A stretch of 64,000 nt of DNA, from the IMG/VR virus record IMGVR_UViG_3300035698_012408. One strand, given 5' to 3'. The notes beneath the pieces were generated by a model, which had not been told where the DNA came from, ran no database searches, and saw nothing but the letters and a program-made list of their open reading frames with translations. The stretch is from a virus. The translations under genes were made by a program, and so were the position numbers. Shown piece after piece: positions 1 through 64,000 of the stretch. How positions within the stretch are numbered: the stretch's first letter is position 1; each line of letters begins with the position of its first letter.

Positions 1-222
1 CAGCGACGTGCAATCGGTGATTTGTCCGATGAGCACGCGGGCGGTTGAATTGAAACTAAGCAGCGACGCGGCAGTCTGGTTTTGCGGGTCCTGATTCGGT
101 CGCGATTGGTTGATAGGACCTGGAGCCCCGTACTGGGCCTCCATCATCTTATTACCTTGCCGCCTGCCGACAGCACCCATATCCTGCTGAGCTACCGTGC
201 GCTTGCCTGTGAGATTAGGCAT
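1..222 (-). CDS. hypothetical protein, N-terminal part only (gene runs off the window); tail-module position downstream of the tube
   Basis: Not in the ORF track because it is truncated. ATG at 222 is preceded by an AGGTGGAG SD. My translation starts MPNLTGKRTVAQQDMGAVGRRQGNKMMEAQYGAPGP and stays open to position 1. Confidence 0.4.
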   Translation of the reverse strand, partial: MPNLTGKRTVAQQDMGAVGRRQGNKMMEAQYGAPGPINQSRPNQDPQNQTAASLLSFNSTARVLIGQITDCTSL

Positions 223-346
223 CGCTCCACCTTTCTAAGGTGCAAATGGGTCGCATAACGGCCCCGGGCGGCCCAGATTGCTCCGAGCCGCCCCATACCG
301 ACTCCGCCAAACGGAATCTCAAATAAACCGTATCACCGAACTGGAG

Positions 347-784
347 TTAATTGGTTTCCAGATCGATGAAGATGAACTGCATTTGCTCGTTGATGACCAC
401 CTCCTGGGCGGTCACAGACACGGAGATGGTAGTCAGCACCGCATCTTCGAGCAAGTAGAACATCGTTGTCGCCGCGCACCCGGTGGTGGCGTTGAACTTG
501 ATGTCTTGCGGGGAGCAGATGTCATTAAACGTCTTGAGAAATGCTCCGGCAAGTGGGGAGGGTCCGACGACGCGAGACAGCGTAGCCGTACCTTGGGTAC
601 GTCCGCCTACATAGTAGACGTATTCAGAACCAATTTCATAGAGCAGCGTAACTTGCTGCGTGTACGAGAACTGAATATTTTGTACCAGGAATCCTGAGAT
701 GTCCTGGTCGGCGATCGAGATCGTCAACTGATCAGCGCGGAACCCGCCGTTGAGGGTTTGCCCGCCGGCAAATACAGATGCCAT
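347..784 (-). CDS. putative tail tube protein
   Basis: 145-aa beta-rich protein immediately downstream of the sheath-like gene, the canonical sheath-then-tube order. AGAGGTGA SD upstream. Assigned by size and position; no diagnostic motif. Confidence 0.5.
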   Translation of the reverse strand: MASVFAGGQTLNGGFRADQLTISIADQDISGFLVQNIQFSYTQQVTLLYEIGSEYVYYVGGRTQGTATLSRVVGPSPLAGAFLKTFNDICSPQDIKFNATTGCAATTMFYLLEDAVLTTISVSVTAQEVVINEQMQFIFIDLETN

Positions 785-806
785 AATTTCACCTCTTGTG
801 ATTATA

Positions 807-830
807 CGGGGCCAAGGTCATTTGACCCCG
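807..830 (-). terminator. stem-loop between the sheath and tube genes (attenuator or mRNA-stabilising hairpin candidate)
   Basis: Minus strand reads CGGGGTCAA-ATGACC-TTGGCCCCG, a 9-bp stem including one G-U pair. It is followed by TATAATCACAAGAGGTGAAATT-ATG, with no U-run. Confidence 0.3.
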
Positions 831-866
831 TTGTGCTAATGACTAAACGCTACAAACCGAGCCGTC

Positions 867-3812
867 CTATACGACCAAGTGCAGCTCGATGTTGTTCAAC
901 GGGTACGGGACAACGAGATCCACGATGATCACAACGCGATCCGCAGCAAGCGGATGGATGTAGATCATCGGTGCTTCCGTCTCCGGGTCCAAACGAATCG
1001 ACCCGCTGACCAGCTGCGCACCAAGTTCGGTCGTCACACCGTTGCTCTTGAGGAACTTGATCGTCTGGTTGACATGATACTCCAACGCGCGGAGCATCGT
1101 CGGCGTTGCATTGCTGCGACCGATGTACGGGCGGAGACGTCGCAGGAACAGGTAGGACATCGAGTCCACGTTCCGGCGAACCATCTCTTCCTTTCGATTC
1201 AGGTCGAGCATGTTGGTGGTCAACGCGTGTCGCGTATGCGGCGTGCCGTCACGGTCTTCCGTGCCGATCCACACACCACCCGCAGCGAGTTCGTCCAGCT
1301 GGCTGTCGCTGAAGTAATCACGGGTGCGAGACGACAGATCATCGAAACCAGCGATTTCGACGTTCGTCAGGCCCTGCTGCGGTACGACACCGGACGCGAG
1401 TCCAGCGAGAGCACAGCACAGGAAATAGCCATCTTGCGCGTTACCACCGGTACCGACAATGTCCGGCCACACCACACAGACGCGGCGATCCGCGAAGCTC
1501 TGGGCGATGTCGACGATCGCTTCGACGAGTTCTCCCTTTTCCTGGGTATGCCAGATTTCGATCTTCTGGGCAACCGAGATCGGGCTGCTGTGGCCGCTGA
1601 GCAGCAACAGCGAACTCTGGGAAAGCACGGTGTCCACGATAAACTCGCTGTACGACTGATTGCCGAACGCGTCAATCGTGTAGAGGAATCGCACAACATC
1701 ACCAGCTTCCACACCGTAGGTGATGAAACCAGCGTTGCTGTCCGGGACACTCAGCAGCGTGTACTGAATGGCCGTGGCATCCGGGTTGTCTTCCAACGTA
1801 GCCAGCACGACTTCGCCGTCGATGGACGTCGGAGTGAGAGCTTGCGTATCCGCATCGCTCTTTCCAACAACCATCTTCGTAGCAGGCGTCTTGGCGTTGA
1901 CGAACATCGCCTTCCAGTTGCCCGACTCCGCCGAGCTCTCGCTCGTGACGTGGGCCTGGAAGAGATTGTGAACCTCACGGGTATACGTGAGAGGCACGAA
2001 GTTGTAAAGGTCATCACGACCATCAACCCGTTCGAGCACGTCTTGCCAGCTGTCCAGATCGTCCGGGTCGGCGACGGCCGTGTAGGCCACCTTCGTACCG
2101 TTCGAGTTCTGGAGAGCACGGTAGACGCCCCACTTGAGCAGATTGAGCTCATCGAGCTGTCCGGGTATCTCGTCGATGTCGGCCACGTCGTCAATGAAAT
2201 TGACTTCGTCAGCCAGATCCGACAGCCATTCCCGATACTCGATGTACTGGATGCCCCACGAGTTCGGATCGGTGGTGCTGGCCAGTCGGCCATCCCACAC
2301 GGTCATCGGCTGTTCCACGCCGCTGTCCGTCCAATCGGCGTCGTAAGCCGTGATACCGGCCTTGACCGCCAACTGCGTCGATTCGATTTCGTAGTTGACC
2401 AGCGGGGGACTGCTGAGACGTGCTTCCGTGACTTCGATGGTCTTCGGAATGAAGAGTCGAAGATCCAGATCAGTTGCGCTCTGGATGGCGATCGGAAGAT
2501 CGTCTTGCAGGGTCAGCGTGCGGATCGGCCCGTTGGCTCCGCTAACGACCGAGACATAGAACTTATCGCCGGTCCGTAGACCTGCGAGGGAGCCGTCGCC
2601 GAGCGACACGCTGCTGGCACTGTCGATCGATTGCACACTGGAACCCTGGCAATCAACGAACTGAGCCGTGAGACCCCACGCACCGACGGGGAAGGCCACA
2701 CTGTCACTGGTGACCGTCGTCGGACCAGAGCTGTCCAATCCCTTGACCGTCGTGACGGTAACTTCGGGAAGGTCAGCCCACAAGCCACCCTTGGTGACTT
2801 CGACGACGTAAGTGTCAATGTCGGGACCTGCATAGCTGTCGTCGACAACTTCGAGACAGCCACGCTCGAACGCCTGGGTGGCGTCGATTTCCCACTTTTG
2901 ACCGACCACGAATTGGTCGCTCTCAACCGACTCCGAAGAAGCCGATAGCGAACAATCACCAGTCGTGGTGTTGAACTGCACTTCCAGCCCGCGGGTACCG
3001 ATCTCAACCCAGTCACCGAAGTCACCAGGATCAACCTCATCCACGTTGTCCGTGCCCGAGTCACTGACGATTCGCAGTCGCGCGGCTTGACAACCCGCGA
3101 TGGACGAACGAATGACTTCGACCTCGTACCGTTCGTTGACGTACCCGTCTTCCAGGCCGTCATAGTCGGCATTCGAGTTGGTGAGACCAACGCAGTTGAC
3201 GACACCATCGATTTGATCCGACGTAACAACCGCGGCGGTAGAGAGTTGGTTGTTGTCATCAACCGTGGCCGGGAACACGGTGGCAGCAACGGTATCGGCG
3301 GCAAAGCCGGTAACGGTGGTCCACAGGTCGTGCTCGTCACAGGCGCTGCCGACACCGGTCACGCCACGCACGTAGGCGACATCACCCACTTGCACGTCGC
3401 GGTCGAGGAACAGCCCGGAACGGGGCCATTGCGTGCCGTTAGCTTTGTAGCTGAGGGCCGAGGATCGAATCCAATTCTTCCGAGTGGAGACAGGCTGCAC
3501 AAGCCCGCGACCTTCAGAAGCATCGCCGATCAGGTCCTCATGGTACAGGAGCAGGGCGTCCTCGATCATGAGACGCACACTGGCCTCATCAACGAGTGAG
3601 CCAGCTTGACGTTCGGGCCACGGATAGACCGCGTCGTCATCTTTATCATACGGTCCGACGTTGATCAGGATCTTCTCGTCGTCCTCGTCGTAACGATGGA
3701 GCAACGCGTTCGGTCCCGAGATATGTGCTCGGAGCGGATCGGTCACCTCGTTGGGGACGATGCTAAATTCCTGAAAAACGAGAACCTGCGGTTTCACATA
3801 AGTGACAGACAT
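867..3812 (-). CDS. putative contractile tail sheath protein (large, with extra inserted domains)
   Basis: 981 aa. The C-terminal third (GVWIGTEDRDG...RRNVDSMSYLFLRRLRPYIG...VVIIVDLVVPYPLNNIELHLVV) has the pattern typical of sheath C-terminal domains. It is followed by a tube-sized gene. CCAGGAGGG SD upstream. Confidence 0.6.
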   Translation of the reverse strand: MSVTYVKPQVLVFQEFSIVPNEVTDPLRAHISGPNALLHRYDEDDEKILINVGPYDKDDDAVYPWPERQAGSLVDEASVRLMIEDALLLYHEDLIGDASEGRGLVQPVSTRKNWIRSSALSYKANGTQWPRSGLFLDRDVQVGDVAYVRGVTGVGSACDEHDLWTTVTGFAADTVAATVFPATVDDNNQLSTAAVVTSDQIDGVVNCVGLTNSNADYDGLEDGYVNERYEVEVIRSSIAGCQAARLRIVSDSGTDNVDEVDPGDFGDWVEIGTRGLEVQFNTTTGDCSLSASSESVESDQFVVGQKWEIDATQAFERGCLEVVDDSYAGPDIDTYVVEVTKGGLWADLPEVTVTTVKGLDSSGPTTVTSDSVAFPVGAWGLTAQFVDCQGSSVQSIDSASSVSLGDGSLAGLRTGDKFYVSVVSGANGPIRTLTLQDDLPIAIQSATDLDLRLFIPKTIEVTEARLSSPPLVNYEIESTQLAVKAGITAYDADWTDSGVEQPMTVWDGRLASTTDPNSWGIQYIEYREWLSDLADEVNFIDDVADIDEIPGQLDELNLLKWGVYRALQNSNGTKVAYTAVADPDDLDSWQDVLERVDGRDDLYNFVPLTYTREVHNLFQAHVTSESSAESGNWKAMFVNAKTPATKMVVGKSDADTQALTPTSIDGEVVLATLEDNPDATAIQYTLLSVPDSNAGFITYGVEAGDVVRFLYTIDAFGNQSYSEFIVDTVLSQSSLLLLSGHSSPISVAQKIEIWHTQEKGELVEAIVDIAQSFADRRVCVVWPDIVGTGGNAQDGYFLCCALAGLASGVVPQQGLTNVEIAGFDDLSSRTRDYFSDSQLDELAAGGVWIGTEDRDGTPHTRHALTTNMLDLNRKEEMVRRNVDSMSYLFLRRLRPYIGRSNATPTMLRALEYHVNQTIKFLKSNGVTTELGAQLVSGSIRLDPETEAPMIYIHPLAADRVVIIVDLVVPYPLNNIELHLVV

Positions 3813-3870
3813 TGGTTATTCCCTCCTGGAAATGTACTGGTATAGGCGTTTAGTTTAACCTCTGCGCGTG

Positions 3871-4641
3871 TCAGTAATCTTCAAAAATCTCTGACGCCCT
3901 AAATACTATTCGCTTCAACCGCGGTGCCTCTACCTGGAGTGACCAAGTTTCAGCCGCGACATAAGCTACGCTAACCGGAACGACGTAATTCTCGGTAGCC
4001 TCCTTGAGTGCTGACACTTTTCCAACGGCCACCGGTACAAACCGGTGCAGCTCCAATTTGTCCATAATTTCAGGACCAAACCAAAGCATAATCTTGGCGA
4101 CCTCCCATGCTAGGAGTTGCGCCTCAGCGCCGCTATTCGCAACGGCAAAAAAAGTATGGGTGCCTTGCCAGAAGCCTCCGAAGAACCGCTTGCCTGAGCG
4201 GACCTCGTAACCTGTCTGATCTCCAATACCCATCCGCTGCCATTTCCAATCGCCCTCGGCGAGGATGATTGCTGGCCGCGATTCAGTGAGTTCGGGACGC
4301 CACTTGTGCAGGGATTCAATGTAAATCCCAGTATTGGCCTCCTTACTCCAAACACCATCACGTTCAATTGACTTTCTCAATGTCCCGTTCAGGATGTTCC
4401 GTGCGTCTGCAAAATGCTGTAGCAACACCTGACGTAACGCTCCTTGCATGACCAAAGGTGATGGCCCATAGGAACATAGCGCACTAAGTGTTGGTACCCG
4501 GACCTCCGGGGAACTGCCCTCCGGGAAACGGGCTTCCGTTTCCGGGGGGTTGGAAGGGTCCGGGTTGCATTGTGGCATTTCCGACATTTCCAGCTCCATA
4601 AGCTGCGTCTTGCGTGTTACCAAGCGCCGTGTCAACGACAT
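3871..4641 (-). CDS. hypothetical virion protein (tail-completion/neck position upstream of the sheath)
   Basis: 256-aa ORF. My hand count of third-position GC over 4561-4620 favours this frame (65% versus 35% for the overlapping frame). The start is uncertain (4641, 4587 or 4449). Confidence 0.5.
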   Translation of the reverse strand: MSLTRRLVTRKTQLMELEMSEMPQCNPDPSNPPETEARFPEGSSPEVRVPTLSALCSYGPSPLVMQGALRQVLLQHFADARNILNGTLRKSIERDGVWSKEANTGIYIESLHKWRPELTESRPAIILAEGDWKWQRMGIGDQTGYEVRSGKRFFGGFWQGTHTFFAVANSGAEAQLLAWEVAKIMLWFGPEIMDKLELHRFVPVAVGKVSALKEATENYVVPVSVAYVAAETWSLQVEAPRLKRIVFRASEIFEDY

Positions 4642-4735
4642 CCTGGTCTAGCTCGAAGGCGTACATGCTCAGAGTGTCAACCATCCCGGCCGCCGCTAAG
4701 TCGTGCGGTTTAGGGGTTTTGTCGTCTTCTGGCAT
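4484..4735 (-). CDS. small hypothetical protein; 3' end overlaps the next gene
   Basis: 83-aa ORF. Codon-position GC supports it over 4622-4735. Its Gly/Pro-rich tail over 4484-4641 is probably read-through in a non-coding frame. Confidence 0.4.
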   Translation of the reverse strand: MPEDDKTPKPHDLAAAGMVDTLSMYAFELDQDVVDTALGNTQDAAYGAGNVGNATMQPGPFQPPGNGSPFPGGQFPGGPGTNT

Positions 4736-4789
4736 GTGTAACTCCGATACCTACAGGATACGTTAGTCTGCGGTACAATTCAATAGCGC

Positions 4790-6034
4790 TTAGAACGCTC
4801 CGAACGATTCGGAGGTTTCGCTGCTCTCACTGACCGAGCTGCTCACCGAGGGTGGAGCACCGGGGTCTGGCGGCTGCACGGTTAAAGCTACGGCGTCAGG
4901 GCCGTACTCACCGGCTTTCTCGAATACGACAACGTATTCGCCTGGATCTAGCATTACTGCGTAAGCCCAGTGGCCGTTGGTCGTTGTGATCGACTCAGCG
5001 ACCGCGTTGGCAGGAAGCCGGGCACCCGCATCCCAATCTTCTTTCGTGAAGACTCGAATGGTGGCCCCAGGAACCCCACAACAATCTATCTGATATGTCA
5101 AATTCTCGTCTATCGGGTAGTCATGGTCAACCGGAACACAGCCATTTCCGACAGTTGGCTCGTAATTTGGATCGTCGTCTGCCGGGTCGTAGGCGTCCGG
5201 GCTCACGGGTATTCGGTAGATTATATCGTTGAACGGCGCCAAGGCTAGCTCCAGCTCGTTGACCAGCGGGACACCTCGCCAGCTTGCCAGCGGCTTGATC
5301 GAATGGATCACATACCGCTGGTCGGTGTCGCCGTCCACCCAGAAGTCCTCCTTGGCATGATCCGGGGACGCAATGACCCGCGCGATGAATCGATCGAGTC
5401 GCGAGCTGTGCTTGGTCGGATCGGCCCCACCACGCAGCTCAGTGCATTTCTCGCCGTCGATGTCCATCGCGAACGGGACAGGCGGGTGGTATCCGACCTT
5501 GAAGGCCGTCCCCCAGGAGGAGCGATTGCGGGAATCCACAACCTCGTCCGTGAGCGGGTCGGTGGCATTCGTGTCCTTCACGCCATAACGCATGCGGCGG
5601 ACAAGGTAGCCATCCATGCTCACGAGACCATGCCGTAATGTCTCTTTCCGCACGATCTCTCGGGCGATGACCCAGTCTCGTTGATTCAAGATGCCCCATA
5701 TTGGAGCCCCGGCAGACACGTAGACGCCCAGCGACGTCGTGAGCTTCAGCCGATAATGCGACAAAAGACGCTTACCAGCGGGTTCTCGCGTGGTATCGTC
5801 TTCCAGATAGGATGGATTGATGGCCGAATCGCCAATATCAACCCAGTCCAGGGCGGTATTGGTGCCTACGTAACTAGCTTGCAGCTGGAAAACATAGGGC
5901 GACGGATCAGTGAAACGACTATCCATCTCCCACCAAACACGGGAGATGCCGTAGAATAGGTGATTCACGTAGACACGCTGAAACGGATAGCTCTCAGTCG
6001 ACGGCATCGTCATCGTCTCCGTGGGTCGCGTCAT
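4790..6034 (-). CDS. hypothetical structural protein with a C-terminal Ig/carboxypeptidase-regulatory-like beta-sandwich and a Ser/Glu-rich tail
   Basis: 414 aa. The C-terminus GATIRVFTKEDW...GEYVVVFEKAGEYG resembles CarboxypepD_reg-type domains, and the protein ends SVSSSVSESSETSESFGAF. Alternative starts at 6013 and 6007. Confidence 0.5.
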   Translation of the reverse strand: MTRPTETMTMPSTESYPFQRVYVNHLFYGISRVWWEMDSRFTDPSPYVFQLQASYVGTNTALDWVDIGDSAINPSYLEDDTTREPAGKRLLSHYRLKLTTSLGVYVSAGAPIWGILNQRDWVIAREIVRKETLRHGLVSMDGYLVRRMRYGVKDTNATDPLTDEVVDSRNRSSWGTAFKVGYHPPVPFAMDIDGEKCTELRGGADPTKHSSRLDRFIARVIASPDHAKEDFWVDGDTDQRYVIHSIKPLASWRGVPLVNELELALAPFNDIIYRIPVSPDAYDPADDDPNYEPTVGNGCVPVDHDYPIDENLTYQIDCCGVPGATIRVFTKEDWDAGARLPANAVAESITTTNGHWAYAVMLDPGEYVVVFEKAGEYGPDAVALTVQPPDPGAPPSVSSSVSESSETSESFGAF

Positions 6035-6170
6035 CTTCTGCTATGACCCGTTCCGCTTCCGGGCCAAAAAGTAACTTGCTGTCCTGCATCATCTTACTGA
6101 TTTCGGCCTGCACTGGCTTGATGGCTGGCCGCCGAGGCGTCGTGAAGTAAAGATCAACGATTTGAGTCAT
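5994..6170 (-). CDS. small acidic hypothetical protein
   Basis: ATG at 6170 is preceded by an AGGAGCAG SD. The track ORF starts at 6203. Ends with an acidic tail, DDATHGDDDDAVD. Confidence 0.35.
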   Translation of the reverse strand: MTQIVDLYFTTPRRPAIKPVQAEISKMMQDSKLLFGPEAERVIAEDDATHGDDDDAVD

Positions 6171-7200
6171 CCGATTGCTGCTCCTGCGGGTCCCATGATT
6201 CAAGACAACAGTGTAGCTGCCACCTAGTTATCATTCTACCCCAATTGAATTGCTCTAGCAAGCGTCTAACCGTCGCTCTAACCTTCCGACCCATCTGCAC
6301 TTCAGGTGAGTACCGCTCTCGAAGGCCCCGCAGCATCTCGCACGTCTCCACGTGTATTCGTGGGTCATCGCCGGCGATACCCATCGGCACCGAACCGATG
6401 TTGTTCGATGCTTCTATGTCTGCCCGTGGGAGGTTAGCGAGAGCTTGAGTGAGCTCACGGCTACGCTCCTCGGCGTCGATCTCCCGGACTGGTCGGTTGG
6501 TCTCAGTCGCTCGGTCACGATCCGGGTCGGCGACCAGCTCGCGATCGAGCTGTCCACTGTTCATCACGCGGTCCAGCTCGTCGTTCGAGATCTGCATCGG
6601 GGGCATGATGCGACGGTAAAATCCCTCTTCCCGCATCCGTGAGTAAGTAAATTCGTTTACCGCGTCGATCGCTGCCCGGTTGTCGCTGGGAGTGTTCAGT
6701 TGGTCGAACAGATGCTCATTGAGCGTCCGAGTGGTCAACCGCTCCTGTTCCTGCCTGCACGTGTGTGGAGCGGTGATGAACCGCATCCAATCTCGAACTG
6801 ACAGTCGCATCCGCTGACGCTGCGTCGGGCCGGTCCATCCGTTTCTAAGTACCGCGCGTTGCTCTTCCTCCGGCGGGTCTTCTGCGCCCCACGCCCGGAT
6901 CTCTTCTAGCAGTCTTTCCGGCAGCAGTATAGGCTCCGGCACCTGGAACGTCGGCAAGTCGTGGAGTGCTCGCTGCAAGGCCTCTCGGTTGATCCCGCCA
7001 GCGAACACGTCCCCATTGCGGTTCGGCACTTCGCCGTCCGCTGCAATCGCCAGGAGAAACCGTCGATCCTCTGCCAAGATTGTGTCGGTGATGAACTCAG
7101 GATGTCTGGCTGCCAGCGTGGCACGGTAGCTCACAAACGGGATACTAATATCCCGAGCGACTTGCTCCACGCTGCCCGTAATCACTACCGATGCCGCCAT
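6154..7200 (-). CDS. hypothetical head-associated protein carrying a copy of the major capsid protein N-terminal motif
   Basis: 348 aa. Residues LNEHLFDQLNTPSDNRAAIDAVNEFTYSRMREEGFYRRIMPPMQISNDELDR match the MCP segment LNETLFEQLQTPGMEKQAIDAVNDFTRTKMREDGFFRRILPPLQISNDELDR. Confidence 0.55.
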   Translation of the reverse strand: MAASVVITGSVEQVARDISIPFVSYRATLAARHPEFITDTILAEDRRFLLAIAADGEVPNRNGDVFAGGINREALQRALHDLPTFQVPEPILLPERLLEEIRAWGAEDPPEEEQRAVLRNGWTGPTQRQRMRLSVRDWMRFITAPHTCRQEQERLTTRTLNEHLFDQLNTPSDNRAAIDAVNEFTYSRMREEGFYRRIMPPMQISNDELDRVMNSGQLDRELVADPDRDRATETNRPVREIDAEERSRELTQALANLPRADIEASNNIGSVPMGIAGDDPRIHVETCEMLRGLRERYSPEVQMGRKVRATVRRLLEQFNWGRMITRWQLHCCLESWDPQEQQSDDSNR

Positions 7201-8209
7201 AACCCTGCTCCAGATTCATGCTGCTTTTCTTCACGCGAATGAACTGCCGCCACTCTTGTAGCCGAATGGCCGCTGCTCTTTCGTAATTGTCTTCCTTCCC
7301 CTGGTCGTCGACCTGCACCCCGCCGGCAGACACCGGAAGGCGGTTCGATCGATACTGCTCTGCGGCCATGCGGAATAGGTACCCGCAGATGGCGTTGAGC
7401 CAGTTCATTCGGAAAGGGAAATTGATCGTGTTGTAAGTTTGGATCGGCGGCGGCGTCTCGTTCCACTCTTGGACAGGTAGTCGAATCGCCAGCACGATCT
7501 CGGAATCCGAGAACTTCAGTGCGTCAAGCAACAAGTTCTCCACCGGAGCACTGTCTCGCAGGAACAGTCGCACTTCCGCAAATGACGGCGTGCCATTGAG
7601 CTGGTCCAGGGAGATCTGCGGCTCCACGTAAATGTAAAATAGGTTCGAGTAATGTCGAACCGGGTTCAGTGCATCCGTTCGATCATAAATGCCGAACTCC
7701 CCAAAGTAAACCCCGGCCCGCTGTAAACAGGTCGCCGGCAGCTCCACTCGCACAATGCCATCAGTCACGCTCTCGACAGTCACCTCGGTGTCTAGCGTCG
7801 TCTTGGTGACCGATAGTTGCTCCCGCATGGAGAACAGCACGTCAAAGTTGTCATTGCAGGTCCCTGGCATCGTGCCTTCCACCCAGGCCGCCGATTCCGA
7901 CGACGCTGAGACCGACTCCGAGGATGACTCGCTGTCAACCGGCGGTTCCGTAAAGCACCCTGCCAACGATAGCGGATTGCCGGACTGATCCAACATCTGC
8001 CATCGAATCACAGCACTTTGGTTGGCCTGCACCGTGACGCTGGCTATCCGGCCACGAATATCCTGGCCCTGGAATGTCGGCATCGTCGGGAAGACTTCAT
8101 TCTGCGTGCAGCACGTCGTAACCGGGTTGGGTGCAACCGGATGCGTCGGATTGGCGGGCGGCGGACAGCTAACTGGGTCGCCGGCCACAGGAGTCGCTTG
8201 AACAGGCAT
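7145..8209 (-). CDS. hypothetical structural protein (head-tail adaptor/neck candidate)
   Basis: 354 aa, placed between the head and tail modules. Internal Ser/Glu patch DSESSSESVSASSESAA. CAGGGAGGG SD upstream. Confidence 0.45.
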   Translation of the reverse strand: MPVQATPVAGDPVSCPPPANPTHPVAPNPVTTCCTQNEVFPTMPTFQGQDIRGRIASVTVQANQSAVIRWQMLDQSGNPLSLAGCFTEPPVDSESSSESVSASSESAAWVEGTMPGTCNDNFDVLFSMREQLSVTKTTLDTEVTVESVTDGIVRVELPATCLQRAGVYFGEFGIYDRTDALNPVRHYSNLFYIYVEPQISLDQLNGTPSFAEVRLFLRDSAPVENLLLDALKFSDSEIVLAIRLPVQEWNETPPPIQTYNTINFPFRMNWLNAICGYLFRMAAEQYRSNRLPVSAGGVQVDDQGKEDNYERAAAIRLQEWRQFIRVKKSSMNLEQGYGGIGSDYGQRGASRSGY

Positions 8210-8275
8210 TTTACCCTCCCTGGTGGAAAAAGTGACTGCGTTTCACGCATTGTAGCATATTAGTCTGCGCATAGA

Positions 8276-8316
8276 AACGTGCCCTGCGGCCGATTTTAAC
8301 CGACCGTGGGCACGTT
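8276..8316 (-). terminator. inverted repeat downstream of the repeat-tailed paralogue
   Basis: AACGTGCCC...GGGCACGTT forms a perfect 9-bp stem with a 23-nt loop. On the minus strand it is followed by TTTCTATG. Confidence 0.3.
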
Positions 8317-8360
8317 GTATAGTCACACAGCGATTTGCATCGGCGTGGTACAATTTTTGA

Positions 8361-8858
8361 CTACGCAGACGACGATGACAAGCTCGCGCTTTCGCTTACG
8401 CTCGCGCTTTCGCTTACGCTCGCACTATCGCTTACGCTCGCACTGTCGCTTACGCTCGCACTGTCGCTTACGCTCGCACTGTCGCTTACGCTCGCACTGT
8501 CGCTTACGCTCGCACTTTCGGACACAGGCACGTACGTCGGATCAACGACACCGAGAACACCCCCGACGATCTCAATCGACTTGGGTAGCTCATCGACCGT
8601 ATCCCAAAGAATGGGGGCCGGTCGGCTGTTGATACGAAGACTGCCCGTTTTCAAGGCCCGCTCCAAAGCGTCGAACTTTCGGCGTCGCCCACCTTGCTGG
8701 TGTAGGATACCGAGCGAAGCAAGCAAGTCACCGGGAACTGCGGCAACCTCGCCAGCGTCCAGTCGCATACCGCGTGGGCCAAGAAAGCCGAAAACGCGGG
8801 CACCGCCAGAAAGATTTTCGACGACGGTGTACAGCTCGTCTTGTGCTGGATTTGCCAT
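8361..8858 (-). CDS. head-module paralogue A with a C-terminal (SASVSD)n tandem-repeat tail (decoration/fibre candidate)
   Basis: 165 aa. The first ~105 aa are about 75% identical by eye to the neighbouring 129-aa ORF. The C-terminus is 8 hexapeptide repeats. Confidence 0.7.
   Translation of the reverse strand: MANPAQDELYTVVENLSGGARVFGFLGPRGMRLDAGEVAAVPGDLLASLGILHQQGGRRRKFDALERALKTGSLRINSRPAPILWDTVDELPKSIEIVGGVLGVVDPTYVPVSESASVSDSASVSDSASVSDSASVSDSASVSDSASVSESASVSESASLSSSSA
8382..8525 (-). repeat. 18-bp in-frame tandem repeat, about 8 copies
   Basis: The unit GCTCGCACTGTCGCTTAC (plus strand) is repeated head to tail with a few substitutions. It encodes SASVSD/SASVSE on the minus strand. Confidence 0.9.
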
Positions 8859-8911
8859 CAGATTATTTCTCCCTCATTATGACATTGCAAACAGGAGCCG
8901 CAGTCTCAGTA

Positions 8912-9301
8912 TTAAATTTCCGCACCCTGTACAAGGGAGCTGCTACTGAGACTGAAGCTATAACTCTTCGGCACGTACGTTGGATCAACAACGCCGAGAG
9001 TACCGCCGACGATCGCAATCGACTTCGGAACCTCGTCAACCGCGTCCCAGAGAACTGGGGCGGGGCGGCTATTGATTTGCAACGAGCCGGCCTTCAGGGA
9101 CCGCTCCAGGGCGTCGAACTTCCGACGGCGCCCACCTTGCTGGCTTTGAGAGCCAAGCGAGGCGAGCAAATCACCGGGGATCGTAACGACCTCGGAGGCA
9201 GCCAAACGCATCCCTCGGGGACCGAGGAAACCGAACACTCGCTCGCCACCAGAGAGATTCTGGACGACTGTGTAGAGTTCGTCTTGGGATGGATTTGCCA
9301 T
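8912..9301 (-). CDS. head-module paralogue B (no long repeat; Ser-rich end SYSFSLSSSSL)
   Basis: 129 aa, starting MANPSQDELYTVVQNLSGGERVFGFLGPRGMRL, versus MANPAQDELYTVVENLSGGARVFGFLGPRGMRL in paralogue A. Both share the upstream sequence GGGAGAAATAA. Confidence 0.7.
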   Translation of the reverse strand: MANPSQDELYTVVQNLSGGERVFGFLGPRGMRLAASEVVTIPGDLLASLGSQSQQGGRRRKFDALERSLKAGSLQINSRPAPVLWDAVDEVPKSIAIVGGTLGVVDPTYVPKSYSFSLSSSSLVQGAEI

Positions 9302-9364
9302 TGTTTATTTCTCCCACATTGGGGTTACGTGAACAGAGTGAACACAGCTCGGCGAGTCACGAGA

Positions 9365-9796
9365 CTACGCCGCGGGCTGTTGCTGCTGTTGTGCCGCGTG
9401 GGCATTGACAGCTTGCAGACTCAACACCGCGTGAGCGATAGTCGGGTCGAACGATGCTTGAGCGGCGGCCTGTTTGACCATTTGCGCGCTGGCGTCGAAC
9501 TTGGGCGTATCATAACCACGTGCTTGCAACTGCTGCTGGAGGTGGGCACTTGCACCAGCGAGCAACGGATTGCCGGCGGACGCTGTCTTTTCCACTTCCG
9601 TGTCGTGGGCCGACCGCAACTGGGCCGCCATCGACATCATTTCCATCGCCTCAGTTTCGTTTTGAGGACGAATTCCGTAGTCTTGAGCGAGCTTCTCAAA
9701 GAACACCGGAGCGTAAACCCGCTGATGCACGACGGCATACGCGGTTTCCGGGTCCATAACTTGAGGAGCACCCGCGTTTGGATTGTCTTGCGACAT
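9365..9796 (-). CDS. hypothetical helical protein downstream of the MCP
   Basis: 143-aa ORF, Ala/Gln-rich, with an ACGGAGA SD. No recognisable domain. Confidence 0.5.
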   Translation of the reverse strand: MSQDNPNAGAPQVMDPETAYAVVHQRVYAPVFFEKLAQDYGIRPQNETEAMEMMSMAAQLRSAHDTEVEKTASAGNPLLAGASAHLQQQLQARGYDTPKFDASAQMVKQAAAQASFDPTIAHAVLSLQAVNAHAAQQQQQPAA

Positions 9797-9837
9797 TGGG
9801 GAAATCTCCGTTACTTACGGGTAGTATGCGAATGAAA

Positions 9838-9866
9838 CCGGCCCGGCCCCGAAGGGCCGTAGCCGG
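9838..9866 (-). terminator. intrinsic terminator candidate just after the major capsid gene
   Basis: Minus strand reads CCGGC-TA-CGGCCC-TTCG-GGGCCG-G-GCCGG, an 11-bp GC stem with a UUCG tetraloop, followed by TTTCATTC. Confidence 0.5.
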
Positions 9867-9892
9867 ACAAAAATCTTCACTACCAACAACGC

Positions 9893-10822
9893 TTACGCGA
9901 AGTCGGCTCGGGCGATGCCACCGGCGTGTCCGATACTTCCACCCATCGTCTGATAGGCGAAGAATTCGAGCATGTACGCTTCACGACGAATGTACATGGT
10001 CGTATCTTCTAGCAGATACGACTTACCGATGAACTTGGGATCGGCGAACATGAACATCGAGTCGTCGGGGACCAGATCGCGCTTGATCGTGATGATCCAA
10101 CGCATGTTCATGAAGTTGGCTTCAGCCCAACCGTTCTTGATGACGTCCTGGGAGAAATCTCCGCCCATTTCGTCACGTCCAAACTTCTCGATCTCCTTGA
10201 TCGTCACGTTGTTGATCAGGCACGTATGCGATTCGAGATGACTCGGACCGCGCGGCATGATCTTACGGGCGTCTTGGAGGGTCTCACGGGTGATGCCACC
10301 TTCAATGGTTTCCCACTGAACGACATTGCCGTTGTACGGCACCGGGACGTCCGGGCCGATCATCAAAGCGTTGCACGCAGAGATGAATTTCGAGTCTTCT
10401 TCGGCTAGCATATCTTTGATGCTATTATCCGAAAGGACCTGTCGAATGTCCATGACCCATGTGCGAAGCTCGTCCACGTCCTTGACGAATCGAGGCGTGA
10501 CAATGCGGTCGAACATTACGCGGTAACGAGGACCACGAATGTAGACATTGACAGGCAACGTCGCGAACGGAATCGAGATCGCAGCCGGGGAATCCGGCTC
10601 TTTGTCGACGACTTTGACAGGCTTGTCGGTGTCGACTTGCCGGTCCAACTCGTCGTTGGAAATCTGGAGGGGTGGAAGAATTCGGCGGAAGAAGCCGTCC
10701 TCACGCATCTTGGTTCGCGTGAAGTCGTTGACGGCGTCAATCGCTTGCTTCTCCATCCCGGGAGTTTGCAGTTGCTCAAACAGTGTCTCGTTGAGCAGCT
10801 GGGTATCAGTTTGGGTTGCCAT
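9893..10822 (-). CDS. major capsid protein, HK97-fold type
   Basis: About 309 aa. The C-terminus TTMYIRREAYMLEFFAYQTMGGSIGHAGGIARADFA is typical of HK97-like MCPs, and the position after scaffold/decoration candidates fits. ATG at 10822 has an ACGGAGG SD. The track ORF starts at 10858. Confidence 0.75.
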   Translation of the reverse strand: MATQTDTQLLNETLFEQLQTPGMEKQAIDAVNDFTRTKMREDGFFRRILPPLQISNDELDRQVDTDKPVKVVDKEPDSPAAISIPFATLPVNVYIRGPRYRVMFDRIVTPRFVKDVDELRTWVMDIRQVLSDNSIKDMLAEEDSKFISACNALMIGPDVPVPYNGNVVQWETIEGGITRETLQDARKIMPRGPSHLESHTCLINNVTIKEIEKFGRDEMGGDFSQDVIKNGWAEANFMNMRWIITIKRDLVPDDSMFMFADPKFIGKSYLLEDTTMYIRREAYMLEFFAYQTMGGSIGHAGGIARADFA

Positions 10823-10907
10823 CGTAGCAAACCTCCGTGTTTTCGGGATGTCAGCCAATCATGGCCGATTGATTACAATGTACGCTCTGCTTTCGGAAGA
10901 CCACCTG

Positions 10908-11492
10908 CTACTGCGCAGCAGCAGGAAGGTAAACCGGCCAGAACGCCAGCACGCTTACGCTATGCTCGTTCTGGAATTGACCACGGCTGACACAGCCACA
11001 CGCGGGATCGGTGTACTGTCGTACGACACCAGTCGAACCACCAGCACCATCACGGTCGTTGCAAAGCACGCCGCCGGTAGCCTGGACAGTGTTGCTGGCG
11101 AGAGCCGTCAGCAACTGGTTCGGAGCGTACGCCAAATTCGGCGCAGAATCGAACTCAGTCGATTCCAGCTCGTAGCCGCCAGTGGCGACTAGACCGGACA
11201 TGTTACCCGCCGGCGAGATCGGTTGCTGCATGAAAGCACCAGCAGCGGTCGTCGAGGGGTTACTGACATCGAAGTCAGTGTCGGCCTGAAGAAGGAAGAT
11301 CGGCATCTGAGCACCGGCGATACCCATCTCAAACTCACCGCTGGCATTCACGTGAACCACGCGACCACCGAAGGCTTGAAGGGTAACGGCTGCGGCCAGT
11401 TTTGCCGAGAAATCGAGAGCGCTCGGCTCGAACCATCCCTTGGGATGGCTGAGACAATGCTCGAACTGTAGGGAAGGGGATGCGCCTGGCAT
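10908..11492 (-). CDS. putative head decoration/accessory protein
   Basis: 194 aa, immediately upstream of the MCP, which is the usual slot for decoration proteins. ACGGAGGTG SD. No firm motif. Confidence 0.35.
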   Translation of the reverse strand: MPGASPSLQFEHCLSHPKGWFEPSALDFSAKLAAAVTLQAFGGRVVHVNASGEFEMGIAGAQMPIFLLQADTDFDVSNPSTTAAGAFMQQPISPAGNMSGLVATGGYELESTEFDSAPNLAYAPNQLLTALASNTVQATGGVLCNDRDGAGGSTGVVRQYTDPACGCVSRGQFQNEHSVSVLAFWPVYLPAAAQ

Positions 11493-11575
11493 CTTAGCAC
11501 CTCCGTATGCTTGAAAAATGACCTATCGTAGGTCGTGATGTTACAAAAAACGCTGCGTCTCCTGCTTGTTGTCGC

Positions 11576-12031
11576 CTATTCCGCCGGTTGAGCCAAGCCC
11601 AATCCACTAAATAGTTTTGACGACGACTGCTTCACACGTGTCGTCCGAGCCCCAACATTGGGATCGGTCAACGAGTTGTACTGCGGCTGATTTGCACCAG
11701 CCGTTTTCGTCTGGGCATTCGGATCAACGCCGGAACCCAGTCGCGACAGCTCTTCAGGATTGCGGTGGCCGGCGACCTTCATCAACAGTTCAAGAACTTT
11801 GACGGGGTCTTGGCACATGGCCGCGAGCTTCTCGCGTTGAGTCGGCATGATTCGTTCATGCTCGACCATGACTTTGCAAACTTCGGGAATCATTTGATCC
11901 ACCTGAGCTTGCTTCTCACTTCGAGCTACCTCAGCTGCCGCTGCCTTTTCCAGTGCCGCAGACGTCACTGTGACGTGCTGAATCACCTTCTCCGGGAGCG
12001 TCAGTTCGGGAGCTTGGTTAGTATCGCTCAT
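11576..12031 (-). CDS. putative scaffolding protein
   Basis: About 151 aa, helical and charged (EKAAAAEVARSEKQAQVDQMIPE), located in the head-assembly slot. ATG at 12031 has a GGAGGG SD. The track start is 12046. Confidence 0.45.
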   Translation of the reverse strand: MSDTNQAPELTLPEKVIQHVTVTSAALEKAAAAEVARSEKQAQVDQMIPEVCKVMVEHERIMPTQREKLAAMCQDPVKVLELLMKVAGHRNPEELSRLGSGVDPNAQTKTAGANQPQYNSLTDPNVGARTTRVKQSSSKLFSGLGLAQPAE

Positions 12032-12103
12032 TCTATAGCCCTCCACGACTATGGTTGCAGCTCCGAGCTGCTGGTTGGTGGTGAATAGAACGCACCTCGC
12101 TGC

Positions 12104-13657
12104 TTAGCCCTGATAATTCATCAGTTCAAGCAAGTGTGCCTTCATTTTTTCGCGAAGTAGCCGCTCAGGCGAACCATCCGCGGCTTCCTTCTGACGATAA
12201 CGACCGGACATCTGGAATGCCTTAGCCGCACTTGCGAGCTTCATACCTTCGCTCATGGGAGGCATGGCACCTTCGGGAGGCATTCCGCCGCCGGGAGGCA
12301 TTCCGCCACCTTCGGGGGGCATTCCACCTTCGGGAGGCATGGCACCTTCGGGAGGCATTCCGCCACCGGGAGGCATTCCGCCACCTTCGGGAGGCAGCCC
12401 CATGCCCTCTTCGGGCGGAGGGCCAGCTTGCGCGAGGGCTTCGATCGGAATACCAAGCTCTTCAAGAGCTGCAATCAGCTCCATGATAGCTTCTTCTTCG
12501 GACGGACCACCGAGGCCTCCGCCACCCATCTCGCCGCCACCCATCTCGCCGCCGCCACCCATCATCGGGTCGCCGCCGCCACCTCCCATGATACCGCCGG
12601 GATCGCCGCCGCCACCAAGGAGTTCGCCGAGACTTCCGCCACCTTCACCGCCACCCTCAGCGGGCATTGGTCCACCACCGCCATCGGCGCCTTCGGCATC
12701 CGACGCACCCGAACCGCTGTCGCCAGGATTGTTATTATCCTCGGCGTCAGCCATATCGGCCGCTTGCTTCTGGTGGAAGGCAGTGAGATAGCTGCCGAAC
12801 AGATCGGCATCGACGTTGGCGTCAGCGATAGTGTCATTGAGACACTCAGCAACACTGGATTGTGCCGCCGTCTTTTCGACGCCTAGATGCGTGGCCAGCT
12901 CGTAGCCAGCCTGAAGATCGGGATTGCCAGCGGCCATCCCAGCAGTGTTACCGGCCTTCACGGCGTCGGCAGCTTGCTTGATCATGATGTCGAGCTCACT
13001 CGCTTGCTTCTCCCCAGCCGGGGCTTGGCCCGACATCTGGGTCGAAGGCGCTGCGGGTGTATTCTCGCCAGCGGCCGACGGATTCAGGTTAGCGCTGGTG
13101 GCCTGAGCCTCGGCCAGTGCTTCCTTCGTCAGTTGACCACCGAGACCGTTGGTGAGGTCAGCAAGAATGCCGTTGGCCAGACCGTCACTGAGCGTTTTCA
13201 GCTCACTGACACTGGCGTTGGCATATTTGTGACCATCGAGAGAACTGTTGTCGGTGGCCGCGGGATGTGAAGTCCCGGGGTCATCCTTACCGGCTTTGTA
13301 GTCGTTCTCCACCGAAGGGTCTTCCCCGGTAGCAGACTGGGACGTGCCGATATTCAATTGAGCGTCATCCTGACGACCGTCCGTGTTATCGGGGGTCTGG
13401 TCGACGCCGGGTGTACCTTGATCGGCTTTCACGTCAGAAGCATTTTCGCCGGAGCGAGCCCCTTCAGTGGCCGATTGGCCCCGGTTATCGACACTCGTGG
13501 TCGGATGCGTGGACGAACCTTGGTAACCTCCCGGATCAGCAGGAGTAGGAGACTCGCCCTGCTTGACGCGGGCGGCCGCCTGCTTCTCCGTTTGGATTTC
13601 GTCCGCAAGCGAATGGAGAGCCGAAAATAAACGGCCCTGCTGAGCGTTAGCGGTCAT
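12104..13657 (-). CDS. low-complexity Met/Pro/Gly-repeat protein (scaffold/internal-protein candidate)
   Basis: 517 aa with GGMPPEGAMPPEGGMPPEGGGMPPGGGMPPEG repeats and a GDPMMGGGGEMGGGEMGGGG stretch. AAGGAG SD upstream. Confidence 0.6.
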   Translation of the reverse strand: MTANAQQGRLFSALHSLADEIQTEKQAAARVKQGESPTPADPGGYQGSSTHPTTSVDNRGQSATEGARSGENASDVKADQGTPGVDQTPDNTDGRQDDAQLNIGTSQSATGEDPSVENDYKAGKDDPGTSHPAATDNSSLDGHKYANASVSELKTLSDGLANGILADLTNGLGGQLTKEALAEAQATSANLNPSAAGENTPAAPSTQMSGQAPAGEKQASELDIMIKQAADAVKAGNTAGMAAGNPDLQAGYELATHLGVEKTAAQSSVAECLNDTIADANVDADLFGSYLTAFHQKQAADMADAEDNNNPGDSGSGASDAEGADGGGGPMPAEGGGEGGGSLGELLGGGGDPGGIMGGGGGDPMMGGGGEMGGGEMGGGGLGGPSEEEAIMELIAALEELGIPIEALAQAGPPPEEGMGLPPEGGGMPPGGGMPPEGAMPPEGGMPPEGGGMPPGGGMPPEGAMPPMSEGMKLASAAKAFQMSGRYRQKEAADGSPERLLREKMKAHLLELMNYQG

Positions 13658-13698
13658 AGTGTCAACTCCTTTGACGGTGAGGCGATCCCGTGTGTGAC

Positions 13699-15219
13699 CT
13701 AAACTGCATAATTTTGCAGGACGGCCAGGGACGCTGTCAACTCATAATTGGGATCTGCGTCTTGTACCGATCCGAGGAAGGCTAGCTTGTAGAGGCAATA
13801 CTCTTGGGCTAACTTTTCCGCTGGATCACAACGTGCTGAGGCAACCTTTTCACGTTCTACTGGGCTTCGTAAACTCGGTTGCTCCTGCGTCAACGCCGCC
13901 CGTGTAACTCTGTTATACACAGAATCGACACGTAACGACAAGTCCATTGCATGCTTCGCAGCCCAATTTGCGAAGATTGGCGGGGCAGCGGCCTCTGCTG
14001 GGACATACCCGCTGGACTGGATACGGTCTGGTAAATCACCGTTCTCCAGTAATCGAGTATACGCTCCTGGGAGCTCCCTGACTACCACCCCTGCTAATTC
14101 TGCTGCTTTTTCATGCCCGTGATCCGTAGCCACTTCAATGAAGCGATGCAGCGGAAGGCAGATTCTCTGGTCAGCCAGCGCTCGAAGCGCCAATGCAAAT
14201 TTCTCCCGGAACAGCGGGGGAAGCTCCAAAGCAGTGTCACCACCTTGGACGCTGGGCTCGAACGCTAAAACATTCGCAGTTTGACAACTGCAACGTCCAT
14301 TTGCAATGTCAGACTCAATGTCTGATAGCTCGTAGGCCAGCTTAATCATCTGCTGGACATTTGCCGGCTGACCGGCGTCCACCATCAACTCGTAGGGCAC
14401 TGTAATGCCCATTTGCTTCGCCAATTCAGCACTCTTGATGACCCCACAACCACGGGCTGCGGCAGCCTTCTCCAGTACCCCTGTGACGTACGCGATTCGA
14501 TCGGCCGGGCGAAAAACATGGCTAATATCAAAAAATACCGGACGCGGGTTATCCGCGTGCAGCTGATGGATACCGCCGCCGATTTCAACCAAAGCACCGA
14601 TATTACTCTTCAGGCCACCGGCTTTGCACATGCCACCTTCTTGTGGGCTGGCACAGTAATCCTCGACCCTGGGAGCCTTATTGCCGCAGTACGAACAGAC
14701 GTCGTGTGCGACCTTACAAGCCATCGAGACAGGAATTTCCCGTCCTGAGGCCAGTTTCTCCATCTCGCGATCGGCGATAAGTCCGCCGTTTCGCTTCGCA
14801 GCCGCATCGGTACTATACAACGCTGCCACAAGTTCAATACGCTTCATGGGCTCATGAAACGCTGACTTGACCAGCCGACCGTACGACTTCTTCTTGTCTT
14901 TGTTTTTGTGGTTTCGGAAGAAACAAGCGTGCTTCACGAACGACGGATGATGATTTCGACACGTTTCGCGCCTGAAGCCGTCTCCGTTGCGGTTCGCCCC
15001 GTAGTCTTCCGTGGCCCCAACTGCTAGGAGATGCACCAGAACCTCGTCCTGAGCCGCCTTCTCCAGCAATTGATCTATTTCCTGCAACACCACAGACGAC
15101 GCCCGCTTTACGAGATCCGCCCTGTCCGCCCCGATGAGGCCGCGACTGGATCGCTTGATCATCGTGACGATTGGCTCATCAAACGTGAGTGAGTCTGGTG
15201 TTATTACTTTTACGTGCAT
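13699..15219 (-). CDS. hypothetical head-assembly protein, weak prohead-protease-like N-terminus, with a Cys cluster
   Basis: 506 aa. The N-terminal LAVGATEDYGANRNGDGFRRE...FRNHKNKD loosely resembles prohead-protease (S78-like) openers. Also has CKVAHDVCSYCGN...YCASPQEGGMC. The position between portal candidate and scaffold fits. Confidence 0.3.
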   Translation of the reverse strand: MHVKVITPDSLTFDEPIVTMIKRSSRGLIGADRADLVKRASSVVLQEIDQLLEKAAQDEVLVHLLAVGATEDYGANRNGDGFRRETCRNHHPSFVKHACFFRNHKNKDKKKSYGRLVKSAFHEPMKRIELVAALYSTDAAAKRNGGLIADREMEKLASGREIPVSMACKVAHDVCSYCGNKAPRVEDYCASPQEGGMCKAGGLKSNIGALVEIGGGIHQLHADNPRPVFFDISHVFRPADRIAYVTGVLEKAAAARGCGVIKSAELAKQMGITVPYELMVDAGQPANVQQMIKLAYELSDIESDIANGRCSCQTANVLAFEPSVQGGDTALELPPLFREKFALALRALADQRICLPLHRFIEVATDHGHEKAAELAGVVVRELPGAYTRLLENGDLPDRIQSSGYVPAEAAAPPIFANWAAKHAMDLSLRVDSVYNRVTRAALTQEQPSLRSPVEREKVASARCDPAEKLAQEYCLYKLAFLGSVQDADPNYELTASLAVLQNYAV

Positions 15220-15220
15220 A

Positions 15221-16498
15221 TTACGGGCCTCCGCCAGGGGGTGTGCCGTTGAGCGATTGAATACCTTGAGCTGGGCTTGGATTTGGCCGCCCCCACTGTG
15301 TCAGTGTCGAGCCAATAAGTCCAAGAACGCTACCGGTCCGTTTACCGGCTTTCCCCGGCGTATGCGGCACTGGTGCAGGCGTATTTCGCTTACGTGACTG
15401 CGTTACCTGCTCCTGCAACAGTTTCATCTGTGGCTCAGTGAGTTTCTCTCCTTTGAACATATCATGCTTACCGGTGCGCGGATGCGTAATTGTCTTCGTA
15501 CCACCAAACTCTTTGCCGCCCACCCACGGAATATTCTGCGGTACCGTGACCGTTTTGCCACCCACCTTGGGAACCCACTGAGGTACTGTAAACGATTTTC
15601 CGCCCAACGGCATCTTATTCGGCATCGTGAATCGCGGACCTGTGGTGGTTTTAGCGGGTAAAGGTGCCTTCTTTACCCATTGCTCTCTGAGTTTTTTGTC
15701 GATGACACTTTGAGAGCCTTCCTCCAACAACACGTCACGAGCCTCGGCTGGCCCCATCGGTGCATCCATACGCGCATTGTGGGCTTTTGCCGCACGCCAA
15801 TTCCTGATCTTGGCGATTGGCTTGTCTATGCCAAAATGCCCGGCAGCTCCGCCAGCCCCCGTCATGCCGGCACCTCGCACAAGCGTGTTCAGGTTCGTGG
15901 CATCCTGAAAAGTGTAGGTACCAAACTGTTTACCCATGTCAATCACATCACCACGCTCAAACGCATCATTGAACAAAGCCTGCCGGGCCCCGGCGTTATG
16001 ATGCTTCTGCGTAGCTTGACCCGAACCCTGTAGGCCAAGTACCTGCGATAAACGCCCAGTCTCCGCAATGTCCTTCTGCGTTGTAGCATCCGTGAATGGT
16101 AGGCCGGTAAGGGGATCTGGTTGCCCATCAGCCGATAGCTGAACCCTACCCAGCCTATAATGGTAATCCGCCACGTTTTTATTAAGCGGAGTGTCCGTCG
16201 GTGCTTTCATATTAGCGATCGCACCACCCGCGGCGCCGAGACCGCCACCAAGCGTCGCACCCATCAGTGCATTACGCAACCATCGCTTCTTCTTCCGCTT
16301 GCTCATGATGGTGGCCAGCAGCCCGCCGCCAAGGCCTACACCTGCACCCATCATTGCCATATTTGGCGTGCTGGTCCAGTCGATCGCTGCTTTGGTCATG
16401 TCCGCCGCAGGCTTACACGCGCCAAGCTGCGCACGGACAGCTACCAATTCGGCAGCTTTCTCCAGCGTCAGCTCCGCAGGATTAAATGACTGATCCAT
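15221..16498 (-). CDS. membrane-segment (glycine-zipper) protein
   Basis: 425 aa. Hydrophobic Gly-rich segments MMGAGVGLGGGLLATIM and LMGATLGGGLGAAGGAIA are separated by KRKKKRW. Confidence 0.55.
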   Translation of the reverse strand: MDQSFNPAELTLEKAAELVAVRAQLGACKPAADMTKAAIDWTSTPNMAMMGAGVGLGGGLLATIMSKRKKKRWLRNALMGATLGGGLGAAGGAIANMKAPTDTPLNKNVADYHYRLGRVQLSADGQPDPLTGLPFTDATTQKDIAETGRLSQVLGLQGSGQATQKHHNAGARQALFNDAFERGDVIDMGKQFGTYTFQDATNLNTLVRGAGMTGAGGAAGHFGIDKPIAKIRNWRAAKAHNARMDAPMGPAEARDVLLEEGSQSVIDKKLREQWVKKAPLPAKTTTGPRFTMPNKMPLGGKSFTVPQWVPKVGGKTVTVPQNIPWVGGKEFGGTKTITHPRTGKHDMFKGEKLTEPQMKLLQEQVTQSRKRNTPAPVPHTPGKAGKRTGSVLGLIGSTLTQWGRPNPSPAQGIQSLNGTPPGGGP

Positions 16499-17885
16499 CT
16501 GGCGACACTCCGTTTATTTGCGGTTGTGGGCGAGCCTGTTGTCGCATCTTGCCTTCCATGTCGACAAGCTGATCGACCTCGAACTGATCGAACTGTCCTT
16601 GTTGCAACTGCTTTCGCAGCAACGCCTGAATGGTCAGCCGCTTATCCGCGGCCGACGGCGTCAACTGCACGATGTTGTTGTAAGCCGTTGATACTTCCTC
16701 GGGTTCATACCCGCTGATCACCGGATCATTCAAGATCATGTCTTGCAACATGGCCTGACTGTTGATACGACGAAGCTGGTCCTCATGGCCTGGATCAGAT
16801 AACTGATCCAGCGTCCGCTGCACCATTTTATCTTCTTCCGGGCCTTTCAACCCTTTCACCGTATCACCTGCCAACCCTTTTATCAAGGCCATTGACCCCA
16901 TGAGTCCTAACGGTCCCGCCGAAACCTTGTCCATCATGTCAGTCGAGGATAGTTCCAAGACTGAAGGACTTACGGCGGTACGTACGAAAGGGCGGAGCAG
17001 GACCCCGGCCTGTTTCTCTGCATCTGCATGCTTCTCTTGCCACTGATGCTTGAGCTCGTTGTACGTTGCTGCTTGTGACAGCAGCAGAGCGATCTGCGGG
17101 AACGGCTCTTCCGTGGCATCCAGCTCGGTCACCGCCGCGAACTTCGCACGTCCAGTGGTGCCGAGAAGTGACTTGCCAATTCGGTGATTGGCCAGCTTCG
17201 ACAACGAAGGTGTGACCTTCACGATCTCGTCCATAATGTGCTCACCATAATCGCCGTGAAGCAGCATAACCGCTTCCTTCACTACCGGGATCGGCTTGGC
17301 ATCCGGTCGACGGAAATAATCGGTCAACCCGACGAACGTCCCGGACATATCGTCGAAAGCACTGGCCTGCTTCCGGCGGGCTTCGGCAACATCGCGATTC
17401 AGCCGATCCACGTCGGATGCAGCCTTGCGTATCGCAGTCGCGGGGTCTTGTGGGTAGGCGTCCGGCTTCGTGATTGGCTGGCCGGCAAGCGTGCCCCAGT
17501 CCTCCACACCGCTACGCTTCTCTCGCGAACCCAGCCTATCGAGCATGGGCCGTGGCGAGAAACTGTACTCCGGCGAGACTTCCGTGCTGATGGCCGCAGC
17601 CGTCTTCACGTTGTCCGGGTACATCAGATCGAGCACGGCAGCCAGATCCGCCAACTCAAACTCCGCCGATTTCTCGAACGCGCCTTCGCCTTCGGTACGC
17701 TGTCGCGACGTTTGGCCGGTATTGTACGCGTGGACGACGAGCTTGACCTCGCCAGGGGCCACACCAGTCGCCTGGGCTGCTTTCACGATAGCGTCGTTGG
17801 GGCACAAACCATTATTGACATTGTCACTTGTCTGGTTGATGCAATCCATCAGCTTTCGCTCAGTTTTTGGAGTTAGCTTTTTCAT
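16482..17885 (-). CDS. hypothetical protein (head-module region)
   Basis: 467-aa ORF with an ATGA overlap to the upstream gene. No recognisable domain. Confidence 0.55.
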   Translation of the reverse strand: MKKLTPKTERKLMDCINQTSDNVNNGLCPNDAIVKAAQATGVAPGEVKLVVHAYNTGQTSRQRTEGEGAFEKSAEFELADLAAVLDLMYPDNVKTAAAISTEVSPEYSFSPRPMLDRLGSREKRSGVEDWGTLAGQPITKPDAYPQDPATAIRKAASDVDRLNRDVAEARRKQASAFDDMSGTFVGLTDYFRRPDAKPIPVVKEAVMLLHGDYGEHIMDEIVKVTPSLSKLANHRIGKSLLGTTGRAKFAAVTELDATEEPFPQIALLLSQAATYNELKHQWQEKHADAEKQAGVLLRPFVRTAVSPSVLELSSTDMMDKVSAGPLGLMGSMALIKGLAGDTVKGLKGPEEDKMVQRTLDQLSDPGHEDQLRRINSQAMLQDMILNDPVISGYEPEEVSTAYNNIVQLTPSAADKRLTIQALLRKQLQQGQFDQFEVDQLVDMEGKMRQQARPQPQINGVSPDGSVI

Positions 17886-18865
17886 TTATCCGCCTCGATC
17901 AGTTGAGTTGCCTCGGTGACTGGGAACGACAGAGCAACAAGCGTTGCCGCGTTTGCGATAGGCTGCCGCACGGAGACTCGCATTGTCTCCTCATACGTCA
18001 GCTCGATCGCGCTCTGTTCGTAAGCTGCCAACGGTCCACGGTCGAGTGCCACTTGATCGTTACGTGGATCGCGACCGCCGATGTTAAACGGCAGGCATGT
18101 CATCATCGCTTGAATATGGTCCAGGACAGCAGCTTGCGCCTTTCCGGCGGTATCCGTGTTCCGTTCCACCTCTACGAATTTCGTAAACTGTTCCATGATA
18201 GCCAGTTGCGTGTGCTGGTTCACTGGAACAGTCTTGGCTGCTATGGACGCTTTCAACTTCAACGTCCCTACGGCGTCATCGAGCACGGTGGACCCAACAG
18301 CGTCTGGCGTGTTGCACCATGTCGGAGACGAGAACTTGCTTTCCATCGCGTCAAGCATGCACGGGCCCAGGAAGTATCCATAGAGTTTCCAAAGCAGGTC
18401 GAACTCCCGCTCTGATAATCCCCGATGAATGGCTGGGCCCATGATGCAGTTCAACACGTATTTCGGATGCACGAGCTTCTCCCGTGCATTGAAGAACACT
18501 GATTCGTATGCCTCAACAACCGTCGGCGGCAACCCGCAACGATAACCAATTTCAAAATCAGTTTCGCGAGCCAGGATATGTGCCTCGATCGAGAACTTCT
18601 GCGGGTTGACAGCACTGTCGTAAGCCCAGTGGGCCCAGAAGATGTCTGGTGTCGACTCCGCCAGCAGCATCTTCTGCCGATCGTTGCGGCACGCGTCGAA
18701 CTGCTCCAGGTACCGCACTGCCCGACTGATCCATTTGTACCCCATGATGCCATCACGTCGCCGCGTGGCATTCAGTCCCATCCCATCCACGATCTCGCGA
18801 GCGCGTTGCCACCGCCAGTCAGCAGGGCGGAATGGGTTGTCAGCACAAATATGAATCGACGACAT
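17882..18865 (-). CDS. hypothetical protein
   Basis: 327-aa ORF, tightly packed in the same-strand operon. No recognisable domain. Confidence 0.55.
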   Translation of the reverse strand: MSSIHICADNPFRPADWRWQRAREIVDGMGLNATRRRDGIMGYKWISRAVRYLEQFDACRNDRQKMLLAESTPDIFWAHWAYDSAVNPQKFSIEAHILARETDFEIGYRCGLPPTVVEAYESVFFNAREKLVHPKYVLNCIMGPAIHRGLSEREFDLLWKLYGYFLGPCMLDAMESKFSSPTWCNTPDAVGSTVLDDAVGTLKLKASIAAKTVPVNQHTQLAIMEQFTKFVEVERNTDTAGKAQAAVLDHIQAMMTCLPFNIGGRDPRNDQVALDRGPLAAYEQSAIELTYEETMRVSVRQPIANAATLVALSFPVTEATQLIEADK

Positions 18866-19123
18866 CTATTGCTCCGGTCCATCTATATCAATTGATCGCT
18901 GCCGTGACGGGAACACCGGATAGTCACCCTCGGGGACACCCGCACCGTCAACATCCACCTGTGACGCAAAACACGTAAGCGTCATTTTCGGTGACATGTC
19001 TCCTGCGTTCATAGTGATCTGGACTGCCGTAACCATCTCGACGACTTGTCCAGTCTCTATGTCGAAGACAGCAACATCTACGTCGCCATCCTTCAGCTGC
19101 TTAAAGCGAAAACCCAACTTCAT
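18866..19123 (-). CDS. small hypothetical protein
   Basis: 85-aa ORF with a TAATG junction to the upstream gene. Confidence 0.45.
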   Translation of the reverse strand: MKLGFRFKQLKDGDVDVAVFDIETGQVVEMVTAVQITMNAGDMSPKMTLTCFASQVDVDGAGVPEGDYPVFPSRQRSIDIDGPEQ

Positions 19124-19557
19124 TACGAGTTCAATTCTGCCATTTCGATGGTCATGCCGATCGAATAGGCTTTATCCCCCGACCCTGCTGGCGTAATGGC
19201 TAACCACAGACGACGCACCGGGTTAGTGCTCGTGCCATCGCCGTTGCGGAATATGGTGTCCATTTCATAGTCGGCGAACTTGCCGGCGACTACGCTCTTG
19301 ACACCGAAGAGCGAATGGAGCCCGGGCTCTTGGCCCGCCACTGCGCTCGACTCACTGGAAATGCTGTCATCATCGGCCATAGCATAGGCCGCTTTTCGTG
19401 CCGAAAACAGTTGGAACGTGGCATCAACGACCCCGCCCACCTGCTCCAGCACAAGACGTCGAATGGTGCCGCGGTGCGGCACCTTCAATTCGACAACAGA
19501 CGTTTTACCGGCCTCGACGTCAAACTCCAACGGGCCGTAGTTCCAAGGAACTCCCAT
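19123..19557 (-). CDS. hypothetical beta-rich protein with the Ser patch DDDSISSESS
   Basis: 144-aa ORF directly downstream of the portal candidate. Confidence 0.5.
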   Translation of the reverse strand: MGVPWNYGPLEFDVEAGKTSVVELKVPHRGTIRRLVLEQVGGVVDATFQLFSARKAAYAMADDDSISSESSAVAGQEPGLHSLFGVKSVVAGKFADYEMDTIFRNGDGTSTNPVRRLWLAITPAGSGDKAYSIGMTIEMAELNS

Positions 19558-19570
19558 AATTCATATCTCC

Positions 19571-22120
19571 TTAGATGTCCGCGGAGTCACCGAGATCAAT
19601 GTCTCTGGCGGACTCTTCGGGGTACGGTTCAATTGTCTTCTGCTTCAGGAAGAGCACGACGTCACCGACCATCTCGAACGCGTTGCGTAACGAGTCTTCG
19701 AGTTCGGGGAGGTCCTGCTTGCCGAAGCGGTCAGCGAACTGGTCGCTGTGCCAATAGAACATGAACAGGATACGGCCGAGTCGATCCATCCCCTTCACGA
19801 GGTCGGGAATATACCGATCGATCATTGTGTCGTCACGAACCGCTCTCAGCATGCTGCTGATCATGGCCGTGTCGAAGATCTCCTTCTGGCCGGTATCTGC
19901 CGCCTGCTGGACAGCATTGATGTCCATCGGGTCGGGCATGTTGTTCGGGTTCACGTTGTAGATGTTCGGGTCGGTCGCAGCCCCTTCCAATCCGGGCACC
20001 CCGACTTCTTCTTGATACGACGGCATCGTCGGGCCATCAAAGCCCATCGGATTGTAACCACCGCGATCCGGTTCTTGCATCGGCGGAGCGGTCGGGCCAC
20101 CACTGTCAGTCAGGTACGGATCAGCATACTTGATCCGGCAACGGAACGGTCCCGGTCGCAAGCTGCGGCACTCAACCTCCGCCTGCTTGAGCAGATGGCG
20201 GCTAATGTCTTCGCGGAGTCCGTGATCCCGCACCAGCTGAACCAACGCACCGACTTCGTTCTGGCCGGCACTCTTGTTGATATGAAACTGAGTTCCGTCG
20301 TGCCGAATCTCCAGAGCCGCTGTCTTGCGCATGATCAGGTTCTGGGCGTCCAGCAGGCTGCCCGGCTGGATCGGTTCGTTGTCGCTGTGGTCGTCGCTGC
20401 CGCCCACGGCGCAAGGCTGGGCACAGCAATCGTCATTGTCATCACGATGCTTTCGCTCCCAGCGATCCGAGGACGTCTCTTTGATCTTGAGGATCTTGTA
20501 GCCATCAGGGATGTAGAGATCGCCCATATTCGAGCGGAGCTGCGTACCCTTCTTCGCGTCGAAGTGGATACGGGCTCCATGATCCCAGCTGCAATACTTA
20601 TCGTAGCTGATGCCAATCTCGTGAGACTGCGAGTGATACTTGTCCAAACCCGTGGACAAGTAACCATGCTTATCCGCGTTCTCGGAGAAGGCCACATCGT
20701 ACGAGTCGTCCCCGATCTCCTTGTGGAGTGCGAACGTCGTCGTCGCGTTGCGCCGCGGCCCGACAGCGATATAGCGGTGCTTGTCGCTCATGGAGACGGA
20801 GCCCTCGGGAATGCCGTCAAACCATTCCATCCAGCTCTCTTCGCCGCCCAGGAGCCCTTCGTCGAGCTGGCCAGCGACCCAGACCGCGTCACGATCGGCG
20901 CTGGTCCAGTCCTTGGTGTCGAGATCGACAATCACGCAATGTGGTAGCCGCCCATCCGGGCCGTGCGGCTTCATCACGATCAGGCACTTCTTGAAGTCGT
21001 TCGGCTTCGCTAGGACCATGTAGATCCCGGTCTCGCTCGGATTGCTCAGCTTTTGTTCGACCTGGACGTTGTACGGTACCGATACTTCGTCGCCCGTCCG
21101 CTTGTCTTCGATCAGCACGTGTTCCTTGAGCAGCTTCTCGGCATCCTCTTCGTCCAGTCCTTCGGGAACGCCCTCTACCCAGGACGCGTCCATCGTGATG
21201 ATCACGACTTTGCCCTTAGCATCAGGCCCCTTGTCCCCGTCCGCCGCCTCTTTCTCCAACAGATCCATGACGGACCCGTTGCACGGCTGCGTTCGCGGTT
21301 CGGGCTGACGGTACGGGTCATCCAGGATCGAGCTGCGTCGCATTCGCACGCCCGCTTCCTTGACGGCTGCCTGGAGTTCGCCGACCCCGTGCCAGCGATC
21401 GAAAGCGGCCGCCAGGACGGGTTTACGTTGCAGCGTGTCCGCAAGGACCTGCAACATGGGCAGTCCGGCCTGCTTGATGAAATGCCCGAGATCGAGCCGC
21501 TCATGGCAGTGAGCCTCGAAATCTTCGATCGCCGAACCGAAGTCACTTACGCACATGTGGGCATACTTCGGCAAGAACGGCTGGACAGACGACGCGTACT
21601 TGTAGGGTGATTGGCTGAGCCGCGTCAGATCCGGCTGCATCACACCCAGTTCGGACGTGTTCTTGTCGACGCCGGAGCCGAGAATGTTTGGCCGCCGGTT
21701 GAGAATGTAGTTGAGCCAGTTTTCCTTCATGGGCACGAACATGTCTTGATTGCTGATATACAGCAATTCGTGGCCCTTGAGATCGCCCGATAGGAAGAAC
21801 ACCGGCGCGAACAGCTGGTGGGAACCGACCTTGAAGGCCATGACACCCACTGCTTTGGTGTTCTCCTCATTCCGGTCGAGCAGCTGGAACCCAAGCTCGT
21901 GATCGAGCAACGTGGGAGCCTTGTCACGCAAAAACGCATGCGCGAGATTGCTAAATGCTTGCTCGAATGGAACATCTTGACCATCACCACCAAGCTCCGC
22001 GACTTTGATCATGACACCTTGGTCGATCATAGCCTGTTGGCATTGACCGAGCCAATGTGCCGCTTCCGCGGGCATGGGTGTAGATTGATTAAGATTAACA
22101 GCAGGTTGTGCAGTCGTCAT
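19571..22120 (-). CDS. large conserved hypothetical protein; portal-protein candidate by size and position only
   Basis: 849 aa, the first gene of the head block, with an acidic C-terminal tail (EESARDIDLGDSADI). No motif-level identification. Confidence 0.35.
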   Translation of the reverse strand: MTTAQPAVNLNQSTPMPAEAAHWLGQCQQAMIDQGVMIKVAELGGDGQDVPFEQAFSNLAHAFLRDKAPTLLDHELGFQLLDRNEENTKAVGVMAFKVGSHQLFAPVFFLSGDLKGHELLYISNQDMFVPMKENWLNYILNRRPNILGSGVDKNTSELGVMQPDLTRLSQSPYKYASSVQPFLPKYAHMCVSDFGSAIEDFEAHCHERLDLGHFIKQAGLPMLQVLADTLQRKPVLAAAFDRWHGVGELQAAVKEAGVRMRRSSILDDPYRQPEPRTQPCNGSVMDLLEKEAADGDKGPDAKGKVVIITMDASWVEGVPEGLDEEDAEKLLKEHVLIEDKRTGDEVSVPYNVQVEQKLSNPSETGIYMVLAKPNDFKKCLIVMKPHGPDGRLPHCVIVDLDTKDWTSADRDAVWVAGQLDEGLLGGEESWMEWFDGIPEGSVSMSDKHRYIAVGPRRNATTTFALHKEIGDDSYDVAFSENADKHGYLSTGLDKYHSQSHEIGISYDKYCSWDHGARIHFDAKKGTQLRSNMGDLYIPDGYKILKIKETSSDRWERKHRDDNDDCCAQPCAVGGSDDHSDNEPIQPGSLLDAQNLIMRKTAALEIRHDGTQFHINKSAGQNEVGALVQLVRDHGLREDISRHLLKQAEVECRSLRPGPFRCRIKYADPYLTDSGGPTAPPMQEPDRGGYNPMGFDGPTMPSYQEEVGVPGLEGAATDPNIYNVNPNNMPDPMDINAVQQAADTGQKEIFDTAMISSMLRAVRDDTMIDRYIPDLVKGMDRLGRILFMFYWHSDQFADRFGKQDLPELEDSLRNAFEMVGDVVLFLKQKTIEPYPEESARDIDLGDSADI

Positions 22121-22240
22121 GACAGCGCTCCGTCCCTGGTACGCGGGGTGATCGTTTCACTACATTCTATCCTATCAGGAAGCGTAGCGGAATACGATAT
22201 AGCCCTACCCTGTTATTTTAGCTTCTTCCGGTTATATCTG

Positions 22241-24142
22241 CTACTGCGTTGATTTACTGGTTGAATTATCTTGCCAACCCTGTGTCAAACCTTCTCGTCC
22301 GAAGCTCTCCCCACGTGCCAACGCTGGCACGTAACTACTGCCCGCTTCGTCTGAAACTGCCCCTCGTCGAGCACCTTCAAGCAGGCTATTCTTCTGGTAG
22401 CTTCCGAGCATCCGTGTCATCCAGTCCGGGTCGTGGGCGGCGTTGGCCATGCCCCTGATCATCTCTGGCTGGAATGGCGGCTGCTCATTATGCACCGTAA
22501 CACTCTTGACCCCGTAATTGGTCAAATCTGCTAGCATTGAAGGGCGAATCTGTGTACCGATGGAGTGATGCAGGATCGGCTGCTCCAGGTATTTACCCAC
22601 TGCCTGACCCGGCGGCAGCACCTGAAAACCATTCCGTGACTTCCAGTTGGATTCGACCAGCTGGTACGGCACCACATCATCCTGCACCCAGTCTCCCACC
22701 TCCTCGGTCAGCCGCACATGGTTGATTAACCCACGGGCCAACAGCTCAATGTTTCGTCGATCTCCGCTTGTCCCTGAGTCCTGCAAAACTTGTCGAAACG
22801 CGGACATGAGGTATCGACGACCCTCGCCAATCCCCTTGTGCTTCACGATTTCGCTCGGATTTGGTGTACCCTCGGAGAGCACGTCGCCGGCCTCCACGGT
22901 ATCACCGCGTTTCACCTTCAGCGGGAAACCACGAGCCACATAATGCTGCTCACTGCCGACATCTACGTAAGATCCACCCTGTGGGGCTTCGCGAATATCC
23001 GTGACTTTGCCATCATGTTGCGAGTGGGCTGCCCCACCTTGGAACGTCTTCGGGACCTGCACGAGCTGATTGATGTACTTGAACCCGGAAATTGCCCCGG
23101 CGCCAGCGGCTCCAGCGATCCCGCCGGTGTGCTTTGAGCTGATTTGGGCCTGCGTGATCGGTTCGGCAAGTGCCTGGGCGGCTGCGATACCCACATAGTC
23201 GCCGATCGGGGACAAACCGCCTCGTTCCCGGTGCCCGACGTCTCTTGCGTAGACACCGCCGTCTTTCGGGCCACCCACGATCGGGCTGCGTACCAGGATA
23301 TTCTCAACCCCTTCATCCTTCAACTCCCGCAGGATTTTCGGACTCAGTACGGTATTTCTGGCATACGGGCCGACAGGATGAGCCAATAAGGCCCCTTCAT
23401 TATCCATGTCGTCGGTGGATACTGCCAGCCCCCGTGGCTGCTCAATGTCATATTCGTCGTCGCTGTCGACACGAGACACGAGCAATCGATGGGCTGCCTG
23501 CACAAGCTGCTTTGCGAAGAAACCTGCGTCCTGCGTGGCCGATTTGACGTCAATTACGCCTTTTCTGGCCCCAAACGCTCCCGCGAAGTATTCGTGGGGT
23601 TTCAGCCCCATCGAATAGCTGCGGGTCACAGGGATCGGCAACACCCGCCCTCTGTGATCCGTGTATAACAAATCGGCTCCACGAAGGCTATTAAGATTAA
23701 ATTTGTTCCCTCGGGAGCCTGATATGGCTTGCTGGGCAAGCGGGTTTTGTTCTGCTTGGCTCTCTTCAAACACGTCATCTACGAGTCGCGTCTGATGTTC
23801 GCCAGTCACTTCTATGATTCGTTGCTCTTTTTGTTCCGTCGACAGCTTAGGGTCTGCATAAATAGTACGCAATTCCTTCCCAAGTTGCAACCGCATCTTA
23901 CGAGCTGCAAGACTTTGCCGCAAGGCCGATAGCCCAAATGAGTAGCCGCCTGTGGTAAAAGCAGCGTCTCGGCCGACGTCGGAAAGCTGCTTAGCGATGA
24001 CCCGATATTTGTCAGGATGATTCTTTGCGACCTCGGTCAGCAGGGCCTTTATACCCTTCTTATCAAGCACACGCTCATCATCCCGCAGTTCTGCGGGAAG
24101 CGAGCGATTGATCATGATTTGGCCGACAGTGGTCTTACGCAT
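22241..24142 (-). CDS. rpoC: DNA-directed RNA polymerase beta' subunit, C-terminal half
   Basis: 633 aa. Starts TTVGQIMINRSLP...FTTGGYSFGLSAL, like bacterial beta' after about residue 620. Has a trigger-loop-like SSKHTGGIAGAAG and RRYLMSAFRQVLQDSGTSGDRRNIELLARGLINHV (compare ...DKHIEVIVRQML). Confidence 0.85.
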   Translation of the reverse strand: MRKTTVGQIMINRSLPAELRDDERVLDKKGIKALLTEVAKNHPDKYRVIAKQLSDVGRDAAFTTGGYSFGLSALRQSLAARKMRLQLGKELRTIYADPKLSTEQKEQRIIEVTGEHQTRLVDDVFEESQAEQNPLAQQAISGSRGNKFNLNSLRGADLLYTDHRGRVLPIPVTRSYSMGLKPHEYFAGAFGARKGVIDVKSATQDAGFFAKQLVQAAHRLLVSRVDSDDEYDIEQPRGLAVSTDDMDNEGALLAHPVGPYARNTVLSPKILRELKDEGVENILVRSPIVGGPKDGGVYARDVGHRERGGLSPIGDYVGIAAAQALAEPITQAQISSKHTGGIAGAAGAGAISGFKYINQLVQVPKTFQGGAAHSQHDGKVTDIREAPQGGSYVDVGSEQHYVARGFPLKVKRGDTVEAGDVLSEGTPNPSEIVKHKGIGEGRRYLMSAFRQVLQDSGTSGDRRNIELLARGLINHVRLTEEVGDWVQDDVVPYQLVESNWKSRNGFQVLPPGQAVGKYLEQPILHHSIGTQIRPSMLADLTNYGVKSVTVHNEQPPFQPEMIRGMANAAHDPDWMTRMLGSYQKNSLLEGARRGAVSDEAGSSYVPALARGESFGREGLTQGWQDNSTSKSTQ

Positions 24143-24389
24143 TAAATCTTACATCCGGTAACGGTACTTGCCCGATCGATTGCACCATAACAGTCTTGTG
24201 CAGTCCCAGGCCATGCAAAAGCGACTGAAACTCCTGTTCCCGCCCCTCTTCCAAAGCTGAGGCTACTATCGTCCCTGGTTCCACCTCCACAGCAGCAACG
24301 ATCGGGTTGTCGTATCGATCATACACGACAACCCGCGTTACCTCAATACGCTGGGGATTACCCAGCTTGGTGTGAAACTCAACTATCAT
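24135..24389 (-). CDS. small hypothetical protein embedded between the two RNAP genes
   Basis: 84 aa, with coupling overlaps at both ends (ATGA upstream; an 8-nt overlap with the beta'-C start). Confidence 0.5.
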   Translation of the reverse strand: MIVEFHTKLGNPQRIEVTRVVVYDRYDNPIVAAVEVEPGTIVASALEEGREQEFQSLLHGLGLHKTVMVQSIGQVPLPDVRFNA

Positions 24390-25353
24390 TGTCGTCCTGC
24401 TGCTGTGCGACTGCGAAGCAAGGCGGCCACGGCGGTTGCACCTTGCATCGTCGTATGTCCTCGCATACCTTCCTCGAACGGCGTGCCGAGGGCCTGGGCG
24501 GTCTTGTTGACTGCACCCAGATCATCACCCGCCTCGGTTCGAGACAGCGGATCTTTTGAGCCGCCGGCCGAGATTGACTGCGTGGCAGGTCGACGTCCGG
24601 GATGCCCGCCAGGAAGCGGAGCCGGCGTCGAGCTCTCAGGTGGCACGCTGGCCATCTTGTCAATGAACTCGGAGAAAGAGTCTACTGCGGCACCCATCTT
24701 CTCGACAGGTGCTCCACCACCCCCGCCGCCAGCCGCCAATTCAGGCGACGCAGCTTGCATCGGATCAATGGCACCGATCGCACTACCGCCACCGCCGCCA
24801 CCGGCTGGGGCAGCGCCGCCAGCTTGTGATGGATCTTGTGGGCCGCCTTGCATCGCCGCTTCCGGCGCTGGTGTTGGCTGCCCTGGAGGCATGACGAGCA
24901 CGCCCGGGTCCAGCTTGATGTCCATCGCGTTCATCAGCGTGGTCATCTGTTGCTGCATGTTGTACATGCGGGTGTCGAGCATCTGCATGTACTGCTCTGG
25001 CTTCATCTTAGGAGGAACGCCACCGGCAGCCGCAGCAGGGTCAGTCGGGGGCATCCCGGGCGCCGGAGGCATGCCCGGAGGCATCCCACCCATCATCGCC
25101 GGGTCCATCCCAGGTGGCGGCATTCCGCCCATCATTGCCGGGTCCATCGGAGGAGCACCACCAGGAGGCATGCCGCCCATCATCGCCGGGTCCATCGGAG
25201 GAGCACCACCAGGAGGCATACCACCCATCATAGGATCGCCACCCGGCGGCATCGCGCCTTCAGGTGGAACCACGGCGGCCTTTTCCATCGGCGGCCCGCC
25301 AGCCTGCTCCCAGACCTTCTGCTGAGCCATTTTTAGTAGTACAGGATTCAACA
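24386..25353 (-). CDS. Met/Pro/Gly-repeat low-complexity protein embedded between the RNAP genes
   Basis: ATG at 25353 has a perfect AAGGAGG SD. The track ORF extends to 25684 across the upstream gene. Repeats are GGMPPGGAPPMDPAMM x3. Related in composition to the 12104-13657 product. Confidence 0.6.
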
Positions 25354-25382
25354 TCTTGTCCTCCTTAACGGTGTCTTGGCCG

Positions 25383-28300
25383 TTATTTGTCATCTTCGAC
25401 GATTTCGACCCTGCGGCCGACACCGATCTTACCTTGTTTATACGCTCTGATTGCGTCAGCCGTCGTGGCAAACACCGCAGCCGGCTTGTCTTCATCCACC
25501 CGTGCCGACGCTTCGTAGAGCCCGCCGACGTATTCCTGAGATGGCATATAGTGTACCCCGAAGTCCGCGGCAGACAATAGGTTTCTGGACGGGAGCATCT
25601 TTTCGAGGGCTTCATGTGCCTCTGCTTCCGTGGCCGGCACGTGATATTGCATCGCATCACCGTCAAAGTCAGCGTTGAAACCACTGACCACCAACGGACT
25701 TACCTTCAGCACGTCACCTTTCACCAGCTTCGGCCTAGCTGCCATCATACCATATCTGTGCAGCGTTGGCGCCCGATTGATTACGACGACGCCGTCTTGC
25801 ATCTCTTTGAGGAGCGCTTCCCGAGCGACCGGCGATCTCTCTTCAGCGGCACGGATGGCCTCACGACGGGACCATCCTTTGCGAACGAGCCGTCTGGTGA
25901 CGATGGGTTTGTAGATGCTCCAGGCTTGCTCTTCAGGAAGCCCAACTTGATCCATATCGAGGTCAGGGTCCGGCGCAATAACCGACCGCCCGACCATGTC
26001 GACGGCGCTGCCGAGCAATCGTCGCTGCACCATTCCGAGTTTTGGGGAAGTACCAAAGACATGTCGAAGAATTCCCTTAACCTTGCGTTCTTGGTTCTTC
26101 GGATGCGTCGGGTCGCCAAGGCCAGTCACCGCTCGAAACGCTTGATACAGCGCCAGCCGTTCATCGCCTATGTCCTCGTCATTGAGTAGCCCAGCCGCTT
26201 CCTTTAGGTTTTTGTTTGCATCCCATACTTCCTTGTATAGATAATTTGGATCAGCCACCAACGGCAGCTTTCTCTTACCCATCGTCGACACCGGGCGGAA
26301 GGCCGGCGGCAGCACGGGCACCTTCGACAGCAGCCAATCACGTGGGTGCATGCCAAGACGTTTCGCATCTTTCAGGTAGCCAAGCCGGCGAACCGCAGCA
26401 TCACGGGATGTGCGTTTGCCACTCTTGATCTCTTCTCGGGCTCTGGCCAGCTCGCCGTCGAGGTTCATGTTATCCAGGGCGGAGCCGACAGCCTTCGGAC
26501 CCGTGGCCCCGTTCAGCCGCTCTTTCCCGCTGAGCACGTCCTCAAACTTCTGTTTCGTTAGCCCCAACACTCGTCGAATCGGCTCTTCCATTACCGGGTT
26601 GGGTAACGGCTCATGCAGCCGAATGAAGCTCCACCGATTACCACCGCCTTCCGGCGTCATGTGGCCACCGGTGAGTGCTTGATCAAACAACCCGCCGCGA
26701 ACCGGCTCCATCGTCTTCCAGTCAACGGTTCCCACGTTCTGGAGCTCCCGGTTACCCGCGAGCTTGTCAATGTCGTCGTTGCGAAGTGCCATTATATGCG
26801 TCTGCGACCCATCGCGCACGACGTTGATACCGGCTGCCTTCAAATGCGACACATACTTCTGATACATGTGTGGCACCTTCGGCGTCGGCGGATTGTAGCC
26901 CGACATGTACTGAGCCCAATATTCAGGGCTGGCCTGTCCACGAATCATGTTACCGCTGCGTAGGAACTCTGTCGCTCCGTGGGACAGCAACGCTCCGACT
27001 TCCAGCATGCCGATTCGCTTGGCCCCTTCCGGGCCACCCTTGGCTGGTGTCTGATCCGCCGTGTAAGCTCCGAGTCCGCGACCCTGTCCTTTGGATTCGG
27101 CGGTATGGTGCAGCTTCATGAACCAGCGATTGCCGGTAAACACATCAGGTATCTTGCGACCAGTCTCCGAGTCCATGATCGTCTCGGTGTCCGCTATGCC
27201 GGCCTTCTTCAGCTCGGCCAACGCGTACTCCACGAGATCGTCTTCATCCTGGAAGTCAGGAACCTTGAACGCTTCGCCGCGGGCTGCCGCGATCTTCCCG
27301 AGAGCTGCCTCCACGATCTGGGCGGGATTGGTTCGACTGATCACACCGAGTGGGTTGAGCAGCACCTCGTACGGTTGCCCATCCTGATCCGACGGCATGT
27401 CGGCATCCGGGACGATGCGAGAGATGATACCCTTGTCGCCATACCGCCCGGACAGCTTGTCGCCGACCTCCATCGGGGCAATGGACTTCACCACCACAGC
27501 TGATCCGCCATCGTCATCCACGACGTCCGTAACCATGCCTGGAGTGTGATGATCCCACGTGACAGTCTGATTAAGGTAACCGGGTGAACGGCCACGCAGC
27601 ATTGATTTACGATTTCGTTCTCGTTCCCTCGCCACGAGGATCAGCGGATCACCGCTCTTTACCTCTGTGCCGGGGCGAATGAATCCGTTATCGTCGAAGT
27701 TCTCCAGCATGGCTTTGTCATAGGCGGCGGGGAATACCGAAATGAATGCGTTCTTTCCGCGTTGATCCTTGCCGTCCCACTCGTACCCATGCTGGTACAT
27801 GTGCTCCGAGCTCATCTTTTTGGCGAATGACTCTGAGATGACGTTGGCGTCCTCGAAGTTGAGCCCTCCGAAGGGGACGTACGCGACGCGGGCGTTCCGG
27901 CCGAGCGCTGACACGCCTTGCATGTCCGTGAAGTTCGACCGAGCGAGCAACTGCCCTTCTTCGACAGTTTCACCAACCTGGACCGTTGGCGTGTTGTGGA
28001 TGAAGGTTTTTCGATTGTAGGGGAAGTTGTCGTAGAGAGGGATTTCTTCCGTGCCGCCGCCCTCTTTCGTAACCGTGATACTATCTCGATCGACAGCGGC
28101 AACACGACCACGACCAGGACTGTCCCACCTAACAGCACCCATGTGCTTAGAGTATTCATCTTCAAAACTCCGACCGGGTTGTCCGGGGACGCCACTCTGC
28201 ACCAGCGGGGCTTCTGCACCTACGACGGGCAATGCCTGCGTCAACATGCGAGCGGCCATCACCGCGCGTTGTCCCTTGACCATTGATTTCAACGGGATCA

Positions 28301-29828
28301 TATTACCGAGCGGGGAGAACGTGCTCTCCATGTCGGGAATCTCATAATCCACCGTGTTGCGTGGCACCATGCGGACCTTGCCACTCTTCAACACCGGCAC
28401 CAACGCCTTGGGGTCGCGTTTCCCGCCACCTGGAAATGCTATCACGGCATCTGCCAAGTCCTGAGGACTTCGATATACGGTCTCACCAGTCTTAGTATCC
28501 ACCACTGGGGTGTAGACACGTCCGTCGTCACCCTTTCGCGCGGCACTTGCCATCCTCGCATCGACGCCTACCTTCCCGCTCTCTGGCGTGCGTAGAAAAT
28601 CCACAAAGCCAAACTGCGTTGGCTGCACTGCCCGAGCTTCGTCTGGTACTGCGTCCAAACTTGGGATACCACCTTCACCCATCCGCGTTACGCGGGAGTG
28701 CTGGTCGAAAATGTCTGCCGGATTGATCTCTTCCAGGGGGATACCCAGGCCGCTGCTCATGAGTGCGGCTTGAATCACGTCGTTGTAGGCTCCAGTCGGC
28801 ATCCGCTCAAGATCACCACGCCCCGAGGCCTTCCACAACAGCCTCTGCGTGACGCTACGCGCCTTGCCGAGCCGTTCCGCGAACAAGTCCTCCGGTCCCA
28901 TCATGGACTGGTAGGCCATCGAATCACGATCGTCAGGCTCTGCTTCGCCGCGAGACACGGCCAACAGCTTGCGAGTGACCGCCAGCAGCGTATCCGGCCC
29001 GACGTTCTCGAACGGTTCGCCGAGTGTCCGCTTCGTCACCTCGGGGTCCAGCGACATGGCCATGAAGGCCTCGGCAACGCGAGCCTTCTGCTCTATGGAG
29101 CTGCCTTCGCCGTCCTTGAACAGCTTGGAGTGTAGCTTGCGGATGACGGCGGGGTCATCCTTCTGGGCGTTCGTGTAAGTGAGATCATTGCCCCAGGCTT
29201 CCCGCAGCTGCGTGTCCGTCACCCCTTGGGCCCGCAAGAGCGGGAGGAGCGGCATCCTTGCCTGCCCCATTTGAATGCGGAATATCCCGCTCTGTGGGTC
29301 AAGGAATATTCGGTGACTGAAGCCCTTCTTCACGTTGACGTGGCTTTCCAGTTCACCATTGTCTTTCATGCGAGTGAACACACCCGGACGCAGTCGCATC
29401 TGGTGTGCCATCGTGTATTCGTTCCCGTTGACAACAAAAGTCCCGCGATCAGTCATCCACGGGATCTTGGCAACCGTGGCCTTCTTCCGCCCCAGTTCTG
29501 CTCCTTCCGCATCAGACAGCACCCACGTGCCACGCAGCGGCCGCGATAGACTTTTTCGCGATAGAATAGCCTTCTTTTGTTCGGCGATGGAGAAGCTCTC
29601 GGGGCCGTGGTACGCCACGTCCGTCAACGCGAGAGTATGCCGGGGGTTGGACACGGGTTCGATAGCTTGGGCGGCCGCCAACGCGTTGGCAAACAGACGT
29701 TTGCGAGTACCCGGTGTGTCACCGAACTTGCGATACGCGGGCGTAGCTTCCTCTTTGTCAGCCACGGGAGGAGCGAGGCTGGCATCAGGACCAAGTACCG
29801 ACTGAGAAATTAAACTGTCGTTAGCCAT
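25383..29828 (-). CDS. rpoB-rpoC fusion: DNA-directed RNA polymerase beta subunit fused to the N-terminal half of beta'
   Basis: Beta motifs: GTFVVNGNEYTMAHQMRLRPGVF, GRYGDKGIISRIVPDADMP...LLNPLGVISRTN, FMKLHHTAESKGQGRG, GMLEVGALLSHGA. Then, in the same frame, beta' motifs: VPVLPPAFRPV, INRAPTLHRYGMMAARP, NADFDGDAMQYHVP. The start at 29828 (MANDSL) overlaps the upstream stop as ATGGCTAA. Confidence 0.9.
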   Translation of the reverse strand: MANDSLISQSVLGPDASLAPPVADKEEATPAYRKFGDTPGTRKRLFANALAAAQAIEPVSNPRHTLALTDVAYHGPESFSIAEQKKAILSRKSLSRPLRGTWVLSDAEGAELGRKKATVAKIPWMTDRGTFVVNGNEYTMAHQMRLRPGVFTRMKDNGELESHVNVKKGFSHRIFLDPQSGIFRIQMGQARMPLLPLLRAQGVTDTQLREAWGNDLTYTNAQKDDPAVIRKLHSKLFKDGEGSSIEQKARVAEAFMAMSLDPEVTKRTLGEPFENVGPDTLLAVTRKLLAVSRGEAEPDDRDSMAYQSMMGPEDLFAERLGKARSVTQRLLWKASGRGDLERMPTGAYNDVIQAALMSSGLGIPLEEINPADIFDQHSRVTRMGEGGIPSLDAVPDEARAVQPTQFGFVDFLRTPESGKVGVDARMASAARKGDDGRVYTPVVDTKTGETVYRSPQDLADAVIAFPGGGKRDPKALVPVLKSGKVRMVPRNTVDYEIPDMESTFSPLGNMIPLKSMVKGQRAVMAARMLTQALPVVGAEAPLVQSGVPGQPGRSFEDEYSKHMGAVRWDSPGRGRVAAVDRDSITVTKEGGGTEEIPLYDNFPYNRKTFIHNTPTVQVGETVEEGQLLARSNFTDMQGVSALGRNARVAYVPFGGLNFEDANVISESFAKKMSSEHMYQHGYEWDGKDQRGKNAFISVFPAAYDKAMLENFDDNGFIRPGTEVKSGDPLILVARERERNRKSMLRGRSPGYLNQTVTWDHHTPGMVTDVVDDDGGSAVVVKSIAPMEVGDKLSGRYGDKGIISRIVPDADMPSDQDGQPYEVLLNPLGVISRTNPAQIVEAALGKIAAARGEAFKVPDFQDEDDLVEYALAELKKAGIADTETIMDSETGRKIPDVFTGNRWFMKLHHTAESKGQGRGLGAYTADQTPAKGGPEGAKRIGMLEVGALLSHGATEFLRSGNMIRGQASPEYWAQYMSGYNPPTPKVPHMYQKYVSHLKAAGINVVRDGSQTHIMALRNDDIDKLAGNRELQNVGTVDWKTMEPVRGGLFDQALTGGHMTPEGGGNRWSFIRLHEPLPNPVMEEPIRRVLGLTKQKFEDVLSGKERLNGATGPKAVGSALDNMNLDGELARAREEIKSGKRTSRDAAVRRLGYLKDAKRLGMHPRDWLLSKVPVLPPAFRPVSTMGKRKLPLVADPNYLYKEVWDANKNLKEAAGLLNDEDIGDERLALYQAFRAVTGLGDPTHPKNQERKVKGILRHVFGTSPKLGMVQRRLLGSAVDMVGRSVIAPDPDLDMDQVGLPEEQAWSIYKPIVTRRLVRKGWSRREAIRAAEERSPVAREALLKEMQDGVVVINRAPTLHRYGMMAARPKLVKGDVLKVSPLVVSGFNADFDGDAMQYHVPATEAEAHEALEKMLPSRNLLSAADFGVHYMPSQEYVGGLYEASARVDEDKPAAVFATTADAIRAYKQGKIGVGRRVEIVEDDK

Positions 29829-30810
29829 ATTGCAGTTCGTCCGCCTCATCGTCTTTGCTGGTCGGGGCATGCGTCACGGTTGTGTAGATCGGTGCTGGAG
29901 CCTTAGCAGCCCGCTGCCGTTCGCGTAACCGCATCGCCCGGTTCATTATCTCCTGCTTACTCCGGCCTGTCGTGTAGTTGTACGTGGCCAGTCCTGTGCC
30001 GCCGGCAAGTAATGCCATCGCAGCCACTAACGCACCCTTACTGCCTTGCACGTTGTCATGCCCAAACGGCGAATACATCGTGTTGAAAATATCATTAAGA
30101 CCATAAGCGAGCTTTTCACGCATGTCGCCGCCTTCCATAGCGGCAACCCGGTCATAGAGGTCATCGATACCTAATGCGTCTCCCGCGTGCTTCGCCTGCA
30201 TGGCCTGTCGATACTGCGACGCCAACGCCTTCTGGTAGTCGGCTTTCGCGTCTGTTACCTCACCTTCCTCAGTGGACTCTCGCTCGCGATCGAGCAGCCA
30301 GTCAGTGAGCTTCCAGCCGCCGTACAGACCGCCACCAGCCATGCCGATACCTGCCGTAGTTCCCCACCAATCACCCAACGGTGATGCCGTCGAGATGTTG
30401 GGCAGCATTTGCGCGAGAGAGTTCCACCACGGGGGTTTCGCGGCAGGTCCGGCGGAGCGTTTCTCACGCTCTTCATCCCTTCCGTGGATCGTGACGGGCG
30501 GCGGGGCAACATGATGAGATACCGGCGACTGGGTGTCATGTACTAGATCATTAACGCCCACCAACGCACGAGCGCCGCCGCCGAATGCTGCACCTAGACC
30601 AGCCAACCGCATGAGCTGCTTGAAGGCTTCACGTTTTGCATTTTGCTGTGCCACATGCGACGTATAAGACGGCCCAGTCAGATCAACGAAAGCCGTTTTC
30701 TCCTGCAAAGCCGCGGGCTCTTGCGAAGCCGTCTTCGCCTTCGTAGCTTGGGCGTACAGCCCCGAAAGTCCCTTCGGTGACCGCTGCTGTTGCTGTCGTT
30801 GCTTGACCAT
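29821..30810 (-). CDS. glycine-zipper membrane protein
   Basis: ATG at 30810 has an AGGAGGGGG SD. The track start is 30894. Gly-rich hydrophobic segments are LAGLGAAFGGGARALVGV, GIGMAGGGLYGGW and LVAAMALLAGGTGLA. The C-terminus is acidic. Confidence 0.55.
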   Translation of the reverse strand: MVKQRQQQQRSPKGLSGLYAQATKAKTASQEPAALQEKTAFVDLTGPSYTSHVAQQNAKREAFKQLMRLAGLGAAFGGGARALVGVNDLVHDTQSPVSHHVAPPPVTIHGRDEEREKRSAGPAAKPPWWNSLAQMLPNISTASPLGDWWGTTAGIGMAGGGLYGGWKLTDWLLDRERESTEEGEVTDAKADYQKALASQYRQAMQAKHAGDALGIDDLYDRVAAMEGGDMREKLAYGLNDIFNTMYSPFGHDNVQGSKGALVAAMALLAGGTGLATYNYTTGRSKQEIMNRAMRLRERQRAAKAPAPIYTTVTHAPTSKDDEADELQYG

Positions 30811-31183
30811 AACCCCCTCCTGGGTGTTTACCGCTAGGCGTCTCTCCGTAGATCTGGACCCATTCCAGCCATACGAGCAGCCCGCACTGTGCATCTGCCC
30901 AACGATCGATACGCTTATGCAGCATGTACCAACCGTTTACAATACGATCCATGATCTCTTCAAATTCGGTCTTCTCGTCGGGAACCCACAACTTGAATTG
31001 CTTGGAATGGTAATCGAGAGCAAGTTTCACCTGCTCTTCGTATTCATCCTGTCGCAAATCAGGAACGACGGGGCCCCGGTGTGGGAACCCCTCTGCTGTT
31101 CCTGGCCAATGCAAGGAGCCGCCGTGGCCTGTAGACTCGCCACCGCGCTCCTCAAAAAACTTCGCCATGCTGCCGTTGGGCAT
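30683..31183 (-). CDS. hypothetical protein; 3' end reads through into the next gene
   Basis: 166-aa ORF with an AGAGGT SD. The last ~40 codons overlap the better-supported downstream gene. Confidence 0.5.
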   Translation of the reverse strand: MPNGSMAKFFEERGGESTGHGGSLHWPGTAEGFPHRGPVVPDLRQDEYEEQVKLALDYHSKQFKLWVPDEKTEFEEIMDRIVNGWYMLHKRIDRWADAQCGLLVWLEWVQIYGETPSGKHPGGGYGQATTATAAVTEGTFGAVRPSYEGEDGFARARGFAGENGFR

Positions 31184-31209
31184 ATCTCAACCTCTGCTTT
31201 GGTGCGTTA

Positions 31210-31413
31210 TCAACAACGCGAGTAATCAATCGGCGCCGTTCGGGCATCCGCTTTGAGTTGTCCGACATCAAACAACTGTGTCGAACCACACGCGTGGCCG
31301 TCAAGACGGACGCTATTGTCGTCGCCGTCTACCGCCATCACTGTACCGCTCAAGCCTCGCCATTGCGAGCCTTCGTCGGCAACTGCTACTCGATCTGTCA
31401 CGATGAAAGCCAT
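31210..31413 (-). CDS. small KOW/SH3-like beta-barrel protein, paralogue 2
   Basis: ATG at 31413 has a GGGAGGG SD. MAFIVTDRVAVADEGSQWRGLSGTVMAVDGDDNSVRLDG parallels the neighbouring gene. Confidence 0.5.
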   Translation of the reverse strand: MAFIVTDRVAVADEGSQWRGLSGTVMAVDGDDNSVRLDGHACGSTQLFDVGQLKADARTAPIDYSRC

Positions 31414-31465
31414 CTGAATTACCCTCCCTGGGTTAGTTGGCTGCGAGAAAACCACACGCCACTGA

Positions 31466-31663
31466 TTACGGATACGTAATCGGCGGCGCGATCGTGGTCG
31501 TGGTGAGTTCAGCGTCCAGCAACAGCACGGACTGGGTCGGCTGCTGGCCGTCCAATCGTACATGGTTGCCGTCGCTATCGACGGAGAGAACGGTACCGCT
31601 CTTGCCTCGCCATTGCGAGCTCTGGTCGGTAACGATAACGCGATCATCAGCAGTAAAGGCCAT
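31466..31663 (-). CDS. small KOW/SH3-like beta-barrel protein, paralogue 1
   Basis: ATG at 31663 has a GAGGTG SD. Sequence MAFTADDRVIVTDQSSQWRGKSGTVLSVDSDGNHVRLDG. Confidence 0.5.
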   Translation of the reverse strand: MAFTADDRVIVTDQSSQWRGKSGTVLSVDSDGNHVRLDGQQPTQSVLLLDAELTTTTIAPPITYP

Positions 31664-31681
31664 TTGGGTCACCTCATGTGT

Positions 31682-32080
31682 TTAGCCGTTAAAGAGTTTT
31701 GGTGCGGCAGGGGCCTGTCCCCGGTACCGCCGCTGCTTCATAGACCGACGGATCTTGTCAGCCTGTTGTGAATATGTGGCGATCAGCTCTTGACGCTTCG
31801 CCTCGTCTGGGTCCGCGTCGTCTTGTTGCATCTTTGCCATCGAGTAACCGACAGCGGGACCAGCGATTGCTGCGGCACCTAAACCGACAGCCCCTAGCTG
31901 GAATGGGAGCGTCAGGTAAGCCCGCGCGGCGTTCGCCAACGCAGGCAATCCAAAAGCTGCTCCCGTGACGCCGACGAGGGCCATCTTTACGCGTCCCTCT
32001 ATCTCATCGCCGCTAAGCCCTTCCTCGGCACAGCGAAGAAGAAAGCCCATGCGGAACTGCTCTTTTGATGTTAGAGCCAT
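31682..32080 (-). CDS. small membrane protein with an N-terminal GFLLRCAEEGL motif (holin-like size; function unknown)
   Basis: 132 aa with an AAGGAGA SD. Hydrophobic Gly/Ala segments are VGVTGAAFGLPALA and GAVGLGAAAIAGPAVG. The N-terminal motif is shared with the 1548-aa protein. Confidence 0.55.
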   Translation of the reverse strand: MALTSKEQFRMGFLLRCAEEGLSGDEIEGRVKMALVGVTGAAFGLPALANAARAYLTLPFQLGAVGLGAAAIAGPAVGYSMAKMQQDDADPDEAKRQELIATYSQQADKIRRSMKQRRYRGQAPAAPKLFNG

Positions 32081-32092
32081 CCCTGGATCTCC

Positions 32093-32656
32093 TTACAAAT
32101 CGACGATAACACCACCGCGGCTCTTCTTGACAGGCCGCTTGTGGATCACGGGGAAGTCCCCGGCATGCACGTTAGGCGGAACAACAGCCTCATGGTCGAT
32201 GGCTGCGGTCTTACCGGTCTTCTTGCCGAGTGGTACAACTGGTAATTCGGGGTAACCTTCCTTGTCGGAGCCGGCATGCACTCCAAGACGGATGGTGCTG
32301 CTTCGGCGATGCCGTGACCACCATGCCTGCACGGCGGGGTCTGACGGGTCGCCCATATCACGAGCTTCACGGATGCACGCTACGACCGCATTGGCCCCGT
32401 TGACCCGCTTTTCTTGTTCTTGTCGCTGCCACGGCTTCATTTCGCACGTGGCCTGCTTCATTCTGGTATTCTTCCGCATAACCGCATTGACACGCTTCTG
32501 CATGTCGTTCGGCATCACAATGGTGGCTTCGCCCTCTTTTTTCCCGGGCCGCTCGTCAATAACGCAGATAAGCCCCTCACACGCGAAGACGGAGAGACCC
32601 TGGAAACTACGAACAGGGCCTGTGCGGCCCCCAATTGCCCATGCTGGCTTAGTCAC
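32093..32656 (-). CDS. hypothetical basic protein
   Basis: GTG at 32656 has an AGGAGAAA SD at 5-nt spacing. The track ORF starts at a TTG at 32686. Confidence 0.5.
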   Translation of the reverse strand: MTKPAWAIGGRTGPVRSFQGLSVFACEGLICVIDERPGKKEGEATIVMPNDMQKRVNAVMRKNTRMKQATCEMKPWQRQEQEKRVNGANAVVACIREARDMGDPSDPAVQAWWSRHRRSSTIRLGVHAGSDKEGYPELPVVPLGKKTGKTAAIDHEAVVPPNVHAGDFPVIHKRPVKKSRGGVIVDL

Positions 32657-32724
32657 GACATTTCTCCTGCGGTACTTAGAAACCAATTCCTACGTCTGAT
32701 TGTAACTGGTATTGCCCATAATAA

Positions 32725-33189
32725 TCAAGGGCAAGACTTCGCATAGCCTGATTGAACCATCAACTCGTTCAAGTTGACCACGTGCCCATTATCATCAGCC
32801 CCGAGCAAAACTACCAGCCATCTGCCGTATTTTCCCGTCTTTTCCTTGGGCAGGCCGCCGAACCATTTGTTCGGAGCCTTCACACTTCGGATCTTCAAAT
32901 GGTGGCCGATCGCCTCCACTGACTTGGGATCGTGGCGGTTCAGTGCGTATTTATGGATCAATTCCAGCAAATATGCCTTGGCCGCGAGGCCGTCCGAACG
33001 TGTTGCGAGCGGTCTGACCTCCACCGCGTAACAGTCTAGCAGTCTACCAGTCTGGAAGGCCGCCCACAACCCATATCCAAGCGCGGCATGGTAATAAACC
33101 GTGTCTCCGTCGTAGATGTCATGGATGTAACCATCCCTGACGTAGCTGTTTCGCAACTCAGCATCCATGTACTCTGGGAACTTTGGCAT
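32725..33189 (-). CDS. staphylococcal-nuclease (SNase/thermonuclease)-like protein
   Basis: IYDGDTVYYH...GRLLDCYAVEVRP...GLAAKAYLLELI...KTGKYGRWLVVLLG...VNLNELMVQSGYAK follows the SNase-fold pattern. ATG at 33189 lies after the terminator, so the track start at 33252 would span it. Confidence 0.6.
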   Translation of the reverse strand: MPKFPEYMDAELRNSYVRDGYIHDIYDGDTVYYHAALGYGLWAAFQTGRLLDCYAVEVRPLATRSDGLAAKAYLLELIHKYALNRHDPKSVEAIGHHLKIRSVKAPNKWFGGLPKEKTGKYGRWLVVLLGADDNGHVVNLNELMVQSGYAKSCP

Positions 33190-33206
33190 TCGATCGATCT
33201 CCATGT

Positions 33207-33239
33207 AAAAAAACCCGATCGGGTTACGGCCCGGTCGGG
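33207..33239 (-). terminator. canonical intrinsic (rho-independent) terminator
   Basis: Minus strand reads CCCGACCGGG-CCGTAA-CCCGATCGGG, with 9 of 10 stem positions paired, followed directly by TTTTTTT. Confidence 0.7.
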
Positions 33240-33280
33240 TTAGGGGGCCCACTGCGTAGGCATTCTGCTATTGCGTTCGA

Positions 33281-33676
33281 CTATTCACGCTGATTGTAGC
33301 GGTGGTATTCCACCTGTTCGCCACGGTTACCAAAGAGGCCGAAACGCTGGAGTCTGTAGATAAACCCTTCACCATCAGGTACTTGCTGTTGGCGGGTCTG
33401 TTGTGGGGCTTGACGCGGTTGATTCCAGGGGAGCAGATAGTGCCTAGCCGGGGTCGCGACCCTCGCGGGCAGTGCTGGCGTGTCCACGGTGATGACCATA
33501 TTGCTCGGGTATTGACCCGTCACGTACACCGTGCTCGACTCGATCGGTGCCGATCTTGCCGTCAGTACATCGCAACATGCTACCTGCGTGTTGGCACGAA
33601 TGCCAGCGGTCGACGCACAGCCCATGACCACGACGATCAATAGAACCGATGCGACGATTACGAAAGGTAATCTCAT
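33281..33676 (-). CDS. putative lipoprotein / exported small protein
   Basis: 131 aa. MRLPFVIVASVLLIVVVMGC-AST is a signal peptide with a lipobox-like VMGC. AAAGGAGAGG SD upstream. Confidence 0.55.
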   Translation of the reverse strand: MRLPFVIVASVLLIVVVMGCASTAGIRANTQVACCDVLTARSAPIESSTVYVTGQYPSNMVITVDTPALPARVATPARHYLLPWNQPRQAPQQTRQQQVPDGEGFIYRLQRFGLFGNRGEQVEYHRYNQRE

Positions 33677-33704
33677 CTTACCTCTCCTTTCAATTAGGGT
33701 TTCA

Positions 33705-34100
33705 CTACAGGTGTATCACGGAAGGAGGTACCGCCTCGGGCGACGTCTCCTCAGCTGGGATAGCCCCAGCTTCAACAAGGATCGCGTGGGCTCGCACGCC
33801 TAGCTCTTCCTTGAATCCCTGGTCCAATACAGCGGCCATGATAACTTTACTGGCCCACTGTGAATTTGTCAACATGATACGCTGATATTGTAAATTGGTA
33901 GCGTCCCCGCCGTCCGTATGCACGGTTGTGGGGTCCACACCACTAATACCTGCCCGCATGTCGTCCAGAATGCCCGTGAGCTCCGCATTCGCACGGATAT
34001 TCTGATTTCTTACATTGTCAATGCCCTGCTGAATAACCGCAGCTTCCTGCGGTAACTGCGGCGTTGCAGCCGCCAAAGGGATCTTGGTATCAACGGCCAA
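33705..34100 (-). CDS. hypothetical protein
   Basis: 131 aa. TTG start at 34100 with an AGGAGGG SD 8 nt upstream. Confidence 0.5.
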   Translation of the reverse strand: MAVDTKIPLAAATPQLPQEAAVIQQGIDNVRNQNIRANAELTGILDDMRAGISGVDPTTVHTDGGDATNLQYQRIMLTNSQWASKVIMAAVLDQGFKEELGVRAHAILVEAGAIPAEETSPEAVPPSVIHL

Positions 34101-34104
34101 TGGA

Positions 34105-35181
34105 TTACCCTCCTGCCGGAGGCAATGGAGTCGGTGACGGCATCGGAGCCGCCACGGGGTCTAGCGACGGAGACGTGGGCGGCGTTAGCAACGTGTTCTC
34201 CACACGCCGCATGACATCCTCTCGCAGCCCTGGGTCCATCTCGAACGCTTCGAGCACCCTGGACCCCAGTGGGGTGCGTGGTGCCGCCAACCCCTGCCCG
34301 TGCAGCACGGCCAAGGTGTCAGCCTCCGTCTCGATCACGATCGGATCAGGTGGCGTGACTTCAGGGTCACCGCCCGACAGCCACATGGCTGTTGCGGCGG
34401 CCAGCCCGGCCAATCCGGTACTCACACCGCCAACGCCGACGGCGTTACGGCGAAGCCACCCTGGCTTACGCTGCTCAGGTGCTGCCGGTGCCGGGTCCTC
34501 GACCTCTGGGCCTGTGATTCGAGCTAGTTCTGCTTGATGAGCCGCTTCTTGGGCCTGTCTTGTTTCTTCGGCCATTTCCTGCTCCCGTTGTCGGCGGGCT
34601 GCCGCGACAGCCTCCAACCGTTGTTGTTCATCCTGCTCTGCGCGTACTGCGGCTTCGCAGGCCTTTGCATCACGCCGCTGCTCATCAGCTGCGTCCTTTT
34701 CACGTTTGAGTCGTAAGATCTCGGCATCCCGCTCGGCCATCGCTCTCAAGTGAGCTGTCTGATCAACCGTCGGAGCCGCCGGTGGTGGCGTCACCACTGG
34801 TGGCGGAGTTTCCTGCGACCGTCGCAAGACTTCTTCCCGTACCTCGATCAGAGCTTCTCGTCTGGCCAGTTCCTCTCGTCGCTTCACCTCTTCGATGTCG
34901 ATGCCCTGGGTTGTTGCCGTCTGCTCGAATTCGACCTCAGAAGGCTCAGTACCAAGCACATTGCGTTCGATAGGTCCTGGCACGCCATGCTTACTCGCCG
35001 CGATCTGGCGGAACATGGCTGCTTGATCAAGACGCTCTTGCATAAACGCACGACGCTCTTCCGTCGAAAGCAGAGAGAGCAGATTCGTGCGTCGATACCG
35101 TTGGTGCGTCGTATTTGTCGGGCCGGCTACTACCTGACCCGCACCTTCCCCAACCGGTGGTGCATTGCTTGCGGTGTTCAC
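34105..35181 (-). CDS. coiled-coil protein with one glycine-rich transmembrane segment
   Basis: 358 aa. GTG start with an AAGGAG SD and a GTGA overlap. Long charged helix (EQRRDAKACEAAVRAEQDEQQRLEAVAAARRQREQEMAEE) followed by VGVGGVSTGLAGLAAATAMWL. Confidence 0.55.
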   Translation of the reverse strand: MNTASNAPPVGEGAGQVVAGPTNTTHQRYRRTNLLSLLSTEERRAFMQERLDQAAMFRQIAASKHGVPGPIERNVLGTEPSEVEFEQTATTQGIDIEEVKRREELARREALIEVREEVLRRSQETPPPVVTPPPAAPTVDQTAHLRAMAERDAEILRLKREKDAADEQRRDAKACEAAVRAEQDEQQRLEAVAAARRQREQEMAEETRQAQEAAHQAELARITGPEVEDPAPAAPEQRKPGWLRRNAVGVGGVSTGLAGLAAATAMWLSGGDPEVTPPDPIVIETEADTLAVLHGQGLAAPRTPLGSRVLEAFEMDPGLREDVMRRVENTLLTPPTSPSLDPVAAPMPSPTPLPPAGG

Positions 35182-35459
35182 AATTGGAACTCCTTTTCCG
35201 GCTGGGTAGGGCGTACGGCGTCGAGGGCTCCCGATATTCCGCCACCCACAGCACCAGCGACGACGTCGGCCGGTACTGGCACGTCTACTGGGGCGTTCGG
35301 GTCAGCATTGAAGAGCATGTCCGCAGCCCGCATTTCATTAAATGCCAAAATCGAGGCGGCCGCGGTACCTATGTTGGCATCAGAGATAGCCTGTAGGTCT
35401 TCGCGTTCATCCCGCCGCGCTGTCTTCATCAATTTCAATTGTTCAAATGGGTCCTGCAT
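35178..35459 (-). CDS. small hypothetical protein
   Basis: 93-aa ORF with an AGAGGT SD, located in the small-gene cluster with the two Ala/Gln-rich paralogues. Confidence 0.45.
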   Translation of the reverse strand: MQDPFEQLKLMKTARRDEREDLQAISDANIGTAAASILAFNEMRAADMLFNADPNAPVDVPVPADVVAGAVGGGISGALDAVRPTQPEKEFQL

Positions 35460-35473
35460 AACCGACCTCTGCT

Positions 35474-35803
35474 TTACTGCTGGATGGCGCCAGATCCCGG
35501 CGTGCCGACGCTGGTATTGAGGCCTGCCATGTGCGACGGGTCTTGTGAACCACGCAACTGTGCAGCCGCTGCTGCCTCCTGCGGGGACAATTCTGTGAGC
35601 TGCCGCTTGGAGGCGGCTTGATTTTGCATGACGCCAAGCGTCAACACAGCGGCCGGTGAAGCGGCATGTTGCCGACCGACTGCCGAATTAAGTTGGGCAT
35701 TCTGCTGCCCGGTGGCGACCGTCCGCATCGTGAGTTGTTCTGCTACGGCGGGATCAAGATCCGGTCGGTCATCGCCGATAACAACTGGAGTACGTTTTGC
35801 CAT
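35474..35803 (-). CDS. Ala/Gln-rich ~110-aa protein, paralogue B (weak RebB/R-body-like resemblance)
   Basis: 109 aa. Shares AAVLTLGV.Q and EAAAAA..R.SQDPSH.AGLNT...TP..GAI with 35926-36216. Confidence 0.5.
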   Translation of the reverse strand: MAKRTPVVIGDDRPDLDPAVAEQLTMRTVATGQQNAQLNSAVGRQHAASPAAVLTLGVMQNQAASKRQLTELSPQEAAAAAQLRGSQDPSHMAGLNTSVGTPGSGAIQQ

Positions 35804-35856
35804 GATTCTGCATCCTTATAAAAGTCCTGCTGACTGCTAAAAAAAGGAAGAGAGGC

Positions 35857-35880
35857 AACCGGGCCGTTTCCGACCCGGTT
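35857..35880 (-). terminator. hairpin between the two Ala/Gln-rich paralogues (attenuator candidate)
   Basis: Minus strand reads AACCGGG-TCGGAAACGG-CCCGGTT, a 7-bp stem. A T7 run follows 11 nt downstream. Confidence 0.3.
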
Positions 35881-35925
35881 ACCACCTCTTTGTACCTTCA
35901 CTACGCTTTCACGCAGCACAAGCAC

Positions 35926-36216
35926 TTAGCCAGTGATCGCACCAGCGCGAGGGGTGCTCGACGCGGTGTTCAAGCCGGCAAAGTGGCTCGGGTCCTGGCT
36001 CGATCGGACGTTGGCCGCAGCAGCAGCCTCCATCGGGTCAAGCGCGGTTTGCTGATTCAGAGCCGCAGCATTGATCTGCTGGACGCCGAGAGTAAGGACA
36101 GCCGCCGCGTTGGCAACCAGATTACGATCCAGCACTCCATTGAGCTGCTGGGCGTTCTGGGCCGACACGAGCGTCAGCTGCGAGAGCTGGTCCGCAATAG
36201 CGGAATCGAGTGCCAT
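35926..36216 (-). CDS. Ala/Gln-rich ~96-aa protein, paralogue A (weak RebB/R-body-like resemblance)
   Basis: ATG at 36216 has an AGGAGGTG SD. The track start is 36270. Sequence MALDSAIADQLSQLTLVSAQNAQQLNGVLDRNLVANAAAVLTLGVQQI. Confidence 0.5.
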   Translation of the reverse strand: MALDSAIADQLSQLTLVSAQNAQQLNGVLDRNLVANAAAVLTLGVQQINAAALNQQTALDPMEAAAAANVRSSQDPSHFAGLNTASSTPRAGAITG

Positions 36217-36319
36217 TTCGCACCTCCTGTGGTAAACGACGAGGAACCGGGTACTCCCCAGAAGCCTCAACTATTTGCGACTAGATTGTCGTACCTGACA
36301 ATCTTCAAAGCCGCCCGGC

Positions 36320-38008
36320 TTATTCACCTCGCGACAACGCTTGGAGCTTTTTAGACACCGAGTCACTGCCTTTGATGATTACCGGAGGTTCATCCGGCAA
36401 CGCCGGATACACGACAAGCTGCGGTAGCTCCTTGAACTGGAGACCACGACTTGCTACGTCAAACAGTATGATAGCAGGAAACTTCTTCTGCGCCTCCTCA
36501 AATTCCGCTTTTAATCGCGGCCATGAGTCGAGCGACGAATTGGCTATCAATACAATATGATCTACGCCAGTGCCTTGCTGCAAGGCCCATAACACCGAAA
36601 CGTCAACGTAACTCGGTGAAATAAACTTTGGAGATCGGACCTGGATACTGATTTCTCTGTCGGCTGTGGCTATCTCGTCCACCTGTGTTCGTAAAGTGTC
36701 GAGAGCACTGAGCATGCCAGCCTGCCCTTGCTGAAGCACGGGAGCCATGCCCGCCAATGTCTCTTGACCTACGCCTAACCGGTCCTGGCCTGTGCTTAAC
36801 TGACCCTGCCCAGCGGACAGCCCTGTGAGCGATGCTGTGTGTTCGGCCTGCGTGGCCTGCACTGCGTTCATCGCCGTCTTCAGTTCGCCGATCGCCTCCA
36901 GCACTTCGTCGTGGCTGGTGTCCGGTAACGGAAGATCAACTGAGGCGGGTGGCGGCGGTCCGACGATCAGATCAGGCTGCGGCCGTGCCGGTGTTCTCGC
37001 TCGCACAGATACCCTGCTGCCCGCTGGTACGGAGATGCTGCTACCGTATTGCGGCTGACACTGCACCTGCGTCGGTGGACACTGTGGTTGACATTGCGAC
37101 TGTCCTTGCGACTGGCCACCGCGTTGGAAAAGACCACCGCCGAAGAGACCACCACCGCTGCGACTGCTACTGCAACCCCAACTGAACGTCTCGGGCAATT
37201 GGCTGTCGAGCAACGATTGGAGCGTGCCGGCGTAGGTTCCGTAGACGTTAGTCCCGCCACCTCCCCACAACACGCCAGCCAAACGATTATCGGTAGTCAG
37301 AATACCGCCCCCGCTGTCGCCCTTGTAAATGGGAATGCGAGTGAGGTAGACCTGATTCTTCCCGGTACTCTTATACCGCGTGGTGGTCCGGGAAGCCGGA
37401 ACTACCTTTTTGGTTGCACCGTCCCAACCGACAGATACGTAACCTTTGACGGGGCCTGACCGCGCACGGAACACACCGTCGGGTCCGAAGCCGGTGACAA
37501 CGCAGGACGCTCCAGCAGCCGGATGAACGGCCAACGGAGCGACCCTTTGTGCGTCGTCGACATACACAGCCCACACGCTTACATCATTGTCCCAATCCAC
37601 CAACAAGAGCTGTGCAGCCCGAGAAGTGGTATTGGCACCGATCGCGATGACGTTCGATCGCAACCTGCGACAGACTTCAGTCGACCAACCGGTTGGAAAG
37701 ATATGTGCTACCGTGGCTACCAGCCCGACGGTCTTCCCGCTAGCCAGCTTGTGTTTATTGAACACCGTGCCAGAGCCATACTCGTAATGACAAGTACCGT
37801 CAGTCAACGTGGTATGCACGCGGAGACGGCACGTTACAGCCCGTCGGAGCTCGAAGGTGCTGCCTTGTGATACCGACATGACCCGGAGTTCGGCAGGTGG
37901 CGTTACGCCAACCTTGGCCAGGGGTACGTCAATAGCAATAGCTTGGGTCGCTGTGAAACACGTGACGAACACAAGCACCATCGTGGTAAGAATAACTCGC
38001 ATCTTCAT
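36320..38008 (-). CDS. secreted trypsin-like (S1) serine protease with a Gln/Gly linker, a coiled coil and a C-terminal domain
   Basis: Signal peptide MKMRVILTTMVLVFVTCFTATQAIA. Candidate catalytic triad: VATVAHIF (His), DNDVSVWAV (Asp), KGDSGGGIL (Ser). Confidence 0.75.
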   Translation of the reverse strand: MKMRVILTTMVLVFVTCFTATQAIAIDVPLAKVGVTPPAELRVMSVSQGSTFELRRAVTCRLRVHTTLTDGTCHYEYGSGTVFNKHKLASGKTVGLVATVAHIFPTGWSTEVCRRLRSNVIAIGANTTSRAAQLLLVDWDNDVSVWAVYVDDAQRVAPLAVHPAAGASCVVTGFGPDGVFRARSGPVKGYVSVGWDGATKKVVPASRTTTRYKSTGKNQVYLTRIPIYKGDSGGGILTTDNRLAGVLWGGGGTNVYGTYAGTLQSLLDSQLPETFSWGCSSSRSGGGLFGGGLFQRGGQSQGQSQCQPQCPPTQVQCQPQYGSSISVPAGSRVSVRARTPARPQPDLIVGPPPPASVDLPLPDTSHDEVLEAIGELKTAMNAVQATQAEHTASLTGLSAGQGQLSTGQDRLGVGQETLAGMAPVLQQGQAGMLSALDTLRTQVDEIATADREISIQVRSPKFISPSYVDVSVLWALQQGTGVDHIVLIANSSLDSWPRLKAEFEEAQKKFPAIILFDVASRGLQFKELPQLVVYPALPDEPPVIIKGSDSVSKKLQALSRGE

Positions 38009-38208
38009 GATTCGGCCTCCCGGCGTTGGCGCCGTGTGCTAACCTCCACCGCTCCGGGCCTGCTGCATAGTCCCACGCACTTGAAGAGCTGCGTTTTGGG
38101 CCTCGCCAGCCTGCCGAAGTGCAGTGAGCACAGGTGCAGGGTAATGAATCTGGTGCGGATGAGGTATCCGCCCAGGAGTTGCTGTAGATAGGCACGGACA
38201 ATCGACAT
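38005..38208 (-). CDS. possible small ORF coupled (ATGA) to the protease gene; very uncertain
   Basis: 67 aa. My hand count gives 85% GC over 38101-38160 at the positions that are codon position 3 of this frame. The plus-strand ORF 37943-38191 shares those third positions, so the count does not separate the two. No SD. It competes with the overlapping ORF 38039-38278 (MAACPQCGGFGRV...). Confidence 0.2.
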   Translation of the reverse strand: MSIVRAYLQQLLGGYLIRTRFITLHLCSLHFGRLARPKTQLFKCVGLCSRPGAVEVSTRRQRREAES

Positions 38209-38352
38209 AAGCTAGACAACCGCTAGGCTGTTTAGCCGGAACACGTCCGAATCCGCCGCATTGTGGGCAAGCTGCCATTTTACTGCTTTTCTGCTATTAA
38301 ACTGAATCGGTCTTCAGAATTACTATTATCATGACATTTCTGCCAAGTAATG

Positions 38353-39054
38353 TCAAGCCTCAACCTCAGGACAGCCGAATGCGTGCTCGTTACACGCCAC
38401 CAACGCGTCTATATTCGCGTTCGCCCGATACTTCTCCCGACACCAGTCGGTGGCGATGGTGAACTCATAATTGTAGAACAGCGACTCGGTTAGGTTCATC
38501 GGGGTGACCTGATAGTGCGGCCGTCTCGCGACCGGGTCCACCTCGCCGCCCAGATGCGTAGCCATGCTGACCGCGTGGGAGCAGAAGGGCTGACGGATGG
38601 ACTCGCCGTTCTGTGGCAGCCGATCATCTGTCGTGGGCGGGTAAAGCCGCCACAGCAGCGGCACACGCCGCACAAGCATGCGAAATAGGCCTAACCATCC
38701 GTAGTCACAGATGGTTAGGTCACGCATGGCGGCAACTGCGCCGGCAGGGTCGAATTCAGGCCACCTATTGTCCGCGTTCGGACTAAACACGTCAATCCGC
38801 CCAGGCTTCCGCATGTGGTAGGCAAACGGCTTCGTGCGACCACCGACACCCTCACGCAGCTCCAACATATCAACGTGATCATTCTCATCACGTCGAAACA
38901 TTGCCGAGTGTGAGTGGACTCCCTGCGTGCCCAACCGGATCAGCTGCGAGATGTAGGAATCACCCCGCAACTGGCAGATCCAAGCATTCTGGATCATCTC
39001 CTTGGCATATTCAGGGGACACCCACAACGGACTGCTGGTATCGAATTCCCGCAT
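38353..39054 (-). CDS. putative permuted papain-fold (NlpC/P60- or YiiX-like) hydrolase
   Basis: 233 aa. A His-bearing segment GVHSHSAMF precedes a Cys-bearing segment QPFCSHAVSMA, the order seen in permuted NlpC/P60 enzymes. AAGGAAA SD. Weak call. Confidence 0.35.
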   Translation of the reverse strand: MREFDTSSPLWVSPEYAKEMIQNAWICQLRGDSYISQLIRLGTQGVHSHSAMFRRDENDHVDMLELREGVGGRTKPFAYHMRKPGRIDVFSPNADNRWPEFDPAGAVAAMRDLTICDYGWLGLFRMLVRRVPLLWRLYPPTTDDRLPQNGESIRQPFCSHAVSMATHLGGEVDPVARRPHYQVTPMNLTESLFYNYEFTIATDWCREKYRANANIDALVACNEHAFGCPEVEA

Positions 39055-39065
39055 GACGGTTTCCT

Positions 39066-40064
39066 TTATTCTCCCACGTCGTCGCCATGAGGGACATCCT
39101 CATGGGTTTCGACGGCGGGTTCTTCCTTGGTGACTGGCGGATGCTCAATCACTTCTTCAATTCCAGCCGTGGTCAGCCCGACCTCGCCCTCCTCTGCTTC
39201 CTCCGCGTCGGCGGCATATTGCTTGGCCGGCGATTCGGTCATCTCTGGCAGCTTAACCACGATCGGTTCCGGCGTGGGTAGGACTGCCTGCGGCGGCTCC
39301 GGGGCTTCCCCGGTCTCGATCCACTCCTGGAGCTTCTTGAGGGCCGCTCCATAGAGCAACTCTTCCTGCGGCGCCAGTTGCAGCTCGATGCGTCGCAACG
39401 ACTTATTGTCATCGGCTGGGTTATTCTTCCACTCCTCACCGGGGGCGACACGCTCACGTTCGGGCTCGTCGTCATCTCGATTGAGATCCTGCACGATGAC
39501 GTACTGCTTGAGATTGATGAACTGTGTCATCACCCACTGCGACAATTGCACCTCGCGAGGCACAGGTCGGAGCTGCGACGGCTGCATGTGATTGCCCACC
39601 GCCGAGGCGTCACCGTGAGCCATGTTCCTGATGGCCTCCACGATGTGTGGCGGCATCTGGCCGCCGGTCATTCCGATCGGTTGTCCGTCCGGGCCGAGCT
39701 GGTACATCTGGAACGCACCTTCCGGCGGTCCATCCGGCCCTGTCGGCATCGACGGCATCGACGGCTGAAACGCGGGTGGCTCCGGGACCGCTTCCAGCTG
39801 CCCGCTACCTGCCCGCTTAATCAATTGAACACTCAGCTGCGGCTGCAAATGATCAACCTCCAGCATAAGCGGCTTGTCCAGCGCTTCCCCCATATCGATC
39901 ACGACACGTTGATAACCCTCTTCGGTCGGCTCTTCGTGAATTTCCAGAACTTCCCCGCCCGTCCGGGACGTGCCCTGGAGTTGGGAGAAAATGTCGGGAT
40001 GCTGCCGTGAAATTGCCATGAGTGTTGCACCGGTCAGTGCAACGGTATCACCTACTCGAAACAT
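39066..40064 (-). CDS. hypothetical acidic protein
   Basis: 332-aa ORF with an AGGAGAG SD. No recognisable domain. Confidence 0.5.
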   Translation of the reverse strand: MFRVGDTVALTGATLMAISRQHPDIFSQLQGTSRTGGEVLEIHEEPTEEGYQRVVIDMGEALDKPLMLEVDHLQPQLSVQLIKRAGSGQLEAVPEPPAFQPSMPSMPTGPDGPPEGAFQMYQLGPDGQPIGMTGGQMPPHIVEAIRNMAHGDASAVGNHMQPSQLRPVPREVQLSQWVMTQFINLKQYVIVQDLNRDDDEPERERVAPGEEWKNNPADDNKSLRRIELQLAPQEELLYGAALKKLQEWIETGEAPEPPQAVLPTPEPIVVKLPEMTESPAKQYAADAEEAEEGEVGLTTAGIEEVIEHPPVTKEEPAVETHEDVPHGDDVGE

Positions 40065-40073
40065 GCTGCTCTC

Positions 40074-41924
40074 CTATCGAAGCCCTAAGACAGATCCTGC
40101 TACGCCTCGCATGAATCCACCCCAGATGCCAAGGTCTTGAAGTTTCGTCTGGCCGGCTGGCGTAAGCCCGCCCAATGCCCCAAGCACTCCACCAGCTATC
40201 CGCGCGGTGGCGAGATCCAGGCCGGCGTTAGCCAGCCCGGAGATAAAGTGCGTGGGTCGTAATATTGGAGCTCCACCATACATCTGCTGGACTCCAGTAA
40301 CAAGCCCTGACGCCGCAGCCGCAATGTACGGCGGCGTGTTGGGCGTCCCCATGCCGTACGGGTTCGCAGTTGAACTCTGCCGCCCGTTATGCACATCATT
40401 CCAAATCGCTCGATTGAACGAGTCTACCGGTACCTGTTTCAACGACACCCCTGCCGACCCACCATAGCCGGAGTAGGCCACCTTGCAAAATCCTTCAGCT
40501 GCTCGCATGAACAGCTCAGACGGCTGAGGCAACGCTGCCTTCGTCGCCTGCCAATCGCTCCCTTTGTAGAAATTATCCCGAAGCGTCAACTCATTCGGCG
40601 ACATCGGGACTTTCGCGTGTGGCGTCATCATCGTACCCATGAAACCCATCGGCTTCCCAGCCTCTCGGGCCATCCCAGCGTTTGCAAACGCTGGCGGGAC
40701 GCTGGACAACGCACCCATCCCTCCACCTAACATGGCCAACGTCCGACGAAGTCTGTTACGCCGAACGTACTTCTCGGGCAGCAGGTGCTCCAGCAGCGTT
40801 CCGCCGAGGTACCCTCCGCCCGCCCCGAGCAAGCCACCGACTATCGAATTGGTCAATGGCGAAGGCCCGCCTGTGGCGGCCCCAGCCCACTCATACGGCT
40901 TGTTCAAGATGCTCAATGCACCAGCCGCCGATTTGATCAACACCCAGTCATCCTGCCCGTGTGGGCCGTACTCCGACTCGGTTCTGACGCTATCCACGCC
41001 ACTGATGGCCTTCAACGCGTTAGCCCACTTCTGATGGACGTTGTCGCTGTCGCCATCCGACAAGATAGCCCAGAGCTGCTTTGTCTCGGGATTCCACCAC
41101 ACGTCACCATAACCGGGGTCAGATGATGCGGGCAGATACCTGATGACCTTCTTGACCGTCTTCTGGACCGTGGCCGCCTCTTTGTAGCGAGTAGCCACGA
41201 GCGCCGGGACAGCCATCCAGGCCTCCAGTTCTCCCTGCTTTTCGATACGTTGGATGGTCTCGTCTTGCACTTTCGACCATGCCTTCCTGGCGTCTACGCC
41301 GCGATCGTCAATGTAAATATCGGCAATCAGCTTATCGCTGGTGCCATCCGGCTGATCCGGGTTCTCGTTCACATAGTCCCACGGAATGTCGTGTTCGTCA
41401 AGATAGGTCTTCGTGAGTTCGTCATCTCCCCGCACCGTGTTAATGATAACACGCCAGCCGCGACCTTTGAACTCATCCAGAGCTTTTTTAGCCCCTGGAC
41501 GTGGCTTAGGGATGTCTTCGGGATCAAACTTATCATACATCTCTGCAATGGTCCCGTCCAGATCTACTGCCACGGTCGGGACCTTTTCACCGGCTTCTGC
41601 CTGCTTTATTGTATCATCCAGGCCAGCACTTCCATCCCATAGGCCGCGGAAGGCCGCCTGCCCAGCAATCCGCTGCGGAAGTCCTCCATCTGTAGATCGT
41701 AGGCCCGCCAGTGCTTTGCTACTGCTCTGCGTTGTTGCTGTGCGACCCACAACGCTCGACGCCTTTCTGCGCCCCGCGTTGCCTGCCGTTCTCGCTTCTG
41801 CCGTTTTTGCTGGCGTCGCGAGCAGCGTTCCGATTTGCCTTTGGACTTTCCCCGTTTGGTGACCCGTTCCTTTGGCTCGTCGCATCTCATGCGTCGTCTG
41901 TCTCCTATGTGTTGTGGCCATCAT
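40074..41924 (-). CDS. HAD-superfamily phosphatase domain fused to a long glycine-zipper C-terminal region
   Basis: HAD motif I VAVDLDGTIAE, motif II VIINTVRG, motif III-like KLIADIYIDDRG. The C-terminus has IVGGLLGAGGGYLGG and IAGGVLGALGG. ATG at 41924 has a GGGAG SD. Confidence 0.6.
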   Translation of the reverse strand: MMATTHRRQTTHEMRRAKGTGHQTGKVQRQIGTLLATPAKTAEARTAGNAGRRKASSVVGRTATTQSSSKALAGLRSTDGGLPQRIAGQAAFRGLWDGSAGLDDTIKQAEAGEKVPTVAVDLDGTIAEMYDKFDPEDIPKPRPGAKKALDEFKGRGWRVIINTVRGDDELTKTYLDEHDIPWDYVNENPDQPDGTSDKLIADIYIDDRGVDARKAWSKVQDETIQRIEKQGELEAWMAVPALVATRYKEAATVQKTVKKVIRYLPASSDPGYGDVWWNPETKQLWAILSDGDSDNVHQKWANALKAISGVDSVRTESEYGPHGQDDWVLIKSAAGALSILNKPYEWAGAATGGPSPLTNSIVGGLLGAGGGYLGGTLLEHLLPEKYVRRNRLRRTLAMLGGGMGALSSVPPAFANAGMAREAGKPMGFMGTMMTPHAKVPMSPNELTLRDNFYKGSDWQATKAALPQPSELFMRAAEGFCKVAYSGYGGSAGVSLKQVPVDSFNRAIWNDVHNGRQSSTANPYGMGTPNTPPYIAAAASGLVTGVQQMYGGAPILRPTHFISGLANAGLDLATARIAGGVLGALGGLTPAGQTKLQDLGIWGGFMRGVAGSVLGLR

Positions 41925-41943
41925 AAATCTCCCGTCCCTGGAG

Positions 41944-42672
41944 TTATTCGTCGAAATAGCACTCAAGGTCGGTGCCGGTAAACTCTTGCTTCAGTTCCGT
42001 GTAATTCTCAATCTGCGATGATAAGGATCTAATCCCTACCTTCACTGTATTGGTTGTAGGCGCCGGGCACAATGCCGGATCTACATCAAGATGCTCGTAG
42101 ATGCGACGCATATACCGCAGCGGGGCTGCACACAGCGACTCGTACGTCAAAACGAAAGAATCCGTATAAGCTAGGCCCGTGGTGGACTGGAGCTGACGAA
42201 TGGCGTCAATATCCTGACGCAACGCAGCAGAGTCCACAACCAGCCGCTGATTCCGAATACGCTCAGCTTTACGCCGCCACCCCGCCTGATGCCGTCGAAT
42301 CTGCCATTTCCTGTGATGATCACCCAATTGATGAGACACGAACCGCCGCAGCAGGTTCCACCGCTGAAGCACGATAACCTTCGTGTCTTGAGGTAACAGC
42401 TTAAACAGATCATTGTACTCACGTGGGTTAGTCCAATGAGGCTGCACCCCTTGCCAGCCGTGAAACATGTGCGCGACCGCCCCGGAGCCCTGTGTCGCCA
42501 ACGTCCGCTGAATGCGGGCACTCGTACTCATTCGCGGTCGACCCGCTTTCGCTCCAGGATTAAACACCTCGCCATCACACGCCAAGTCGGGATGAGAGTT
42601 GATCAAGCCGCGGAGCATGTGCGTGCCGCACCGTGGAAAGGTCAAGACTAAAAATCCCTTTGGTTTTGCCAT
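41944..42672 (-). CDS. sulfotransferase (NodH/Stf0-like), paralogue 1
   Basis: GFLVLTFPRCGTHMLRGLINSHP (PAPS P-loop), LQRWNLLRRFVSHQL, YESLC...RRIYEHLDVDP, ends TDLECYFDE. Confidence 0.75.
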   Translation of the reverse strand: MAKPKGFLVLTFPRCGTHMLRGLINSHPDLACDGEVFNPGAKAGRPRMSTSARIQRTLATQGSGAVAHMFHGWQGVQPHWTNPREYNDLFKLLPQDTKVIVLQRWNLLRRFVSHQLGDHHRKWQIRRHQAGWRRKAERIRNQRLVVDSAALRQDIDAIRQLQSTTGLAYTDSFVLTYESLCAAPLRYMRRIYEHLDVDPALCPAPTTNTVKVGIRSLSSQIENYTELKQEFTGTDLECYFDE

Positions 42673-42688
42673 CTATTCAGTTCTCCGA

Positions 42689-43417
42689 CTATTCATTGAA
42701 ATAACACGCGATGTCAGTGTCTGCAAAACGCCTTTTCAATGACTCGTAATTGATTATCATGTCACGTAACGACCTACCCATATGCAGCGGTAGCGTCTCG
42801 GCTTCAATATTCTCGCAAGCATCCGGGTCCGCCCCGAGGTGCTCGTAAATGCGACGCATGTGAAACTCGGTGTGTAGACACAGCTGCTCATACGACACCC
42901 TGTAAGTATTTAGAAACTGGCAACCCCGCGTGGCTAGTATCACCCGAGCGGTGTGTATATCGCCTCGCAACCGCGCGGGGTCTAGCATCACACGTGCATC
43001 TCTTGCTTGCGTTACTAGAACCTGTGCATCACGCTTACTTCGCGTGACGTTCCATACGCTCTTCCTCGCCAACCGCCCCGACGCATACCGTCGCAATAGA
43101 TTCCACCGCTGAATGCACACGACTTTCGTGTCCAATGGTACTTGCTTGAACAAGTCGGCAAACCTAGTTCGTCGCCCTTTCGGCCAGCCGGTACAAGCAT
43201 GAGCTATCATACCAGTAAGCGGCCCCTGCCAATATTCATTTAGGCGAGCCTGCACGCCCCCTGATTCCTTGAACCTGCTAGGATCAAATACCTCATCATG
43301 ACACGTAATGGCTGGGTGTGCATTGAGCAGCGACCGTAAAAAATGACTGCCACTTCTCGGATACGAGAGTAACAGAAATCCTTGCTTACCTTCAGGGAAC
43401 ACCAAACGATCACTCAT
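42689..43417 (-). CDS. sulfotransferase (NodH/Stf0-like), paralogue 2
   Basis: MSDRLVFPEGKQGFLLLSYPRSGSHFLRSLLNAHP, IQRWNLLRRYASGRL, ends TDIACYFNE. ATG at 43417 overlaps the upstream stop as ATGAGTGA. Confidence 0.75.
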   Translation of the reverse strand: MSDRLVFPEGKQGFLLLSYPRSGSHFLRSLLNAHPAITCHDEVFDPSRFKESGGVQARLNEYWQGPLTGMIAHACTGWPKGRRTRFADLFKQVPLDTKVVCIQRWNLLRRYASGRLARKSVWNVTRSKRDAQVLVTQARDARVMLDPARLRGDIHTARVILATRGCQFLNTYRVSYEQLCLHTEFHMRRIYEHLGADPDACENIEAETLPLHMGRSLRDMIINYESLKRRFADTDIACYFNE

Positions 43418-44159
43418 CAAAATAACACGCAAGGTCAGTGCCCGCAAAATGCTTCTTCACCTTTCCATAATTGGTCACTATCTCCCGGATCGGCCGATCC
43501 GCGTTAAGCACCATCGTCTTGGCCTTCACGTGCTTGCACGCATCCGGGTCAGCCCCGAGGTGCTCGTAAATCCGCCGAATATGTTCTTCAGTATTAGCTC
43601 GCAGCTGCTCGTACGTTACCAGATGAGTATTCACGAATTGCAGCCCGAGCGTGGCCAATATTGCTCTGGTGACATCTACATCCAGTCGCAACTTCACCAC
43701 GTCCACACGGATTGTCTGGGTTCTCGCAGCCTCCGCACGGGCTTCAGCGTTGTCCGAACCAGTCATCACCGTCCACTCGTTACTCGCCTGCGCCAGTAAA
43801 TGCGATACGTGCCGTCGAAACAGGTTCCACCGCTGGATGCACACGATCTTCGTGTCCAGCGGCAGCGTCGGGAATAATCCGGCGAAACCACTCTTTGCCC
43901 GCCACACGCAGTCACGCTCCCCACGCCAACCAATATACGCGTGGGCAATCATGCCCGTGAGCGGCCCTTTCCAATACTGGATCAGTCGCTGCTCTACATG
44001 CCCCGGTTCCGGGTAAAGTTCACGGTTAAATATCTCGCCGTGACACTTGATGTCCGGGTGCTCGTTGAGAAGCGATCGCAGGAAATGACTACCACTTCTC
44101 GGATACGAAAGTAGCAGAAATCCTTGCTTGTCTTTGGGAAATGCTAACCGATTACTCAT
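43410..44159 (-). CDS. sulfotransferase (NodH/Stf0-like), paralogue 3
   Basis: MSNRLAFPKDKQGFLLLSYPRSGSHFLRSLLNEHP, IQRWNLFRRHVSHLL, ends TDLACYFDE. The start overlaps the upstream stop as ATGAGTAA. Confidence 0.75.
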   Translation of the reverse strand: MSNRLAFPKDKQGFLLLSYPRSGSHFLRSLLNEHPDIKCHGEIFNRELYPEPGHVEQRLIQYWKGPLTGMIAHAYIGWRGERDCVWRAKSGFAGLFPTLPLDTKIVCIQRWNLFRRHVSHLLAQASNEWTVMTGSDNAEARAEAARTQTIRVDVVKLRLDVDVTRAILATLGLQFVNTHLVTYEQLRANTEEHIRRIYEHLGADPDACKHVKAKTMVLNADRPIREIVTNYGKVKKHFAGTDLACYFDE

Positions 44160-44901
44160 CGAAATATGGCTCCATGTCTGTACCCATGCACTGGGCTTTC
44201 AGCTCTTCGTAATTTGTTACCTGTTGACTAATCGGCACCCGGGCAAACCGCACTGACGTGGTCGTAGGATTTAACTGCTTACCAGGATCTACGCCAAGGA
44301 ACTTGTAAATATCCCACATGACCCGCTTGGGCGTGCTGCAAAGCTGCTCATAGGTAATGTGTATAGCATTTTGAAACCGTAGCCCGATCGTGGACTGTGC
44401 GGCTCTGGCCATGTCCACGCTGGTACGCAGAGCACCAAGCGGAATATTTACCGTAGTCCTGTCGTACTCATCCCGCCGAAACTTCCCTGGTGCGTTAGTC
44501 CTTGCCTCCCACGCCCTGCACTTCAATGCCATGCGGTCAGACACGTAGCGTCGCAACAGATTCCAGCGATGCAGCACCACGCAAACCTGCTCAGGCCTAA
44601 AGCTAACCAGCGGCTCGGCCTTCAACATATCGGCCACGCCCGTCTCTATCCACGCCGTCTTGTCAAGCGTGTACTGGCACGTCATGTGATGCGTGTAACC
44701 AACGTGCTTCCCAGCACTGTAATGCTCCAAGACGTTCGCCACCGTGTGAGGCTGTTTCACCTTTTTTGTGTAATGCGACAGCACATTGAACAGCTCGCCG
44801 TGACAGTGCAAGTCTGGATGCGAGTTAATGTAATCGCACATCAGATGCGTCCCAGAACGTGGGAGCGACAACAGCACAAATCCTCGTTTAGACCCTGCCA
44901 T
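44152..44901 (-). CDS. sulfotransferase (NodH/Stf0-like), paralogue 4
   Basis: MAGSKRGFVLLSLPRSGTHLMCDYINSHP, LHRWNLLRRYVSDRM, ends TDMEPYFDE. ATG at 44901 forms a TAATG junction. The track start is 44931. Confidence 0.75.
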   Translation of the reverse strand: MAGSKRGFVLLSLPRSGTHLMCDYINSHPDLHCHGELFNVLSHYTKKVKQPHTVANVLEHYSAGKHVGYTHHMTCQYTLDKTAWIETGVADMLKAEPLVSFRPEQVCVVLHRWNLLRRYVSDRMALKCRAWEARTNAPGKFRRDEYDRTTVNIPLGALRTSVDMARAAQSTIGLRFQNAIHITYEQLCSTPKRVMWDIYKFLGVDPGKQLNPTTTSVRFARVPISQQVTNYEELKAQCMGTDMEPYFDE

Positions 44902-45833
44902 TACAAATACTTCTCCAATAACTGCGCCCACTTCTTATGGAACGTCGCCAACCCGAATCGTTCACGTGCGATTTCGACATTTGGCGGTGAGCCTGCCAAT
45001 GCCTTCTTAACAAATCCTGCCAATACGTTCGCGGAAACTACTGCTCCGCGTTTCGGTGGAATCCTTGTCACCATGTCAGCGAACTCTTTGCAGCTGGCAC
45101 GTGCGGAAACCACCACCCGCTTACCCATGCACGCAGCTTCGAGCACACAGTATGGGAATGCTTCATTATGTGACGGCACGCACAACACATCAGTTGCACG
45201 ATAGACGTCGCCCGGCGTATCAGTGTACCCTTGCAACGTCGTCCACCGATTATTCAACCGCCGGGAGCCTGCGACACCCTGACCAGACAGCAGTGCCGGC
45301 TCCTGCAACTTCCGGGCAGCCTTGGCCACCGCAACGGCATTCTTCAGCCCCGAGTTTCTACCAACAAACCCCAACAGGAACTGCTCCCCGTACTTCTCGC
45401 GTAGGTCCTCGCCGACGCGGTCCAACCGCTCACAATCAACACCGTTCGTGATCGTCAACGGCTCTCGGCCGAGAGTCTTCCTCATGTTCCCCGCTACGGG
45501 TGACGAAACAGCGACCAACACGTCGGCGGCCTTCATAGCATCCACCCAGCCAGCGTGCCACTTGTTACGGTGATGCCGCACGCAGATCTGCACGCCGCCA
45601 ACCCGTTTGGTCACGCCGCCACTGGAATCGATGATCACCTTCGCGTCAGTGATAACACCTTGCTGCCACTCCAGCCCTGCCGCTGTAAGCCGCGCAAGTG
45701 CCGCGGGTAGAATCATCGGACCCTGAACACGGACACGCATACCGATAGACTGCAAGTAAGGGGCTAGGCTTAACACCCATGTGAGTCCCCCGCCGCAGTC
45801 CAATTTCTTGAATGCAAATGCTATATCGATCAC
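44901..45833 (-). CDS. GT4-family (GT-B) glycosyltransferase, paralogue 1
   Basis: E-x7-E motif EAFPYCVLEAACMGKRVVVS. Collinear with the next gene. A GTG at 45833 (GTGA overlap, TGGAGAAG SD) aligns with the paralogue's MTDITFAF. Alternative start at 45860. Confidence 0.7.
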   Translation of the reverse strand: MIDIAFAFKKLDCGGGLTWVLSLAPYLQSIGMRVRVQGPMILPAALARLTAAGLEWQQGVITDAKVIIDSSGGVTKRVGGVQICVRHHRNKWHAGWVDAMKAADVLVAVSSPVAGNMRKTLGREPLTITNGVDCERLDRVGEDLREKYGEQFLLGFVGRNSGLKNAVAVAKAARKLQEPALLSGQGVAGSRRLNNRWTTLQGYTDTPGDVYRATDVLCVPSHNEAFPYCVLEAACMGKRVVVSARASCKEFADMVTRIPPKRGAVVSANVLAGFVKKALAGSPPNVEIARERFGLATFHKKWAQLLEKYL

Positions 45834-46768
45834 AGATACTTCTCCAATAACTGCATCCACTTTTTGTAGAATAATGGCAGCCCGAAACGCTCTCGGGCTA
45901 CCGCAACGTCGGGAGGCGGGCCTGCCAATGCCTTCTTCACATGTGCTACTATTGCCTCTGCCGTCGGAGTAGTCCTGGCATGCTGCACTTCGATTCGCGT
46001 AACCATATCAGCGTACTCTTCGCAATGTGCGCGAGCTGATACCACCACACGTTTACCGAGACACAGAGCTTCTACCACCGAGAATGGGAAGGCTTCGTGC
46101 TTGGATGGCACGCACATGACGTCAGCGGCTCGATAGACATCGCCTATCGTGGTCGTGTAACCAATCAACTGCGTGTAGTCGTTCTTCAGTCGACTATCCC
46201 CAGCAATGTTACCGCCCGCAAAGATAGCATGGCGATTGAATAGCTTGGCCGCCTTGGCTATCTGTGCTGCGTTCTTCAACTGAGAGTTACGACCGACGAA
46301 CCCCATCAGAAACTCACGACCGAACTTTTTACGCAGGTCCACACCAACCTTGTCCAGACGGTCAATGTCCACGCCGTTGTTGATGACCACGGGCATTCGC
46401 CCAGTGTATCGACGGGTGTTATGAGCCACCGGGATAGACACGGCGACGATTTCATCCGCTTTCTTCGTAGCCTTCACCCAACCACTCAGCCACGTCCGCC
46501 GGCTATGCCGCACGGCGATGACAGGGCCATCATGCTCCCGTGCTACCTTGCAGCCACTGGAGTCGATCACGATGCGGGTATCCTTGATGACACCGATCTC
46601 GAACGGGATGCCCGCTGCTGTCAACGTGGCTATCGCCGTTGGAAACAGCTTCGGTCCCTGGACACGGACGGTCACGCCCTGTGACTGAAGATAAGAGGCG
46701 AGCGAGATTACCCAGGTAAGCCCACCGCCATTATTTAATCCGCGGAACGCGAACGTGATGTCGGTCAT
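45830..46768 (-). CDS. GT4-family (GT-B) glycosyltransferase, paralogue 2
   Basis: 312 aa. EAFPFSVVEALCLGKRVVVS. Roughly 55-60% identical by eye to paralogue 1. ATGA overlap with the methyltransferase gene. Confidence 0.75.
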   Translation of the reverse strand: MTDITFAFRGLNNGGGLTWVISLASYLQSQGVTVRVQGPKLFPTAIATLTAAGIPFEIGVIKDTRIVIDSSGCKVAREHDGPVIAVRHSRRTWLSGWVKATKKADEIVAVSIPVAHNTRRYTGRMPVVINNGVDIDRLDKVGVDLRKKFGREFLMGFVGRNSQLKNAAQIAKAAKLFNRHAIFAGGNIAGDSRLKNDYTQLIGYTTTIGDVYRAADVMCVPSKHEAFPFSVVEALCLGKRVVVSARAHCEEYADMVTRIEVQHARTTPTAEAIVAHVKKALAGPPPDVAVARERFGLPLFYKKWMQLLEKYL

Positions 46769-47319
46769 GCCTTCTCCAGATAGAAGATCGTTTCCTTCCG
46801 ATACGTATCCTCGTGGTGGATATGCCCTTTGAGCATCTCACGCAGATCCGCTTCGCATAACCGAATGTTTGGAATGATGTGGCCTTCCCAGTTATCGTCC
46901 CTGACGTTCGTGTCCGTCTCGGCCATTCGCAAGAACAACACCAACGTCATCCGTTTCGTGTAGGACTTGAGAGCGTTTTCGAGAATCTTCCGCCAGTTGA
47001 CGTTATGTTCCAACACGTGACGCATGTTGAGGCAGGGCACGCGGGAGGTGTAGACTTCGAGATCCTTCAGGTAATCACAGAATCCCGCAGTGCCATCAAC
47101 GCCGATATATTCCGGCCGATCGGCTGGGGGCACCATGTTGTGCAGCACCTTCTCGAAGTCGCGGCAACCGCAGCCCCAGTCTTCAATCATGCCGTTGCCT
47201 TCCAGCCACGCGACAGATCGCCGATAGGAAGTTTTGCGTCCGTAGTCCCGCCGATGCGCTCCGTCTTTATAACACGGCGACCACTTACCGGCTCCACTTT
47301 CTTCTCTTGACTTCCCCAC
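46765..47319 (-). CDS. class I SAM-dependent methyltransferase
   Basis: 184 aa. Motif I-like MIEDWGCGCRDF, followed by YIGVDG and MRHVLEH. GTG start with an AAGGAGAG SD. Confidence 0.65.
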   Translation of the reverse strand: MGKSREESGAGKWSPCYKDGAHRRDYGRKTSYRRSVAWLEGNGMIEDWGCGCRDFEKVLHNMVPPADRPEYIGVDGTAGFCDYLKDLEVYTSRVPCLNMRHVLEHNVNWRKILENALKSYTKRMTLVLFLRMAETDTNVRDDNWEGHIIPNIRLCEADLREMLKGHIHHEDTYRKETIFYLEKA

Positions 47320-47329
47320 GCTACTCTCC

Positions 47330-48760
47330 TTAAATAATTCGACTTAGTAATTGTGCCACAGGCGATGCCTGCTTTACGAGAAATCCATCCGTGCCAGCCC
47401 CGACACGTGTCCCACCACTCCGCCCATTGTCTCCTGGGACATGAAGCCCATCCTGCCCGGCGGTTCCCGATCTGGAGCTCGCCCCACCACTTGGTCGTGA
47501 TCCTCCCGGAAACTCCGTGGTGCCAGCTCTCTTGGTGGTGGCATTAGGCCCTGCGGCAGGTCCTGCACCTCGTCCATGATCGGCGTGTTCGAGGTCACTC
47601 CGCGAATCCGATCGGCTGCACGTGACAGACCATGTGGCTGTCTTGGTTCGGGCAACGGCTCCAGCATTGCTGGCCGCGTGTGCAACTGCGGCGGTTCGTG
47701 AGACCGTGGCGGCTCCTGCTGGTACAGCGAATGGAACGACTGGAACGCGTGCTCCTGCGGCTCCACCGGCAGATCCCGACTTAGTTGCTCCACCTGCCGC
47801 CCGTCCTCCGTCATTATCCAAGACACTCCGATGAACCTCGGGTCGCTGTACATGTGCTTCCGTTGCGGTCGCGAGACGATCCACAGCGGACCCCCGGGCG
47901 GAGGTGGCGGGGTCCACAGTTGCGGCAGCGACAACACCCGGGACGGCGGCTCCACCAGCTTTGCTAGTGGCGGAGGTAACGGCTTCTCCGGTGGCAGCTT
48001 GATCAGACCCAAATCCCCCGACTTTATAACGCGGATCACGATATGATCGCCAGTCTCGGATCGCATCGAGGACTTGATTTCCTGTCTGAGCCTTCGACGC
48101 ATCCCCCGACTGGCTATCGGCTGCGTAACTGGTTGATTCACTTGCGTTTGTGTCATAGAAACTGCTCCCGCTCTTCCCAAAAACTGGTATGTTTTCGTGA
48201 ATTGGATCGGTACTTAGAAACCGTCCAGGGTTATGAATCAGGCTGCCCTTTTTGACATTGCCAGCCTGAAGGACTCGCTTCTTGCGAATCGCGAAGGTGC
48301 TATGGAACTTGAACTCGCCGTTCTTCGGCAGGCCGCTCAGTCCATAACTTTTACGTAGCTTCTCCAGCTCGGGGCTGTGGATTTCGATCATCCAACACTT
48401 GGAGACGTCATCCCAGCCGTGAGGTGATACTGCCCGCACTGGGCCCAACGTGTAACCGAAGGACTTACCACGTTCTGTTATCTTATCACCTCCACCGATT
48501 TCGTCAATCTCTTCTTTCCGCATTACCGAGACATGAGCCCTATAATTCCCAGAATCTTGCTTGGGTACCTCGGTCCCTGGCTCATTCAACGCTTGGAACG
48601 CACCATGCCCTAAGGCGTTCGGTACGTCCATCAGGAGCCACCCGGAGGCAGATAGGTAGAGTTTGCCCTGGAGCGAGTACGAAAGCTCAGGGGCAGCCGC
48701 AGCCATCTTGCGACCGCCCCGAGCTTCGCAACCTTGGCGGGTTGTATCAGTCATTGACAT
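47330..48760 (-). CDS. 2H-phosphoesterase-like protein (LigT / cyclic-nucleotide phosphodiesterase superfamily); only the N-terminal ~190 aa look genuine
   Basis: Two H-x-[ST]-x motifs about 78 aa apart: RAHVSVMRK and FKFHSTFAIRK. The ORF has no in-frame stop until 47330 and so overlaps the better-supported 47374-48156 frame. The likely start at 48760 lies 5 nt after the upstream stop. Confidence 0.5.
   Translation of the reverse strand: MSMTDTTRQGCEARGGRKMAAAAPELSYSLQGKLYLSASGWLLMDVPNALGHGAFQALNEPGTEVPKQDSGNYRAHVSVMRKEEIDEIGGGDKITERGKSFGYTLGPVRAVSPHGWDDVSKCWMIEIHSPELEKLRKSYGLSGLPKNGEFKFHSTFAIRKKRVLQAGNVKKGSLIHNPGRFLSTDPIHENIPVFGKSGSSFYDTNASESTSYAADSQSGDASKAQTGNQVLDAIRDWRSYRDPRYKVGGFGSDQAATGEAVTSATSKAGGAAVPGVVAAATVDPATSARGSAVDRLATATEAHVQRPEVHRSVLDNDGGRAAGGATKSGSAGGAAGARVPVVPFAVPAGAATVSRTAAVAHAASNAGAVARTKTATWSVTCSRSDSRSDLEHADHGRGAGPAAGPNATTKRAGTTEFPGGSRPSGGASSRSGTAGQDGLHVPGDNGRSGGTRVGAGTDGFLVKQASPVAQLLSRII
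47374..48156 (-). CDS. Pro-rich hypothetical protein (the frame supported by codon-position GC)
   Basis: ATG at 48156 has a GGGAG SD. Hand counts at 47701-47760 and 47941-48000 give GC3 of 85% and 70% in this frame, versus 40% and 50% in the overlapping 511-aa frame. Confidence 0.5.
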   Translation of the reverse strand: MTQTQVNQPVTQPIASRGMRRRLRQEIKSSMRSETGDHIVIRVIKSGDLGLIKLPPEKPLPPPLAKLVEPPSRVLSLPQLWTPPPPPGGPLWIVSRPQRKHMYSDPRFIGVSWIMTEDGRQVEQLSRDLPVEPQEHAFQSFHSLYQQEPPRSHEPPQLHTRPAMLEPLPEPRQPHGLSRAADRIRGVTSNTPIMDEVQDLPQGLMPPPRELAPRSFREDHDQVVGRAPDREPPGRMGFMSQETMGGVVGHVSGLARMDFS

Positions 48761-48765
48761 ACCTG

Positions 48766-49461
48766 TTATTCTTTGGATGGTGTGATTGTCGTGCGATCCA
48801 ACAACTGGGAATTGATTACATCCTGGGCCCCACGACTCTCCGCACCCCTTATGATCTGTGGCCACCGGCGATCCTGTTGCATCTGTATCGCCTCCACTTG
48901 TGTTTGCAGCCTACCGATCGACACCCACATTTCTCGACGATCAAGCTGACACTCATCCGTGATCCTATGGAGCTTCTCGACCTCGAAATGTGCATCCATC
49001 AACTGCACCTCTTCCCGTCCCAGCCGATCGATAACATCAGGATGCGCTGGCAGCGCCTCGTGCTCGCTGAGCATCTGACGCGTCTCGCCCACATCCACGC
49101 TTATCGGGGACATCGTCATGTTCACAAAGGCCACGAAGACCCCGCCAAGGGCCAATGAAGCCACGATGGCTGACATAACCAGCGGCCAGCTCACCTGACC
49201 ATGCTGCGATACTTCGTGTTGCTGTTCGTCGATTCGCCGGTGGATCTCAGCTGACCGTCCGGTCGCGCGTAAATCCGACTCCTGCATCATCCGCCGCGTC
49301 TCTTCAAACCCGGCTGTTACGGTGCGGTTTGTCTGCTCGACCATTTGCAACGTATGCTGCATGTCGCGCTCCAACCCGGTGACCCGACCTTCCAAATGTG
49401 CGTGTGCCTGGCCTGTAGCAACAGCGGCCTTCGCAGTCCCTGCTTCTTGTGTTCCAGCCAT
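48766..49461 (-). CDS. coiled-coil protein with a central transmembrane helix
   Basis: The codon-position signal supports coding only from MAGTQEAG (49461) onwards. The track start is 49653. TM segment WPLVMSAIVASLALGGVFVAFV. Confidence 0.5.
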   Translation of the reverse strand: MAGTQEAGTAKAAVATGQAHAHLEGRVTGLERDMQHTLQMVEQTNRTVTAGFEETRRMMQESDLRATGRSAEIHRRIDEQQHEVSQHGQVSWPLVMSAIVASLALGGVFVAFVNMTMSPISVDVGETRQMLSEHEALPAHPDVIDRLGREEVQLMDAHFEVEKLHRITDECQLDRREMWVSIGRLQTQVEAIQMQQDRRWPQIIRGAESRGAQDVINSQLLDRTTITPSKE

Positions 49462-49734
49462 TATCTCGTCTTTCTTGCAGCCATCCAGGGCCGCTGTTAT
49501 CGTAAGTGCGTATCGAAGAACCCTTGTCATCCCCTGCGACAAGACCGGATAGCCACTAGGACTATCACAACGACGGCATCTTGGGACGCATCCGTCATTC
49601 CACCTCCCGCCTCGTTGGCTTTTACCATGAGACGGTTGCCAAGCAGTACCCACTCCATCTTGGTATGGGTACCGCCGCTAACCGACCAGCGTCTTGGTCA
49701 ATTCGTCGATACGCACTCGCGTGCTCGCTAAATT

Positions 49735-50043
49735 CTACCATCTCCGATCTGCTGTCGCAACACAAGAGGAGCAGCTAACAGCATCTGCTGCCCCGTTGGG
49801 CCTACTACTACGAATCATTATTGTACTCTGCGGGAGGGTCGACCGCAGGAGATCTCTTCGCGGAACTCCTTTGCCCACGGCAAGGTGAAGAACGTAACCT
49901 CGCATCTGTTGGTAGGACCCGTCCCTGAATGACGGTAGGAACCTGGCCAACGCCCGACCGAAACCCCTGGCTACCCAGGTGAACGCCCCGCCAACACTTC
50001 CGAGAGGCAGAGCGCGGGGTTTGAAGGTGTCCAGGCATATCAT
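49735..50043 (-). CDS. possible small basic protein; weak
   Basis: ATG at 50043 is preceded by GGGAGGGACAGG. GC3 is about 75% in one 60-nt sample, but the first/second-position pattern is atypical. Confidence 0.25.
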   Translation of the reverse strand: MICLDTFKPRALPLGSVGGAFTWVARGFGRALARFLPSFRDGSYQQMRGYVLHLAVGKGVPRRDLLRSTLPQSTIMIRSSRPNGAADAVSCSSCVATADRRW

Positions 50044-50162
50044 GCTCTTACCTGTCCCTCCCGGGGACCGCACCACTCTCCGCAACCACCGTACTCGGCT
50101 CACCCGGTTTGTGAACTTGAGCTAGATCACGGCCGCCAGCACGTCCCGCACTCCCGCTGCTT

Positions 50163-53100
50163 TTACGTTGTCGCTGGTGCGACGTTAGCCGGCGTTGCCG
50201 CCGCCTGTGATGTTCGCCATTTGTACCAAAGATCCAAAAACTGATCCTGCTGCTCCGGCGCCACGATGTCCTCCATCATGCCAGATCGCAATCCGGTGAC
50301 GTCGCCCGCGAAGCCAATAACTGAATTACCCCAGCTGCCAAAGCCAGCAGCTCTGTCAAGTTGTTCCTGCTGATCAGGCCCGACCGCATTAAACACGGCC
50401 TCAAGTGCGTGTTCGCCGCCTTGGCCGCCGCGAAGTGCCATCGCCACCATCGGCTTCACTGCCGCCTTCATTGCGTCGGACATCGGCTCCGGTGGAGACA
50501 CCACGTCACTGCCCGCCTCGTACACCTCCTCGGCTCCTGGCTCGAACTGATCTCGCACGAAACCCTGGACGCCTTCTCCGAACATGCCTTGGCGTGCCAG
50601 CGGATAGGCTGCTCCGGCTAACCCTAGCAGGGCCATAAGCCAACTTCCAATACCGCCGCCGTCCTTGCTGGTCATCGCGGACACCAGACCGAGCAGACCA
50701 ACGCCTGCACCGCCATAGAGCAAGACCTGCTCCCAGGTGTCCATGCTTTCGAGCATCCCGCCCACTTCTTCCTCCGGTACGCCTTCAGCCACCAACGCGG
50801 CCGCTGCGTCGTCTGTGACCACCTGCGGTACCGGCTGATCATTTGCAACAGTCTGCACGATCGCCTGCTTATCGGGATCAGCAAATAGGCCAGTTATCGA
50901 CTCGCCAGCTTGATCCAGGTACTCTTGAGCCCTCTCCGGGAACTCGTTTACGAGGCCCGGTATGCCCATACTCTCAAACAGCCCTTCGATCGGGCGTAGC
51001 GGCAGATTCTGCTCTACCCCGGCTTCAGGCTGCTGTGGTCCTTGAACCGGTGCCCCAGGCTGCTGTGGTCCTTGAACCGGTGCCCCAGGCTGCTGTGGTC
51101 CTTGAACCGGCGCTCCGGGCTGCTGTGGTCCTTGCGCCGGCGCTCCGGGCTGTTGCGGACCTTGAACCGGCGCAGGTGGCGGCGTGGGCTGCGCAGGTGG
51201 CTGCGCAGGCTGCTGGGGTCCAGCCACCGGCGTGGCGGGTGTGTTAGGTGGTGTGGGTGTGTTAGGTGGTGTGGGTGTGGTAAGTGGTGCAGTCACCGGA
51301 GGTACCGACGAAACGGGTGGAGCCGCTACCGGCTCCACTGGTGGTGCTGCTGCGGGTGCGGCCGGCCCGGGCACGTTCGGCGTGGCACCAGGGAAGAACG
51401 TCTCCGTACCCTGCGGCAACGTCGTCGCCATCGGTACGTTGCCAAGCATCTCGGCCGGAGGCAGTGTCGCTGGTGGCGTCGGTACGCCTGCTGCCATCTT
51501 CACCCACGACTGTTGCTTCTCCCGCCCGTAGGCCCGGAGCAGGTCCTGCTGTGCTTGTTGCTGGGCTGCCATATCCGCAGCTTGCTCAATCTGAGCTTCG
51601 CTGATTCCCGGTTGGCCGCCGTACTGCTCTGTCAACATCACCTTATATTGCTTAGCGTATTCAGCCACCCGTTGCTCGCCACCCGTCTGCAACGCTTCAC
51701 GCGGTGTCGTGGCAAGTTGCTCTCGATCAAAATCTACAGCAAAGTCAGCGGGATTAGCAGGCTCTACCACTCCGGTGCGTTCCAGCCATCGCTGCGTACC
51801 GCCGCTCTGCTGCTGGTGATTTTCACGCATCCCCTGAACAGCGCCACCTCCGGCCGTCCACTTCAGTGGGATAGTCAGATCTTTAAGACCCTTGGTAACA
51901 GACGGATTCATTCCGGGAATCCTCTGCGACGCGCCAGACATACCACGAAGTGCCGCCCAGGACGGAAGATCTTCTACGACCCCGGCACCTGCCTCAGTAA
52001 GCATTCGCTGAGCTATATTTGCCCCGGGCTGGTTTCCTATCTCGCGAATGCGATCTGCCCCAAGCTGTTGGTAATCACCAAGATTACCGCCGCCGGGCAT
52101 CGGCACGCCATCGATACCGATCTGTATCCCTTCATACGCCGGTGCGAGTGCTTGATACTTAGCGAGCGTATTGAGTGTCGGTTGGAACCCTTTAATACCC
52201 TTCCCCAAACCCCCGAACGCCAGCGACTGAGCAACCTGTGGAGCTGCCTCGACACCGCGGCCAACCATCCGTTTAAGACCACGCCCGACGGGGCCACTCT
52301 CCAATGCCCCTTCCGACAAATCACGACGCGCGCCCGCCCGCCCGGTTCGCGTATCGCGAGCCAGCTGCCCAAGATACTTCATCCGCTGCAACATGTCTTC
52401 CCGAGATGCCTGCGGAAGACTCTGATCTATAGCCCCTTGCATAAGCCGCGGCGCACTGTACTCCGTTAGCTCGCTCATCTGATTCAGTTGTGTCTGGGCG
52501 TCAGCGTCGCCGGCACCAGCGGCTGCGCGTAGTTCATCCAGTCGGTCGCCATTGCTCAACATCTGTCGCGCATTGTGCGAGTTCCCGCGATTCACATCCT
52601 CCATCGCTAGGGTGCGTGCGAACTCTTCTGGATGGCGATTTGCTTCACGCATCTGACCACCGTAGTCGCCCAAGCTCCCCTGCGCGCTGTTCGGATGCAG
52701 CCCCACCCTTGCCGCGTGCGGATTGATACCTTCTCTCAGTGGTGTCAGAATGGGCGAGATAAGGTCATTCAAACCACCTAACGCTCCGGTGTCTGGATTT
52801 TCACCTGTAGCCGCAGCAGACATTCGACCCCCAAGCGGTCCGAGTGTCCTCAACGCGACCAGTGCCTGAGGTATATTTAGAGCGCCACGACCTACATTAG
52901 ATGCTATATCACGAGCCATATCCCCACCGGTACGTCGATCATTCGCCACCGCGTAGGAATTAGCTGCATACTGTGCTGCCTCATCGCCCAACGGCGCGAG
53001 ATTCAATATATGATTACCACGCTCTCCCCCCGGTGCCGTGGTCTTCTGCCCAAAGAAAAACCCGGCGCCTGGAGCTTGCCCGACCGGGATAGGTGCCAAG

Positions 53101-54809
53101 CCTCTGCGAAAAAGATCCTCCATTACCTTGGGATTACCGTGCAAACCAGTGTTACCCAGCCACCACCGCAGCCCGGAATTCACCGACGTATCAATGTTCT
53201 CCCGGAAGACACGAGACTTGTGATCACTGAGCAGCCCACGAACACGCTCATAAGGATCGTCGCCCGCCCCGACGGGTTTGTCATGCTGCGTCCGCAGCCG
53301 TACATTCCAAGCGTTCGGATTGGAGGTGCCAAAAAACGCCTCACCGCGAGGATCATCCTGAGCGTGGGCATAACCTGCCGGAATCTCTCGTATGTCCTGC
53401 CGTGGCTGTGCAGACCGTCCTTCTCCGTATTCTCCGTACATCTTGCTGGCGTGGTCGTACATGCCCACCTTCTGCCCGAAGTAGTTCGTAGAGAATGCGC
53501 GGAGTCGCCGCGTCACTTCCTCCGTGTCACCCCGGACCATCGGATCTGACATGATAGAGTCTGTCCGCTTCCTGAAATACCGATCAGTCTCACGCAGCTT
53601 CGTGAAGGTTGGCGTGAGTACACCGCCATTCTCAGCGTTCACGGTGTCCGCAAAAACGTCTTCAGTAGCCAGCCTTGCCATCTCCTCAGTAAAGTTGCCA
53701 GGGGCAAACGAATCAAAGGTCGGTGTTGGGTTCGAGCGAGGAGCGTTCCTCCGTGCATCCCGAGCTTTCACGCTGCGTTTCAGATAGTCCAAGCTGTTGG
53801 CATAATCATGCTTCTTGTACCCCGACAGCGCCATATTCAGGCTGTGAGGATTGTCACTGTCATCACGGGACTGATGCTCGACCATAGTCCGCCAAGCCTC
53901 TTGCGCCCCGTCGTTCCCTCTCGCTCGATAGTCGTCATCCCACAGCTTCCGGTTGTTCTGCCAATCCTTCCAAGGGCCTTCACGGTATGCGTCGAGTGCC
54001 GTGTGCTGCTCTGGGGTCATCCGCCCCTCAGGCTCTCTGAAACGTCCCGAGAAGGCCACCGAGGAGTGGTCGAACTCCGGCTTGGCTTGCCGGTTGCTGT
54101 TGTAGCCCAATAGTTGCTGGAGCTGCTCCGGCGGGGCCGGCGGCGTGTAGTAGCCCATCTCGCGGTTCAGCTGCGGCGGTGGCTGGAGCTGGTCAAGCGT
54201 CGCCGGGGAGAACTGCATAGACTCGTCCACATGAGACTGATCACGTAGATTACCCAGTTGCGCGCCTTGTGGCATGCTGCCTGTCTGGTCCAGGTAGGAC
54301 GACTGCTCTGGGGCCTGTGTTGGATTAGGGGCCCGCGGGATGGGTTGGTTCGGCTGCCCGGCCCAATTGGTCGCCGGAGGCTGCGGACCCTGCACCGGGG
54401 GCTGGGCCGGTAGGGAATCAGGGAGATTTGGCTTGTAATCAGGGGTTTGAGCGTCCGAAATAAGCCGATTCGCCGGTCTCACGCCGTCCAGATTGGGATT
54501 ACGCCACGGATGCGTGTCCGGGGTGTACGGCGACTTCCCCGCAGCGATATTGTCCTGCATGTAGGGCGGCGGACCGATCGCACACTTCTCGAACTCTGCC
54601 GCTACTGCGGGATGGAAGTCGATAGCGTGCTGAATGGCAGAAAAGACCTCCCGATCGCTGTTAAGCCCAGCTTCCTTGCAGCGCAGCAGAAAACCGGCTA
54701 CAAATGCGGACTTTTCAGGCGTTACAGCCCGTAAATTGATAGCCGCAGCTGCGGATTGCAGCTCAGCAGTGGTTTGGGTCGGACCAATCAATGAGAAAGC
54801 GCCAGCCAT
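50163..54809 (-). CDS. giant (1548-aa) hypothetical protein with Pro-rich tandem repeats and a C-terminal membrane segment
   Basis: ATG at 54809 has an AAGGAGGG SD. N-terminal motif FVAGFLLRCKEAGL. Repeats are (QGPQQPGAPV)x5 and PTPPNTPTPPNT. TM-like segment VLLYGGAGVGLLGLVSAM...WLMALLGLAGAAYPL. Confidence 0.7.
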   Translation of the reverse strand: MAGAFSLIGPTQTTAELQSAAAAINLRAVTPEKSAFVAGFLLRCKEAGLNSDREVFSAIQHAIDFHPAVAAEFEKCAIGPPPYMQDNIAAGKSPYTPDTHPWRNPNLDGVRPANRLISDAQTPDYKPNLPDSLPAQPPVQGPQPPATNWAGQPNQPIPRAPNPTQAPEQSSYLDQTGSMPQGAQLGNLRDQSHVDESMQFSPATLDQLQPPPQLNREMGYYTPPAPPEQLQQLLGYNSNRQAKPEFDHSSVAFSGRFREPEGRMTPEQHTALDAYREGPWKDWQNNRKLWDDDYRARGNDGAQEAWRTMVEHQSRDDSDNPHSLNMALSGYKKHDYANSLDYLKRSVKARDARRNAPRSNPTPTFDSFAPGNFTEEMARLATEDVFADTVNAENGGVLTPTFTKLRETDRYFRKRTDSIMSDPMVRGDTEEVTRRLRAFSTNYFGQKVGMYDHASKMYGEYGEGRSAQPRQDIREIPAGYAHAQDDPRGEAFFGTSNPNAWNVRLRTQHDKPVGAGDDPYERVRGLLSDHKSRVFRENIDTSVNSGLRWWLGNTGLHGNPKVMEDLFRRGLAPIPVGQAPGAGFFFGQKTTAPGGERGNHILNLAPLGDEAAQYAANSYAVANDRRTGGDMARDIASNVGRGALNIPQALVALRTLGPLGGRMSAAATGENPDTGALGGLNDLISPILTPLREGINPHAARVGLHPNSAQGSLGDYGGQMREANRHPEEFARTLAMEDVNRGNSHNARQMLSNGDRLDELRAAAGAGDADAQTQLNQMSELTEYSAPRLMQGAIDQSLPQASREDMLQRMKYLGQLARDTRTGRAGARRDLSEGALESGPVGRGLKRMVGRGVEAAPQVAQSLAFGGLGKGIKGFQPTLNTLAKYQALAPAYEGIQIGIDGVPMPGGGNLGDYQQLGADRIREIGNQPGANIAQRMLTEAGAGVVEDLPSWAALRGMSGASQRIPGMNPSVTKGLKDLTIPLKWTAGGGAVQGMRENHQQQSGGTQRWLERTGVVEPANPADFAVDFDREQLATTPREALQTGGEQRVAEYAKQYKVMLTEQYGGQPGISEAQIEQAADMAAQQQAQQDLLRAYGREKQQSWVKMAAGVPTPPATLPPAEMLGNVPMATTLPQGTETFFPGATPNVPGPAAPAAAPPVEPVAAPPVSSVPPVTAPLTTPTPPNTPTPPNTPATPVAGPQQPAQPPAQPTPPPAPVQGPQQPGAPAQGPQQPGAPVQGPQQPGAPVQGPQQPGAPVQGPQQPEAGVEQNLPLRPIEGLFESMGIPGLVNEFPERAQEYLDQAGESITGLFADPDKQAIVQTVANDQPVPQVVTDDAAAALVAEGVPEEEVGGMLESMDTWEQVLLYGGAGVGLLGLVSAMTSKDGGGIGSWLMALLGLAGAAYPLARQGMFGEGVQGFVRDQFEPGAEEVYEAGSDVVSPPEPMSDAMKAAVKPMVAMALRGGQGGEHALEAVFNAVGPDQQEQLDRAAGFGSWGNSVIGFAGDVTGLRSGMMEDIVAPEQQDQFLDLWYKWRTSQAAATPANVAPATT
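51031..51180 (-). repeat. 30-bp in-frame tandem repeat, 5 copies
   Basis: TGCTGTGGTCCTTGAACCGGTGCCCCAGGC recurs at 51031, 51061, 51091, 51121 and 51151 with minor variation. It encodes QGPQQPGAPV. Confidence 0.9.
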
Positions 54810-54917
54810 CGCACACGCCCTCCTTGGGTGCAAAAGAGGTTGCTGCTGGGAACCAGCTTGGTCCCACGGTGTTAATCATACCCCAACTCTCACCGCAATG
54901 CGAGAGGAGTCAAGAAT

Positions 54918-54936
54918 ATCGCCCATTAAGGGCGAT
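54918..54936 (-). terminator. hairpin enclosing the cold-shock gene stop codon
   Basis: ATCGCCC-ATTAA-GGGCGAT forms a 7-bp stem, with the TAA stop in the loop. It is followed by ATTCTTGA on the minus strand. Confidence 0.35.
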
Positions 54937-55129
54937 CCACGTTGACAGCTCTGGGCCGCTCCCGTGATTCGTCAATCTCATAGACGACAGCGTCATCGAC
55001 CTCCAATTCGTCGAATAATGCCCGGTCCGCCACGCCTGTGGCGTGGAAAAAGACGTCCTTCCCACCGTCAGCCGGCTTCAGGAACCCAAACCCCTTCTCG
55101 TGGACTATCTTAACAATCGTGCCATTCAT
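54926..55129 (-). CDS. csp: cold-shock domain protein (CspA family)
   Basis: MNGTIVKIVHEKGFGFLKPADGGKDVFFHATGV contains RNP1 (KGFGF) and RNP2-like (VFFHA) motifs. 67 aa from the ATG at 55129. Confidence 0.85.
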   Translation of the reverse strand: MNGTIVKIVHEKGFGFLKPADGGKDVFFHATGVADRALFDELEVDDAVVYEIDESRERPRAVNVDRP

Positions 55130-55188
55130 TAGCTTATCATTCCCTCTTGGAACAGTTCCATTCCTGTTCTGCCGTTCCGACGACAGTA

Positions 55189-55902
55189 TCAATCAGTTTG
55201 CGGGGCCAACCCGCATTGTTCTATTTGGTCCGGTGCATACGGGCGGGTGGGACACATCAGGCTCGGCTTATCCGAGAAGCTCAGCAGCGGCGTCTTCGCC
55301 GTAAACATGTCGAACGTGTCCCAGTGATTCCGCAGCCACATGTCAACAGGGACGCGAGCGAACGCATACCCGTGATACAGCTTCTGCAACCTCCCCGTCC
55401 TGTTATAGAGATACCCCAAGCTGCCCCAGCCGTAAATACCAGAATACAGCAAACGCGTGGCCTCTTTTTTCCTGGGTCCCGACGTCCTGGGCTCCGGCCC
55501 TTCATTCCAGCCGTACTTGCGATCGAACAGGTTGATGGCGTCCCACGAGTCGAGCTGCTTAGCGTGTGCTATCAGCGTCAACAGCGATTTCCTGAACCCA
55601 ACAAGCGGGACCACGTCATCCTCCAGCACCACCAAGTGAGGCTGCTTGTATCGTGTGATAAAGTAGTACAACGCCTTCGAGTGCCCCTCCAGGCAGCTGC
55701 GACACCGCTGAAGATAATTGCTGTCTGTGATGTCGCCGCCCGGGCGGTCGTACATCCCCGTCATATAATTGCCATTGACCTGTTCCGGCGGCGGCGAACG
55801 GATGAAGTCGAAGGGCACGCCGACAGCCTTCATGTTCTCACGCATCATCTCTTGACGATCCGTGGCTCCCGGCACTGTCACAACTAATACTTTGCAATTC
55901 AT
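55189..55902 (-). CDS. glycosyltransferase family 25-like
   Basis: CLEGHSKALYYFITRYKQPHLVVLEDDVVP matches the GT25 pattern (Cys/His region followed by ilEDDv). ATG at 55902 has a GGAGG SD. Confidence 0.6.
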   Translation of the reverse strand: MNCKVLVVTVPGATDRQEMMRENMKAVGVPFDFIRSPPPEQVNGNYMTGMYDRPGGDITDSNYLQRCRSCLEGHSKALYYFITRYKQPHLVVLEDDVVPLVGFRKSLLTLIAHAKQLDSWDAINLFDRKYGWNEGPEPRTSGPRKKEATRLLYSGIYGWGSLGYLYNRTGRLQKLYHGYAFARVPVDMWLRNHWDTFDMFTAKTPLLSFSDKPSLMCPTRPYAPDQIEQCGLAPQTD

Positions 55903-55943
55903 CAAAATAACCTCCAGCGTCGCAGTGACGCCTGCCCCTTATT

Positions 55944-56951
55944 CTAACTTGCCCACCCCTGCACGTCGAGACGTGCTCGCACCGCAGGGATATATTTATA
56001 ACAAGCGTCTATGATGCACTTTGCAAAGTATTCGACATTGAGCCAATGCTTATCCATCGCCTTCAGGTACTCGTGGGCCGCCATAATGCGATCTCGCTGC
56101 AATAATTCCGGTGCTTCCTTGATGTCATCATAGAACAACGGGTAGCCCGTGCCAAGGTATTCTTCCAGTGCCGGCTTCCGATTTAGCAGGATTGGTGCTT
56201 CCCTCGCGATGCACTCAACCACCGTGTTCGTGGCCGTCACGCCCAGGTAATGGGCAAAGATCACGCTCGACGCTACCAGCTCATTGTACTCGGCATTCGG
56301 TATCCAGCCGTGCTCCTGCACCCGTGGAGGCCGTGGGCAGTCCCGATTGTGCTCCAAGCAGTGATGATGGGCGTTCCGCTGCCACGGGTACTGATGCTCC
56401 AGCAGACGATGCTTCTCGTAGCCGGGCGGCACCCGCATCGTGTAGATCTGCGACGTGTCGCGCAGGTACCAGCCGGTCTGCACTAGCCGCCGCTTCAGCT
56501 TGTCAGGGTCCCACTTCGGGACATCCAACCGCGTCGGATGCCTGATGGGCACGACTGGACACAGCCCCCACTTCTCCAGATGTGGTATCTGCGACTCGCT
56601 CATGGCGATGAGGAAGCTGCACTTCTCTCTCGCCGCGAACCAGCGATCCTGAATGGCCCCGGTGCATTTCGACCAATGCCCGAGCGGGTTGCACCACTGG
56701 TACCGTAGCGGGCGATCGGCCGGCAGATGGCAGACCCCGAACCACGTGTCGCACTGCGAACTATTCTGGAATATGCTCCAGTCAACCGGCAGCCCCAGCG
56801 TACGCTCCACTGCATCATCAAAGATCACCGTGCTGTCGACGTCGAACAGCGGTGCCAGATGCTTCTGAATCCAGGGCCACCCATCACAGTGGTCCCAATC
56901 CTTATGATGCGGATGATCCGGGACCTTCCGAAATATCTTCTCGACCGTCAT
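55944..56951 (-). CDS. possible glycosyltransferase (GT-B-like C-terminal signature); weak
   Basis: 335 aa. VTATNTVVECIAREAPILLNRKPALEEYLGTGYPLFYDD resembles the sugar-donor half of GT-B enzymes. Trp/His/Cys-rich N-terminal half. Confidence 0.3.
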   Translation of the reverse strand: MTVEKIFRKVPDHPHHKDWDHCDGWPWIQKHLAPLFDVDSTVIFDDAVERTLGLPVDWSIFQNSSQCDTWFGVCHLPADRPLRYQWCNPLGHWSKCTGAIQDRWFAAREKCSFLIAMSESQIPHLEKWGLCPVVPIRHPTRLDVPKWDPDKLKRRLVQTGWYLRDTSQIYTMRVPPGYEKHRLLEHQYPWQRNAHHHCLEHNRDCPRPPRVQEHGWIPNAEYNELVASSVIFAHYLGVTATNTVVECIAREAPILLNRKPALEEYLGTGYPLFYDDIKEAPELLQRDRIMAAHEYLKAMDKHWLNVEYFAKCIIDACYKYIPAVRARLDVQGWAS

Positions 56952-57420
56952 GCTCTCTGCTCCCTGCCATGCCTGCTGTTACTGTTTCAACGACGTTCTG
57001 CACTTCTCCAGCTTCGGGGATCTCCCCAGCCTCAACGATCATAACAGCCATCGTGAAGCCCTCACGCGATGACGAGGCCTCCAAGCAGCTGCGACCCTTC
57101 ACAGTATACCACTTGTTGTAAGACTCCTCCAGGAACTCGTTCAGATGCTTCGCACCGGCCTTCACGCCCTCAGTCTGCCACATGGCCATGAAGTCCGAGC
57201 ACATCGTCGCGGCCGCAACCTCTCCCATCCTTTCCGCACTTGGTGGGATGAGCCGTATCGAGATCTCATAACCGTTGAGCACCACGTTCAGCAGCAGCGA
57301 GTCGTACGGGTTGTCCCGTGACGTCACTGCCTCCAACATCATGCGATGCACGGCCCGATAGGTTACCTCCGCGAGTGCCCGCTCCTTCAACACCGCAATC
57401 TGTTCTTCAGTCGTCGTCAT
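56902..57420 (-). CDS. hypothetical protein
   Basis: ATG at 57420 has an AGGAGA SD at 6 nt. The track start at 57426 is too close to the SD. The 3' end overlaps the next gene by 50 nt. Confidence 0.5.
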   Translation of the reverse strand: MTTTEEQIAVLKERALAEVTYRAVHRMMLEAVTSRDNPYDSLLLNVVLNGYEISIRLIPPSAERMGEVAAATMCSDFMAMWQTEGVKAGAKHLNEFLEESYNKWYTVKGRSCLEASSSREGFTMAVMIVEAGEIPEAGEVQNVVETVTAGMAGSREHDGREDISEGPGSSAS

Positions 57421-57468
57421 GATCATTCTCCTGCTATAGCACTGCTTATTACGTAACCACGACGGCTG

Positions 57469-58197
57469 CTATCGGCCCTCGGGGAAACACGCTTCCGCTA
57501 CACCATCATAGACTTCTTTCATCAGAAGGTCCACCACGGCTTGTTCAGTTCCGTCCAAGTCTCGTGAGCCCGGCTTGCGTTTCAGCACGTGCTTCTTCGA
57601 CCATGTGTTGTTGCCATGCCAGAACCGGCAGTAGAGCGCCGGGTCGTTGTTCAGCACCCGCAGGCGGCCCTGATTCTTGTACTTCAGGAGGAACTCGGTG
57701 TCCTCGTGCTTGCCAAGAGCAGGGAAGCGAATGCCGTCCAGGGGCCAGAGCATGGTACCAGCGAACCCACCCACCCGGGACGACTTGCCGTTGTTGACGA
57801 ACGCCGACCCGTCAAACAGGTTGATGTGGACCTCCCGGCGGAAGATCGTCACTTCCTGCGTCACGAAGTTGGTCTGGCCCCGCTGCCATGCGATCCGGTG
57901 CGGCGTGGCATGATCGTCGTCGTCCCACTGCATCATGTAGGGTGAATCCGCCGTATCCATCGCGAGGTTCCGCAGCTCGCCCAGGGTCATCCCCTGCTCG
58001 GCAACGTGCAGCTCCTCAACATTTTGGTCGGCAAACTCGTTCGGCTCCAGCAGGGGGATGGGGTTGTCGTTGACAATCAGCAGCTTGGCTGTGACCCCCA
58101 AGAGCTGTTGCGCTAGGAAAGCCCCCACGGCACATCTCGCCATCGGGTACCGATTGACCGTCTTGCCCGTCACCATTACGCATGTGATGTCTACCAT
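57469..58197 (-). CDS. GT2-family (GT-A) glycosyltransferase
   Basis: The N-terminal ITCVMVTGKTVNRYPMARCAVGAFLAQ...LLIVNDN and the DxD-type MMQWDDDDH are typical of GT2. Strong AGGAGGACAAGAGG SD. Confidence 0.6.
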   Translation of the reverse strand: MVDITCVMVTGKTVNRYPMARCAVGAFLAQQLLGVTAKLLIVNDNPIPLLEPNEFADQNVEELHVAEQGMTLGELRNLAMDTADSPYMMQWDDDDHATPHRIAWQRGQTNFVTQEVTIFRREVHINLFDGSAFVNNGKSSRVGGFAGTMLWPLDGIRFPALGKHEDTEFLLKYKNQGRLRVLNNDPALYCRFWHGNNTWSKKHVLKRKPGSRDLDGTEQAVVDLLMKEVYDGVAEACFPEGR

Positions 58198-58969
58198 CCT
58201 CTTGTCCTCCTGGTTTGTGGATTATCCCGTTACCATCTGCTTGTTGGGCACACGCCCCACTGTTCGCAATTGCTGACCCGTATGACTCATCATGCTGGAA
58301 TAACGTCTGCGTCTCTTCCAGCACCAGGGTGTTCAGCCCGTTGGCCAAATACAGGTCACACGGCATCCCGCCGCCATCCTGGGCCGTGATCCATTTCTGC
58401 CTGCCGGTCTCACCAATTAGGTAGGCCAGACAGCCCTCGTGCCACTTCATGCCCGTCCTGGGCAGCTCACGCCAATGCGTAAAGTGTGTGACAGGATAGA
58501 GATAACACCCGCTGCCCGATGGCATCTCATCACTCTGTAGCTCCCCAAACCTCTTCCCAAATAACGTAGTCACTATTTTGAAGGTGCTCGGTTTCCTCAC
58601 GTGGAAGCTGACCGCCTCGTAGCGGCCGTTGGCCAGAAAGGCCTTGCAGCGGTTGACAATTCGTGTCCATTCCGCTGTTGGTACGGTGGGGTTGGCGTCA
58701 TCCTCGAAAATGAGCGTGTAGGGCGAGCTGGCGGCAGCGCACATGGCTTGGTGGCCTCGGAAGGCTCGATACTGCCGTAGAGCGTAGCCGTGGATGAATG
58801 GCCTGTCTGCGGTCCTGTCCATCAGGTTCTCTGGATGCGACTCGTAGAACTCCCAATCTGGGTTGCAGTGCTCGTTGTACGGGATGCCTGCGATGTCGAG
58901 CTGCTCCATCGTGATAGATGGCTTCTGCCCACAGGTCATCACAAATACTTCGATGTCCTTGTCTAGCAT
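58016..58969 (-). CDS. GT25-like glycosyltransferase; last ~60 codons are read-through into the GT2 gene
   Basis: RAFRGHQAMCAAASSPYTLIFEDDANP parallels the GT25-like gene at 55189. Over 58081-58140 the codon-position GC favours the GT2 frame (70% versus 50% GC3). Confidence 0.5.
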   Translation of the reverse strand: MLDKDIEVFVMTCGQKPSITMEQLDIAGIPYNEHCNPDWEFYESHPENLMDRTADRPFIHGYALRQYRAFRGHQAMCAAASSPYTLIFEDDANPTVPTAEWTRIVNRCKAFLANGRYEAVSFHVRKPSTFKIVTTLFGKRFGELQSDEMPSGSGCYLYPVTHFTHWRELPRTGMKWHEGCLAYLIGETGRQKWITAQDGGGMPCDLYLANGLNTLVLEETQTLFQHDESYGSAIANSGACAQQADGNGIIHKPGGQEDGRHHMRNGDGQDGQSVPDGEMCRGGFPSATALGGHSQAADCQRQPHPPAGAERVCRPKC

Positions 58970-58970
58970 C

Positions 58971-59384
58971 TCACACCTTCACTGCTTTTTTGAATAACAC
59001 CATGATGTCAGTTGTCAAGATCATCATATCCTCGATCGACGTGGCCATCCCGATCGCGGAGACAATTGGCCCTACCAATGCCAGCCGCTCTGCGGTATCC
59101 GCGTCTTGCAGATACAGTCGGCACCGTGGATGCCGCCTGTGTACCGGCAGAAATACTTCTTGCCAGTGATCCCACACGGGTGTCGGCATGATCAATCGAT
59201 TGATCTCGCAGACGGGCACCTTGTCTGGCGCACCGAGCCGCACGTACTCAGCCAGCCCGCCGGGCATCTCCCAGTCCACATGATCGCCGTCCCACCCGAT
59301 CCTCACCGTTGCAGTCCGAATCGCCATCGGGTACCGAACCCCTGGCACGCGGGTGCTTGCAAATGGTATCGTAATCGTGGGCAT
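58971..59384 (-). CDS. hypothetical protein
   Basis: 137-aa ORF with a GAGGAGAG SD. It is the first gene after a terminator-like hairpin. Confidence 0.5.
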   Translation of the reverse strand: MPTITIPFASTRVPGVRYPMAIRTATVRIGWDGDHVDWEMPGGLAEYVRLGAPDKVPVCEINRLIMPTPVWDHWQEVFLPVHRRHPRCRLYLQDADTAERLALVGPIVSAIGMATSIEDMMILTTDIMVLFKKAVKV

Positions 59385-59408
59385 CCAGGCTCTCCTCTAT
59401 CTACGAAC

Positions 59409-59431
59409 AAAGGCCGGAATATCCGGCCCTT
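59409..59431 (-). terminator. intrinsic terminator candidate
   Basis: Minus strand reads AAGGGCCGGA-TAT-TCCGGCCTTT, a 10-bp stem including one G-U pair, followed by GTTCG. A second hairpin, ACGGGG-TTGTCAT-CCCCGT, lies at 59489-59507 across the upstream stop codon. Confidence 0.5.
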
Positions 59432-59497
59432 GTAGCTGCTTGGATTAGCTGCGTCTCGACCTGCTAGCTGTTAGCTTAACAAAAGTCGACGGGGTTG

Positions 59498-61252
59498 TCA
59501 TCCCCGTTCAGCGAACGAGGTAGCAAATTGCACAACATCCGCCTTCTTCGTCAGCTTCTTCAGCCGTCTGTTGTGCGGCTGCGGCATGGCCTTCTTGCCC
59601 GTCTTGTGCGTCATGGAGTAACGCGGGGCCTTGGCACAAGCAGCTGCTTGCTTCTCTTCGTCTTCCTCGTCGTCCGAGCCAAACGCACTGTAGAGCCCGT
59701 AGGCCCCTAATCCGCCGAGACCGAGAGCCGCTGGGCCAAGCCAGCCACTGTCGGAGAGCTGTCGCGTCCAGGCGTCCGGGGCTTCGCCGCCGAGGTTCTC
59801 GAACCACTTCCGAGCTGTGTCGATCGAGTTCGACATCCAACCCCGATCTTGATCCGTGCCTGGGCGTGGTGCGCGATTGGATGTCTGCTGCCCCGCCACC
59901 ATATACGGCTTCTTGGCGTAGAACAGCGAGGCCAGCCCTCGGTCATCCGGGACATCTGCCATGCTGTTGGCATACGTGATGCCCTTCGGCAATGCTGACC
60001 CGGGCGTGGGTGTCGAGCGGGCTTGCATGGCCTTCTCATAGTTCTTCCACAGCCCGGGCATGGGTGTTGGCGGTGGCGTGTCTACCGGCGGTGTGAACGT
60101 AGGCGCCCCTGGCACATAGTTCGGCTGCGGTGGTGCTTGCAATGGTGGTGGCGAGCCCGTCGGCGCTGCACCATCCATCACCGGGCCTGCTAGCTTAGTG
60201 AGAGTCATGTCATTCTCCATTCCCTGGAGTAATAGGTTTGATTTATGAGCAGCCGTCTTGAGCTCCGACTTCTCTTCTTCGTCGTCTTCTTCCTCGGCCC
60301 CGCCGCCCATGTGGAGGAGCTTGTAAATTCCTAGAAGCCCCGCAGCTGTCACGCCGAGGCCAGCGGCGGCTCTCCACGGGTTGATCTCCGGTGGAGCCAG
60401 CCCTTGCAGTTTGTTGTAATATTTCTGCGTGAAGGTTGGTGCCCCGGTCACTTTGCTCCACCCGTAGCGAGCCCAGCCTGGAACGCCTTCAACGAGCGCA
60501 TGTGGCCCACCGTCCACTGTAGCATCCCAATAATCCTTCAGCGTGTTGGAGCCGCCACCAGCTGGCTGCCCGCCATTGCGTGCGTTCTCCATCCGCTTCT
60601 TCAACAACACCATTGACATGCTGGGGAACTCGTCCTCGTGCATTGCCCAGTTAGCACCATGATTATGGATATGATGTTCGGTGTTCGGATGACGGTAGGT
60701 GGTAAGCTGCGACTGCCCTGTCTCCGGCACGGCCACAAGGCTCTCCACGAACCCCATGCGTTCGAGATCCTCCAGCCCGACACCGCGACCACGCGATGAA
60801 ATGCCTTGCGGCGACTTGGCTGCAAATGCCTCATGCAACGATGCGGGAGGAGCTGGAGCAGCTGGGTTCGCTGTTGGTGCTGCTGTCCCAAGCGATGGGG
60901 TTGTTGGTGCTGCCGGCGCCGGTGCCGGCGCCGATGCCGCCGCAGTATTCGGAAACAGCACTCGCGGTAACAACGGATCGGGTGCGTCAGGATCAGTGTC
61001 CAGTCGCTGTGCATGCTCACTCAAATTGTAAACAGGCGACTGCTCATCCGACGTCACGCCGAAACGCCGCATCACGCCCTCGGCCGACAGCGGAGAGACC
61101 GTCTCATTGTAAGCCTCCCGCCACGGTTCGATGACACCTTCCCCGGGCTGTACCTTGTGCCCTTCGGGTGCCACAATACGTGGATCGAGGTAGGACGCCG
61201 CACCAACGGCAGTCGAGGCCAAATTGAACCCTTGTAAGAGTTGCGGAAGCAT
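59498..61252 (-). CDS. Pro-rich protein with two 'glycine-zipper TM plus acidic patch' modules
   Basis: 584 aa. WRAAAGLGVTAAGLLGIYKLLHMGGGAEEEDDEEEK and WLGPAALGLGGLGAYGLYSAFGSDDEEDEEK. GGAGG SD upstream. Confidence 0.6.
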   Translation of the reverse strand: MLPQLLQGFNLASTAVGAASYLDPRIVAPEGHKVQPGEGVIEPWREAYNETVSPLSAEGVMRRFGVTSDEQSPVYNLSEHAQRLDTDPDAPDPLLPRVLFPNTAAASAPAPAPAAPTTPSLGTAAPTANPAAPAPPASLHEAFAAKSPQGISSRGRGVGLEDLERMGFVESLVAVPETGQSQLTTYRHPNTEHHIHNHGANWAMHEDEFPSMSMVLLKKRMENARNGGQPAGGGSNTLKDYWDATVDGGPHALVEGVPGWARYGWSKVTGAPTFTQKYYNKLQGLAPPEINPWRAAAGLGVTAAGLLGIYKLLHMGGGAEEEDDEEEKSELKTAAHKSNLLLQGMENDMTLTKLAGPVMDGAAPTGSPPPLQAPPQPNYVPGAPTFTPPVDTPPPTPMPGLWKNYEKAMQARSTPTPGSALPKGITYANSMADVPDDRGLASLFYAKKPYMVAGQQTSNRAPRPGTDQDRGWMSNSIDTARKWFENLGGEAPDAWTRQLSDSGWLGPAALGLGGLGAYGLYSAFGSDDEEDEEKQAAACAKAPRYSMTHKTGKKAMPQPHNRRLKKLTKKADVVQFATSFAERG

Positions 61253-61255
61253 CAG

Positions 61256-61675
61256 TTATTGCCTCCGACTGCGTAACGGCGACCTGAGGGGTGATTGCAG
61301 CCGCGAGAACATCCGCTCTCCATCGTCCTCGTCACCTTGGACCTGATCCATAAGATGACTGGTGCCCAGGTAGCCGGCACCGCCGCCAGCGATCATGGCA
61401 AGCACTCGCAGCCACGGGTTCTGGACTTTGTCGGTCAGAGCCCCGCCAAGCATCGCACCGACACCAGTGCCGGTACCCTTGGCTGCCCCACGAGTGACGT
61501 CTCGTAAGGTGTCGCCGGTGTTGCTGGCAAGAAGCCCGCCACCGAGTGCAGATGCGCCGATCATCCACGGGGCTGCCGCCCCAGCGTTCATCTCCTGGTC
61601 AGCAGCCTTCTCCAACGGAGCGGCGGCCAGATCTTGCGCCCACTTAATCATCAGCTGCGTGCCTGTGCTTGGCAT
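61256..61675 (-). CDS. small glycine-zipper membrane protein
   Basis: ATG at 61675 has a TGGAGA SD. Segments are MIGASALGGGLLAS, GTGVGAMLGGAL and LAMIAGGGAGYLG, followed by an acidic QGDEDDGE. Confidence 0.55.
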   Translation of the reverse strand: MPSTGTQLMIKWAQDLAAAPLEKAADQEMNAGAAAPWMIGASALGGGLLASNTGDTLRDVTRGAAKGTGTGVGAMLGGALTDKVQNPWLRVLAMIAGGGAGYLGTSHLMDQVQGDEDDGERMFSRLQSPLRSPLRSRRQ

Positions 61676-61704
61676 TACGATCTCCAATCCCTGGAAACGT
61701 GTCG

Positions 61705-61899
61705 TTATCGTGCTTTGTCCGGCCAGTAGACCGTGCAACCGAGGTCGTGGTTATAGCAGCTGTTGAGCCGCTTCATCTGATGCTCATCTTGGCGCCAGTG
61801 CTTCTTCAACCATTCGTAGTCAGGTGTCTTGAGTCGCCCTGTCGCGATCGCGTCTGCTCTTGCCCGTGCTCTTGGGCCCATTACGGCGGTGTCAGCCAT
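61705..61899 (-). CDS. small hypothetical protein
   Basis: 64 aa. AGGAG SD 8 nt upstream of the ATG at 61899. Overlaps the thioredoxin-like gene end by 19 nt. Confidence 0.45.
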   Translation of the reverse strand: MADTAVMGPRARARADAIATGRLKTPDYEWLKKHWRQDEHQMKRLNSCYNHDLGCTVYWPDKAR

Positions 61900-62246
61900 C
61901 GCAATAACTCCTGTCCGGTGAGTACCTCACCCGCTGCTTTGGTCTGCCGTAGCAAGACCGCTTTCCCTGTGGTAGCGTCGTAATCCACCAGGAACATCCT
62001 CGGTATCTTCGTGACACCATACTTAGTAAACGCCGAGTCGTCTGTTGCATTATCGGCATCATACGCCCAAATGGCAATACCATGTTGCCGAATTACGGCC
62101 TGAGCAGCCGCCGTGCGGAGGTGCGCTGACTGTGATTGACAGCCAGGGCACCACGCCGCACTAAACCTCATAACGACCGTTTCACCTGCTTGGCTCGATG
62201 ACATCAGAAACCATAAGAACATCAGGCACAACAGGTAACGTCGCAT
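61881..62246 (-). CDS. exported thioredoxin-fold protein (WCPGC active site)
   Basis: From the ATG at 62246: signal peptide MRRYLLCLMFLWFLMSSSQA, then FSAAWCPGCQ. The track ORF start at 62324 overlaps the peptidase gene. Confidence 0.65.
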   Translation of the reverse strand: MRRYLLCLMFLWFLMSSSQAGETVVMRFSAAWCPGCQSQSAHLRTAAAQAVIRQHGIAIWAYDADNATDDSAFTKYGVTKIPRMFLVDYDATTGKAVLLRQTKAAGEVLTGQELLRWLTPP

Positions 62247-62250
62247 AATC

Positions 62251-62895
62251 TTACTCCCAGGCCCTCTTCTCGACCGGAACGCACGCCTCGCCCTGAGCCG
62301 CCAGCAGCAACGCCATGTCATCAAAGCTGATCTTGGCGTAGCCCTTCTTGCCCCAGTTCTCGCCCCAGGAGTTCTTGATCTTGAAGAACCCCTTGGTGAC
62401 GTTGACGCCGCAGCATAGGTAGGCGTGACCGCCGTGAATGGCCCCTGTGGCGTGGATGAAGCCCTTCTTGTCGGTCTCCATCATGCCCGCCATCCAGTTC
62501 GTGCCCAAGACAATAGGGCCGATCTCCAGCAGTGTGTCGACCATCTCCTGTAACGTCTTGGCCCACCAATACGACTCGACCATGCCGAGACGCTGGGCTA
62601 CCTTGACGCCAGCACGCACCGACGTCCCGTCGTAGCTCTCGCCCACCCACTCGTCATTCTGCTGTGCGAAGGCATAGATGCCATTCGGGTTCAGCATCTG
62701 GCGGATCGGGTGGGCAGCCAGGAAGTGAGCAACCGAGAAGCCCACACAACGAGGCGTGGAGCCTTGGTCGCCAGTCCACCAGCCGGTGTTCCAGTAACGG
62801 TAGGTCCGCGCGTCCAAAGCGACGGCCCAAGTAGGTATGCGGAACTTCTCGTCACGCTTATCGGGAGCGTAATGACGTGCGAATTGACGAATCAT
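62251..62895 (-). CDS. papain-family (C1) cysteine peptidase
   Basis: DQGSTPRCVGFSVAHF (Gln/Cys region), GGHAYLCCG (His) and KIKNSWGENWGKKGYAKI (Asn-Ser-Trp-Gly) match the C1A catalytic motifs in order. Confidence 0.8.
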   Translation of the reverse strand: MIRQFARHYAPDKRDEKFRIPTWAVALDARTYRYWNTGWWTGDQGSTPRCVGFSVAHFLAAHPIRQMLNPNGIYAFAQQNDEWVGESYDGTSVRAGVKVAQRLGMVESYWWAKTLQEMVDTLLEIGPIVLGTNWMAGMMETDKKGFIHATGAIHGGHAYLCCGVNVTKGFFKIKNSWGENWGKKGYAKISFDDMALLLAAQGEACVPVEKRAWE

Positions 62896-62908
62896 CTGAT
62901 TCTCCAGG

Positions 62909-63760
62909 TTATAGTTTGACTTTGGTCATCCCTAGTGTTCCCACTGGGATGTTGACAGCTTGTTCTTTGCCGAGCAGGATGCCCCCGGCGACCACCCAGG
63001 CGAAGGCCTCGAACATGTAGGCCTGCTTAGCGGCGTAGACCTCGATCGGCTTCCGCTGCTTCACCTCGACAATCGTCTCACCCTTGCCGCGGGTGGTACG
63101 CATGTGTTTTCGGGCAGTCTTGGTCTTGGCGTTTAGCTCCTGGGCAATGCCTATGAGCATCTGGGCCAGCAGGTCTGCCAAAGCATAGCAGTCCAGCTCC
63201 TCCAGGTCTATGCAGTAACGGGCCGAGACGATGCGATCCTTCTTAATTCCCGGCTGTCCGAACTGCCTGGGCAGCTGGGTCGTAATCTCGTCCACCAGTG
63301 TCCAATCGCCGCGACGCTGGCGAGTAGCCCGAGAGCTCCATGTCTGCAAGACGGCTTGGATCTCCGCCTGCCCGCCATGTGCGAGCACCGGCAGCAGTAG
63401 AGTATGAATCTTCGGCTCAGGCACGTGCCGATTGAGTTCCTTATCGGTCCGCAGATACACGTTGATGGGGATCGTGGCGAACGGGATGCTCATGGCCACG
63501 TCGCGAGCAGGGCCCCCACGTCTGCCTCTTCGGTTGCGGTGCCGAGTACAGCGGGTCACATACCAGTCCAGCTCGCGGATGATCTGATCAATCTCCTGCT
63601 TGGTCAGTGTGGACGGTAGGCGGCCACGCATTATCGCCTCGTGGTCCTGCCGGACTCCGTGCGTCGGATTAGGCTCTGGATGTCCTGCCAGTGTGTCGGC
63701 ACCGATAACTGCAAAAGCGGCCGAAGCCGCCACACCCGTGATCATGTCTCTGCGTTTCAT
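62909..63760 (-). CDS. diverged capsid-like (HK97-motif) protein with a twin-arginine-type N-terminal leader
   Basis: MKRRDMITGVAASAAFAVIGA resembles a Tat signal. AMSIPFATIPINVYLRT matches the MCP's AISIPFATLPVNVYIRG, and QAYMFEAFAWVVAGGIL matches the MCP's EAYMLEFFAYQTMGGSI. Confidence 0.45.
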   Translation of the reverse strand: MKRRDMITGVAASAAFAVIGADTLAGHPEPNPTHGVRQDHEAIMRGRLPSTLTKQEIDQIIRELDWYVTRCTRHRNRRGRRGGPARDVAMSIPFATIPINVYLRTDKELNRHVPEPKIHTLLLPVLAHGGQAEIQAVLQTWSSRATRQRRGDWTLVDEITTQLPRQFGQPGIKKDRIVSARYCIDLEELDCYALADLLAQMLIGIAQELNAKTKTARKHMRTTRGKGETIVEVKQRKPIEVYAAKQAYMFEAFAWVVAGGILLGKEQAVNIPVGTLGMTKVKL

Positions 63761-63776
63761 CTCTCTGCCTTTCTAC

Positions 63777-64000
63777 TTAATCTGCATATAAATCCAACGG
63801 ATACCGATGCAGCAGCTGCACACACTCCTTTGTAACCATCGCATCACGGAGATTGTAAGCACTCCAAATAAACTCAGATGAATCAGGGTGCAGGCCCCAC
63901 GTAAAGGTGTGGATGCCGGCAGCTCTCGCCTCGTCGTAATCCATGAAATCTATTTCTTCATCCGACTCCCAGTCATTCGAGCACGCCGGGGCATCGAAAA
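63777..64000 (-). CDS. hypothetical protein, C-terminal part only (gene starts beyond the window)
   Basis: Not in the ORF track. My translation is open from 64000 to the TAA at 63777-63779 and reads ...SNDWESDEEIDFMDYDEARAAGIHTFTWGLHPDSSEFIWSAYNLRDAMVTKECVQLLHRYPLDLYAD. Confidence 0.45.
   Translation of the reverse strand, partial: FDAPACSNDWESDEEIDFMDYDEARAAGIHTFTWGLHPDSSEFIWSAYNLRDAMVTKECVQLLHRYPLDLYAD

Follow-up and report, generated by a model that had tools for sequence, protein, structure and literature searches.

We analysed a 64,000-nt stretch of DNA (hereafter the window) from an uncultured myovirus with a jumbo genome of about 215 kb. Two adjacent small genes in its capsid-proximal module, named here paralogues A and B, encode proteins that share a conserved core and end in Ser-rich tails of different lengths (Table 1). 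At the protein level the cores aligned without gaps over 111 aa and were 83% identical (E 2e-70). The original prediction had described a tandem pair about 75% identical; the pair is there, and the figure turned out to be that of the DNA of the cores (74.8%). A and B are old tandem paralogues and both copies are under purifying selection (dS 1.45, dN/dS 0.08). Only the present phage carries two copies, the gene being single-copy in 27 of the 27 related loci where it was found. Both proteins begin MANP...DELYTVV, with neither a hydrophobic leader nor an LPXTG motif at the end. Paralogue A, for which 66 homologues were found (E down to 1e-59), terminates in ...KSYSFSLSSSSLVQGAEI, i.e., it contains the string SYSFSLSSSSL quoted earlier as its end and continues six residues past it. 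In the AF2 model of paralogue A the core had a pLDDT of about 90 and the tail one below 50.

Table 1 Features of the window discussed in the text, ordered by position
Feature	Coordinates	Strand	Description	Basis
Tail sheath homologue, 981 aa	867..3812	-	Ser patches at residues 287-299 (2916-2954) and 390-403 (2604-2645)	phrog_279 tail sheath, E 2.3e-7
Virion-module protein, 414 aa	4790..6034	-	C-terminal Ser-rich spacer, residues 393-411 (4802-4858), then terminal FGAF motif	
Virion-module protein, 354 aa	7145..8209	-	Ser-rich insertion loop, residues 90-108 (7886-7942)	
Terminator-like GC-rich hairpin	8276..8316	-	Followed by GUUUCUAU; directly 3' of paralogue B	dG -27.2 kcal/mol, z -5.4
Paralogue B, 165 aa	8361..8858	-	Same core as A plus 54-aa tail of eight SASVS[D/E]-type units	
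18-bp in-frame tandem repeat	8382..8520	.	7.7 copies, 96% matches, score 236	TRF
Paralogue A, 129 aa	8912..9301	-	Conserved core of ~110 aa plus 20-aa Ser-rich tail	ORF with ribosome-binding site GGGAGAAATAA
Paralogue A tail	8915-8974	-	Ser-rich, 20 aa	
143-aa Ala/Gln-rich protein	9365..9796	-	Conserved upstream partner of the small family	Same place in relatives, between capsid gene and family gene
Major capsid protein	9893..10858	-	321-aa ORF (309 aa as called in relatives)	
144-aa protein	19123..19557	-	Weak patch DDDSISSESS, residues 62-71 (19345-19374); putative virion role only	Read from sequence
Four tandem sulfotransferase paralogues	41944..44931	-	242, 252, 249 and 259 aa	Pfam Sulfotransfer_3, all four above cut-off
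Two tandem GT4 glycosyltransferase paralogues	44901..46768	-	319 and 312 aa	Pfam Glycos_transf_1 and Glyco_trans_1_4, E 1e-12 to 4e-10
Conserved cassette gene, 184 aa	46765..47319	-		Syntenic in L021-L023

The surrounding genes agreed with the predicted placement of the pair in a head module. The neighbouring 321-aa ORF encodes the major capsid protein: in tblastn it matched the product annotated as such in Salmonella phage Arash (E 4e-23 at 95% coverage), and weak matches to phage capsid 6wkk and phrog_2522 were obtained. The order of capsid gene, 143-aa gene, small-family gene and terminator hairpin was constant, and an equivalent hairpin with a U-run was present 3' of the single-copy gene in all nine relatives folded (9/9). 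Note that in some relatives the capsid gene itself is followed by a terminator-like hairpin, so that expression of the small protein at the level of the capsid protein should not be assumed. The moraphage lineage (PMC12619734) was considered for this phage and rejected, because moraphages are without RNA polymerase genes and the window encodes beta/beta' homologues.

The tail of paralogue B (residues 112-165, coordinates 8364-8525) had been predicted to consist of eight hexapeptides encoded by a near-perfect 18-bp tandem array. TRF and translation confirmed it, with five SASVSD units, two SASVSE and one SASLSS. The array was also grouped as repeat family D1, and four of its units are identical to one another. 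The locus is copy-number-variable, as anticipated: the unit length is a multiple of 3 and counts differ between near-identical genomes, two JGI contigs sharing the eight units of the window and two ENA contigs having five. Paralogue B was 165 aa or 147 aa long in other assemblies. The five-unit allele rides on a slightly different SNP haplotype (six SNPs in L012; flanks 99.8-99.96% identical), and it might in principle have arisen through the assembler collapsing the four identical units. Replication slippage of the 18-bp in-frame unit would have stretched the tail to eight hexapeptides here and left five in a sister strain.

The two proteins belong to a family of at least 504 representative clusters at 50% identity. 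Scanning the two window proteins and 150 diverse family members gave no Pfam or PHROG match to the core, PDB profile searches returned nothing for it, and Foldseek found no significant match to its fold in PDB or BFVD (best E 0.2-0.3, TM <0.35). With two different members as query, tblastn found no match to the family in 50,697 cultured phage records; the family was also absent from the representative bacterial and archaeal genomes scanned and hence gave no clue to the host. Among 155 members the tails had a median length of 11 aa and were typically acidic, with 26% Ser versus 6.5% in the cores and 1.1% Lys+Arg versus 9.4%. Tyr sulfation at the conserved aromatic residue of the tail was considered but discarded, since the residue is Phe in many relatives. 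Some members carry in place of the tail a C-terminal beta-sandwich domain (AF2 pLDDT 80-90; Foldseek matches to S-layer, CopC and titin Ig-like folds), others collagen-like G-A-T repeats or N-terminal modules, and some an insertion of about 360-470 aa ahead of the last strand; in the member P0086 the modules are connected through poly-Ser linkers, and in clade L121-L124 the small protein has no tail. Such replacements and insertions suggest that the termini and one loop are solvent-exposed, and with Ig-like domains, collagen-like repeats or insertions in place of the tail, the core has the look of an anchor bearing an exposed appendage. The small family diverges much faster than the capsid protein: in the same loci, identities ranged from 47 to 84% versus 79 to 96%.

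The explanation that we consider best, and hold to be somewhat probable, is a two-part accessory protein, in which the core is an anchor and the appendage evolves freely, the Ser-rich segments acting as spacers or bristles. The conserved alpha/beta core of about 110 aa would fix the small protein to the particle, most likely to the capsid surface, and the C-terminal appendage would be exposed; in the present phage the appendage is short, acidic, Ser-rich, nearly without basic residues and, as predicted, disordered. The location on the capsid, the exposure at its surface and the role as bristles are all inferred; since the core fold has no counterpart among solved or predicted structures, it is gene position and domain architecture on which the term capsid anchor is based. 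T4 Hoc is a capsid decoration protein with display domains, and Hoc-type decoration offers a parallel in its small accessory gene beside the capsid gene, its faster evolution and the Ig-like domains of some members. Unlike Hoc-type decoration, the core showed no sequence or fold likeness to known decoration families or solved decoration proteins in Pfam, PHROG, PDB and Foldseek searches, its binding to the capsid exterior is putative, favoured indirectly by gene position, the terminator and the exposed appendages of other members, and the window's two proteins bear a disordered tail and no folded domain.

The same gene position could also suit a neck or head-completion (connector) component of about 12 copies, whose appendages would form a collar or whiskers. 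A size of about 110 aa and a location between the capsid and sheath genes, the usual place of adaptor and head-closure genes, fit such a role, and one family member, P0181, matches PHROG 'head closure Hc3'. That match, however, is confined to an inserted module of P0181 (residues 84-183) outside the core, and the Hc3 identity was rejected for the core, which matched no solved connector or head-closure structure either. In addition, a conserved terminator stands between the small-protein gene and the neck and tail genes downstream, which leaves the former grouped with the capsid gene, and the evolution of the family, far faster than that of the capsid protein, would be unusual for a ring that fits the portal. 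We therefore regard a connector as unlikely and keep the accessory protein as the preferred reading.

Segments of the same type recur elsewhere. When a threshold of 6 Ser per 12 residues was applied, patches were present in 5 of the 56 proteins of the window, all of them between the capsid and sheath genes; 500 shuffles gave a mean of 0.94 patch proteins and a maximum of 3, and the block with all five comprises 13% of the residues (p about 4e-5). The patches quoted earlier for the 414-aa and 354-aa proteins were both found at the residues given in Table 1, and their recurrence is non-random and at sites conserved in relatives. The one quoted for the 144-aa protein, DDDSISSESS, is present as well, although it is weak and falls below the threshold; this protein had no Pfam or PHROG match. 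The loop of the 354-aa protein occupied the same alignment position in most relatives, ranged between 0 and about 50 aa and was often bracketed by CxC...CxC. Most relatives also have a Ser-rich spacer in the 414-aa protein, clade L007-L010 a non-Ser one, and the aromatic motif at the end is conserved in the family. The sheath patch near residue 390 was found again in L115 and L116. Across relatives the patches are conserved in position and vary in sequence and length, and they contain almost no Thr or Pro. The capsid protein ends in ...GGIARADFA, with no C-terminal extension and no Ser patch, and no tail tube gene was identified within the window. The two patches of the sheath protein were not on the list of the original prediction.

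Slippage might also have produced these segments as functionally neutral low-complexity DNA, tolerated at permissive sites. The array is young, with its four identical units, and segment length is highly variable, down to zero in clade L007-L010. Neutrality would be at odds with the same composition recurring at the same sites in several proteins across lineages that share only 66-96% capsid-protein identity with the window, with the strong exclusion of Lys and Arg and with the lack of patches in the other 51 window proteins, so that we think it very unlikely. Under the preferred accessory-protein reading, at least three other proteins of the block (354-aa loop, 414-aa spacer and sheath) would bear segments of this type at fixed, exposed positions. 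The segments would most likely serve as hydrophilic spacers or bristles that are flexible and negatively charged, with variation in their length and not in their sequence. In bacterial carbohydrate-active enzymes, polyserine linkers are flexible spacers between modules. Ser runs are similarly placed as spacers in P0086 and, in the 414-aa family, ahead of the terminal motif; unlike those linkers, the Ser segment of the window's small proteins is terminal, with nothing folded beyond it. A linker role explains the Ser stretches without glycans.

The glycosyltransferase and sulfotransferase machinery invoked in the original prediction is present as genes, identified through Pfam at 41944-46768. 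The two GT4 proteins are 59% identical to each other, and the four sulfotransferases, with 33-56% mutual identity, retain the PRxG[TS]H and RWNL[LF]RR motifs. The adjoining 184-aa protein might possibly be a methyltransferase, weakly suggested by a DWGCG motif seen by eye and by PDB methyltransferase matches only at E 0.2; it had no Pfam match. A smaller syntenic cassette, with one GT4 and one or two sulfotransferases, was found in three related contigs (L021-L023), which are without the structural module. In the window the cassette lies 33 kb from the small-protein genes and adjoins a 2H-phosphoesterase gene. The nearest solved relatives of the GT4s were PglA and entries named 'predicted glycosyltransferase', a generic GT4 similarity; only generic GT4 Pfam families were matched, and DUF1975 was absent. 

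The Ser-rich tails and loops might then be putative O-glycan acceptors: the phage GT4s would build glycans in the cytoplasm, the adjacent cassette enzymes would sulfate and perhaps methylate them, the virion would gain an anionic glycan coat, and repeat expansion would multiply the acceptor sites. Two GT4s and four intact sulfotransferases together in one cassette, whose synteny is kept in three related contigs, are consistent with this proposal, as are the expansion of both the enzymes and the candidate acceptor in the present phage and the conservation of position and composition but not of sequence, the pattern of mucin-like acceptor regions. GtfA belongs to GT4. Ser-rich repeat glycoproteins of Gram-positive bacteria (PMC6973325), glycosylated in the cytoplasm by a GT-B enzyme, resemble the tails in their Ser alternating with A/V/E/D, as in the S-x-S-x pattern of the adhesins O-GlcNAcylated by GtfA/GtfB, and in their tandem DNA repeats. 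They differ in that their repeats run to hundreds to thousands of residues, far longer than here, in their signal peptide, accessory Sec export and LPXTG anchor, where the two small window proteins have neither leader nor LPXTG, and in that GtfA/B carry DUF1975, which the window GT4s (312 and 319 aa) do not.

Virion glycosylation has been reported in mycobacteriophages (Che8, Rita and others), including the C-termini of capsid and tail-tube proteins, in Freeman et al. 2023 as cited in PMC12619734 and PMC11256854. To the extent that these sources describe it, the likeness consists in phage glycosyltransferases together with virion C-terminal extensions as candidate O-glycan acceptors. Unlike the mycobacteriophage case as cited there, the capsid protein here has no extension and the candidate acceptors are instead the sheath, an accessory protein and the proteins of 354 and 414 aa; these segments have Ser only, four sulfotransferases are present in the cassette in addition, the glycans are putative, and the phage is a jumbo myovirus.

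Several observations argue against glycan acceptors. The similarity of the GT4s is generic and the solved relative PglA uses a lipid-linked sugar acceptor; DUF1975 of GtfA/B is missing, Thr and Pro are nearly absent from the patches, and the cassette is distant and beside a 2H-phosphoesterase gene. Clade L121-L124 keeps the other patches with a tailless small protein, and Ser stretches plainly serve as spacers, placed ahead of another module or a terminal motif, in the 414-aa family and in several members of the small family. Moreover, the GT4 protein search returned only five homologues, none of them from the nearest complete relative, which is 230 kb long, has Ser patches and encodes a 96%-identical capsid protein. 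Eight IMG/VR contigs had the small-protein family and four of them Ser patches, and IMG/VR includes a 184-kb relative with Ser patches; cassette-type GT4s were not found in IMG/VR by single-protein, alignment and back-translated motif searches, and neither were the flanking 630-aa protein and the flanking protease, all of these requiring exact motif matches. A search with the 184-aa gene matched 80 contigs, all unrelated. The word-index search with the sulfotransferases returned the query alone and was insensitive at 34-52% identity, as shown by local tblastn, which found homologues of that identity in L021-L023. Taken together, several searches argue weakly against a strict link between cassette and patches. 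We consider the acceptor role possible but doubtful. Less likely still is the full scheme of a particle (capsid accessory, 354-aa protein, 414-aa protein and sheath) coated with phage-made sulfated O-glycans on Ser-rich bristles to form a mucin-like anionic coat, the acceptors tuned by 18-bp slippage and the enzymes by tandem duplication, from one GT4 and one or two sulfotransferases to two and four.

If the glycans were real, virion glycosylation would extend well beyond actinobacteriophages, with sulfation added; the literature searched held no report of sulfated phage particles. If they were not, the locus would be an ordinary example of a structural module with low-complexity linkers and a duplicated gene. 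The analysis delineates a large phage family of small proteins (the clusters counted above), described in no library. As a probable anchor for exposed appendages (Ser tails, Ig-like and collagen-like), the family may aid the annotation of structural modules in jumbo phages. The lineage also appears to follow a rule, i.e., acidic Ser segments free of Lys and Arg at fixed exposed sites that change rapidly in length, which would make it a testable case of particle-surface tuning.

We propose that the C-terminal tail carried by two tandem paralogues of the window would be a disordered, anionic bristle, rich in Ser and exposed, on an accessory protein of the capsid module, that repeat slippage would lengthen it, and that other Ser-rich spacers in proteins of the virion gene block would form a wider set with it in this lineage. 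Taken as a whole this is the best supported reading, and we consider it moderately probable.

Paralogues A and B were 83% identical over residues 1-111 in a gap-free alignment (E 2e-70). The paralogy originally predicted was thus confirmed, its figure of about 75% probably being that of the DNA (74.8%). Paralogue A ends in KSYSFSLSSSSLVQGAEI. In related loci the gene was present as one copy wherever it was found (27 of 27), and the distance between A and B was on a par with that of each to the single-copy orthologues (82-86%); with a dS of 1.45 and a dN/dS of 0.08, this shows an old duplication with purifying selection acting on both copies. Unlike the duplication, the 18-bp array of paralogue B is young, four of its units being identical. 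Its translated tail, VSE-(SASVSD)x5-(SASVSE)x2-SASLSS-SSA, agreed with the TRF result and with the eight hexapeptides of the original prediction, which had also regarded the locus as probably variable in copy number. Such variation was found between assemblies: two JGI contigs had 8 units and two Logan contigs ended within the array, all 100% identical to the window, whereas two ENA contigs had 5 units, with flank identities of 99.8-99.96% for L012, which has 6 SNPs per 5.5 kb, and 99.3-99.6% for L017. The 129-aa gene was identical in other assemblies. Since the 5-unit allele lies on a distinct haplotype, the sequences argue for genuine variation, although collapse of identical units by the assembler may still account for this allele.

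Features of the window (all genes are on the minus strand)
Feature	Position	Strand	Details
981-aa ORF, tail sheath homologue	867-3812	minus	patches at residues 287-299 and 390-403
414-aa ORF	4790-6034	minus	patch at residues 393-411
348-aa ORF	6154-7200	minus	capsid-related
354-aa ORF	7145-8209	minus	patch at residues 90-108
Ser-rich loop of 354-aa ORF	7886-7942	minus	
Perfect GC-rich hairpin and U-run	8276-8316	minus	directly 3' of paralogue B; dG -27 kcal/mol, z -5.4
Paralogue B, 165 aa	8361-8858	minus	ORF, GGGAGAAATAA ribosome-binding site; adjoins paralogue A; patch
18-bp tandem repeat in paralogue B	8382-8520		TRF: 7.7 copies, 96% matches
Paralogue A, 129 aa	8912-9301	minus	ORF, GGGAGAAATAA ribosome-binding site; patch
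Second hairpin, 3' of capsid gene	within 9794-9895		
Major capsid protein, 321 aa	9893-10858	minus	Arash match
517-aa ORF	12104-13657	minus	repeats at 12257-12396 and 12515-12563
633-aa ORF	22241-24142	minus	C-terminal beta' domain
1495-aa ORF	25383-29870	minus	beta and N-terminal beta' domains
GT4/sulfotransferase cassette	41944-46768	minus	
2H phosphoesterase	47330-48865	minus	511 aa
1556-aa ORF	50163-54833	minus	repeats at 51026-51289
Candidate second glycosyltransferase locus	55189-56951	minus	two adjoining ORFs

A word-index search returned 66 homologues of ~120 aa, all lacking names or Pfam domains, and an exhaustive profile search at least 504 representative clusters at E <= 1e-3. The core matched no Pfam or PHROG model, no PDB sequence and nothing in cultured phages; the single PHROG match to head closure Hc3 fell in an inserted module outside the core, and this identity was rejected. 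In the AF2 model the alpha/beta core was predicted with confidence (residues 11-80, pLDDT about 90) and the tail was disordered (pLDDT below 50 from residue 111); Foldseek found nothing significant in PDB or BFVD. Tails, measured in 155 members as the residues past the conserved ...LGxxDP[STC][YW] motif, had a median length of 11 aa and contained 26% Ser (6.5% in cores), 17% Asp+Glu and 1.1% Lys+Arg (9.4% in cores); many end in [FY]A[AP]V. Other members bore C-terminal beta-sandwich domains, collagen-like GAT repeats (P0094, P0117), modules joined via poly-Ser (P0086), N-terminal modules (P0153, P0199) or ~360-470 aa inserted ahead of the last strand (P0172, P0181). The one fusion protein modelled had an all-beta C-terminal domain (pLDDT 80-90) resembling S-layer, CopC and titin Ig-like folds (probability 1.0, E only about 1e-3). 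Our inference is that the core serves as an anchor, with both termini and one loop facing the solvent.

The transcription order is capsid, 143-aa, 129-aa, 165-aa, hairpin, 354-aa, 348-aa, 414-aa, 256-aa and sheath. The 321-aa ORF encodes the major capsid protein, as it matched the annotated one of Salmonella phage Arash (E 4e-23, 95% of length) and, weakly, PDB 6wkk and phrog_2522. In every relative examined, the capsid gene is followed by a 122-160-aa Ala/Gln-rich gene and then the small-family gene. An equivalent hairpin and U-run, with different stem sequences, came right after the latter in all nine relatives folded (L001, L004-L007, L010, L113, L116, L121) and is predicted to be an intrinsic terminator; the hairpin 3' of the capsid gene was shared with L001 and L004 and absent in L007. 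Within the same loci the small family diverges much faster (47-84% identity) than the capsid protein (79-96%). Position, hairpin and fast divergence suggest an accessory protein that is abundant and associated with the head, rather than a subunit of the neck ring; that the small protein is a connector seems improbable, and less likely than the bristle. Note that the 348-aa ORF is a rearranged capsid paralogue: its residues 157-258 and 18-122 resembled capsid residues 19-102 (47% identity, E 4e-23) and 94-244 (24%, E 5e-6), respectively, which means that the segments occur in permuted order. L001 had a counterpart of 355 aa, and none was seen in L003-L010. The 517-aa ORF 5' of the capsid gene, with Gly/Met/Pro-rich tandem repeats (nested periods of 18, 57 and 75 bp), may be a scaffold-like protein.

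Patches, defined as 6 or more Ser within 12 residues, occurred in 5 of the 56 proteins, whereas shuffled proteins averaged 0.94 and never exceeded 3; all five lie in the virion block, which accounts for 13% of residues (p about 4e-5). Of the recurrences originally predicted, those in the 354-aa and 414-aa proteins stood; that of the 144-aa protein is real but sub-threshold (6 Ser in 12). Ser makes up about 50% of the patches, accompanied by V, A, E and D; Thr, Pro, Lys and Arg are nearly absent. In the 354-aa family the segment is an insertion loop at a single alignment position, missing in clade L007-L010 (0 aa) and reaching about 50 aa in L004, and CxC...CxC flanks in many relatives (alignment A7) suggest an extruded loop clamped by disulfide or metal. 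Members of the 414-aa family have it as a spacer that separates the globular part from a terminal aromatic motif, conserved as (D/E)FG(A/D/G)F or FWDI; most lineages have a Ser-rich spacer here, but it is non-Ser in L007-L010, a clade without any patch. The sheath patch near residue 390 recurred in L115 and L116, and clade L121-L124 kept the other patches with no tail on the small protein. The patches are thus a lineage-wide feature that keeps its positions while its sequence can change freely. That the segments are neutral low-complexity DNA we consider very unlikely, and less likely than the bristle.

The original prediction also proposed the Ser-rich tails as possible glycan acceptors, which is plausible by analogy with mycobacteriophage virion glycosylation (PMC12619734, PMC11256854) and with serine-rich repeat adhesins (PMC6973325). 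The cassette comprises, in order, the 2H phosphoesterase, a gene of 184 aa (no more than a weak candidate for a methyltransferase), two GT4, four sulfotransferases and a 630-aa gene. The sulfotransferases are paralogues (33-56% identical) with PAPS-binding motifs kept, their likeness to solved enzymes being confined to the P-loop; the GT4s showed generic similarity only, PglA being the best solved match. Attempts to relate cassette and patches somewhat weakened the acceptor model: a search of 5.8 billion proteins yielded only five GT4 homologues, none from the 230-kb closest relative, which has Ser patches. In IMG/VR there was neither a GT4 of this type nor any of the flanking genes; as these searches need exact motif matches, the negative result has moderate weight and is not decisive. 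Tail glycosylation thus seems possible yet rather unlikely. Three related contigs (L021-L023) kept the synteny with one GT4 and one or two sulfotransferases, the window's set being tandemly expanded between the same flanking genes; their 2H phosphoesterase is longer (759-766 aa), with InPase and SET domains added. Homologues of the 184-aa gene (29-41% identity) are common in unrelated IMG/VR contigs, including giant-virus bins, and none of these loci (L030-L109) had the GT4 or sulfotransferase genes. The ORFs at 55189-56951, with sub-threshold similarity to GT25 (E 6e-3) and Glyco_trans_1_2 (E 5e-4), may be a second glycosyltransferase locus.

Contigs with the small family reach 160-230 kb (the window's own, 215 kb), and the source is a jumbo myovirus that is uncultured. 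A moraphage identity was rejected, since the window encodes beta/beta' homologues whereas moraphages have no RNA polymerase genes (PMC12619734). The 1495-aa ORF joins beta with N-terminal beta' domains and the 633-aa ORF holds the C-terminal beta' domain separately, a split and fusion unusual for phage multisubunit RNA polymerases. The 1556-aa ORF, without Pfam match, has 4.9 tandem copies of a 30-bp repeat, after which come shorter repeats.

Proteins of the decoration type that bear variable appendages, linkers rich in Ser and variation of in-frame repeats are already known ideas; the small family itself is undescribed, and only a demonstration that virion glycosylation with sulfation takes place would make the finding one of high interest.

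Follow-up and report, generated by a model that had tools for sequence, protein, structure and literature searches.

The window analysed here, a stretch of 64,000 nucleotides from the IMG/VR virus record IMGVR_UViG_3300035698_012408, carries a multisubunit RNA polymerase (RNAP) whose genes, together with two intervening ones (A and B), all lie on the minus strand (Table 1). The first-pass annotation had read a single ORF as bearing the conserved β motifs and then, with no stop in between, those of β′, and the ORF itself, Pfam (Rpb2_6, 1.7e-52; Rpb1_2, 1.8e-26; also Rpb2_3 and Rpb1_1) and alignment to E. coli agree with that reading: besides the match to rpoB found by phmmer, residues 1089-1476 align with E. 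coli β′ 159-550. The protein is a complete β, from which both E. coli lineage-specific inserts are missing, followed head-to-tail by the first ~470 β′-equivalent residues, that is, by β′ through NADFDGD (residues 1385-1391; nt 25656-25676) plus 90 further residues (about 80 by the earlier estimate). At the junction, the β C-terminus AAGINVV leads straight into the β′ N-terminus THIMALRNDDIDKL. The β catalytic motif GDKLSGRYGDKG sits at residue 789, and this first chain supplies the Mg2+ site of β′ (NADFDGD) as well as the β lysine motif. The start adopted is the ATG at 29828 chosen by gene callers; an alternative upstream ATG at 29870 would give 1495 aa (25383-29870).

Table 1. Features of the RNAP locus and its surroundings (positions in the window).
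Feature	Position	Strand	Description
Upstream ORF	29821..30708	-	~295 aa; its end overlaps the RNAP gene start
β-β′N fusion gene	25383..29828	-	1481 aa; ORF, Pfam, PDB β and β′ matches
β module	26817..29495	-	Residues 112-1004, aligned to E. coli β 117-1338 (phmmer)
β to β′ junction	26697..26816	-	Residues ~1005-1044 of the fused protein
β′ N-terminal module	25401..26696	-	Residues 1045-1476, corresponding to E. coli β′ ~55-550
Deleted β′ N-terminal zinc ribbon site	26637..26669	-	GGHMTPEGGGN in place of the four-Cys segment
Protein A gene	24386..25354	-	322 aa; Met/Pro/Gly/Ala-rich, conserved, no Cys
Protein B gene	24135..24389	-	84 aa; conserved
β′C subunit gene	22241..24142	-	633 aa; begins MRKTTVGQIM
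849-aa protein gene	19571..22120	-	Directly downstream of β′C; C-terminus resembles Arash gp218
Major capsid protein (MCP) gene	9893..10858	-	29% identity to Arash MCP gp226, E 3e-39

The remainder of β′ is encoded, as had been claimed, by a separate gene starting with TTVGQIM, whose product matches Rpb1_5 (3.6e-23). Its residues 118-349 align with E. coli β′ 705-947 and residues 402-497 with β′ 1190-1286; the former stretch includes GARKG (23558-23572), which we take to be the bridge-helix region, and the chain also bears the trigger-loop motif SSKHTGG (23120-23140, minus strand), while SI3 is absent in the E. coli alignment. RRNIELLARG is likewise present in the RNAP sequence. This second chain starts at E. 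coli β′ ~569-572 (TTVGR motif), and the concatenated chains align as a single stretch to 8dkc_D 454-647 and 9n9p_D 458-657; the two pieces are thus colinear with adjacent parts of an unsplit β′. Together they amount to 2114 aa, close to the 2110 aa first given.

The idea that the long ORF arose from misassembly or a frameshift error, or as a chimera of cellular rpoBC DNA and phage sequence, found no support and has a negligible probability. Six contigs encode the identical 1481-aa product (ENA, JGI and Logan are the sources of the three shown), and the junction is kept across hundreds of diverged clusters: a 320-aa segment spanning it has matches at E<=1e-30 in 847 clusters (50% identity), in most cases without a break, and all of the best 120 database homologues have both PF00562 (β) and PF00623 (β′). 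Near-identity to a cellular rpoBC, which had been named as a sign of chimeric host DNA, was not seen; cellular RNAPs are just distant relatives (E. coli β, 209 bits over 1481 aa), so the RNAP genes are not host DNA, and the neighbouring genes are phage structural genes. The layout of a β-β′N fusion plus β′C is common to Salmonella phage Arash and to hundreds of phages from the environment, and no published description of it was found in the literature.

Relatives were found on 67 IMG/VR contigs (up to 235 kb), in 60 of which the fused gene, A, β′C and a downstream gene of ~800 aa follow one another in this order. In relatives, an ORF of similar size stands at the place of the upstream one. The source phage, at ~215 kb, belongs to a large clade of uncultivated phages, to which Arash and Vibrio phages D69/D148/D181 are distant relatives.

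Between the two halves lie A and B, which the first-pass annotation had called unrelated ORFs. Both are present, yet they belong to the cluster as conserved, translationally coupled genes, and hence are neither incidental nor merely unrelated. Protein A has an N-terminal motif NPxL..A..K..EK.A, a central core KPEQ.MQ.LD.R.YNMQQ and a C-terminal A.AA.LRS, with a 48-nt tandem repeat in its gene (25119-25231). Protein B has an orthologue at the same position in 58 loci and 67 database homologues, and its AF2 model (pLDDT 88), with five strands and one helix, has no counterpart in PDB or BFVD. Neighbouring genes of the cluster overlap by 8, 4 and 8 nt, with a single 28-nt gap; B shares 4 nt with the end of A and 8 nt with the start of the β′C gene. 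A ribosome-binding site (AAGGAGG) precedes A, which together with the B start overlapping the A stop indicates translational coupling, and the order of the four coupled genes, fused-A-B-β′C, is conserved.

Inteins and homing endonucleases are frequent in the orthologues of both RNAP genes, which would suit a rejoining of the β′ halves into one β-β′ chain via a split intein or a mobile intron spanning A and B. Such rejoining is nonetheless very improbable: the end of the first chain and the start of the second align to β′ nearly to the terminal residues, leaving no room for split-intein halves, and in Arash the corresponding gp206 and gp216 were found by mass spectrometry (MS) as separate proteins. 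An intron is further opposed by the conservation and translation signals of A and B, neither of which has any match in Pfam or PHROG, endonuclease families included.

The absence of the β′ N-terminal zinc ribbon, remarked on at first reading, was borne out. The E. coli segment with C70/C72/C85/C88 is replaced by GGLFDQALTGG-HMTPEGGG-NRWSFIRLHEP, a correspondence read by eye against E. coli β′, with only GGLFD anchored by a computed alignment (Arash gp206 to E. coli β′ 30-63). The second β′ zinc site (C814/C888/C895/C898) is also lost, being mutated at 23450-23473 and 23231-23293. Moreover, Cys is entirely missing from the 2114 residues of both chains, against a share of 1.1% in the proteome of the window; of 50 intact orthologue pairs, 45 are Cys-free in both chains. 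Such depletion fits storage of the protein outside the cell; in phiKZ, a single case, the virion RNAP has 0.61% Cys and the non-virion RNAP 1.16%. Putative structural proteins in the window are not uniformly Cys-depleted, with 12 Cys in the 849-aa protein and 13 in one of 506 aa.

The layout had been described as unusual, and it does differ from that of phiKZ, but it already exists in Arash (gp206, 1525 aa; gp216, 606 aa), in D69/D148/D181 (1527 plus 609 aa) and in hundreds of metagenomic clusters. These phages are distant relatives (31% identity over 95% of the fused protein; 25-28% for β′C) in which β′ is split at the same position and the RNAP likewise precedes the MCP gene within the virion module; the Arash paper names gp206 and gp216 simply 'β' and 'β′'. 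Their fused proteins presumably also lack the N-terminal zinc ribbon, since each has just 1-2 Cys, too few for a four-Cys site, whereas Arash and D69, unlike the window RNAP, retain the four Cys of the second site. Proteins A and B are absent from them. In Arash, nine other ORFs, some on the opposite strand, separate gp206 from gp216, and an SNF2 helicase follows β′C.

Alignment to bacterial, cyanobacterial and phiKZ-like RNAPs upheld the β/β′ identity and placed the cuts. The phiKZ/AR9-type enzymes (virion and non-virion sets) are also phage ββ′ homologues without α or ω, and their β′ is cut after the catalytic barrel as here (review), but β is split into 2-3 pieces with no fusion, so that the enzyme consists of 4-5 polypeptides, and each genome encodes two sets; the contrast drawn earlier with their four-to-five-fragment layout therefore stands, the fusion being conserved family-wide. 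No σ homologues have been reported for them. Their sequences are far more divergent from bacterial RNAP: in a PHROG search with the window RNAP, phiKZ-type families matched at 1e-7 to 1e-30, while two unnamed families, 24349 and 25354 (1191- and 1216-residue profiles), matched along the β and β′ portions at 1e-57 to 1e-69. In E. coli numbering, β′ is cut at ~515 in the related split RNAP of Ralstonia phage RP13, at ~535 in that of Escherichia phage IME392, and at ~569 in the window family.

The split had also been likened to that of rpoC1/rpoC2 in cyanobacteria and plastids. It is near, as the division of β′ into RpoC1 (γ) and RpoC2 (β′) falls in the same surface segment, after the NADFDGD barrel and before the next conserved block, but the phage cut lies ~19 residues upstream (within ~20): TTVGQIMINRSLP opens the phage β′C, and residue 24 of that chain pairs with residue 6 of RpoC2. 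In cyanobacteria β is a separate gene and β′ has a large insert at the SI3 position; the window RNAP has its β fused to β′N and no large trigger-loop insert there, and α and ω were not seen in the window. In the Helicobacter/Wolbachia-type rpoB-rpoC fusions the β C-terminus is joined in frame to the β′ N-terminus, as in the phage, but these are cellular enzymes with a complete β′ that keep α, ω, σ and the zinc sites. The 'multisubunit RNAP-encoding Caudovirales' (mReC; Weinheimer & Aylward 2020, PMC7481178), which are uncultivated large tailed phages, resemble the window phage in having bacterial-like β/β′ (found by COG/Pfam profiles) near structural genes; in the table rows consulted, however, β (920-1563 aa) and β′ (902-1370 aa) each have an ORF of their own, and the paper mentions neither a β-β′ fusion nor a split β′.

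The RNAP cluster lies within the virion module, as shown by the position of the MCP gene, whose product also weakly matches the solved capsid protein 6wkk. Downstream of the RNAP, the order of the MCP, gp222-like and gp218-like genes agrees with that in Arash and D69, in keeping with the earlier statement that the RNAP adjoins the head module. The C-terminus of the 849-aa protein is also similar to VPHD69_0266 of D69, and gp218 is a structural protein detected by MS (Arash paper). An orthologue of the 849-aa protein follows β′C in 66 of 67 loci; the distance was measured in 60 loci and is within 150 nt in 48 of them.

Packaging of the enzyme in the virus particle is probable. Raised as a possibility at first reading, it may be reflected in the virion preparations of Arash, which contained gp206 (3516 spectra), gp216 (1210 spectra) and the σ factor gp10 (Arash paper). 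The count for gp206 was the highest of any protein in the preparation (Arash paper), which is high for a low-copy cargo. Alternatively, with a smaller though appreciable probability, the RNAP is functional but unpackaged, a non-virion middle or late polymerase encoded in the structural block, and the Arash signal is contamination. The Arash preparation, in which 88 proteins were called structural, indeed also held ribonucleotide reductases, RNA ligases and kinases, and its authors themselves allow for carry-over of abundant proteins (Arash paper); furthermore, Arash has one detectable RNAP set (one place per gene), and that enzyme must in any event work inside the cell too. However, the RNAP gene is kept in the virion module across lineages diverged to ~30% identity, the virion-RNAP genes of phiKZ are likewise found among structural-head genes, a late-only RNAP cannot start the phage's own programme unless carried over, and the extreme, conserved Cys-free composition would need another explanation.

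As first noted, no α, ω or σ homologue was recognised in the window: its 58 other ORFs gave no Pfam match to these at E<=0.001, in a search covering 64 kb of ~215 kb, and in the loci of relatives none turned up at distances of up to 10 kb from the RNAP. This counts against the model below, as it leaves initiation unaccounted for. We consider it likely that the locus encodes an α/ω-less two-chain phage RNA polymerase, situated in the virion module and probably packaged. Just two polypeptides would then form the catalytic core of a bacterial-type (two double-psi β-barrel) RNAP, with the covalent β-β′N link conceivably replacing the α dimer as assembly platform. The enzyme would be produced late, together with the structural proteins, packaged in the head and co-injected, and would transcribe early phage genes without the host polymerase, like phiKZ-type virion RNAPs. 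Promoter specificity might come from phage σ70-family factors, which are not visible in the window; Arash and D69 encode such genes near the RNAP, and σ70 region 2 was confirmed in Arash gp196 and D69_0246.

The two RNA polymerase (RNAP) chains, the fused β-β′N ORF and the separate β′C ORF, matched RNAP domains in Pfam: Rpb2_6 (E = 1.7e-52) and Rpb1_2 (E = 1.8e-26), together with Rpb2_3 and Rpb1_1, in the fused chain, and Rpb1_5 (E = 3.6e-23) in β′C. A sequence search of PDB returned, for both chains, bacterial β and β′ chains only. Residues 112-1004 of the fused chain align with E. coli β 117-1338, ending within 4 residues of the β C-terminus and skipping β ~222-421 and 884-1060, segments that hold lineage-specific inserts; across this stretch β is continuous and not divided into polypeptides. 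At the junction (...HLKAAGINVVRDGSQ-THIMALRNDDIDKL...VRGGLFDQALTGG...) the β C-terminus is followed directly by the β′ N-terminus, and fused residues 1089-1476 align with E. coli β′ 159-550. In β′C, residues 118-349 correspond to E. coli β′ 705-947 and residues 402-497 to 1190-1286. With only phage residues 349-402 standing between the positions aligned to 947 and 1190, the large trigger-loop insert of E. coli is absent.

The catalytic motifs are all in place: the β Lys motif (GDK..GR.G.KG) occurs as GDKLSGRYGDKG at fused residue 789, the NADFDGD Mg2+ triad lies at fused residues 1385-1391 with 90 residues beyond it, and GARKG and SSKHTGG of β′C, marking the bridge helix and trigger loop, fall in the stretch aligned to E. 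coli β′ 705-947. A complete, motif-intact ββ′ catalytic core, kept under selection, is thereby shown in two chains. The predicted enzyme is homologous to bacterial RNAP and would work like it.

Nearly all genes of the window are on the minus strand, and four of them, including those of the RNAP chains, are closely packed. The fused gene overlaps the end of an upstream 295-aa ORF by 8 nt and is separated by 28 nt from the gene of a Met/Pro/Gly/Ala-rich protein (A), which overlaps the gene of a small protein (B) by 4 nt; B in turn overlaps the β′C gene by 8 nt, and a gap of 120 nt follows β′C. The four ORFs look like a single translationally coupled unit. For the fused gene, the gene callers in three public assemblies chose the start at 29828, not the ATG at 29870.

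Coordinates of the RNAP genes and of other features in the window
Feature	Coordinates	Strand	Product	Remarks
Fused gene (β-β′N)	25383-29828	-	1481 aa	in-frame ATG upstream at 29870 would give 1495 aa
A gene	24386-25354	-	322 aa	preceded by AAGGAGG; repeat at 25119-25231
B gene	24135-24389	-	84 aa	
β′C gene	22241-24142	-	633 aa	
Second Met/Pro/Gly-repeat protein	12104-13657	-		head module; tandem repeat at 12257-12396
Capsid protein	9893-10858	-		
Tandem paralogue 1	9365-9796	-		
Tandem paralogue 2	8912-9301	-		
SDSASV/SESASV-repeat ORF	8361-8858	-		18-nt tandem repeat, 7.7 copies, at 8382-8520
ORF with capsid segment	6154-7200	-	348 aa	
Paralogous ORF block	41944-46768			coordinates assigned from ORF sizes and sequence resemblance
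Low-complexity protein	50163-54833	-	1556 aa	PGAPVQGPQQ repeats at 51026-51173 and 51237-51289

That the long ORF is an assembly artefact or a piece of host DNA is effectively excluded. The identical 1481-aa protein is found on six contigs (the three shown are from ENA, JGI and Logan), one of which falls in the 0.2-1 Mb size class, and the cluster of protein B includes a contig of 215,361 bp that carries the identical 84-aa protein. A word-indexed search yielded 1116 homologues of the fused protein, the best 120 of which are 57-79% identical, mostly 1440-1515 aa long and without exception (120/120) carry both β and β′ domains. In a full HMMER scan, 847 clusters at 50% identity matched a 320-aa segment spanning the β→β′ junction (E<=1e-30), and among the best 150 of these most span the junction in one stretch. 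Cellular RNAPs, in contrast, are weak relatives: E. coli β matches the fused chain with 209 bits over 1481 aa, far from the near-identity to a cellular rpoBC that the first-pass annotation had named as the mark of chimeric host DNA.

The orthologues of either RNAP gene very often contain inteins or LAGLIDADG elements and reach as much as 3350 aa (for example database homologues P0015, P0018, P0027 and many of P0188-P0335, and related loci L040, L059 and L072), and in Vibrio phages D148 and D181 a homing-endonuclease insertion splits the fused gene.

The split in β′ was located by MAFFT alignment of the junction regions. The end of the fused ORF falls near E. coli β′ 551-555, and β′C starts at a TTVGR motif (572-576); Salmonella phage Arash and Vibrio phage D69 are cut at the identical place. 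When the last 114 residues of the fused chain and the first 74 of β′C were concatenated, they aligned as one stretch to unsplit β′ (for example 8dkc_D 454-647), thus the two genes encode adjacent, colinear parts of β′, between which only ~10-17 residues of a variable hairpin are missing. Reunion of the β′ halves by a split intein or an intron is likewise effectively excluded.

The split had been proposed to occupy the same position as that between rpoC1 and rpoC2 of cyanobacteria, which holds for the exposed segment but not for the residue. Based on phmmer coordinates against PDB chains, cyanobacterial γ chains align up to ~553-558 of their 624-626 residues, so that ~60 γ residues extend past the fused ORF end, and residue 6 of RpoC2 corresponds to residue 24 of phage β′C. 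This offset places the phage cut ~19 residues upstream of the cyanobacterial one. In phages RP13 and IME392 the cuts are at ~515 and ~535 (E. coli β′ numbering), 35-55 residues from that of the window phage and in the same segment. A review describes the cut in phiKZ-type β′ subunits as lying behind the catalytic barrel, 'like cyanobacteria'; on these alignments, the comparison is right about the region but not about the precise residue.

Cysteines are found in E. coli β′ at 70/72/85/88 and 814/888/895/898, the known ligands of its two zinc sites. In the fused chain the first four-Cys segment is deleted and a short loop, GGHMTPEGGGN, stands in its place, in agreement with the earlier reading that the N-terminal zinc ribbon of β′ is absent; in β′C the second site is substituted (S...G...Y..D). 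Neither of the two zinc sites of a bacterial-type RNAP is therefore present. Moreover, the 2114 residues of both chains contain no Cys at all, while ~23 would be expected from the window proteome (1.1%). Zero Cys in both chains was also found for 45 of 50 intact orthologue pairs (IMG/VR, loci L014-L080), and the intein-free members among the first 40 database homologues listed have 0-1 Cys. Absence of Cys is a property of the clade; Arash and D69 retain exactly the four Cys of the second β′ zinc site. A shift in the same direction is seen, as a single case, in phiKZ, where Cys frequency is 0.61% in the virion RNAP set vs 1.16% in the non-virion set.

Proteins A and B had been called unrelated ORFs in the first-pass annotation. 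Among 67 IMG/VR contigs of up to 235 kb, chosen for carrying a close relative of β′C, the order fused gene, A, β′C and a gene of ~800 aa is found in 60, which speaks against that reading; A starts within 100 nt of the fused gene in 44 of those 60, and a small ORF occupies the position of B in 58 of the 67. Contigs reached via two database homologues show this arrangement too. Members of A are ~200-320 aa long, lack Cys and consist mostly of low-complexity Met/Pro/Gly/Ala sequence, with three conserved parts: an N-terminal motif, a core (KPEQ.MQ.LD.R.YNMQQ...M.A) and a C-terminal A.AA.LRS. The repeats of A are resembled by those of the second Met/Pro/Gly-repeat protein of the head module, which are of GGMPP/EGGMPP type.

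B (70-84 aa) is a genuine protein family. A single-sequence database search returned only B itself, and relatives emerged with a profile, by which 67 database members were found. AlphaFold2 models B with confidence (pLDDT 88) as a fold of five strands and one helix, and Foldseek gave no match in PDB or BFVD at E<=0.001. At that threshold no homology to ω, α, δ, ε or another known RNAP subunit was recognisable in these two databases, and such an identity for B was set aside. HMMs of A and B run against the loci of Arash, D69 and other phages hit the window copies only; thus A and B appear specific to the clade of the window phage.

Within the phage collection, full-length matches were limited to Arash and Vibrio phages D69/D148/D181. 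Arash gp206 (1525 aa) matches the fused chain with 31% identity over 95% coverage, and its β′C counterpart is gp216 (606 aa). The resemblance extends well beyond the RNAP: window proteins with Arash counterparts are the 849-aa protein (gp218, and D69_0266 in D69), the 506-aa protein (gp222; E = 9e-29) and the 321-aa protein, whose match is the major capsid protein (MCP) gp226 (29% identity; E = 3e-39). These gp218-, gp222- and MCP-like genes lie in shared order downstream of β′C, which places the RNAP upstream of MCP in a virion module and bears out the earlier remark that the operon abuts the head module. Given this synteny, the arrangement is ancestral to a broad lineage. The structural genes were almost blank against PHROG and Pfam, and a sequence search of PDB gave no match to the 849-aa protein. 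In Arash an SNF2-family helicase, gp217 (locus L001, 23067-24485), follows β′C directly and was detected in the virion preparation, and a closer relative (locus L011, 1-241) carries a giant SNF2/2H-SAK/SET protein upstream of the RNAP; such helicases recall the one linked to phiKZ-type RNAPs.

Encoded with virion genes, the RNAP is probably also expressed with them. In addition, it is probably packaged and injected to start transcription. This is suggested by where its genes consistently lie, inside the virion module, by the Arash proteomics, by phiKZ, whose virion-RNAP genes likewise lie among head genes, and by a composition free of Cys and zinc, which would be suited to a long stay outside the cell and to transit via the tail. 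In the Arash paper, gp206 gave the most spectra of any protein in virion preparations (3516), and gp216 (1210 spectra) and the σ factor gp10 were also detected; many enzymes that are clearly not structural are in the list of the same paper, which points out that carry-over is possible. The main rival to packaging, a functional polymerase that stays out of the virion, is considered unlikely.

No α, ω or σ had been recognised in the window, and a Pfam scan of its other 58 ORFs (64 kb of a ~215-kb genome) was likewise blank for all three. A jackhmmer search seeded with the σ factors of Arash, D69 and Cobetia phage Carin-5 found no σ in any window ORF or in 73 related loci, nor did the loci of relatives show a σ-like ORF up to 10 kb from the polymerase. 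σ70 region 2 is present in Arash gp196 and D69_0246. Phage σ factors may choose the promoters, as hinted at by distant relatives only, and α2 and ω may be supplied by the host. The covalent β-β′N link would substitute for α-mediated assembly. Natural β-β′ fusions in Helicobacter and engineered ones in E. coli are functional. A scan for σ70-type promoters gave 8 sites vs 5.6±2.3 expected, i.e., background level. TAnAAT-like hexamers were ~9-fold more common in intergenic DNA, which is AT-richer, than in the strand overall (for example at 785-866, 8210-8360, 10859-10907, 22121-22240 and 32687-32724); as a weak lead, they might be -10-like promoter elements or merely reflect AT-richer spacers.

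The predicted enzyme was compared with four known layouts: (i) bacterial RNAP, which shares the β Lys motif, NADFDGD and the bridge helix/trigger loop, yet has two zinc sites plus α and ω, whereas the zinc sites are lacking here and α and ω are not visible in the window; (ii) the phiKZ/AR9 type, in which β′ is also divided after the catalytic barrel (at another residue), but β is split into at least two polypeptides, whereas here β is unsplit and fused and resembles bacterial RNAP much more closely in sequence (that type has two paralogous sets, virion and non-virion; one set is seen in the 64 kb of the window, and each gene at one place in Arash); (iii) the rpoC1-rpoC2 type of cyanobacteria and plastids, with β separate and a large trigger-loop insert, whereas here β is fused and the insert absent; (iv) the 'multisubunit RNAP-encoding Caudovirales' (mReC), for which the available part of the published table (Weinheimer & Aylward 2020, PMC7481178) gives β and β′ as two different ORFs of ~900 aa or more, separate ORFs of at least 800 aa each, with NADxDGD in the β′ ORF, being taken here as the mark of the group. 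A phiKZ-type enzyme was rejected on the unsplit, fused β and the bacterial-like sequence seen here, a cyanobacterial-type split on the cut position and the fused β, and mReC membership, as far as that part of the table goes, on NADFDGD lying in the β-containing ORF and on a β′-only ORF of 633 aa. Instead, the layout is that of the Arash-like fused RNAP, with β and β′ through NADFDGD in one ORF (~1450-1530 aa) and a ~600-650-aa ORF starting at a TT.G motif, and the window enzyme is a member of this group. Still different layouts are found in other cultured phages: Rhizobium phage RHph_Y65 has an unsplit β′ of 1127 aa, and Carin-5 carries a σ factor, a β′-like (1083 aa) and a β-like (927 aa) gene in that order.

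The Arash-like architecture is visible in GenBank, and no description of a β-β′N/β′C layout was found in full-text searches of the literature or in reviews of jumbo-phage RNAPs. The Arash paper names the proteins 'β' and 'β′' with the fusion unmentioned; gp206 is annotated as 'subunit beta' and its D69 homologues as 'hypothetical', so that present annotation conceals the fusion. It constitutes a third architecture of phage multisubunit RNAPs, beside the four-to-five-piece phiKZ type and the separate β and β′ of mReC enzymes, and one common in environmental phages of ~200 kb. With just two chains, both alignable to bacterial RNAP along their whole length, the enzyme is a naturally minimal ββ′ core in which to study how assembly proceeds in the absence of α/ω and how activity is kept when both zinc sites are lost, testable in cultured relatives on Salmonella (Arash) and Vibrio (D69-type). 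If the enzyme is packaged, its lack of Cys would be a handle on how a ~230-kDa polymerase survives in, and exits from, a capsid. A fuller interpretation is put forward tentatively and with considerable doubt: a distinct class of virion RNAP of two chains, free of α, ω, zinc and Cys, whose composition would have been selected so that neither oxidation nor loss of metal harms it during storage in the capsid and while it is threaded, perhaps in a partly unfolded state, through the tail, and in which the co-translated A (disordered, with one conserved helix) and B (an orphan fold) would be dedicated subunits, packaging/ejection chaperones or possibly an initiation factor and not bystanders.

Several other ORFs of the window contain repeated or duplicated sequence. 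In the 348-aa ORF the N-terminal segment of the capsid protein recurs (shared segment LNE.LF.QL.TP...AIDAVN.FT..MRE.GF.RRI.PP.QISNDELDR), as if part of the major capsid gene had been duplicated. Two tandem paralogous ORFs, both starting MANP.QDELYTVV.NLSGG, follow closely downstream of that capsid gene, and a third ORF has a repeated SDSASV/SESASV motif. Outside this region there is a further block of paralogous ORFs, to which, from ORF sizes and sequence resemblance, four sulfotransferase-family and two GT4 glycosyltransferase matches reported by Pfam among the window ORFs are provisionally assigned, a glycan-sulfation-like set that is unusual for a phage. The 1556-aa protein is very Cys-poor and of low complexity; it had no database match, and a role in tail-length measurement (tape measure) or ejection is possible.

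Follow-up and report, generated by a model that had tools for sequence, protein, structure and literature searches.

A seven-gene phage cassette that may build a sulfated and methylated sugar chain

Several described systems resemble parts of the locus analyzed here. The glycosyltransferase (GT) cassettes of mycobacteriophages are thought to glycosylate phage proteins in the cytoplasm, according to the accounts in PMC12619734 and PMC11256854. Sulfotransferases (ST) of family PF13469 are carried by marine phages, where their function is acknowledged to be unknown (PMC10580990). Sulfated polysaccharides have been tied to saline habitats (PMC8205485). The 2H and InPase domains belong to the phage polyvalent proteins, which are predicted to be packaged in the virion and are encoded near late genes (PMC5512222).

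We analyzed a stretch of 64,000 nucleotides, referred to below as the window. The source appears to be an uncultured jumbo phage that encodes a multisubunit RNA polymerase of its own, and the window showed no integrase. The region 40074-48760 contained nine co-directional genes separated by short gaps. The initial annotation had counted ten, and the ORFs that it listed were all present on the minus strand at the positions given. The features of this region and of a second site (site B) are as follows.

47330-48754, minus strand: upstream flanking gene with a 2H-SAK phosphoesterase domain (about residues 50-170; PF22547, 3.1e-8)
46765-47319, minus strand: class I SAM-dependent methyltransferase (MT), 184 aa, first cassette gene (homologues, fold, motif I)
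45830-46768, minus strand: GT4 (GT-B) glycosyltransferase 'a', 312 aa (PF00534, 1.4e-12; PF13692, 6.7e-12; both above the gathering score)
44901-45833, minus strand: GT4 glycosyltransferase 'b', 310 aa, paralogue of 'a' (PF13692, 3.7e-10)
44152-44901, minus strand: sulfotransferase ST4, 249 aa (PF13469, 2.9e-10, full length)
43410-44159, minus strand: sulfotransferase ST3, 249 aa (PF13469, 7e-10; PF00685, 2e-6)
42689-43417, minus strand: sulfotransferase ST2, 242 aa, with ATG at 43417 (PF13469, 4e-9)
41944-42672, minus strand: sulfotransferase ST1, 242 aa, last cassette gene (PF13469, 3.3e-8)
40074-41921, minus strand: downstream flanking gene with a capless HAD phosphatase domain (about residues 112-230; PHROG 1238, 2e-22)
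55189-58969, minus strand: site B, putative GT cluster (weak: Pfam matches below gathering scores, motifs)
55189-55905 and 58016-58969, minus strand: two GT25-like ORFs of site B (distant paralogues, E 3e-4)
55944-56951, minus strand: GT-B-like ORF of site B (weak)
57469-58197, minus strand: ORF of site B with a DxD motif

The seven-gene block 41944-47319 on the minus strand comprised one methyltransferase, two GT4 paralogues, and four paralogous NodH-like PAPS sulfotransferases in the order MT, GT4a, GT4b, ST4, ST3, ST2, ST1. The three stop/start overlaps described earlier were all present in the sequence: ATGA at 46768 (MT stop and GT4 'a' start), GTGA at 45833 (GT4 'a' and 'b'), and TAATG at 44901 (GT4 'b' and ST4). 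Two further overlaps of 8 nt were found at 44159 and 43417; the ST2 start that produces the latter was selected from the alignment with ST3 and the gene calls of L004 and L005. These overlaps bear out the proposed co-directional, tightly coupled glycan-tailoring block for the seven-gene cassette. Above-chance terminators were not found; together with the overlaps, this is consistent with one operon serving one oligosaccharide, and the seven genes are probably co-translated. The DLDGT, EX7E, and DWGCGC motifs were likewise recovered, the last as EDWGCGC.

The cassette was retained as a unit at the same site in three related metagenomic phages: L009 carried two GT4 and one ST, and L011 and L018 one GT4 and two ST, with 35-63% amino-acid identity of the cassette proteins to those of the window. 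Across the window and these relatives, the content thus ranged over 1-2 GT4 and 1-4 ST. The cassette was missing from the same site in three other relatives (L013, L019, and L020). Related phages share synteny anyway, and synteny alone is no proof of functional coupling. Judged by gene content, the cassette is best described as the filling of a variable accessory slot between the 2H and HAD genes.

The 2H assignment held, with a PF22547 score of 34.3 against a threshold of 27. Both HxS/T motifs, AHVSV and FHSTF, were conserved with L009, and the domain was followed by a low-complexity tail of ~270 aa rich in A/G/S/T; InPase and SET domains were added in the orthologues of L009, L018, and L019. 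The proposed HAD phosphatase was supported by PHROG 1238 and a complete set of motifs (invariant D120xD122xT124, T162, K197, and D205-D206), but its matches stayed under the Pfam and NCBIfam cut-offs (BT0820-type HAD, 4e-9); a PDB match was 2obb (2.4e-4). The N-terminus of this gene was basic and S/T-rich. Its C-domain (~390 aa, conserved, glycine-zipper-rich), for which no structural match was found, recurred in a clade of phages of 213-230 kb, where most copies lack HAD and some, such as those of P0310 and P0312, carry 2H as the head.

Nine adjacent genes with short gaps could be read as a single operon for one sulfated, methylated oligosaccharide, in which HAD would be a sugar-phosphate or PAP 3'-phosphatase and 2H would perform a phosphodiester-processing step. 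PHROG 1238 is annotated as 'phosphoheptose isomerase', and sugar-phosphate phosphatases such as GmhB belong among the HAD-IIIA and BT0820-type phosphatases. PAP product-inhibits sulfotransferases, so a phosphatase removing its 3'-phosphate would be useful. HAD and the cassette occurred together in three of the five HAD-bearing lineages, along with 2H in the window, L009, and L018; in L011, which has the cassette and HAD, the contig ends before the 2H position. However, in L019 the 2H gene is followed immediately by the gene with HAD and the cassette is absent, L020 has HAD with neither GT4 nor MT at the site, and in cassette-free L013 the 2H gene directly precedes a C-domain gene without HAD. 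The nearest HAD domains (64% identity) were fused to LigD 3'-phosphoesterase, ATP-dependent ligase, AAA_18/33 P-loop kinase, InPase, and NUDIX domains, which again argues against a glycan role, as do the InPase and SET domains on 2H orthologues, a typical feature of phage polyvalent proteins (PMC5512222), and the replacement of the HAD head by 2H. The nine-gene reading is therefore unlikely, and neither the placing of 2H and HAD within the glycan pathway nor a single functional island of all nine genes is supported by the comparison, although HAD may still have a supporting role, such as taking the 3'-phosphate off PAP. Because of their fusion partners and their presence independent of the cassette, 2H and HAD look like polyvalent-type proteins processing nucleic acids or nucleotides. 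The explanation that we favor, with somewhat better than even confidence, is a joint one: the seven cassette genes would build a sulfated, methylated sugar chain, and 2H and HAD would be exchangeable heads of polyvalent-type phage proteins outside this pathway.

All four sulfotransferases, as initially proposed, exceeded the gathering score of Pfam Sulfotransfer_3 (34.5-41.2 bits versus 27). The catalytic set was invariant in each of them: the PSB loop PR(S/C)G(S/T)H with R14, E35, and the 3'-PB pair R104...S113. The phylogenetic tree resolved orthologous subfamilies (the ST1 orthologue in L011, STb, shares 52% identity) and a lineage-specific duplication that produced ST2 and ST3 (56% identity). 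Exact copies of ST3 were found in 9 contigs from several samples. ST4 (motifs PRSGTH, CHGE, and RWNLLRRYVS) was the most divergent paralogue, forming a deep branch with no orthologue in the relatives. A tblastn search with ST3 and ST4 against 50,697 GenBank phage records gave no match.

The best solved relative of the ST profile was 'LPS sulfotransferase NodH' 9vki (3e-11), aligned over positions 13-206. TPST1 matched the profile over its N-terminal half about as closely (2.6e-10), and E35 aligned with the TPST catalytic Glu motif. The four enzymes might accordingly be protein-tyrosine sulfotransferases of the RaxST/TPST type acting on phage or host proteins, with GT4 and MT working independently; the matches to TPST1/2 (2.6e-10 to 3e-6) include the catalytic region HPDI(R/K)CxGE. 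We consider this very unlikely, since the TPST alignment consists of two short stretches, the closest named database relatives are NodH-annotated or GT-ST fusions, and the translational coupling of ST with GT4 and the conserved MT-GT4-ST order argue for one pathway.

The two GT4 proteins were indeed paralogous, sharing 59% identity, and both exceeded the Glycos_transf_1 and Glyco_trans_1_4 thresholds. The EX7E motif of 'a' was HEAFPFSVVEA, and its best PDB match was PglA (1.4e-4); every GT4 match of 'a' in NCBIfam was below the equivalog cut-off. The single GT4 of L011 and L018 shared 63% identity with 'b'.

The methyltransferase gene starts with GTG behind an AAGGAG ribosome-binding site. Its own sequence gave no matches in Pfam, NCBIfam, or PDB, but the proposed class I assignment was confirmed by homologues, fold, and motif I. 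PF13489 (Methyltransf_23) was matched by 34 of the 58 homologues scanned (284 in total), and the top PDB matches of the AF2 model (pLDDT 92) in Foldseek were all SAM methyltransferases, the first being the N-domain of the sugar O-MT EvdMO1 (E 1.6e-6, TM 0.60). Motif I (E46-D47-W48-G49-C50-G51) and D75 were conserved. MT homologues adjoined GTs in the unrelated phage-like contigs L014/L015 and L027.

Another neighborhood of the MT family was not glycan-related and belonged to nucleotide metabolism (thioredoxin, ThyX, dCMP deaminase, dNTP pyrophosphohydrolase). It would suit a hypermodification of DNA or nucleotides in which hydroxymethylated bases are glycosylated and then methylated and sulfated for restriction evasion. 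Phage GTs that put diverse glycans on DNA have been described (Pyle et al. 2024, cited in PMC12619734). Both GT4s had weak 'GT4-conflict' matches (E about 1e-3), and the flanking genes appear to encode nucleic-acid or nucleotide enzymes. Nevertheless, the window yielded neither a base hydroxymethylase nor a DNA-GT family, the substrates of the ST relatives are carbohydrate or protein, and comparison of the relatives separates the flanking genes from the cassette. We know of no sulfated DNA, and this explanation is hardly probable at all.

Site B had been proposed as a second GT cluster. Its Pfam matches were under the gathering scores (PF01755, E 0.0064; PF13524, E 4.8e-4), so the GT assignment is weak, but a link to the cassette is plausible because L013 and L020 keep sulfotransferases there (one and three, respectively, flanked by the counterparts of 58016 and 57469). 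Judged from this placement, site B probably feeds the same pathway.

Under our favored seven-gene reading, the chemistry of the families suggests that the retaining GT-B enzymes would attach one or two sugars drawn from the NDP-sugars of the host, that the methyltransferase would O-methylate a sugar with SAM, and that the four diverged sulfotransferases, with PAPS made by the host as donor, would sulfate different hydroxyls or residues. A short glycan, densely sulfated and methylated, would result; we infer the donor sugars, the acceptor, and the sulfation sites alike. To our knowledge, the building of such a chain has been demonstrated for no phage. No signal peptide or hydrophobic N-terminus was visible in any of the seven enzymes; thus, the cytoplasm of the infected cell is the probable site of action for all of them. 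Genes for PAPS synthesis, lipid-carrier priming, flippase, and polymerase were absent from the window, which suggests that the cassette decorates an existing acceptor rather than producing a free polysaccharide. A Pfam scan of 50 ORFs revealed no polysaccharide-export family, and no real ORF of the window contained a Walker-A kinase. Most ORFs of the window had no family match, which means that a flippase or priming enzyme of a new kind could be overlooked, and a PAPS gene could sit outside the 64 kb.

As the acceptor, we lean slightly towards a phage-made protein, either virion or injected, without giving it an even chance; we rate an Und-PP-linked or LPS/EPS intermediate of the host about as likely, and a minor share of our expectation goes to anything else. 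Remodelling of the host envelope, a serious possibility that we hold at a little under even, would place sulfated, methylated sugars onto LPS core, O-antigen, or EPS intermediates at the cytoplasmic face, and could block superinfection or keep progeny from re-adsorbing to infected cells or debris. The STs have their nearest relatives among proteins annotated as LPS/Nod-factor sulfotransferases, and the nearest relatives of the GT4s (PglA, TuaC, LPS GlcNAc transferase) have Und-PP-linked or LPS/teichuronic acceptors. The GT25-like genes of the window and a GT9 gene of the relative L026 belong to LPS-core families, and cellular clusters for sulfated EPS pair STs with GTs (xss; PMC8205485). The variation of cassette content among related phages would fit the tracking of host-specific acceptors. 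On the other hand, the phage looks lytic, judging by its own RNAP and the lack of an integrase in the window, so that lasting seroconversion would have no obvious beneficiary; a membrane-associated or export component was not found, and all NCBIfam matches were far under the equivalog cut-offs. The enzymology is the same in the envelope reading and in the seven-gene explanation; only the acceptor differs.

Among known systems, the mycobacteriophage cassettes for virion glycosylation (Freeman et al. 2023, cited in PMC12619734 and PMC11256854) are similar in being small clusters of soluble phage GTs without export machinery in a lytic-cycle context. They differ in that these citing accounts report no sulfotransferases there, neither the families nor the hosts are related to those here, and a virion protein is a candidate acceptor for the present cassette. 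Rhizobial NodH/LPS sulfotransferase (PDB 9vki; COG 'LPS sulfotransferase NodH') shares similarity over ~195 residues, the PSB loop, the R...S pair of 3'-PB, and, as predicted here, PAPS-dependent O-sulfation of carbohydrate. The similarity is at the family level only; here, four tandem paralogues occur in a virus, with no nod, LPS, or nodPQ-like PAPS-synthesis genes of the window beside them. The polyvalent or 'Swiss-army-knife' repair proteins (Iyer et al. 2017, PMC5512222) resemble only the flanks: 2H-SAK occurs with InPase and SET in orthologues, HAD recurs with LigD-PE, ligase, kinase, NUDIX, and InPase, a shared module bears exchangeable heads, and protease genes lie nearby, whereas the 2H and HAD genes of the window are each cut down to one enzymatic domain. 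The cyanobacterial xss (synechan) cluster for a sulfated exopolysaccharide (PMC8205485) likewise has more than one ST, with PF13469 among the families, next to several GTs. It has Wzx, Wzy, PCP, and regulators, whereas the phage cassette has no genes for polymerization or export, and its 2 STs for 8 GTs contrast with 4 STs for 2 GTs (plus the weakly supported GT cluster) and a methyltransferase here. Finally, the PF13469 'auxiliary' genes of OM43 phages and Synechococcus phage S-SRM01 (PMC10580990) share the Pfam family and the phage context; they are solitary there, whereas the array of sulfotransferases described here is coupled to GT4 and MT.

Nine minus-strand genes filled positions 40074-48760 of the window. 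In their order along the minus strand, these were:

47330-48754, minus strand, 2H gene (2H-SAK), upstream flank
46765-47319, minus strand, putative methyltransferase (MT), 184 aa
45830-46768, minus strand, glycosyltransferase GT4 'a' (GT4/GT-B)
44901-45833, minus strand, glycosyltransferase GT4 'b' (GT4/GT-B)
44152-44901, minus strand, sulfotransferase ST4 (PF13469, Sulfotransfer_3)
43410-44159, minus strand, sulfotransferase ST3 (PF13469, Sulfotransfer_3)
42689-43417, minus strand, sulfotransferase ST2 (PF13469, Sulfotransfer_3)
41944-42672, minus strand, sulfotransferase ST1 (PF13469, Sulfotransfer_3)
40074-41921, minus strand, HAD-fusion gene, 615 aa, downstream flank

The ATGA, GTGA and TAATG junctions described in the initial annotation were present, together with two 8-nt overlaps between ST genes. 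That annotation had treated the whole interval as a single glycan-tailoring island and had proposed to look for its conservation in related phage contigs. Relatives were reached via homologues of MT and of the HAD-fusion protein, and orthology was confirmed by local tblastn. On a 230 kb scaffold (L009/L010/L012), a gene for a 2H protein with additional InPase and SET domains was followed by MT, two GT4 genes, one ST, a small ORF, and the HAD-fusion gene; loci L011 and L018 had the order (2H+InPase+SET), MT, GT4, ST, ST, small ORF, and HAD-fusion. The cassette was absent from L019, where a 2H+SET+InPase gene was followed within ~400 bp by a HAD-bearing fusion, and from L013, where a stand-alone 2H gene directly preceded a homologue of the C-terminal domain of the HAD-fusion protein (C-domain) devoid of HAD. 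A 305-aa ORF of no assigned family lay between the 2H and C-domain genes of L020, and neither ST nor GT4 genes were found at this site in L025 (213 kb genome, 24 contigs read). These layouts indicate that the MT-GT4-ST cassette is kept as a block at one site, with one or two GT4 and one to four ST genes. It is a unit of gain and loss, the 2H and C-domain genes adjoining each other with or without it. The seven cassette genes of the proposed nine-gene island thus stand, whereas the HAD and 2H genes, which are uncoupled from them in the relatives and have partner domains of their own, do not belong to it; the true unit is 41944-47319, which probably works together with a second, putative glycosyltransferase (GT) cluster at 55189-58969 (minus strand). 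The grouping itself is real and non-random.

The island had no megablast match among 50,697 GenBank phage records, and no defence system was matched by PADLOC among the ten proteins submitted. Promoter and terminator counts were at or below shuffled expectation and are uninformative on operon structure; the phage has an RNA polymerase (RNAP) of its own. The G+C content over 42-46 kb, covering the ST and GT4 genes, was the minimum of the window (0.54-0.55 vs. 0.55-0.62 elsewhere), with the lowest GC3 in ST2 (0.54); this is compatible with a later acquisition of the cassette.

The G+C content of the whole window was 57%, and the minus strand carried essentially all long ORFs. A fused beta/beta'-like RNAP subunit of 1,495 aa was encoded by a single ORF (25383-29870) and was followed by a second RNAP-like ORF of 633 aa (22241-24142); matches to PHROG RNAP families were at 1e-7 to 8e-30. 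The closest GenBank phages, Salmonella phage Arash and Vibrio phages D181, D148, and D69, were no more than ~31% identical across the RNAP and were the only GenBank phages with full-length relatives of it. A tail-sheath-like protein and trypsin-like and papain-like peptidases were also encoded in the window, while tRNA genes were not found there. Identical copies of the island proteins occurred in JGI, ENA, and Logan assemblies from several samples, on contigs of up to 215,361 bp. The RNAP genes, their relatives, and these copies on large contigs indicate that the window belongs to the genome of an uncultured jumbo phage; the source JGI samples are presumably Antarctic saline-lake metagenomes. 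A search of genome contigs with the HAD-fusion protein gave no match, and the ST alignment hit four bacterial MAGs through the N-terminal 40-50 residues only, which is uninformative. The moraphages of PMC12619734 belong to another lineage, which has no RNAP.

Two features of the neighbourhood differed between the window and its relatives. The 1,548-aa ORF 50163-54809, immediately upstream of the region, had no family match; its conservation was limited to the termini, and its counterparts were split (1,067+419 aa in L009) or far shorter (538 aa in L013). A Peptidase_M10 gene, in some cases with PG_binding_1, was flanked by homologues of 38353-39054 and 38039-38278 in all five relatives compared (L009 16730-17548, L011 7282-8103, L018, L019, and L020). 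The window has just 75 nt at this position (38278-38353), indicating that the metallopeptidase gene was lost in its lineage.

The four STs scored 34.5, 37.5, 40.0, and 41.2 bits against PF13469 (gathering score of 27) and shared 33-56% mutual identity. All four kept the 5'-phosphosulfate loop PR(S/C)G(S/T)H, the 3'-phosphate-binding pair R104...S113 (RWNLxRRxxS), and an invariant E35 in C-x-(G/D)-E, which aligned with the HPDIRCGEE catalytic-Glu region of TPST1. Profile and motifs place them in the PAPS-dependent Sulfotransfer_3/NodH-like family as predicted members. No equivalog-level NCBIfam match was found: NoeE and Stf0 scored ~16 bits against cut-offs of 400-500. The best solved relative of the ST profile was NodH (9vki, 3e-11), with TPST1/2 behind, and tyrosine sulfation would be a minor alternative for these enzymes. 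In a set of 1.84 billion proteins, the profile matched 10,114 representatives with E<=1e-3, of which 31 reached E<=1e-30, and many were multidomain; the named ones were "LPS sulfotransferase NodH" or glycosyltransferase-sulfotransferase fusions. A tblastn search with ST3 and ST4 found nothing in the 50,697 GenBank phage records, and the IMG/VR scan with ST3 gave one marginal match (L001).

The two GT4 proteins were 59% identical, and E-x7-E was present in both. Their scores with Glycos_transf_1/Glyco_trans_1_4 were above the thresholds of 26.4/27 (48.0/46.3 bits for 'a' and 37.4/40.7 for 'b'); with the N-terminal PF13439 (Glyco_transf_4; cut-off of 28.5), 'a' scored 29.3 bits and 'b' 19.7, below it. 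Only two weak fecal-phage matches to 'a' were found by tblastn in the same GenBank phage records, and none by the IMG/VR scan. The terminator scan flagged a 12-bp G+C-rich hairpin (45876-45902, minus strand) shortly before the start of GT4 'b', yet this lies inside coding sequence, in the 3'-terminal part of GT4 'a'.

The MT ORF had no Pfam, NCBIfam, or PDB-sequence match, which made it the weakest of the initial calls. At least 284 homologues were found, and 34 of the 58 scanned matched PF13489 (Methyltransf_23); motif I (E46-D47-W48-G49-C50-G51) and D75 were invariant or nearly so in these 58. An AF2 model (pLDDT of 92.3) gave 165 Foldseek matches in the PDB at E<=1e-3, the first being the sugar O-methyltransferase domain of EvdMO1. 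Among the top 50 listed of these 165, 49 were SAM-dependent methyltransferases; the exception, AzeJ, is a SAM-dependent lyase of the same fold. Homologues, motifs, and fold show that the methyltransferase call was right. No MT homologue was found by tblastn in the 50,697 GenBank phage records; family members lay on phage-like metagenomic contigs. This ~180-aa family adjoined glycosyltransferase genes in two phage-like contexts unrelated to the window (L014/L015 and L027), one having GT2, GT2, and GT17 genes and the other TOD1-MUCI70 and a GT2-MT fusion; a third context in the L014/L015, L016/L017, and L027 set was beside thioredoxin, ThyX, and dCMP-deaminase genes.

Turning to the flanks, the 2H gene scored 34.3 bits with PF22547 (threshold of 27) and kept both HxS/T motifs (AHVSV and FHSTF) in common with L009, in agreement with its original assignment. 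The InPase and SET domains that accompany 2H on one polypeptide in the orthologues (L009, 744 aa; L018, 766 aa; L019, 909 aa) were absent from the window gene and have been lost; the 2H and HAD copies of the window carry one enzymatic domain each. The protein ends in a low-complexity, A/G/S/T-rich tail of ~270 aa, which is overlapped by an alternative-frame ORF on the same strand (47374-48180, 268 aa), and gene callers differed on identical DNA (474 aa in L002/L003, whereas L004/L005 had a 260-aa call in the alternative frame). The alternative ORF matched L009 by tblastn (E 2e-4); the match was gone under composition-adjusted BLASTP against the orthologue, and two collinear short motifs favour the 474-aa frame. 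A frame error in the tail was rejected on these grounds, with low confidence.

The HAD-fusion protein consisted of a basic S/T-rich N-terminus, a capless HAD domain, and the glycine-zipper-rich C-domain (~390 aa, 40074-41231). The HAD assignment was borne out by its complete motifs (D120-L-D122-G-T124, T162, K197, and D205-D206, invariant in three orthologues) and by a strong match to PHROG 1238 (2e-22; PHROGs have no curated cut-off), but not by curated thresholds (PF00702, 15.5 vs. 26.4; NF046079 BT0820, 36.9 vs. 165). Family tests fell short only in the curated-threshold scores of MT and HAD, for which motifs, structure, or homologues compensate. Domains 55-64% identical to this HAD domain occurred in further multidomain proteins, with LigD 3'-phosphoesterase, ATP-dependent DNA ligase, AAA_18/AAA_33 kinase, InPase, NUDIX, and 2H as partners. 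This combination of partners fits enzymes of end healing and sealing as well as phage polyvalent proteins, and a weak PHROG match to polynucleotide kinase agrees with it. We conclude that HAD and 2H probably act on nucleic-acid ends or nucleotides, outside the glycan pathway; a PAP phosphatase role of HAD is a conceivable alternative. Polyvalent proteins contain 2H and InPase among their phage-specific domains, are probably packaged in virions, and are encoded near late genes (PMC5512222).

Most of the 55 C-domain homologues consisted of the C-domain alone (~410 aa), some carried HAD, and two had a 2H-SAK head. The domain (P0282-P0319, P0334) was kept across a clade of RNAP-encoding phages with genomes of 213-230 kb, its N-terminal head being exchangeable (absent, HAD, or 2H-SAK). 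Its AF2 model (pLDDT of 70) had no Foldseek match below E 0.04 in BFVD and the PDB. One possibility is that it is a virion or ejection protein.

The STs of L013 (one) and L020 (three) were located upstream, inside the second GT cluster, between the homologues of 58016-58969 and 57469-58197; this layout may be an alternative arrangement of the same pathway. Two more SAM methyltransferases (Methyltransf_11 and Methyltransf_24/TylF-like) adjoined the STs in L013. In the neighbour-joining tree, the STs of this site were apart from those of the cassette site, where ST1 grouped with STb of L011 and the L009 ST with STa of L011; the ST2/ST3 duplication was specific to the window, and ST4 was deep and found in the window only. 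The STs of these distant relatives (L013 1992-5661, L020 152-2668) lay upstream of a cold-shock-domain gene, and one was fused to a ~125-aa N-terminal domain with weak methyltransferase similarity. In the window, the GT25-like ORF 58016-58969, which is distantly paralogous to 55189-55905 (E 3e-4, with 22% over 228 aa), overlapped the next gene (57469-58197) by 182 nt, and its last ~70 residues resembled low-complexity read-through. ORF 57469-58197 is a putative GT-A, judging from a DxD-like motif only; the GT2-annotated gene of L025, considered as its homologue, proved not to be homologous.

Regarding function, a Pfam scan of 50 ORFs of the window revealed none of the parts of a self-contained Wzx/Wzy- or ABC-type polysaccharide locus (priming phosphoglycosyl transferase, flippase or ABC transporter, and polymerase), a scan covering 64 kb of the ~215 kb genome in which most ORFs had no family match. 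Neither a PAPS-supply gene nor an APS-kinase-type P-loop was found in the window (Walker-A regular expression and Pfam), and no N-terminal signal or hydrophobic segment was seen by eye in the seven enzymes. The most economical reading is that the cassette would be a cytoplasmic tailoring module working on an existing acceptor, which would be extended by one or two sugars, O-methylated, and, with PAPS from the host, sulfated at as many as four positions. Arguments for a phage protein as the acceptor are the lytic lifestyle of a phage that encodes its own RNAP, the absence of lipid-carrier or export genes, and the virion-associated gene neighbourhood, and mycobacteriophage virion glycosylation is a fitting precedent. 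Candidate acceptors would include the S/T-rich tail of the 2H protein and the S/T-rich N-terminus of the HAD-fusion protein. The LPS-type affinities of the ST, GT4, GT25-like, and L026 GT9 genes speak for a host LPS/EPS intermediate, as does the xss sulfated-EPS cluster, the only well-studied cellular analogue (PMC8205485). Use of the cassette in DNA hypermodification would be a minor alternative.

We consider it unlikely that virions of the clade, or proteins injected with the DNA, are coated with a densely sulfated, O-methylated glycan, which would be made from host PAPS, SAM, and NDP-sugars by phage enzymes alone. If so, a bacterial virus would bear a heparan-like polyanionic coat, and the fast-evolving ST array would write lineage-specific "sulfation codes" controlling adsorption, adherence to particles or mucus, or evasion of host surface defences.

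The module is compact, conserved, and copy-number-dynamic (one to four STs), with STs outnumbering GTs, and belongs to an uncultured clade of phages with ~213-230 kb genomes. If active, it would divert host PAPS during infection and yield a strongly anionic glycan, with a bearing on phage adsorption, superinfection biology, and sulfur flux in saline waters, and would supply soluble carbohydrate sulfotransferases as a small set of tools. The analysis also offers a clear case of accessory cassettes that insert between polyvalent-type genes with exchangeable heads, an adjacency that can mislead annotation. The enzymology is predictable; phage-directed sulfation and a biological role of the dynamic ST array are predictions.

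Phage-encoded glycosyltransferases are well known, their targets being DNA, host O-antigen, and, as found recently, mycobacteriophage virions. No case of sulfation directed by a phage has been demonstrated to our knowledge. Solitary PF13469 genes occur in marine phages, where their function was explicitly called unclear (PMC10580990), and the xss paper calls it unprecedented for a single bacterial EPS cluster to contain two ST genes (PMC8205485). In contrast to the solitary genes, four STs are combined here with two GT4s and an MT, in variable dosage and recurrently within a clade. The four-ST cassette does not amount to a system of a new kind; set against the solitary phage STs and the two STs of xss, it is a novel form of phage glycan-modification module.
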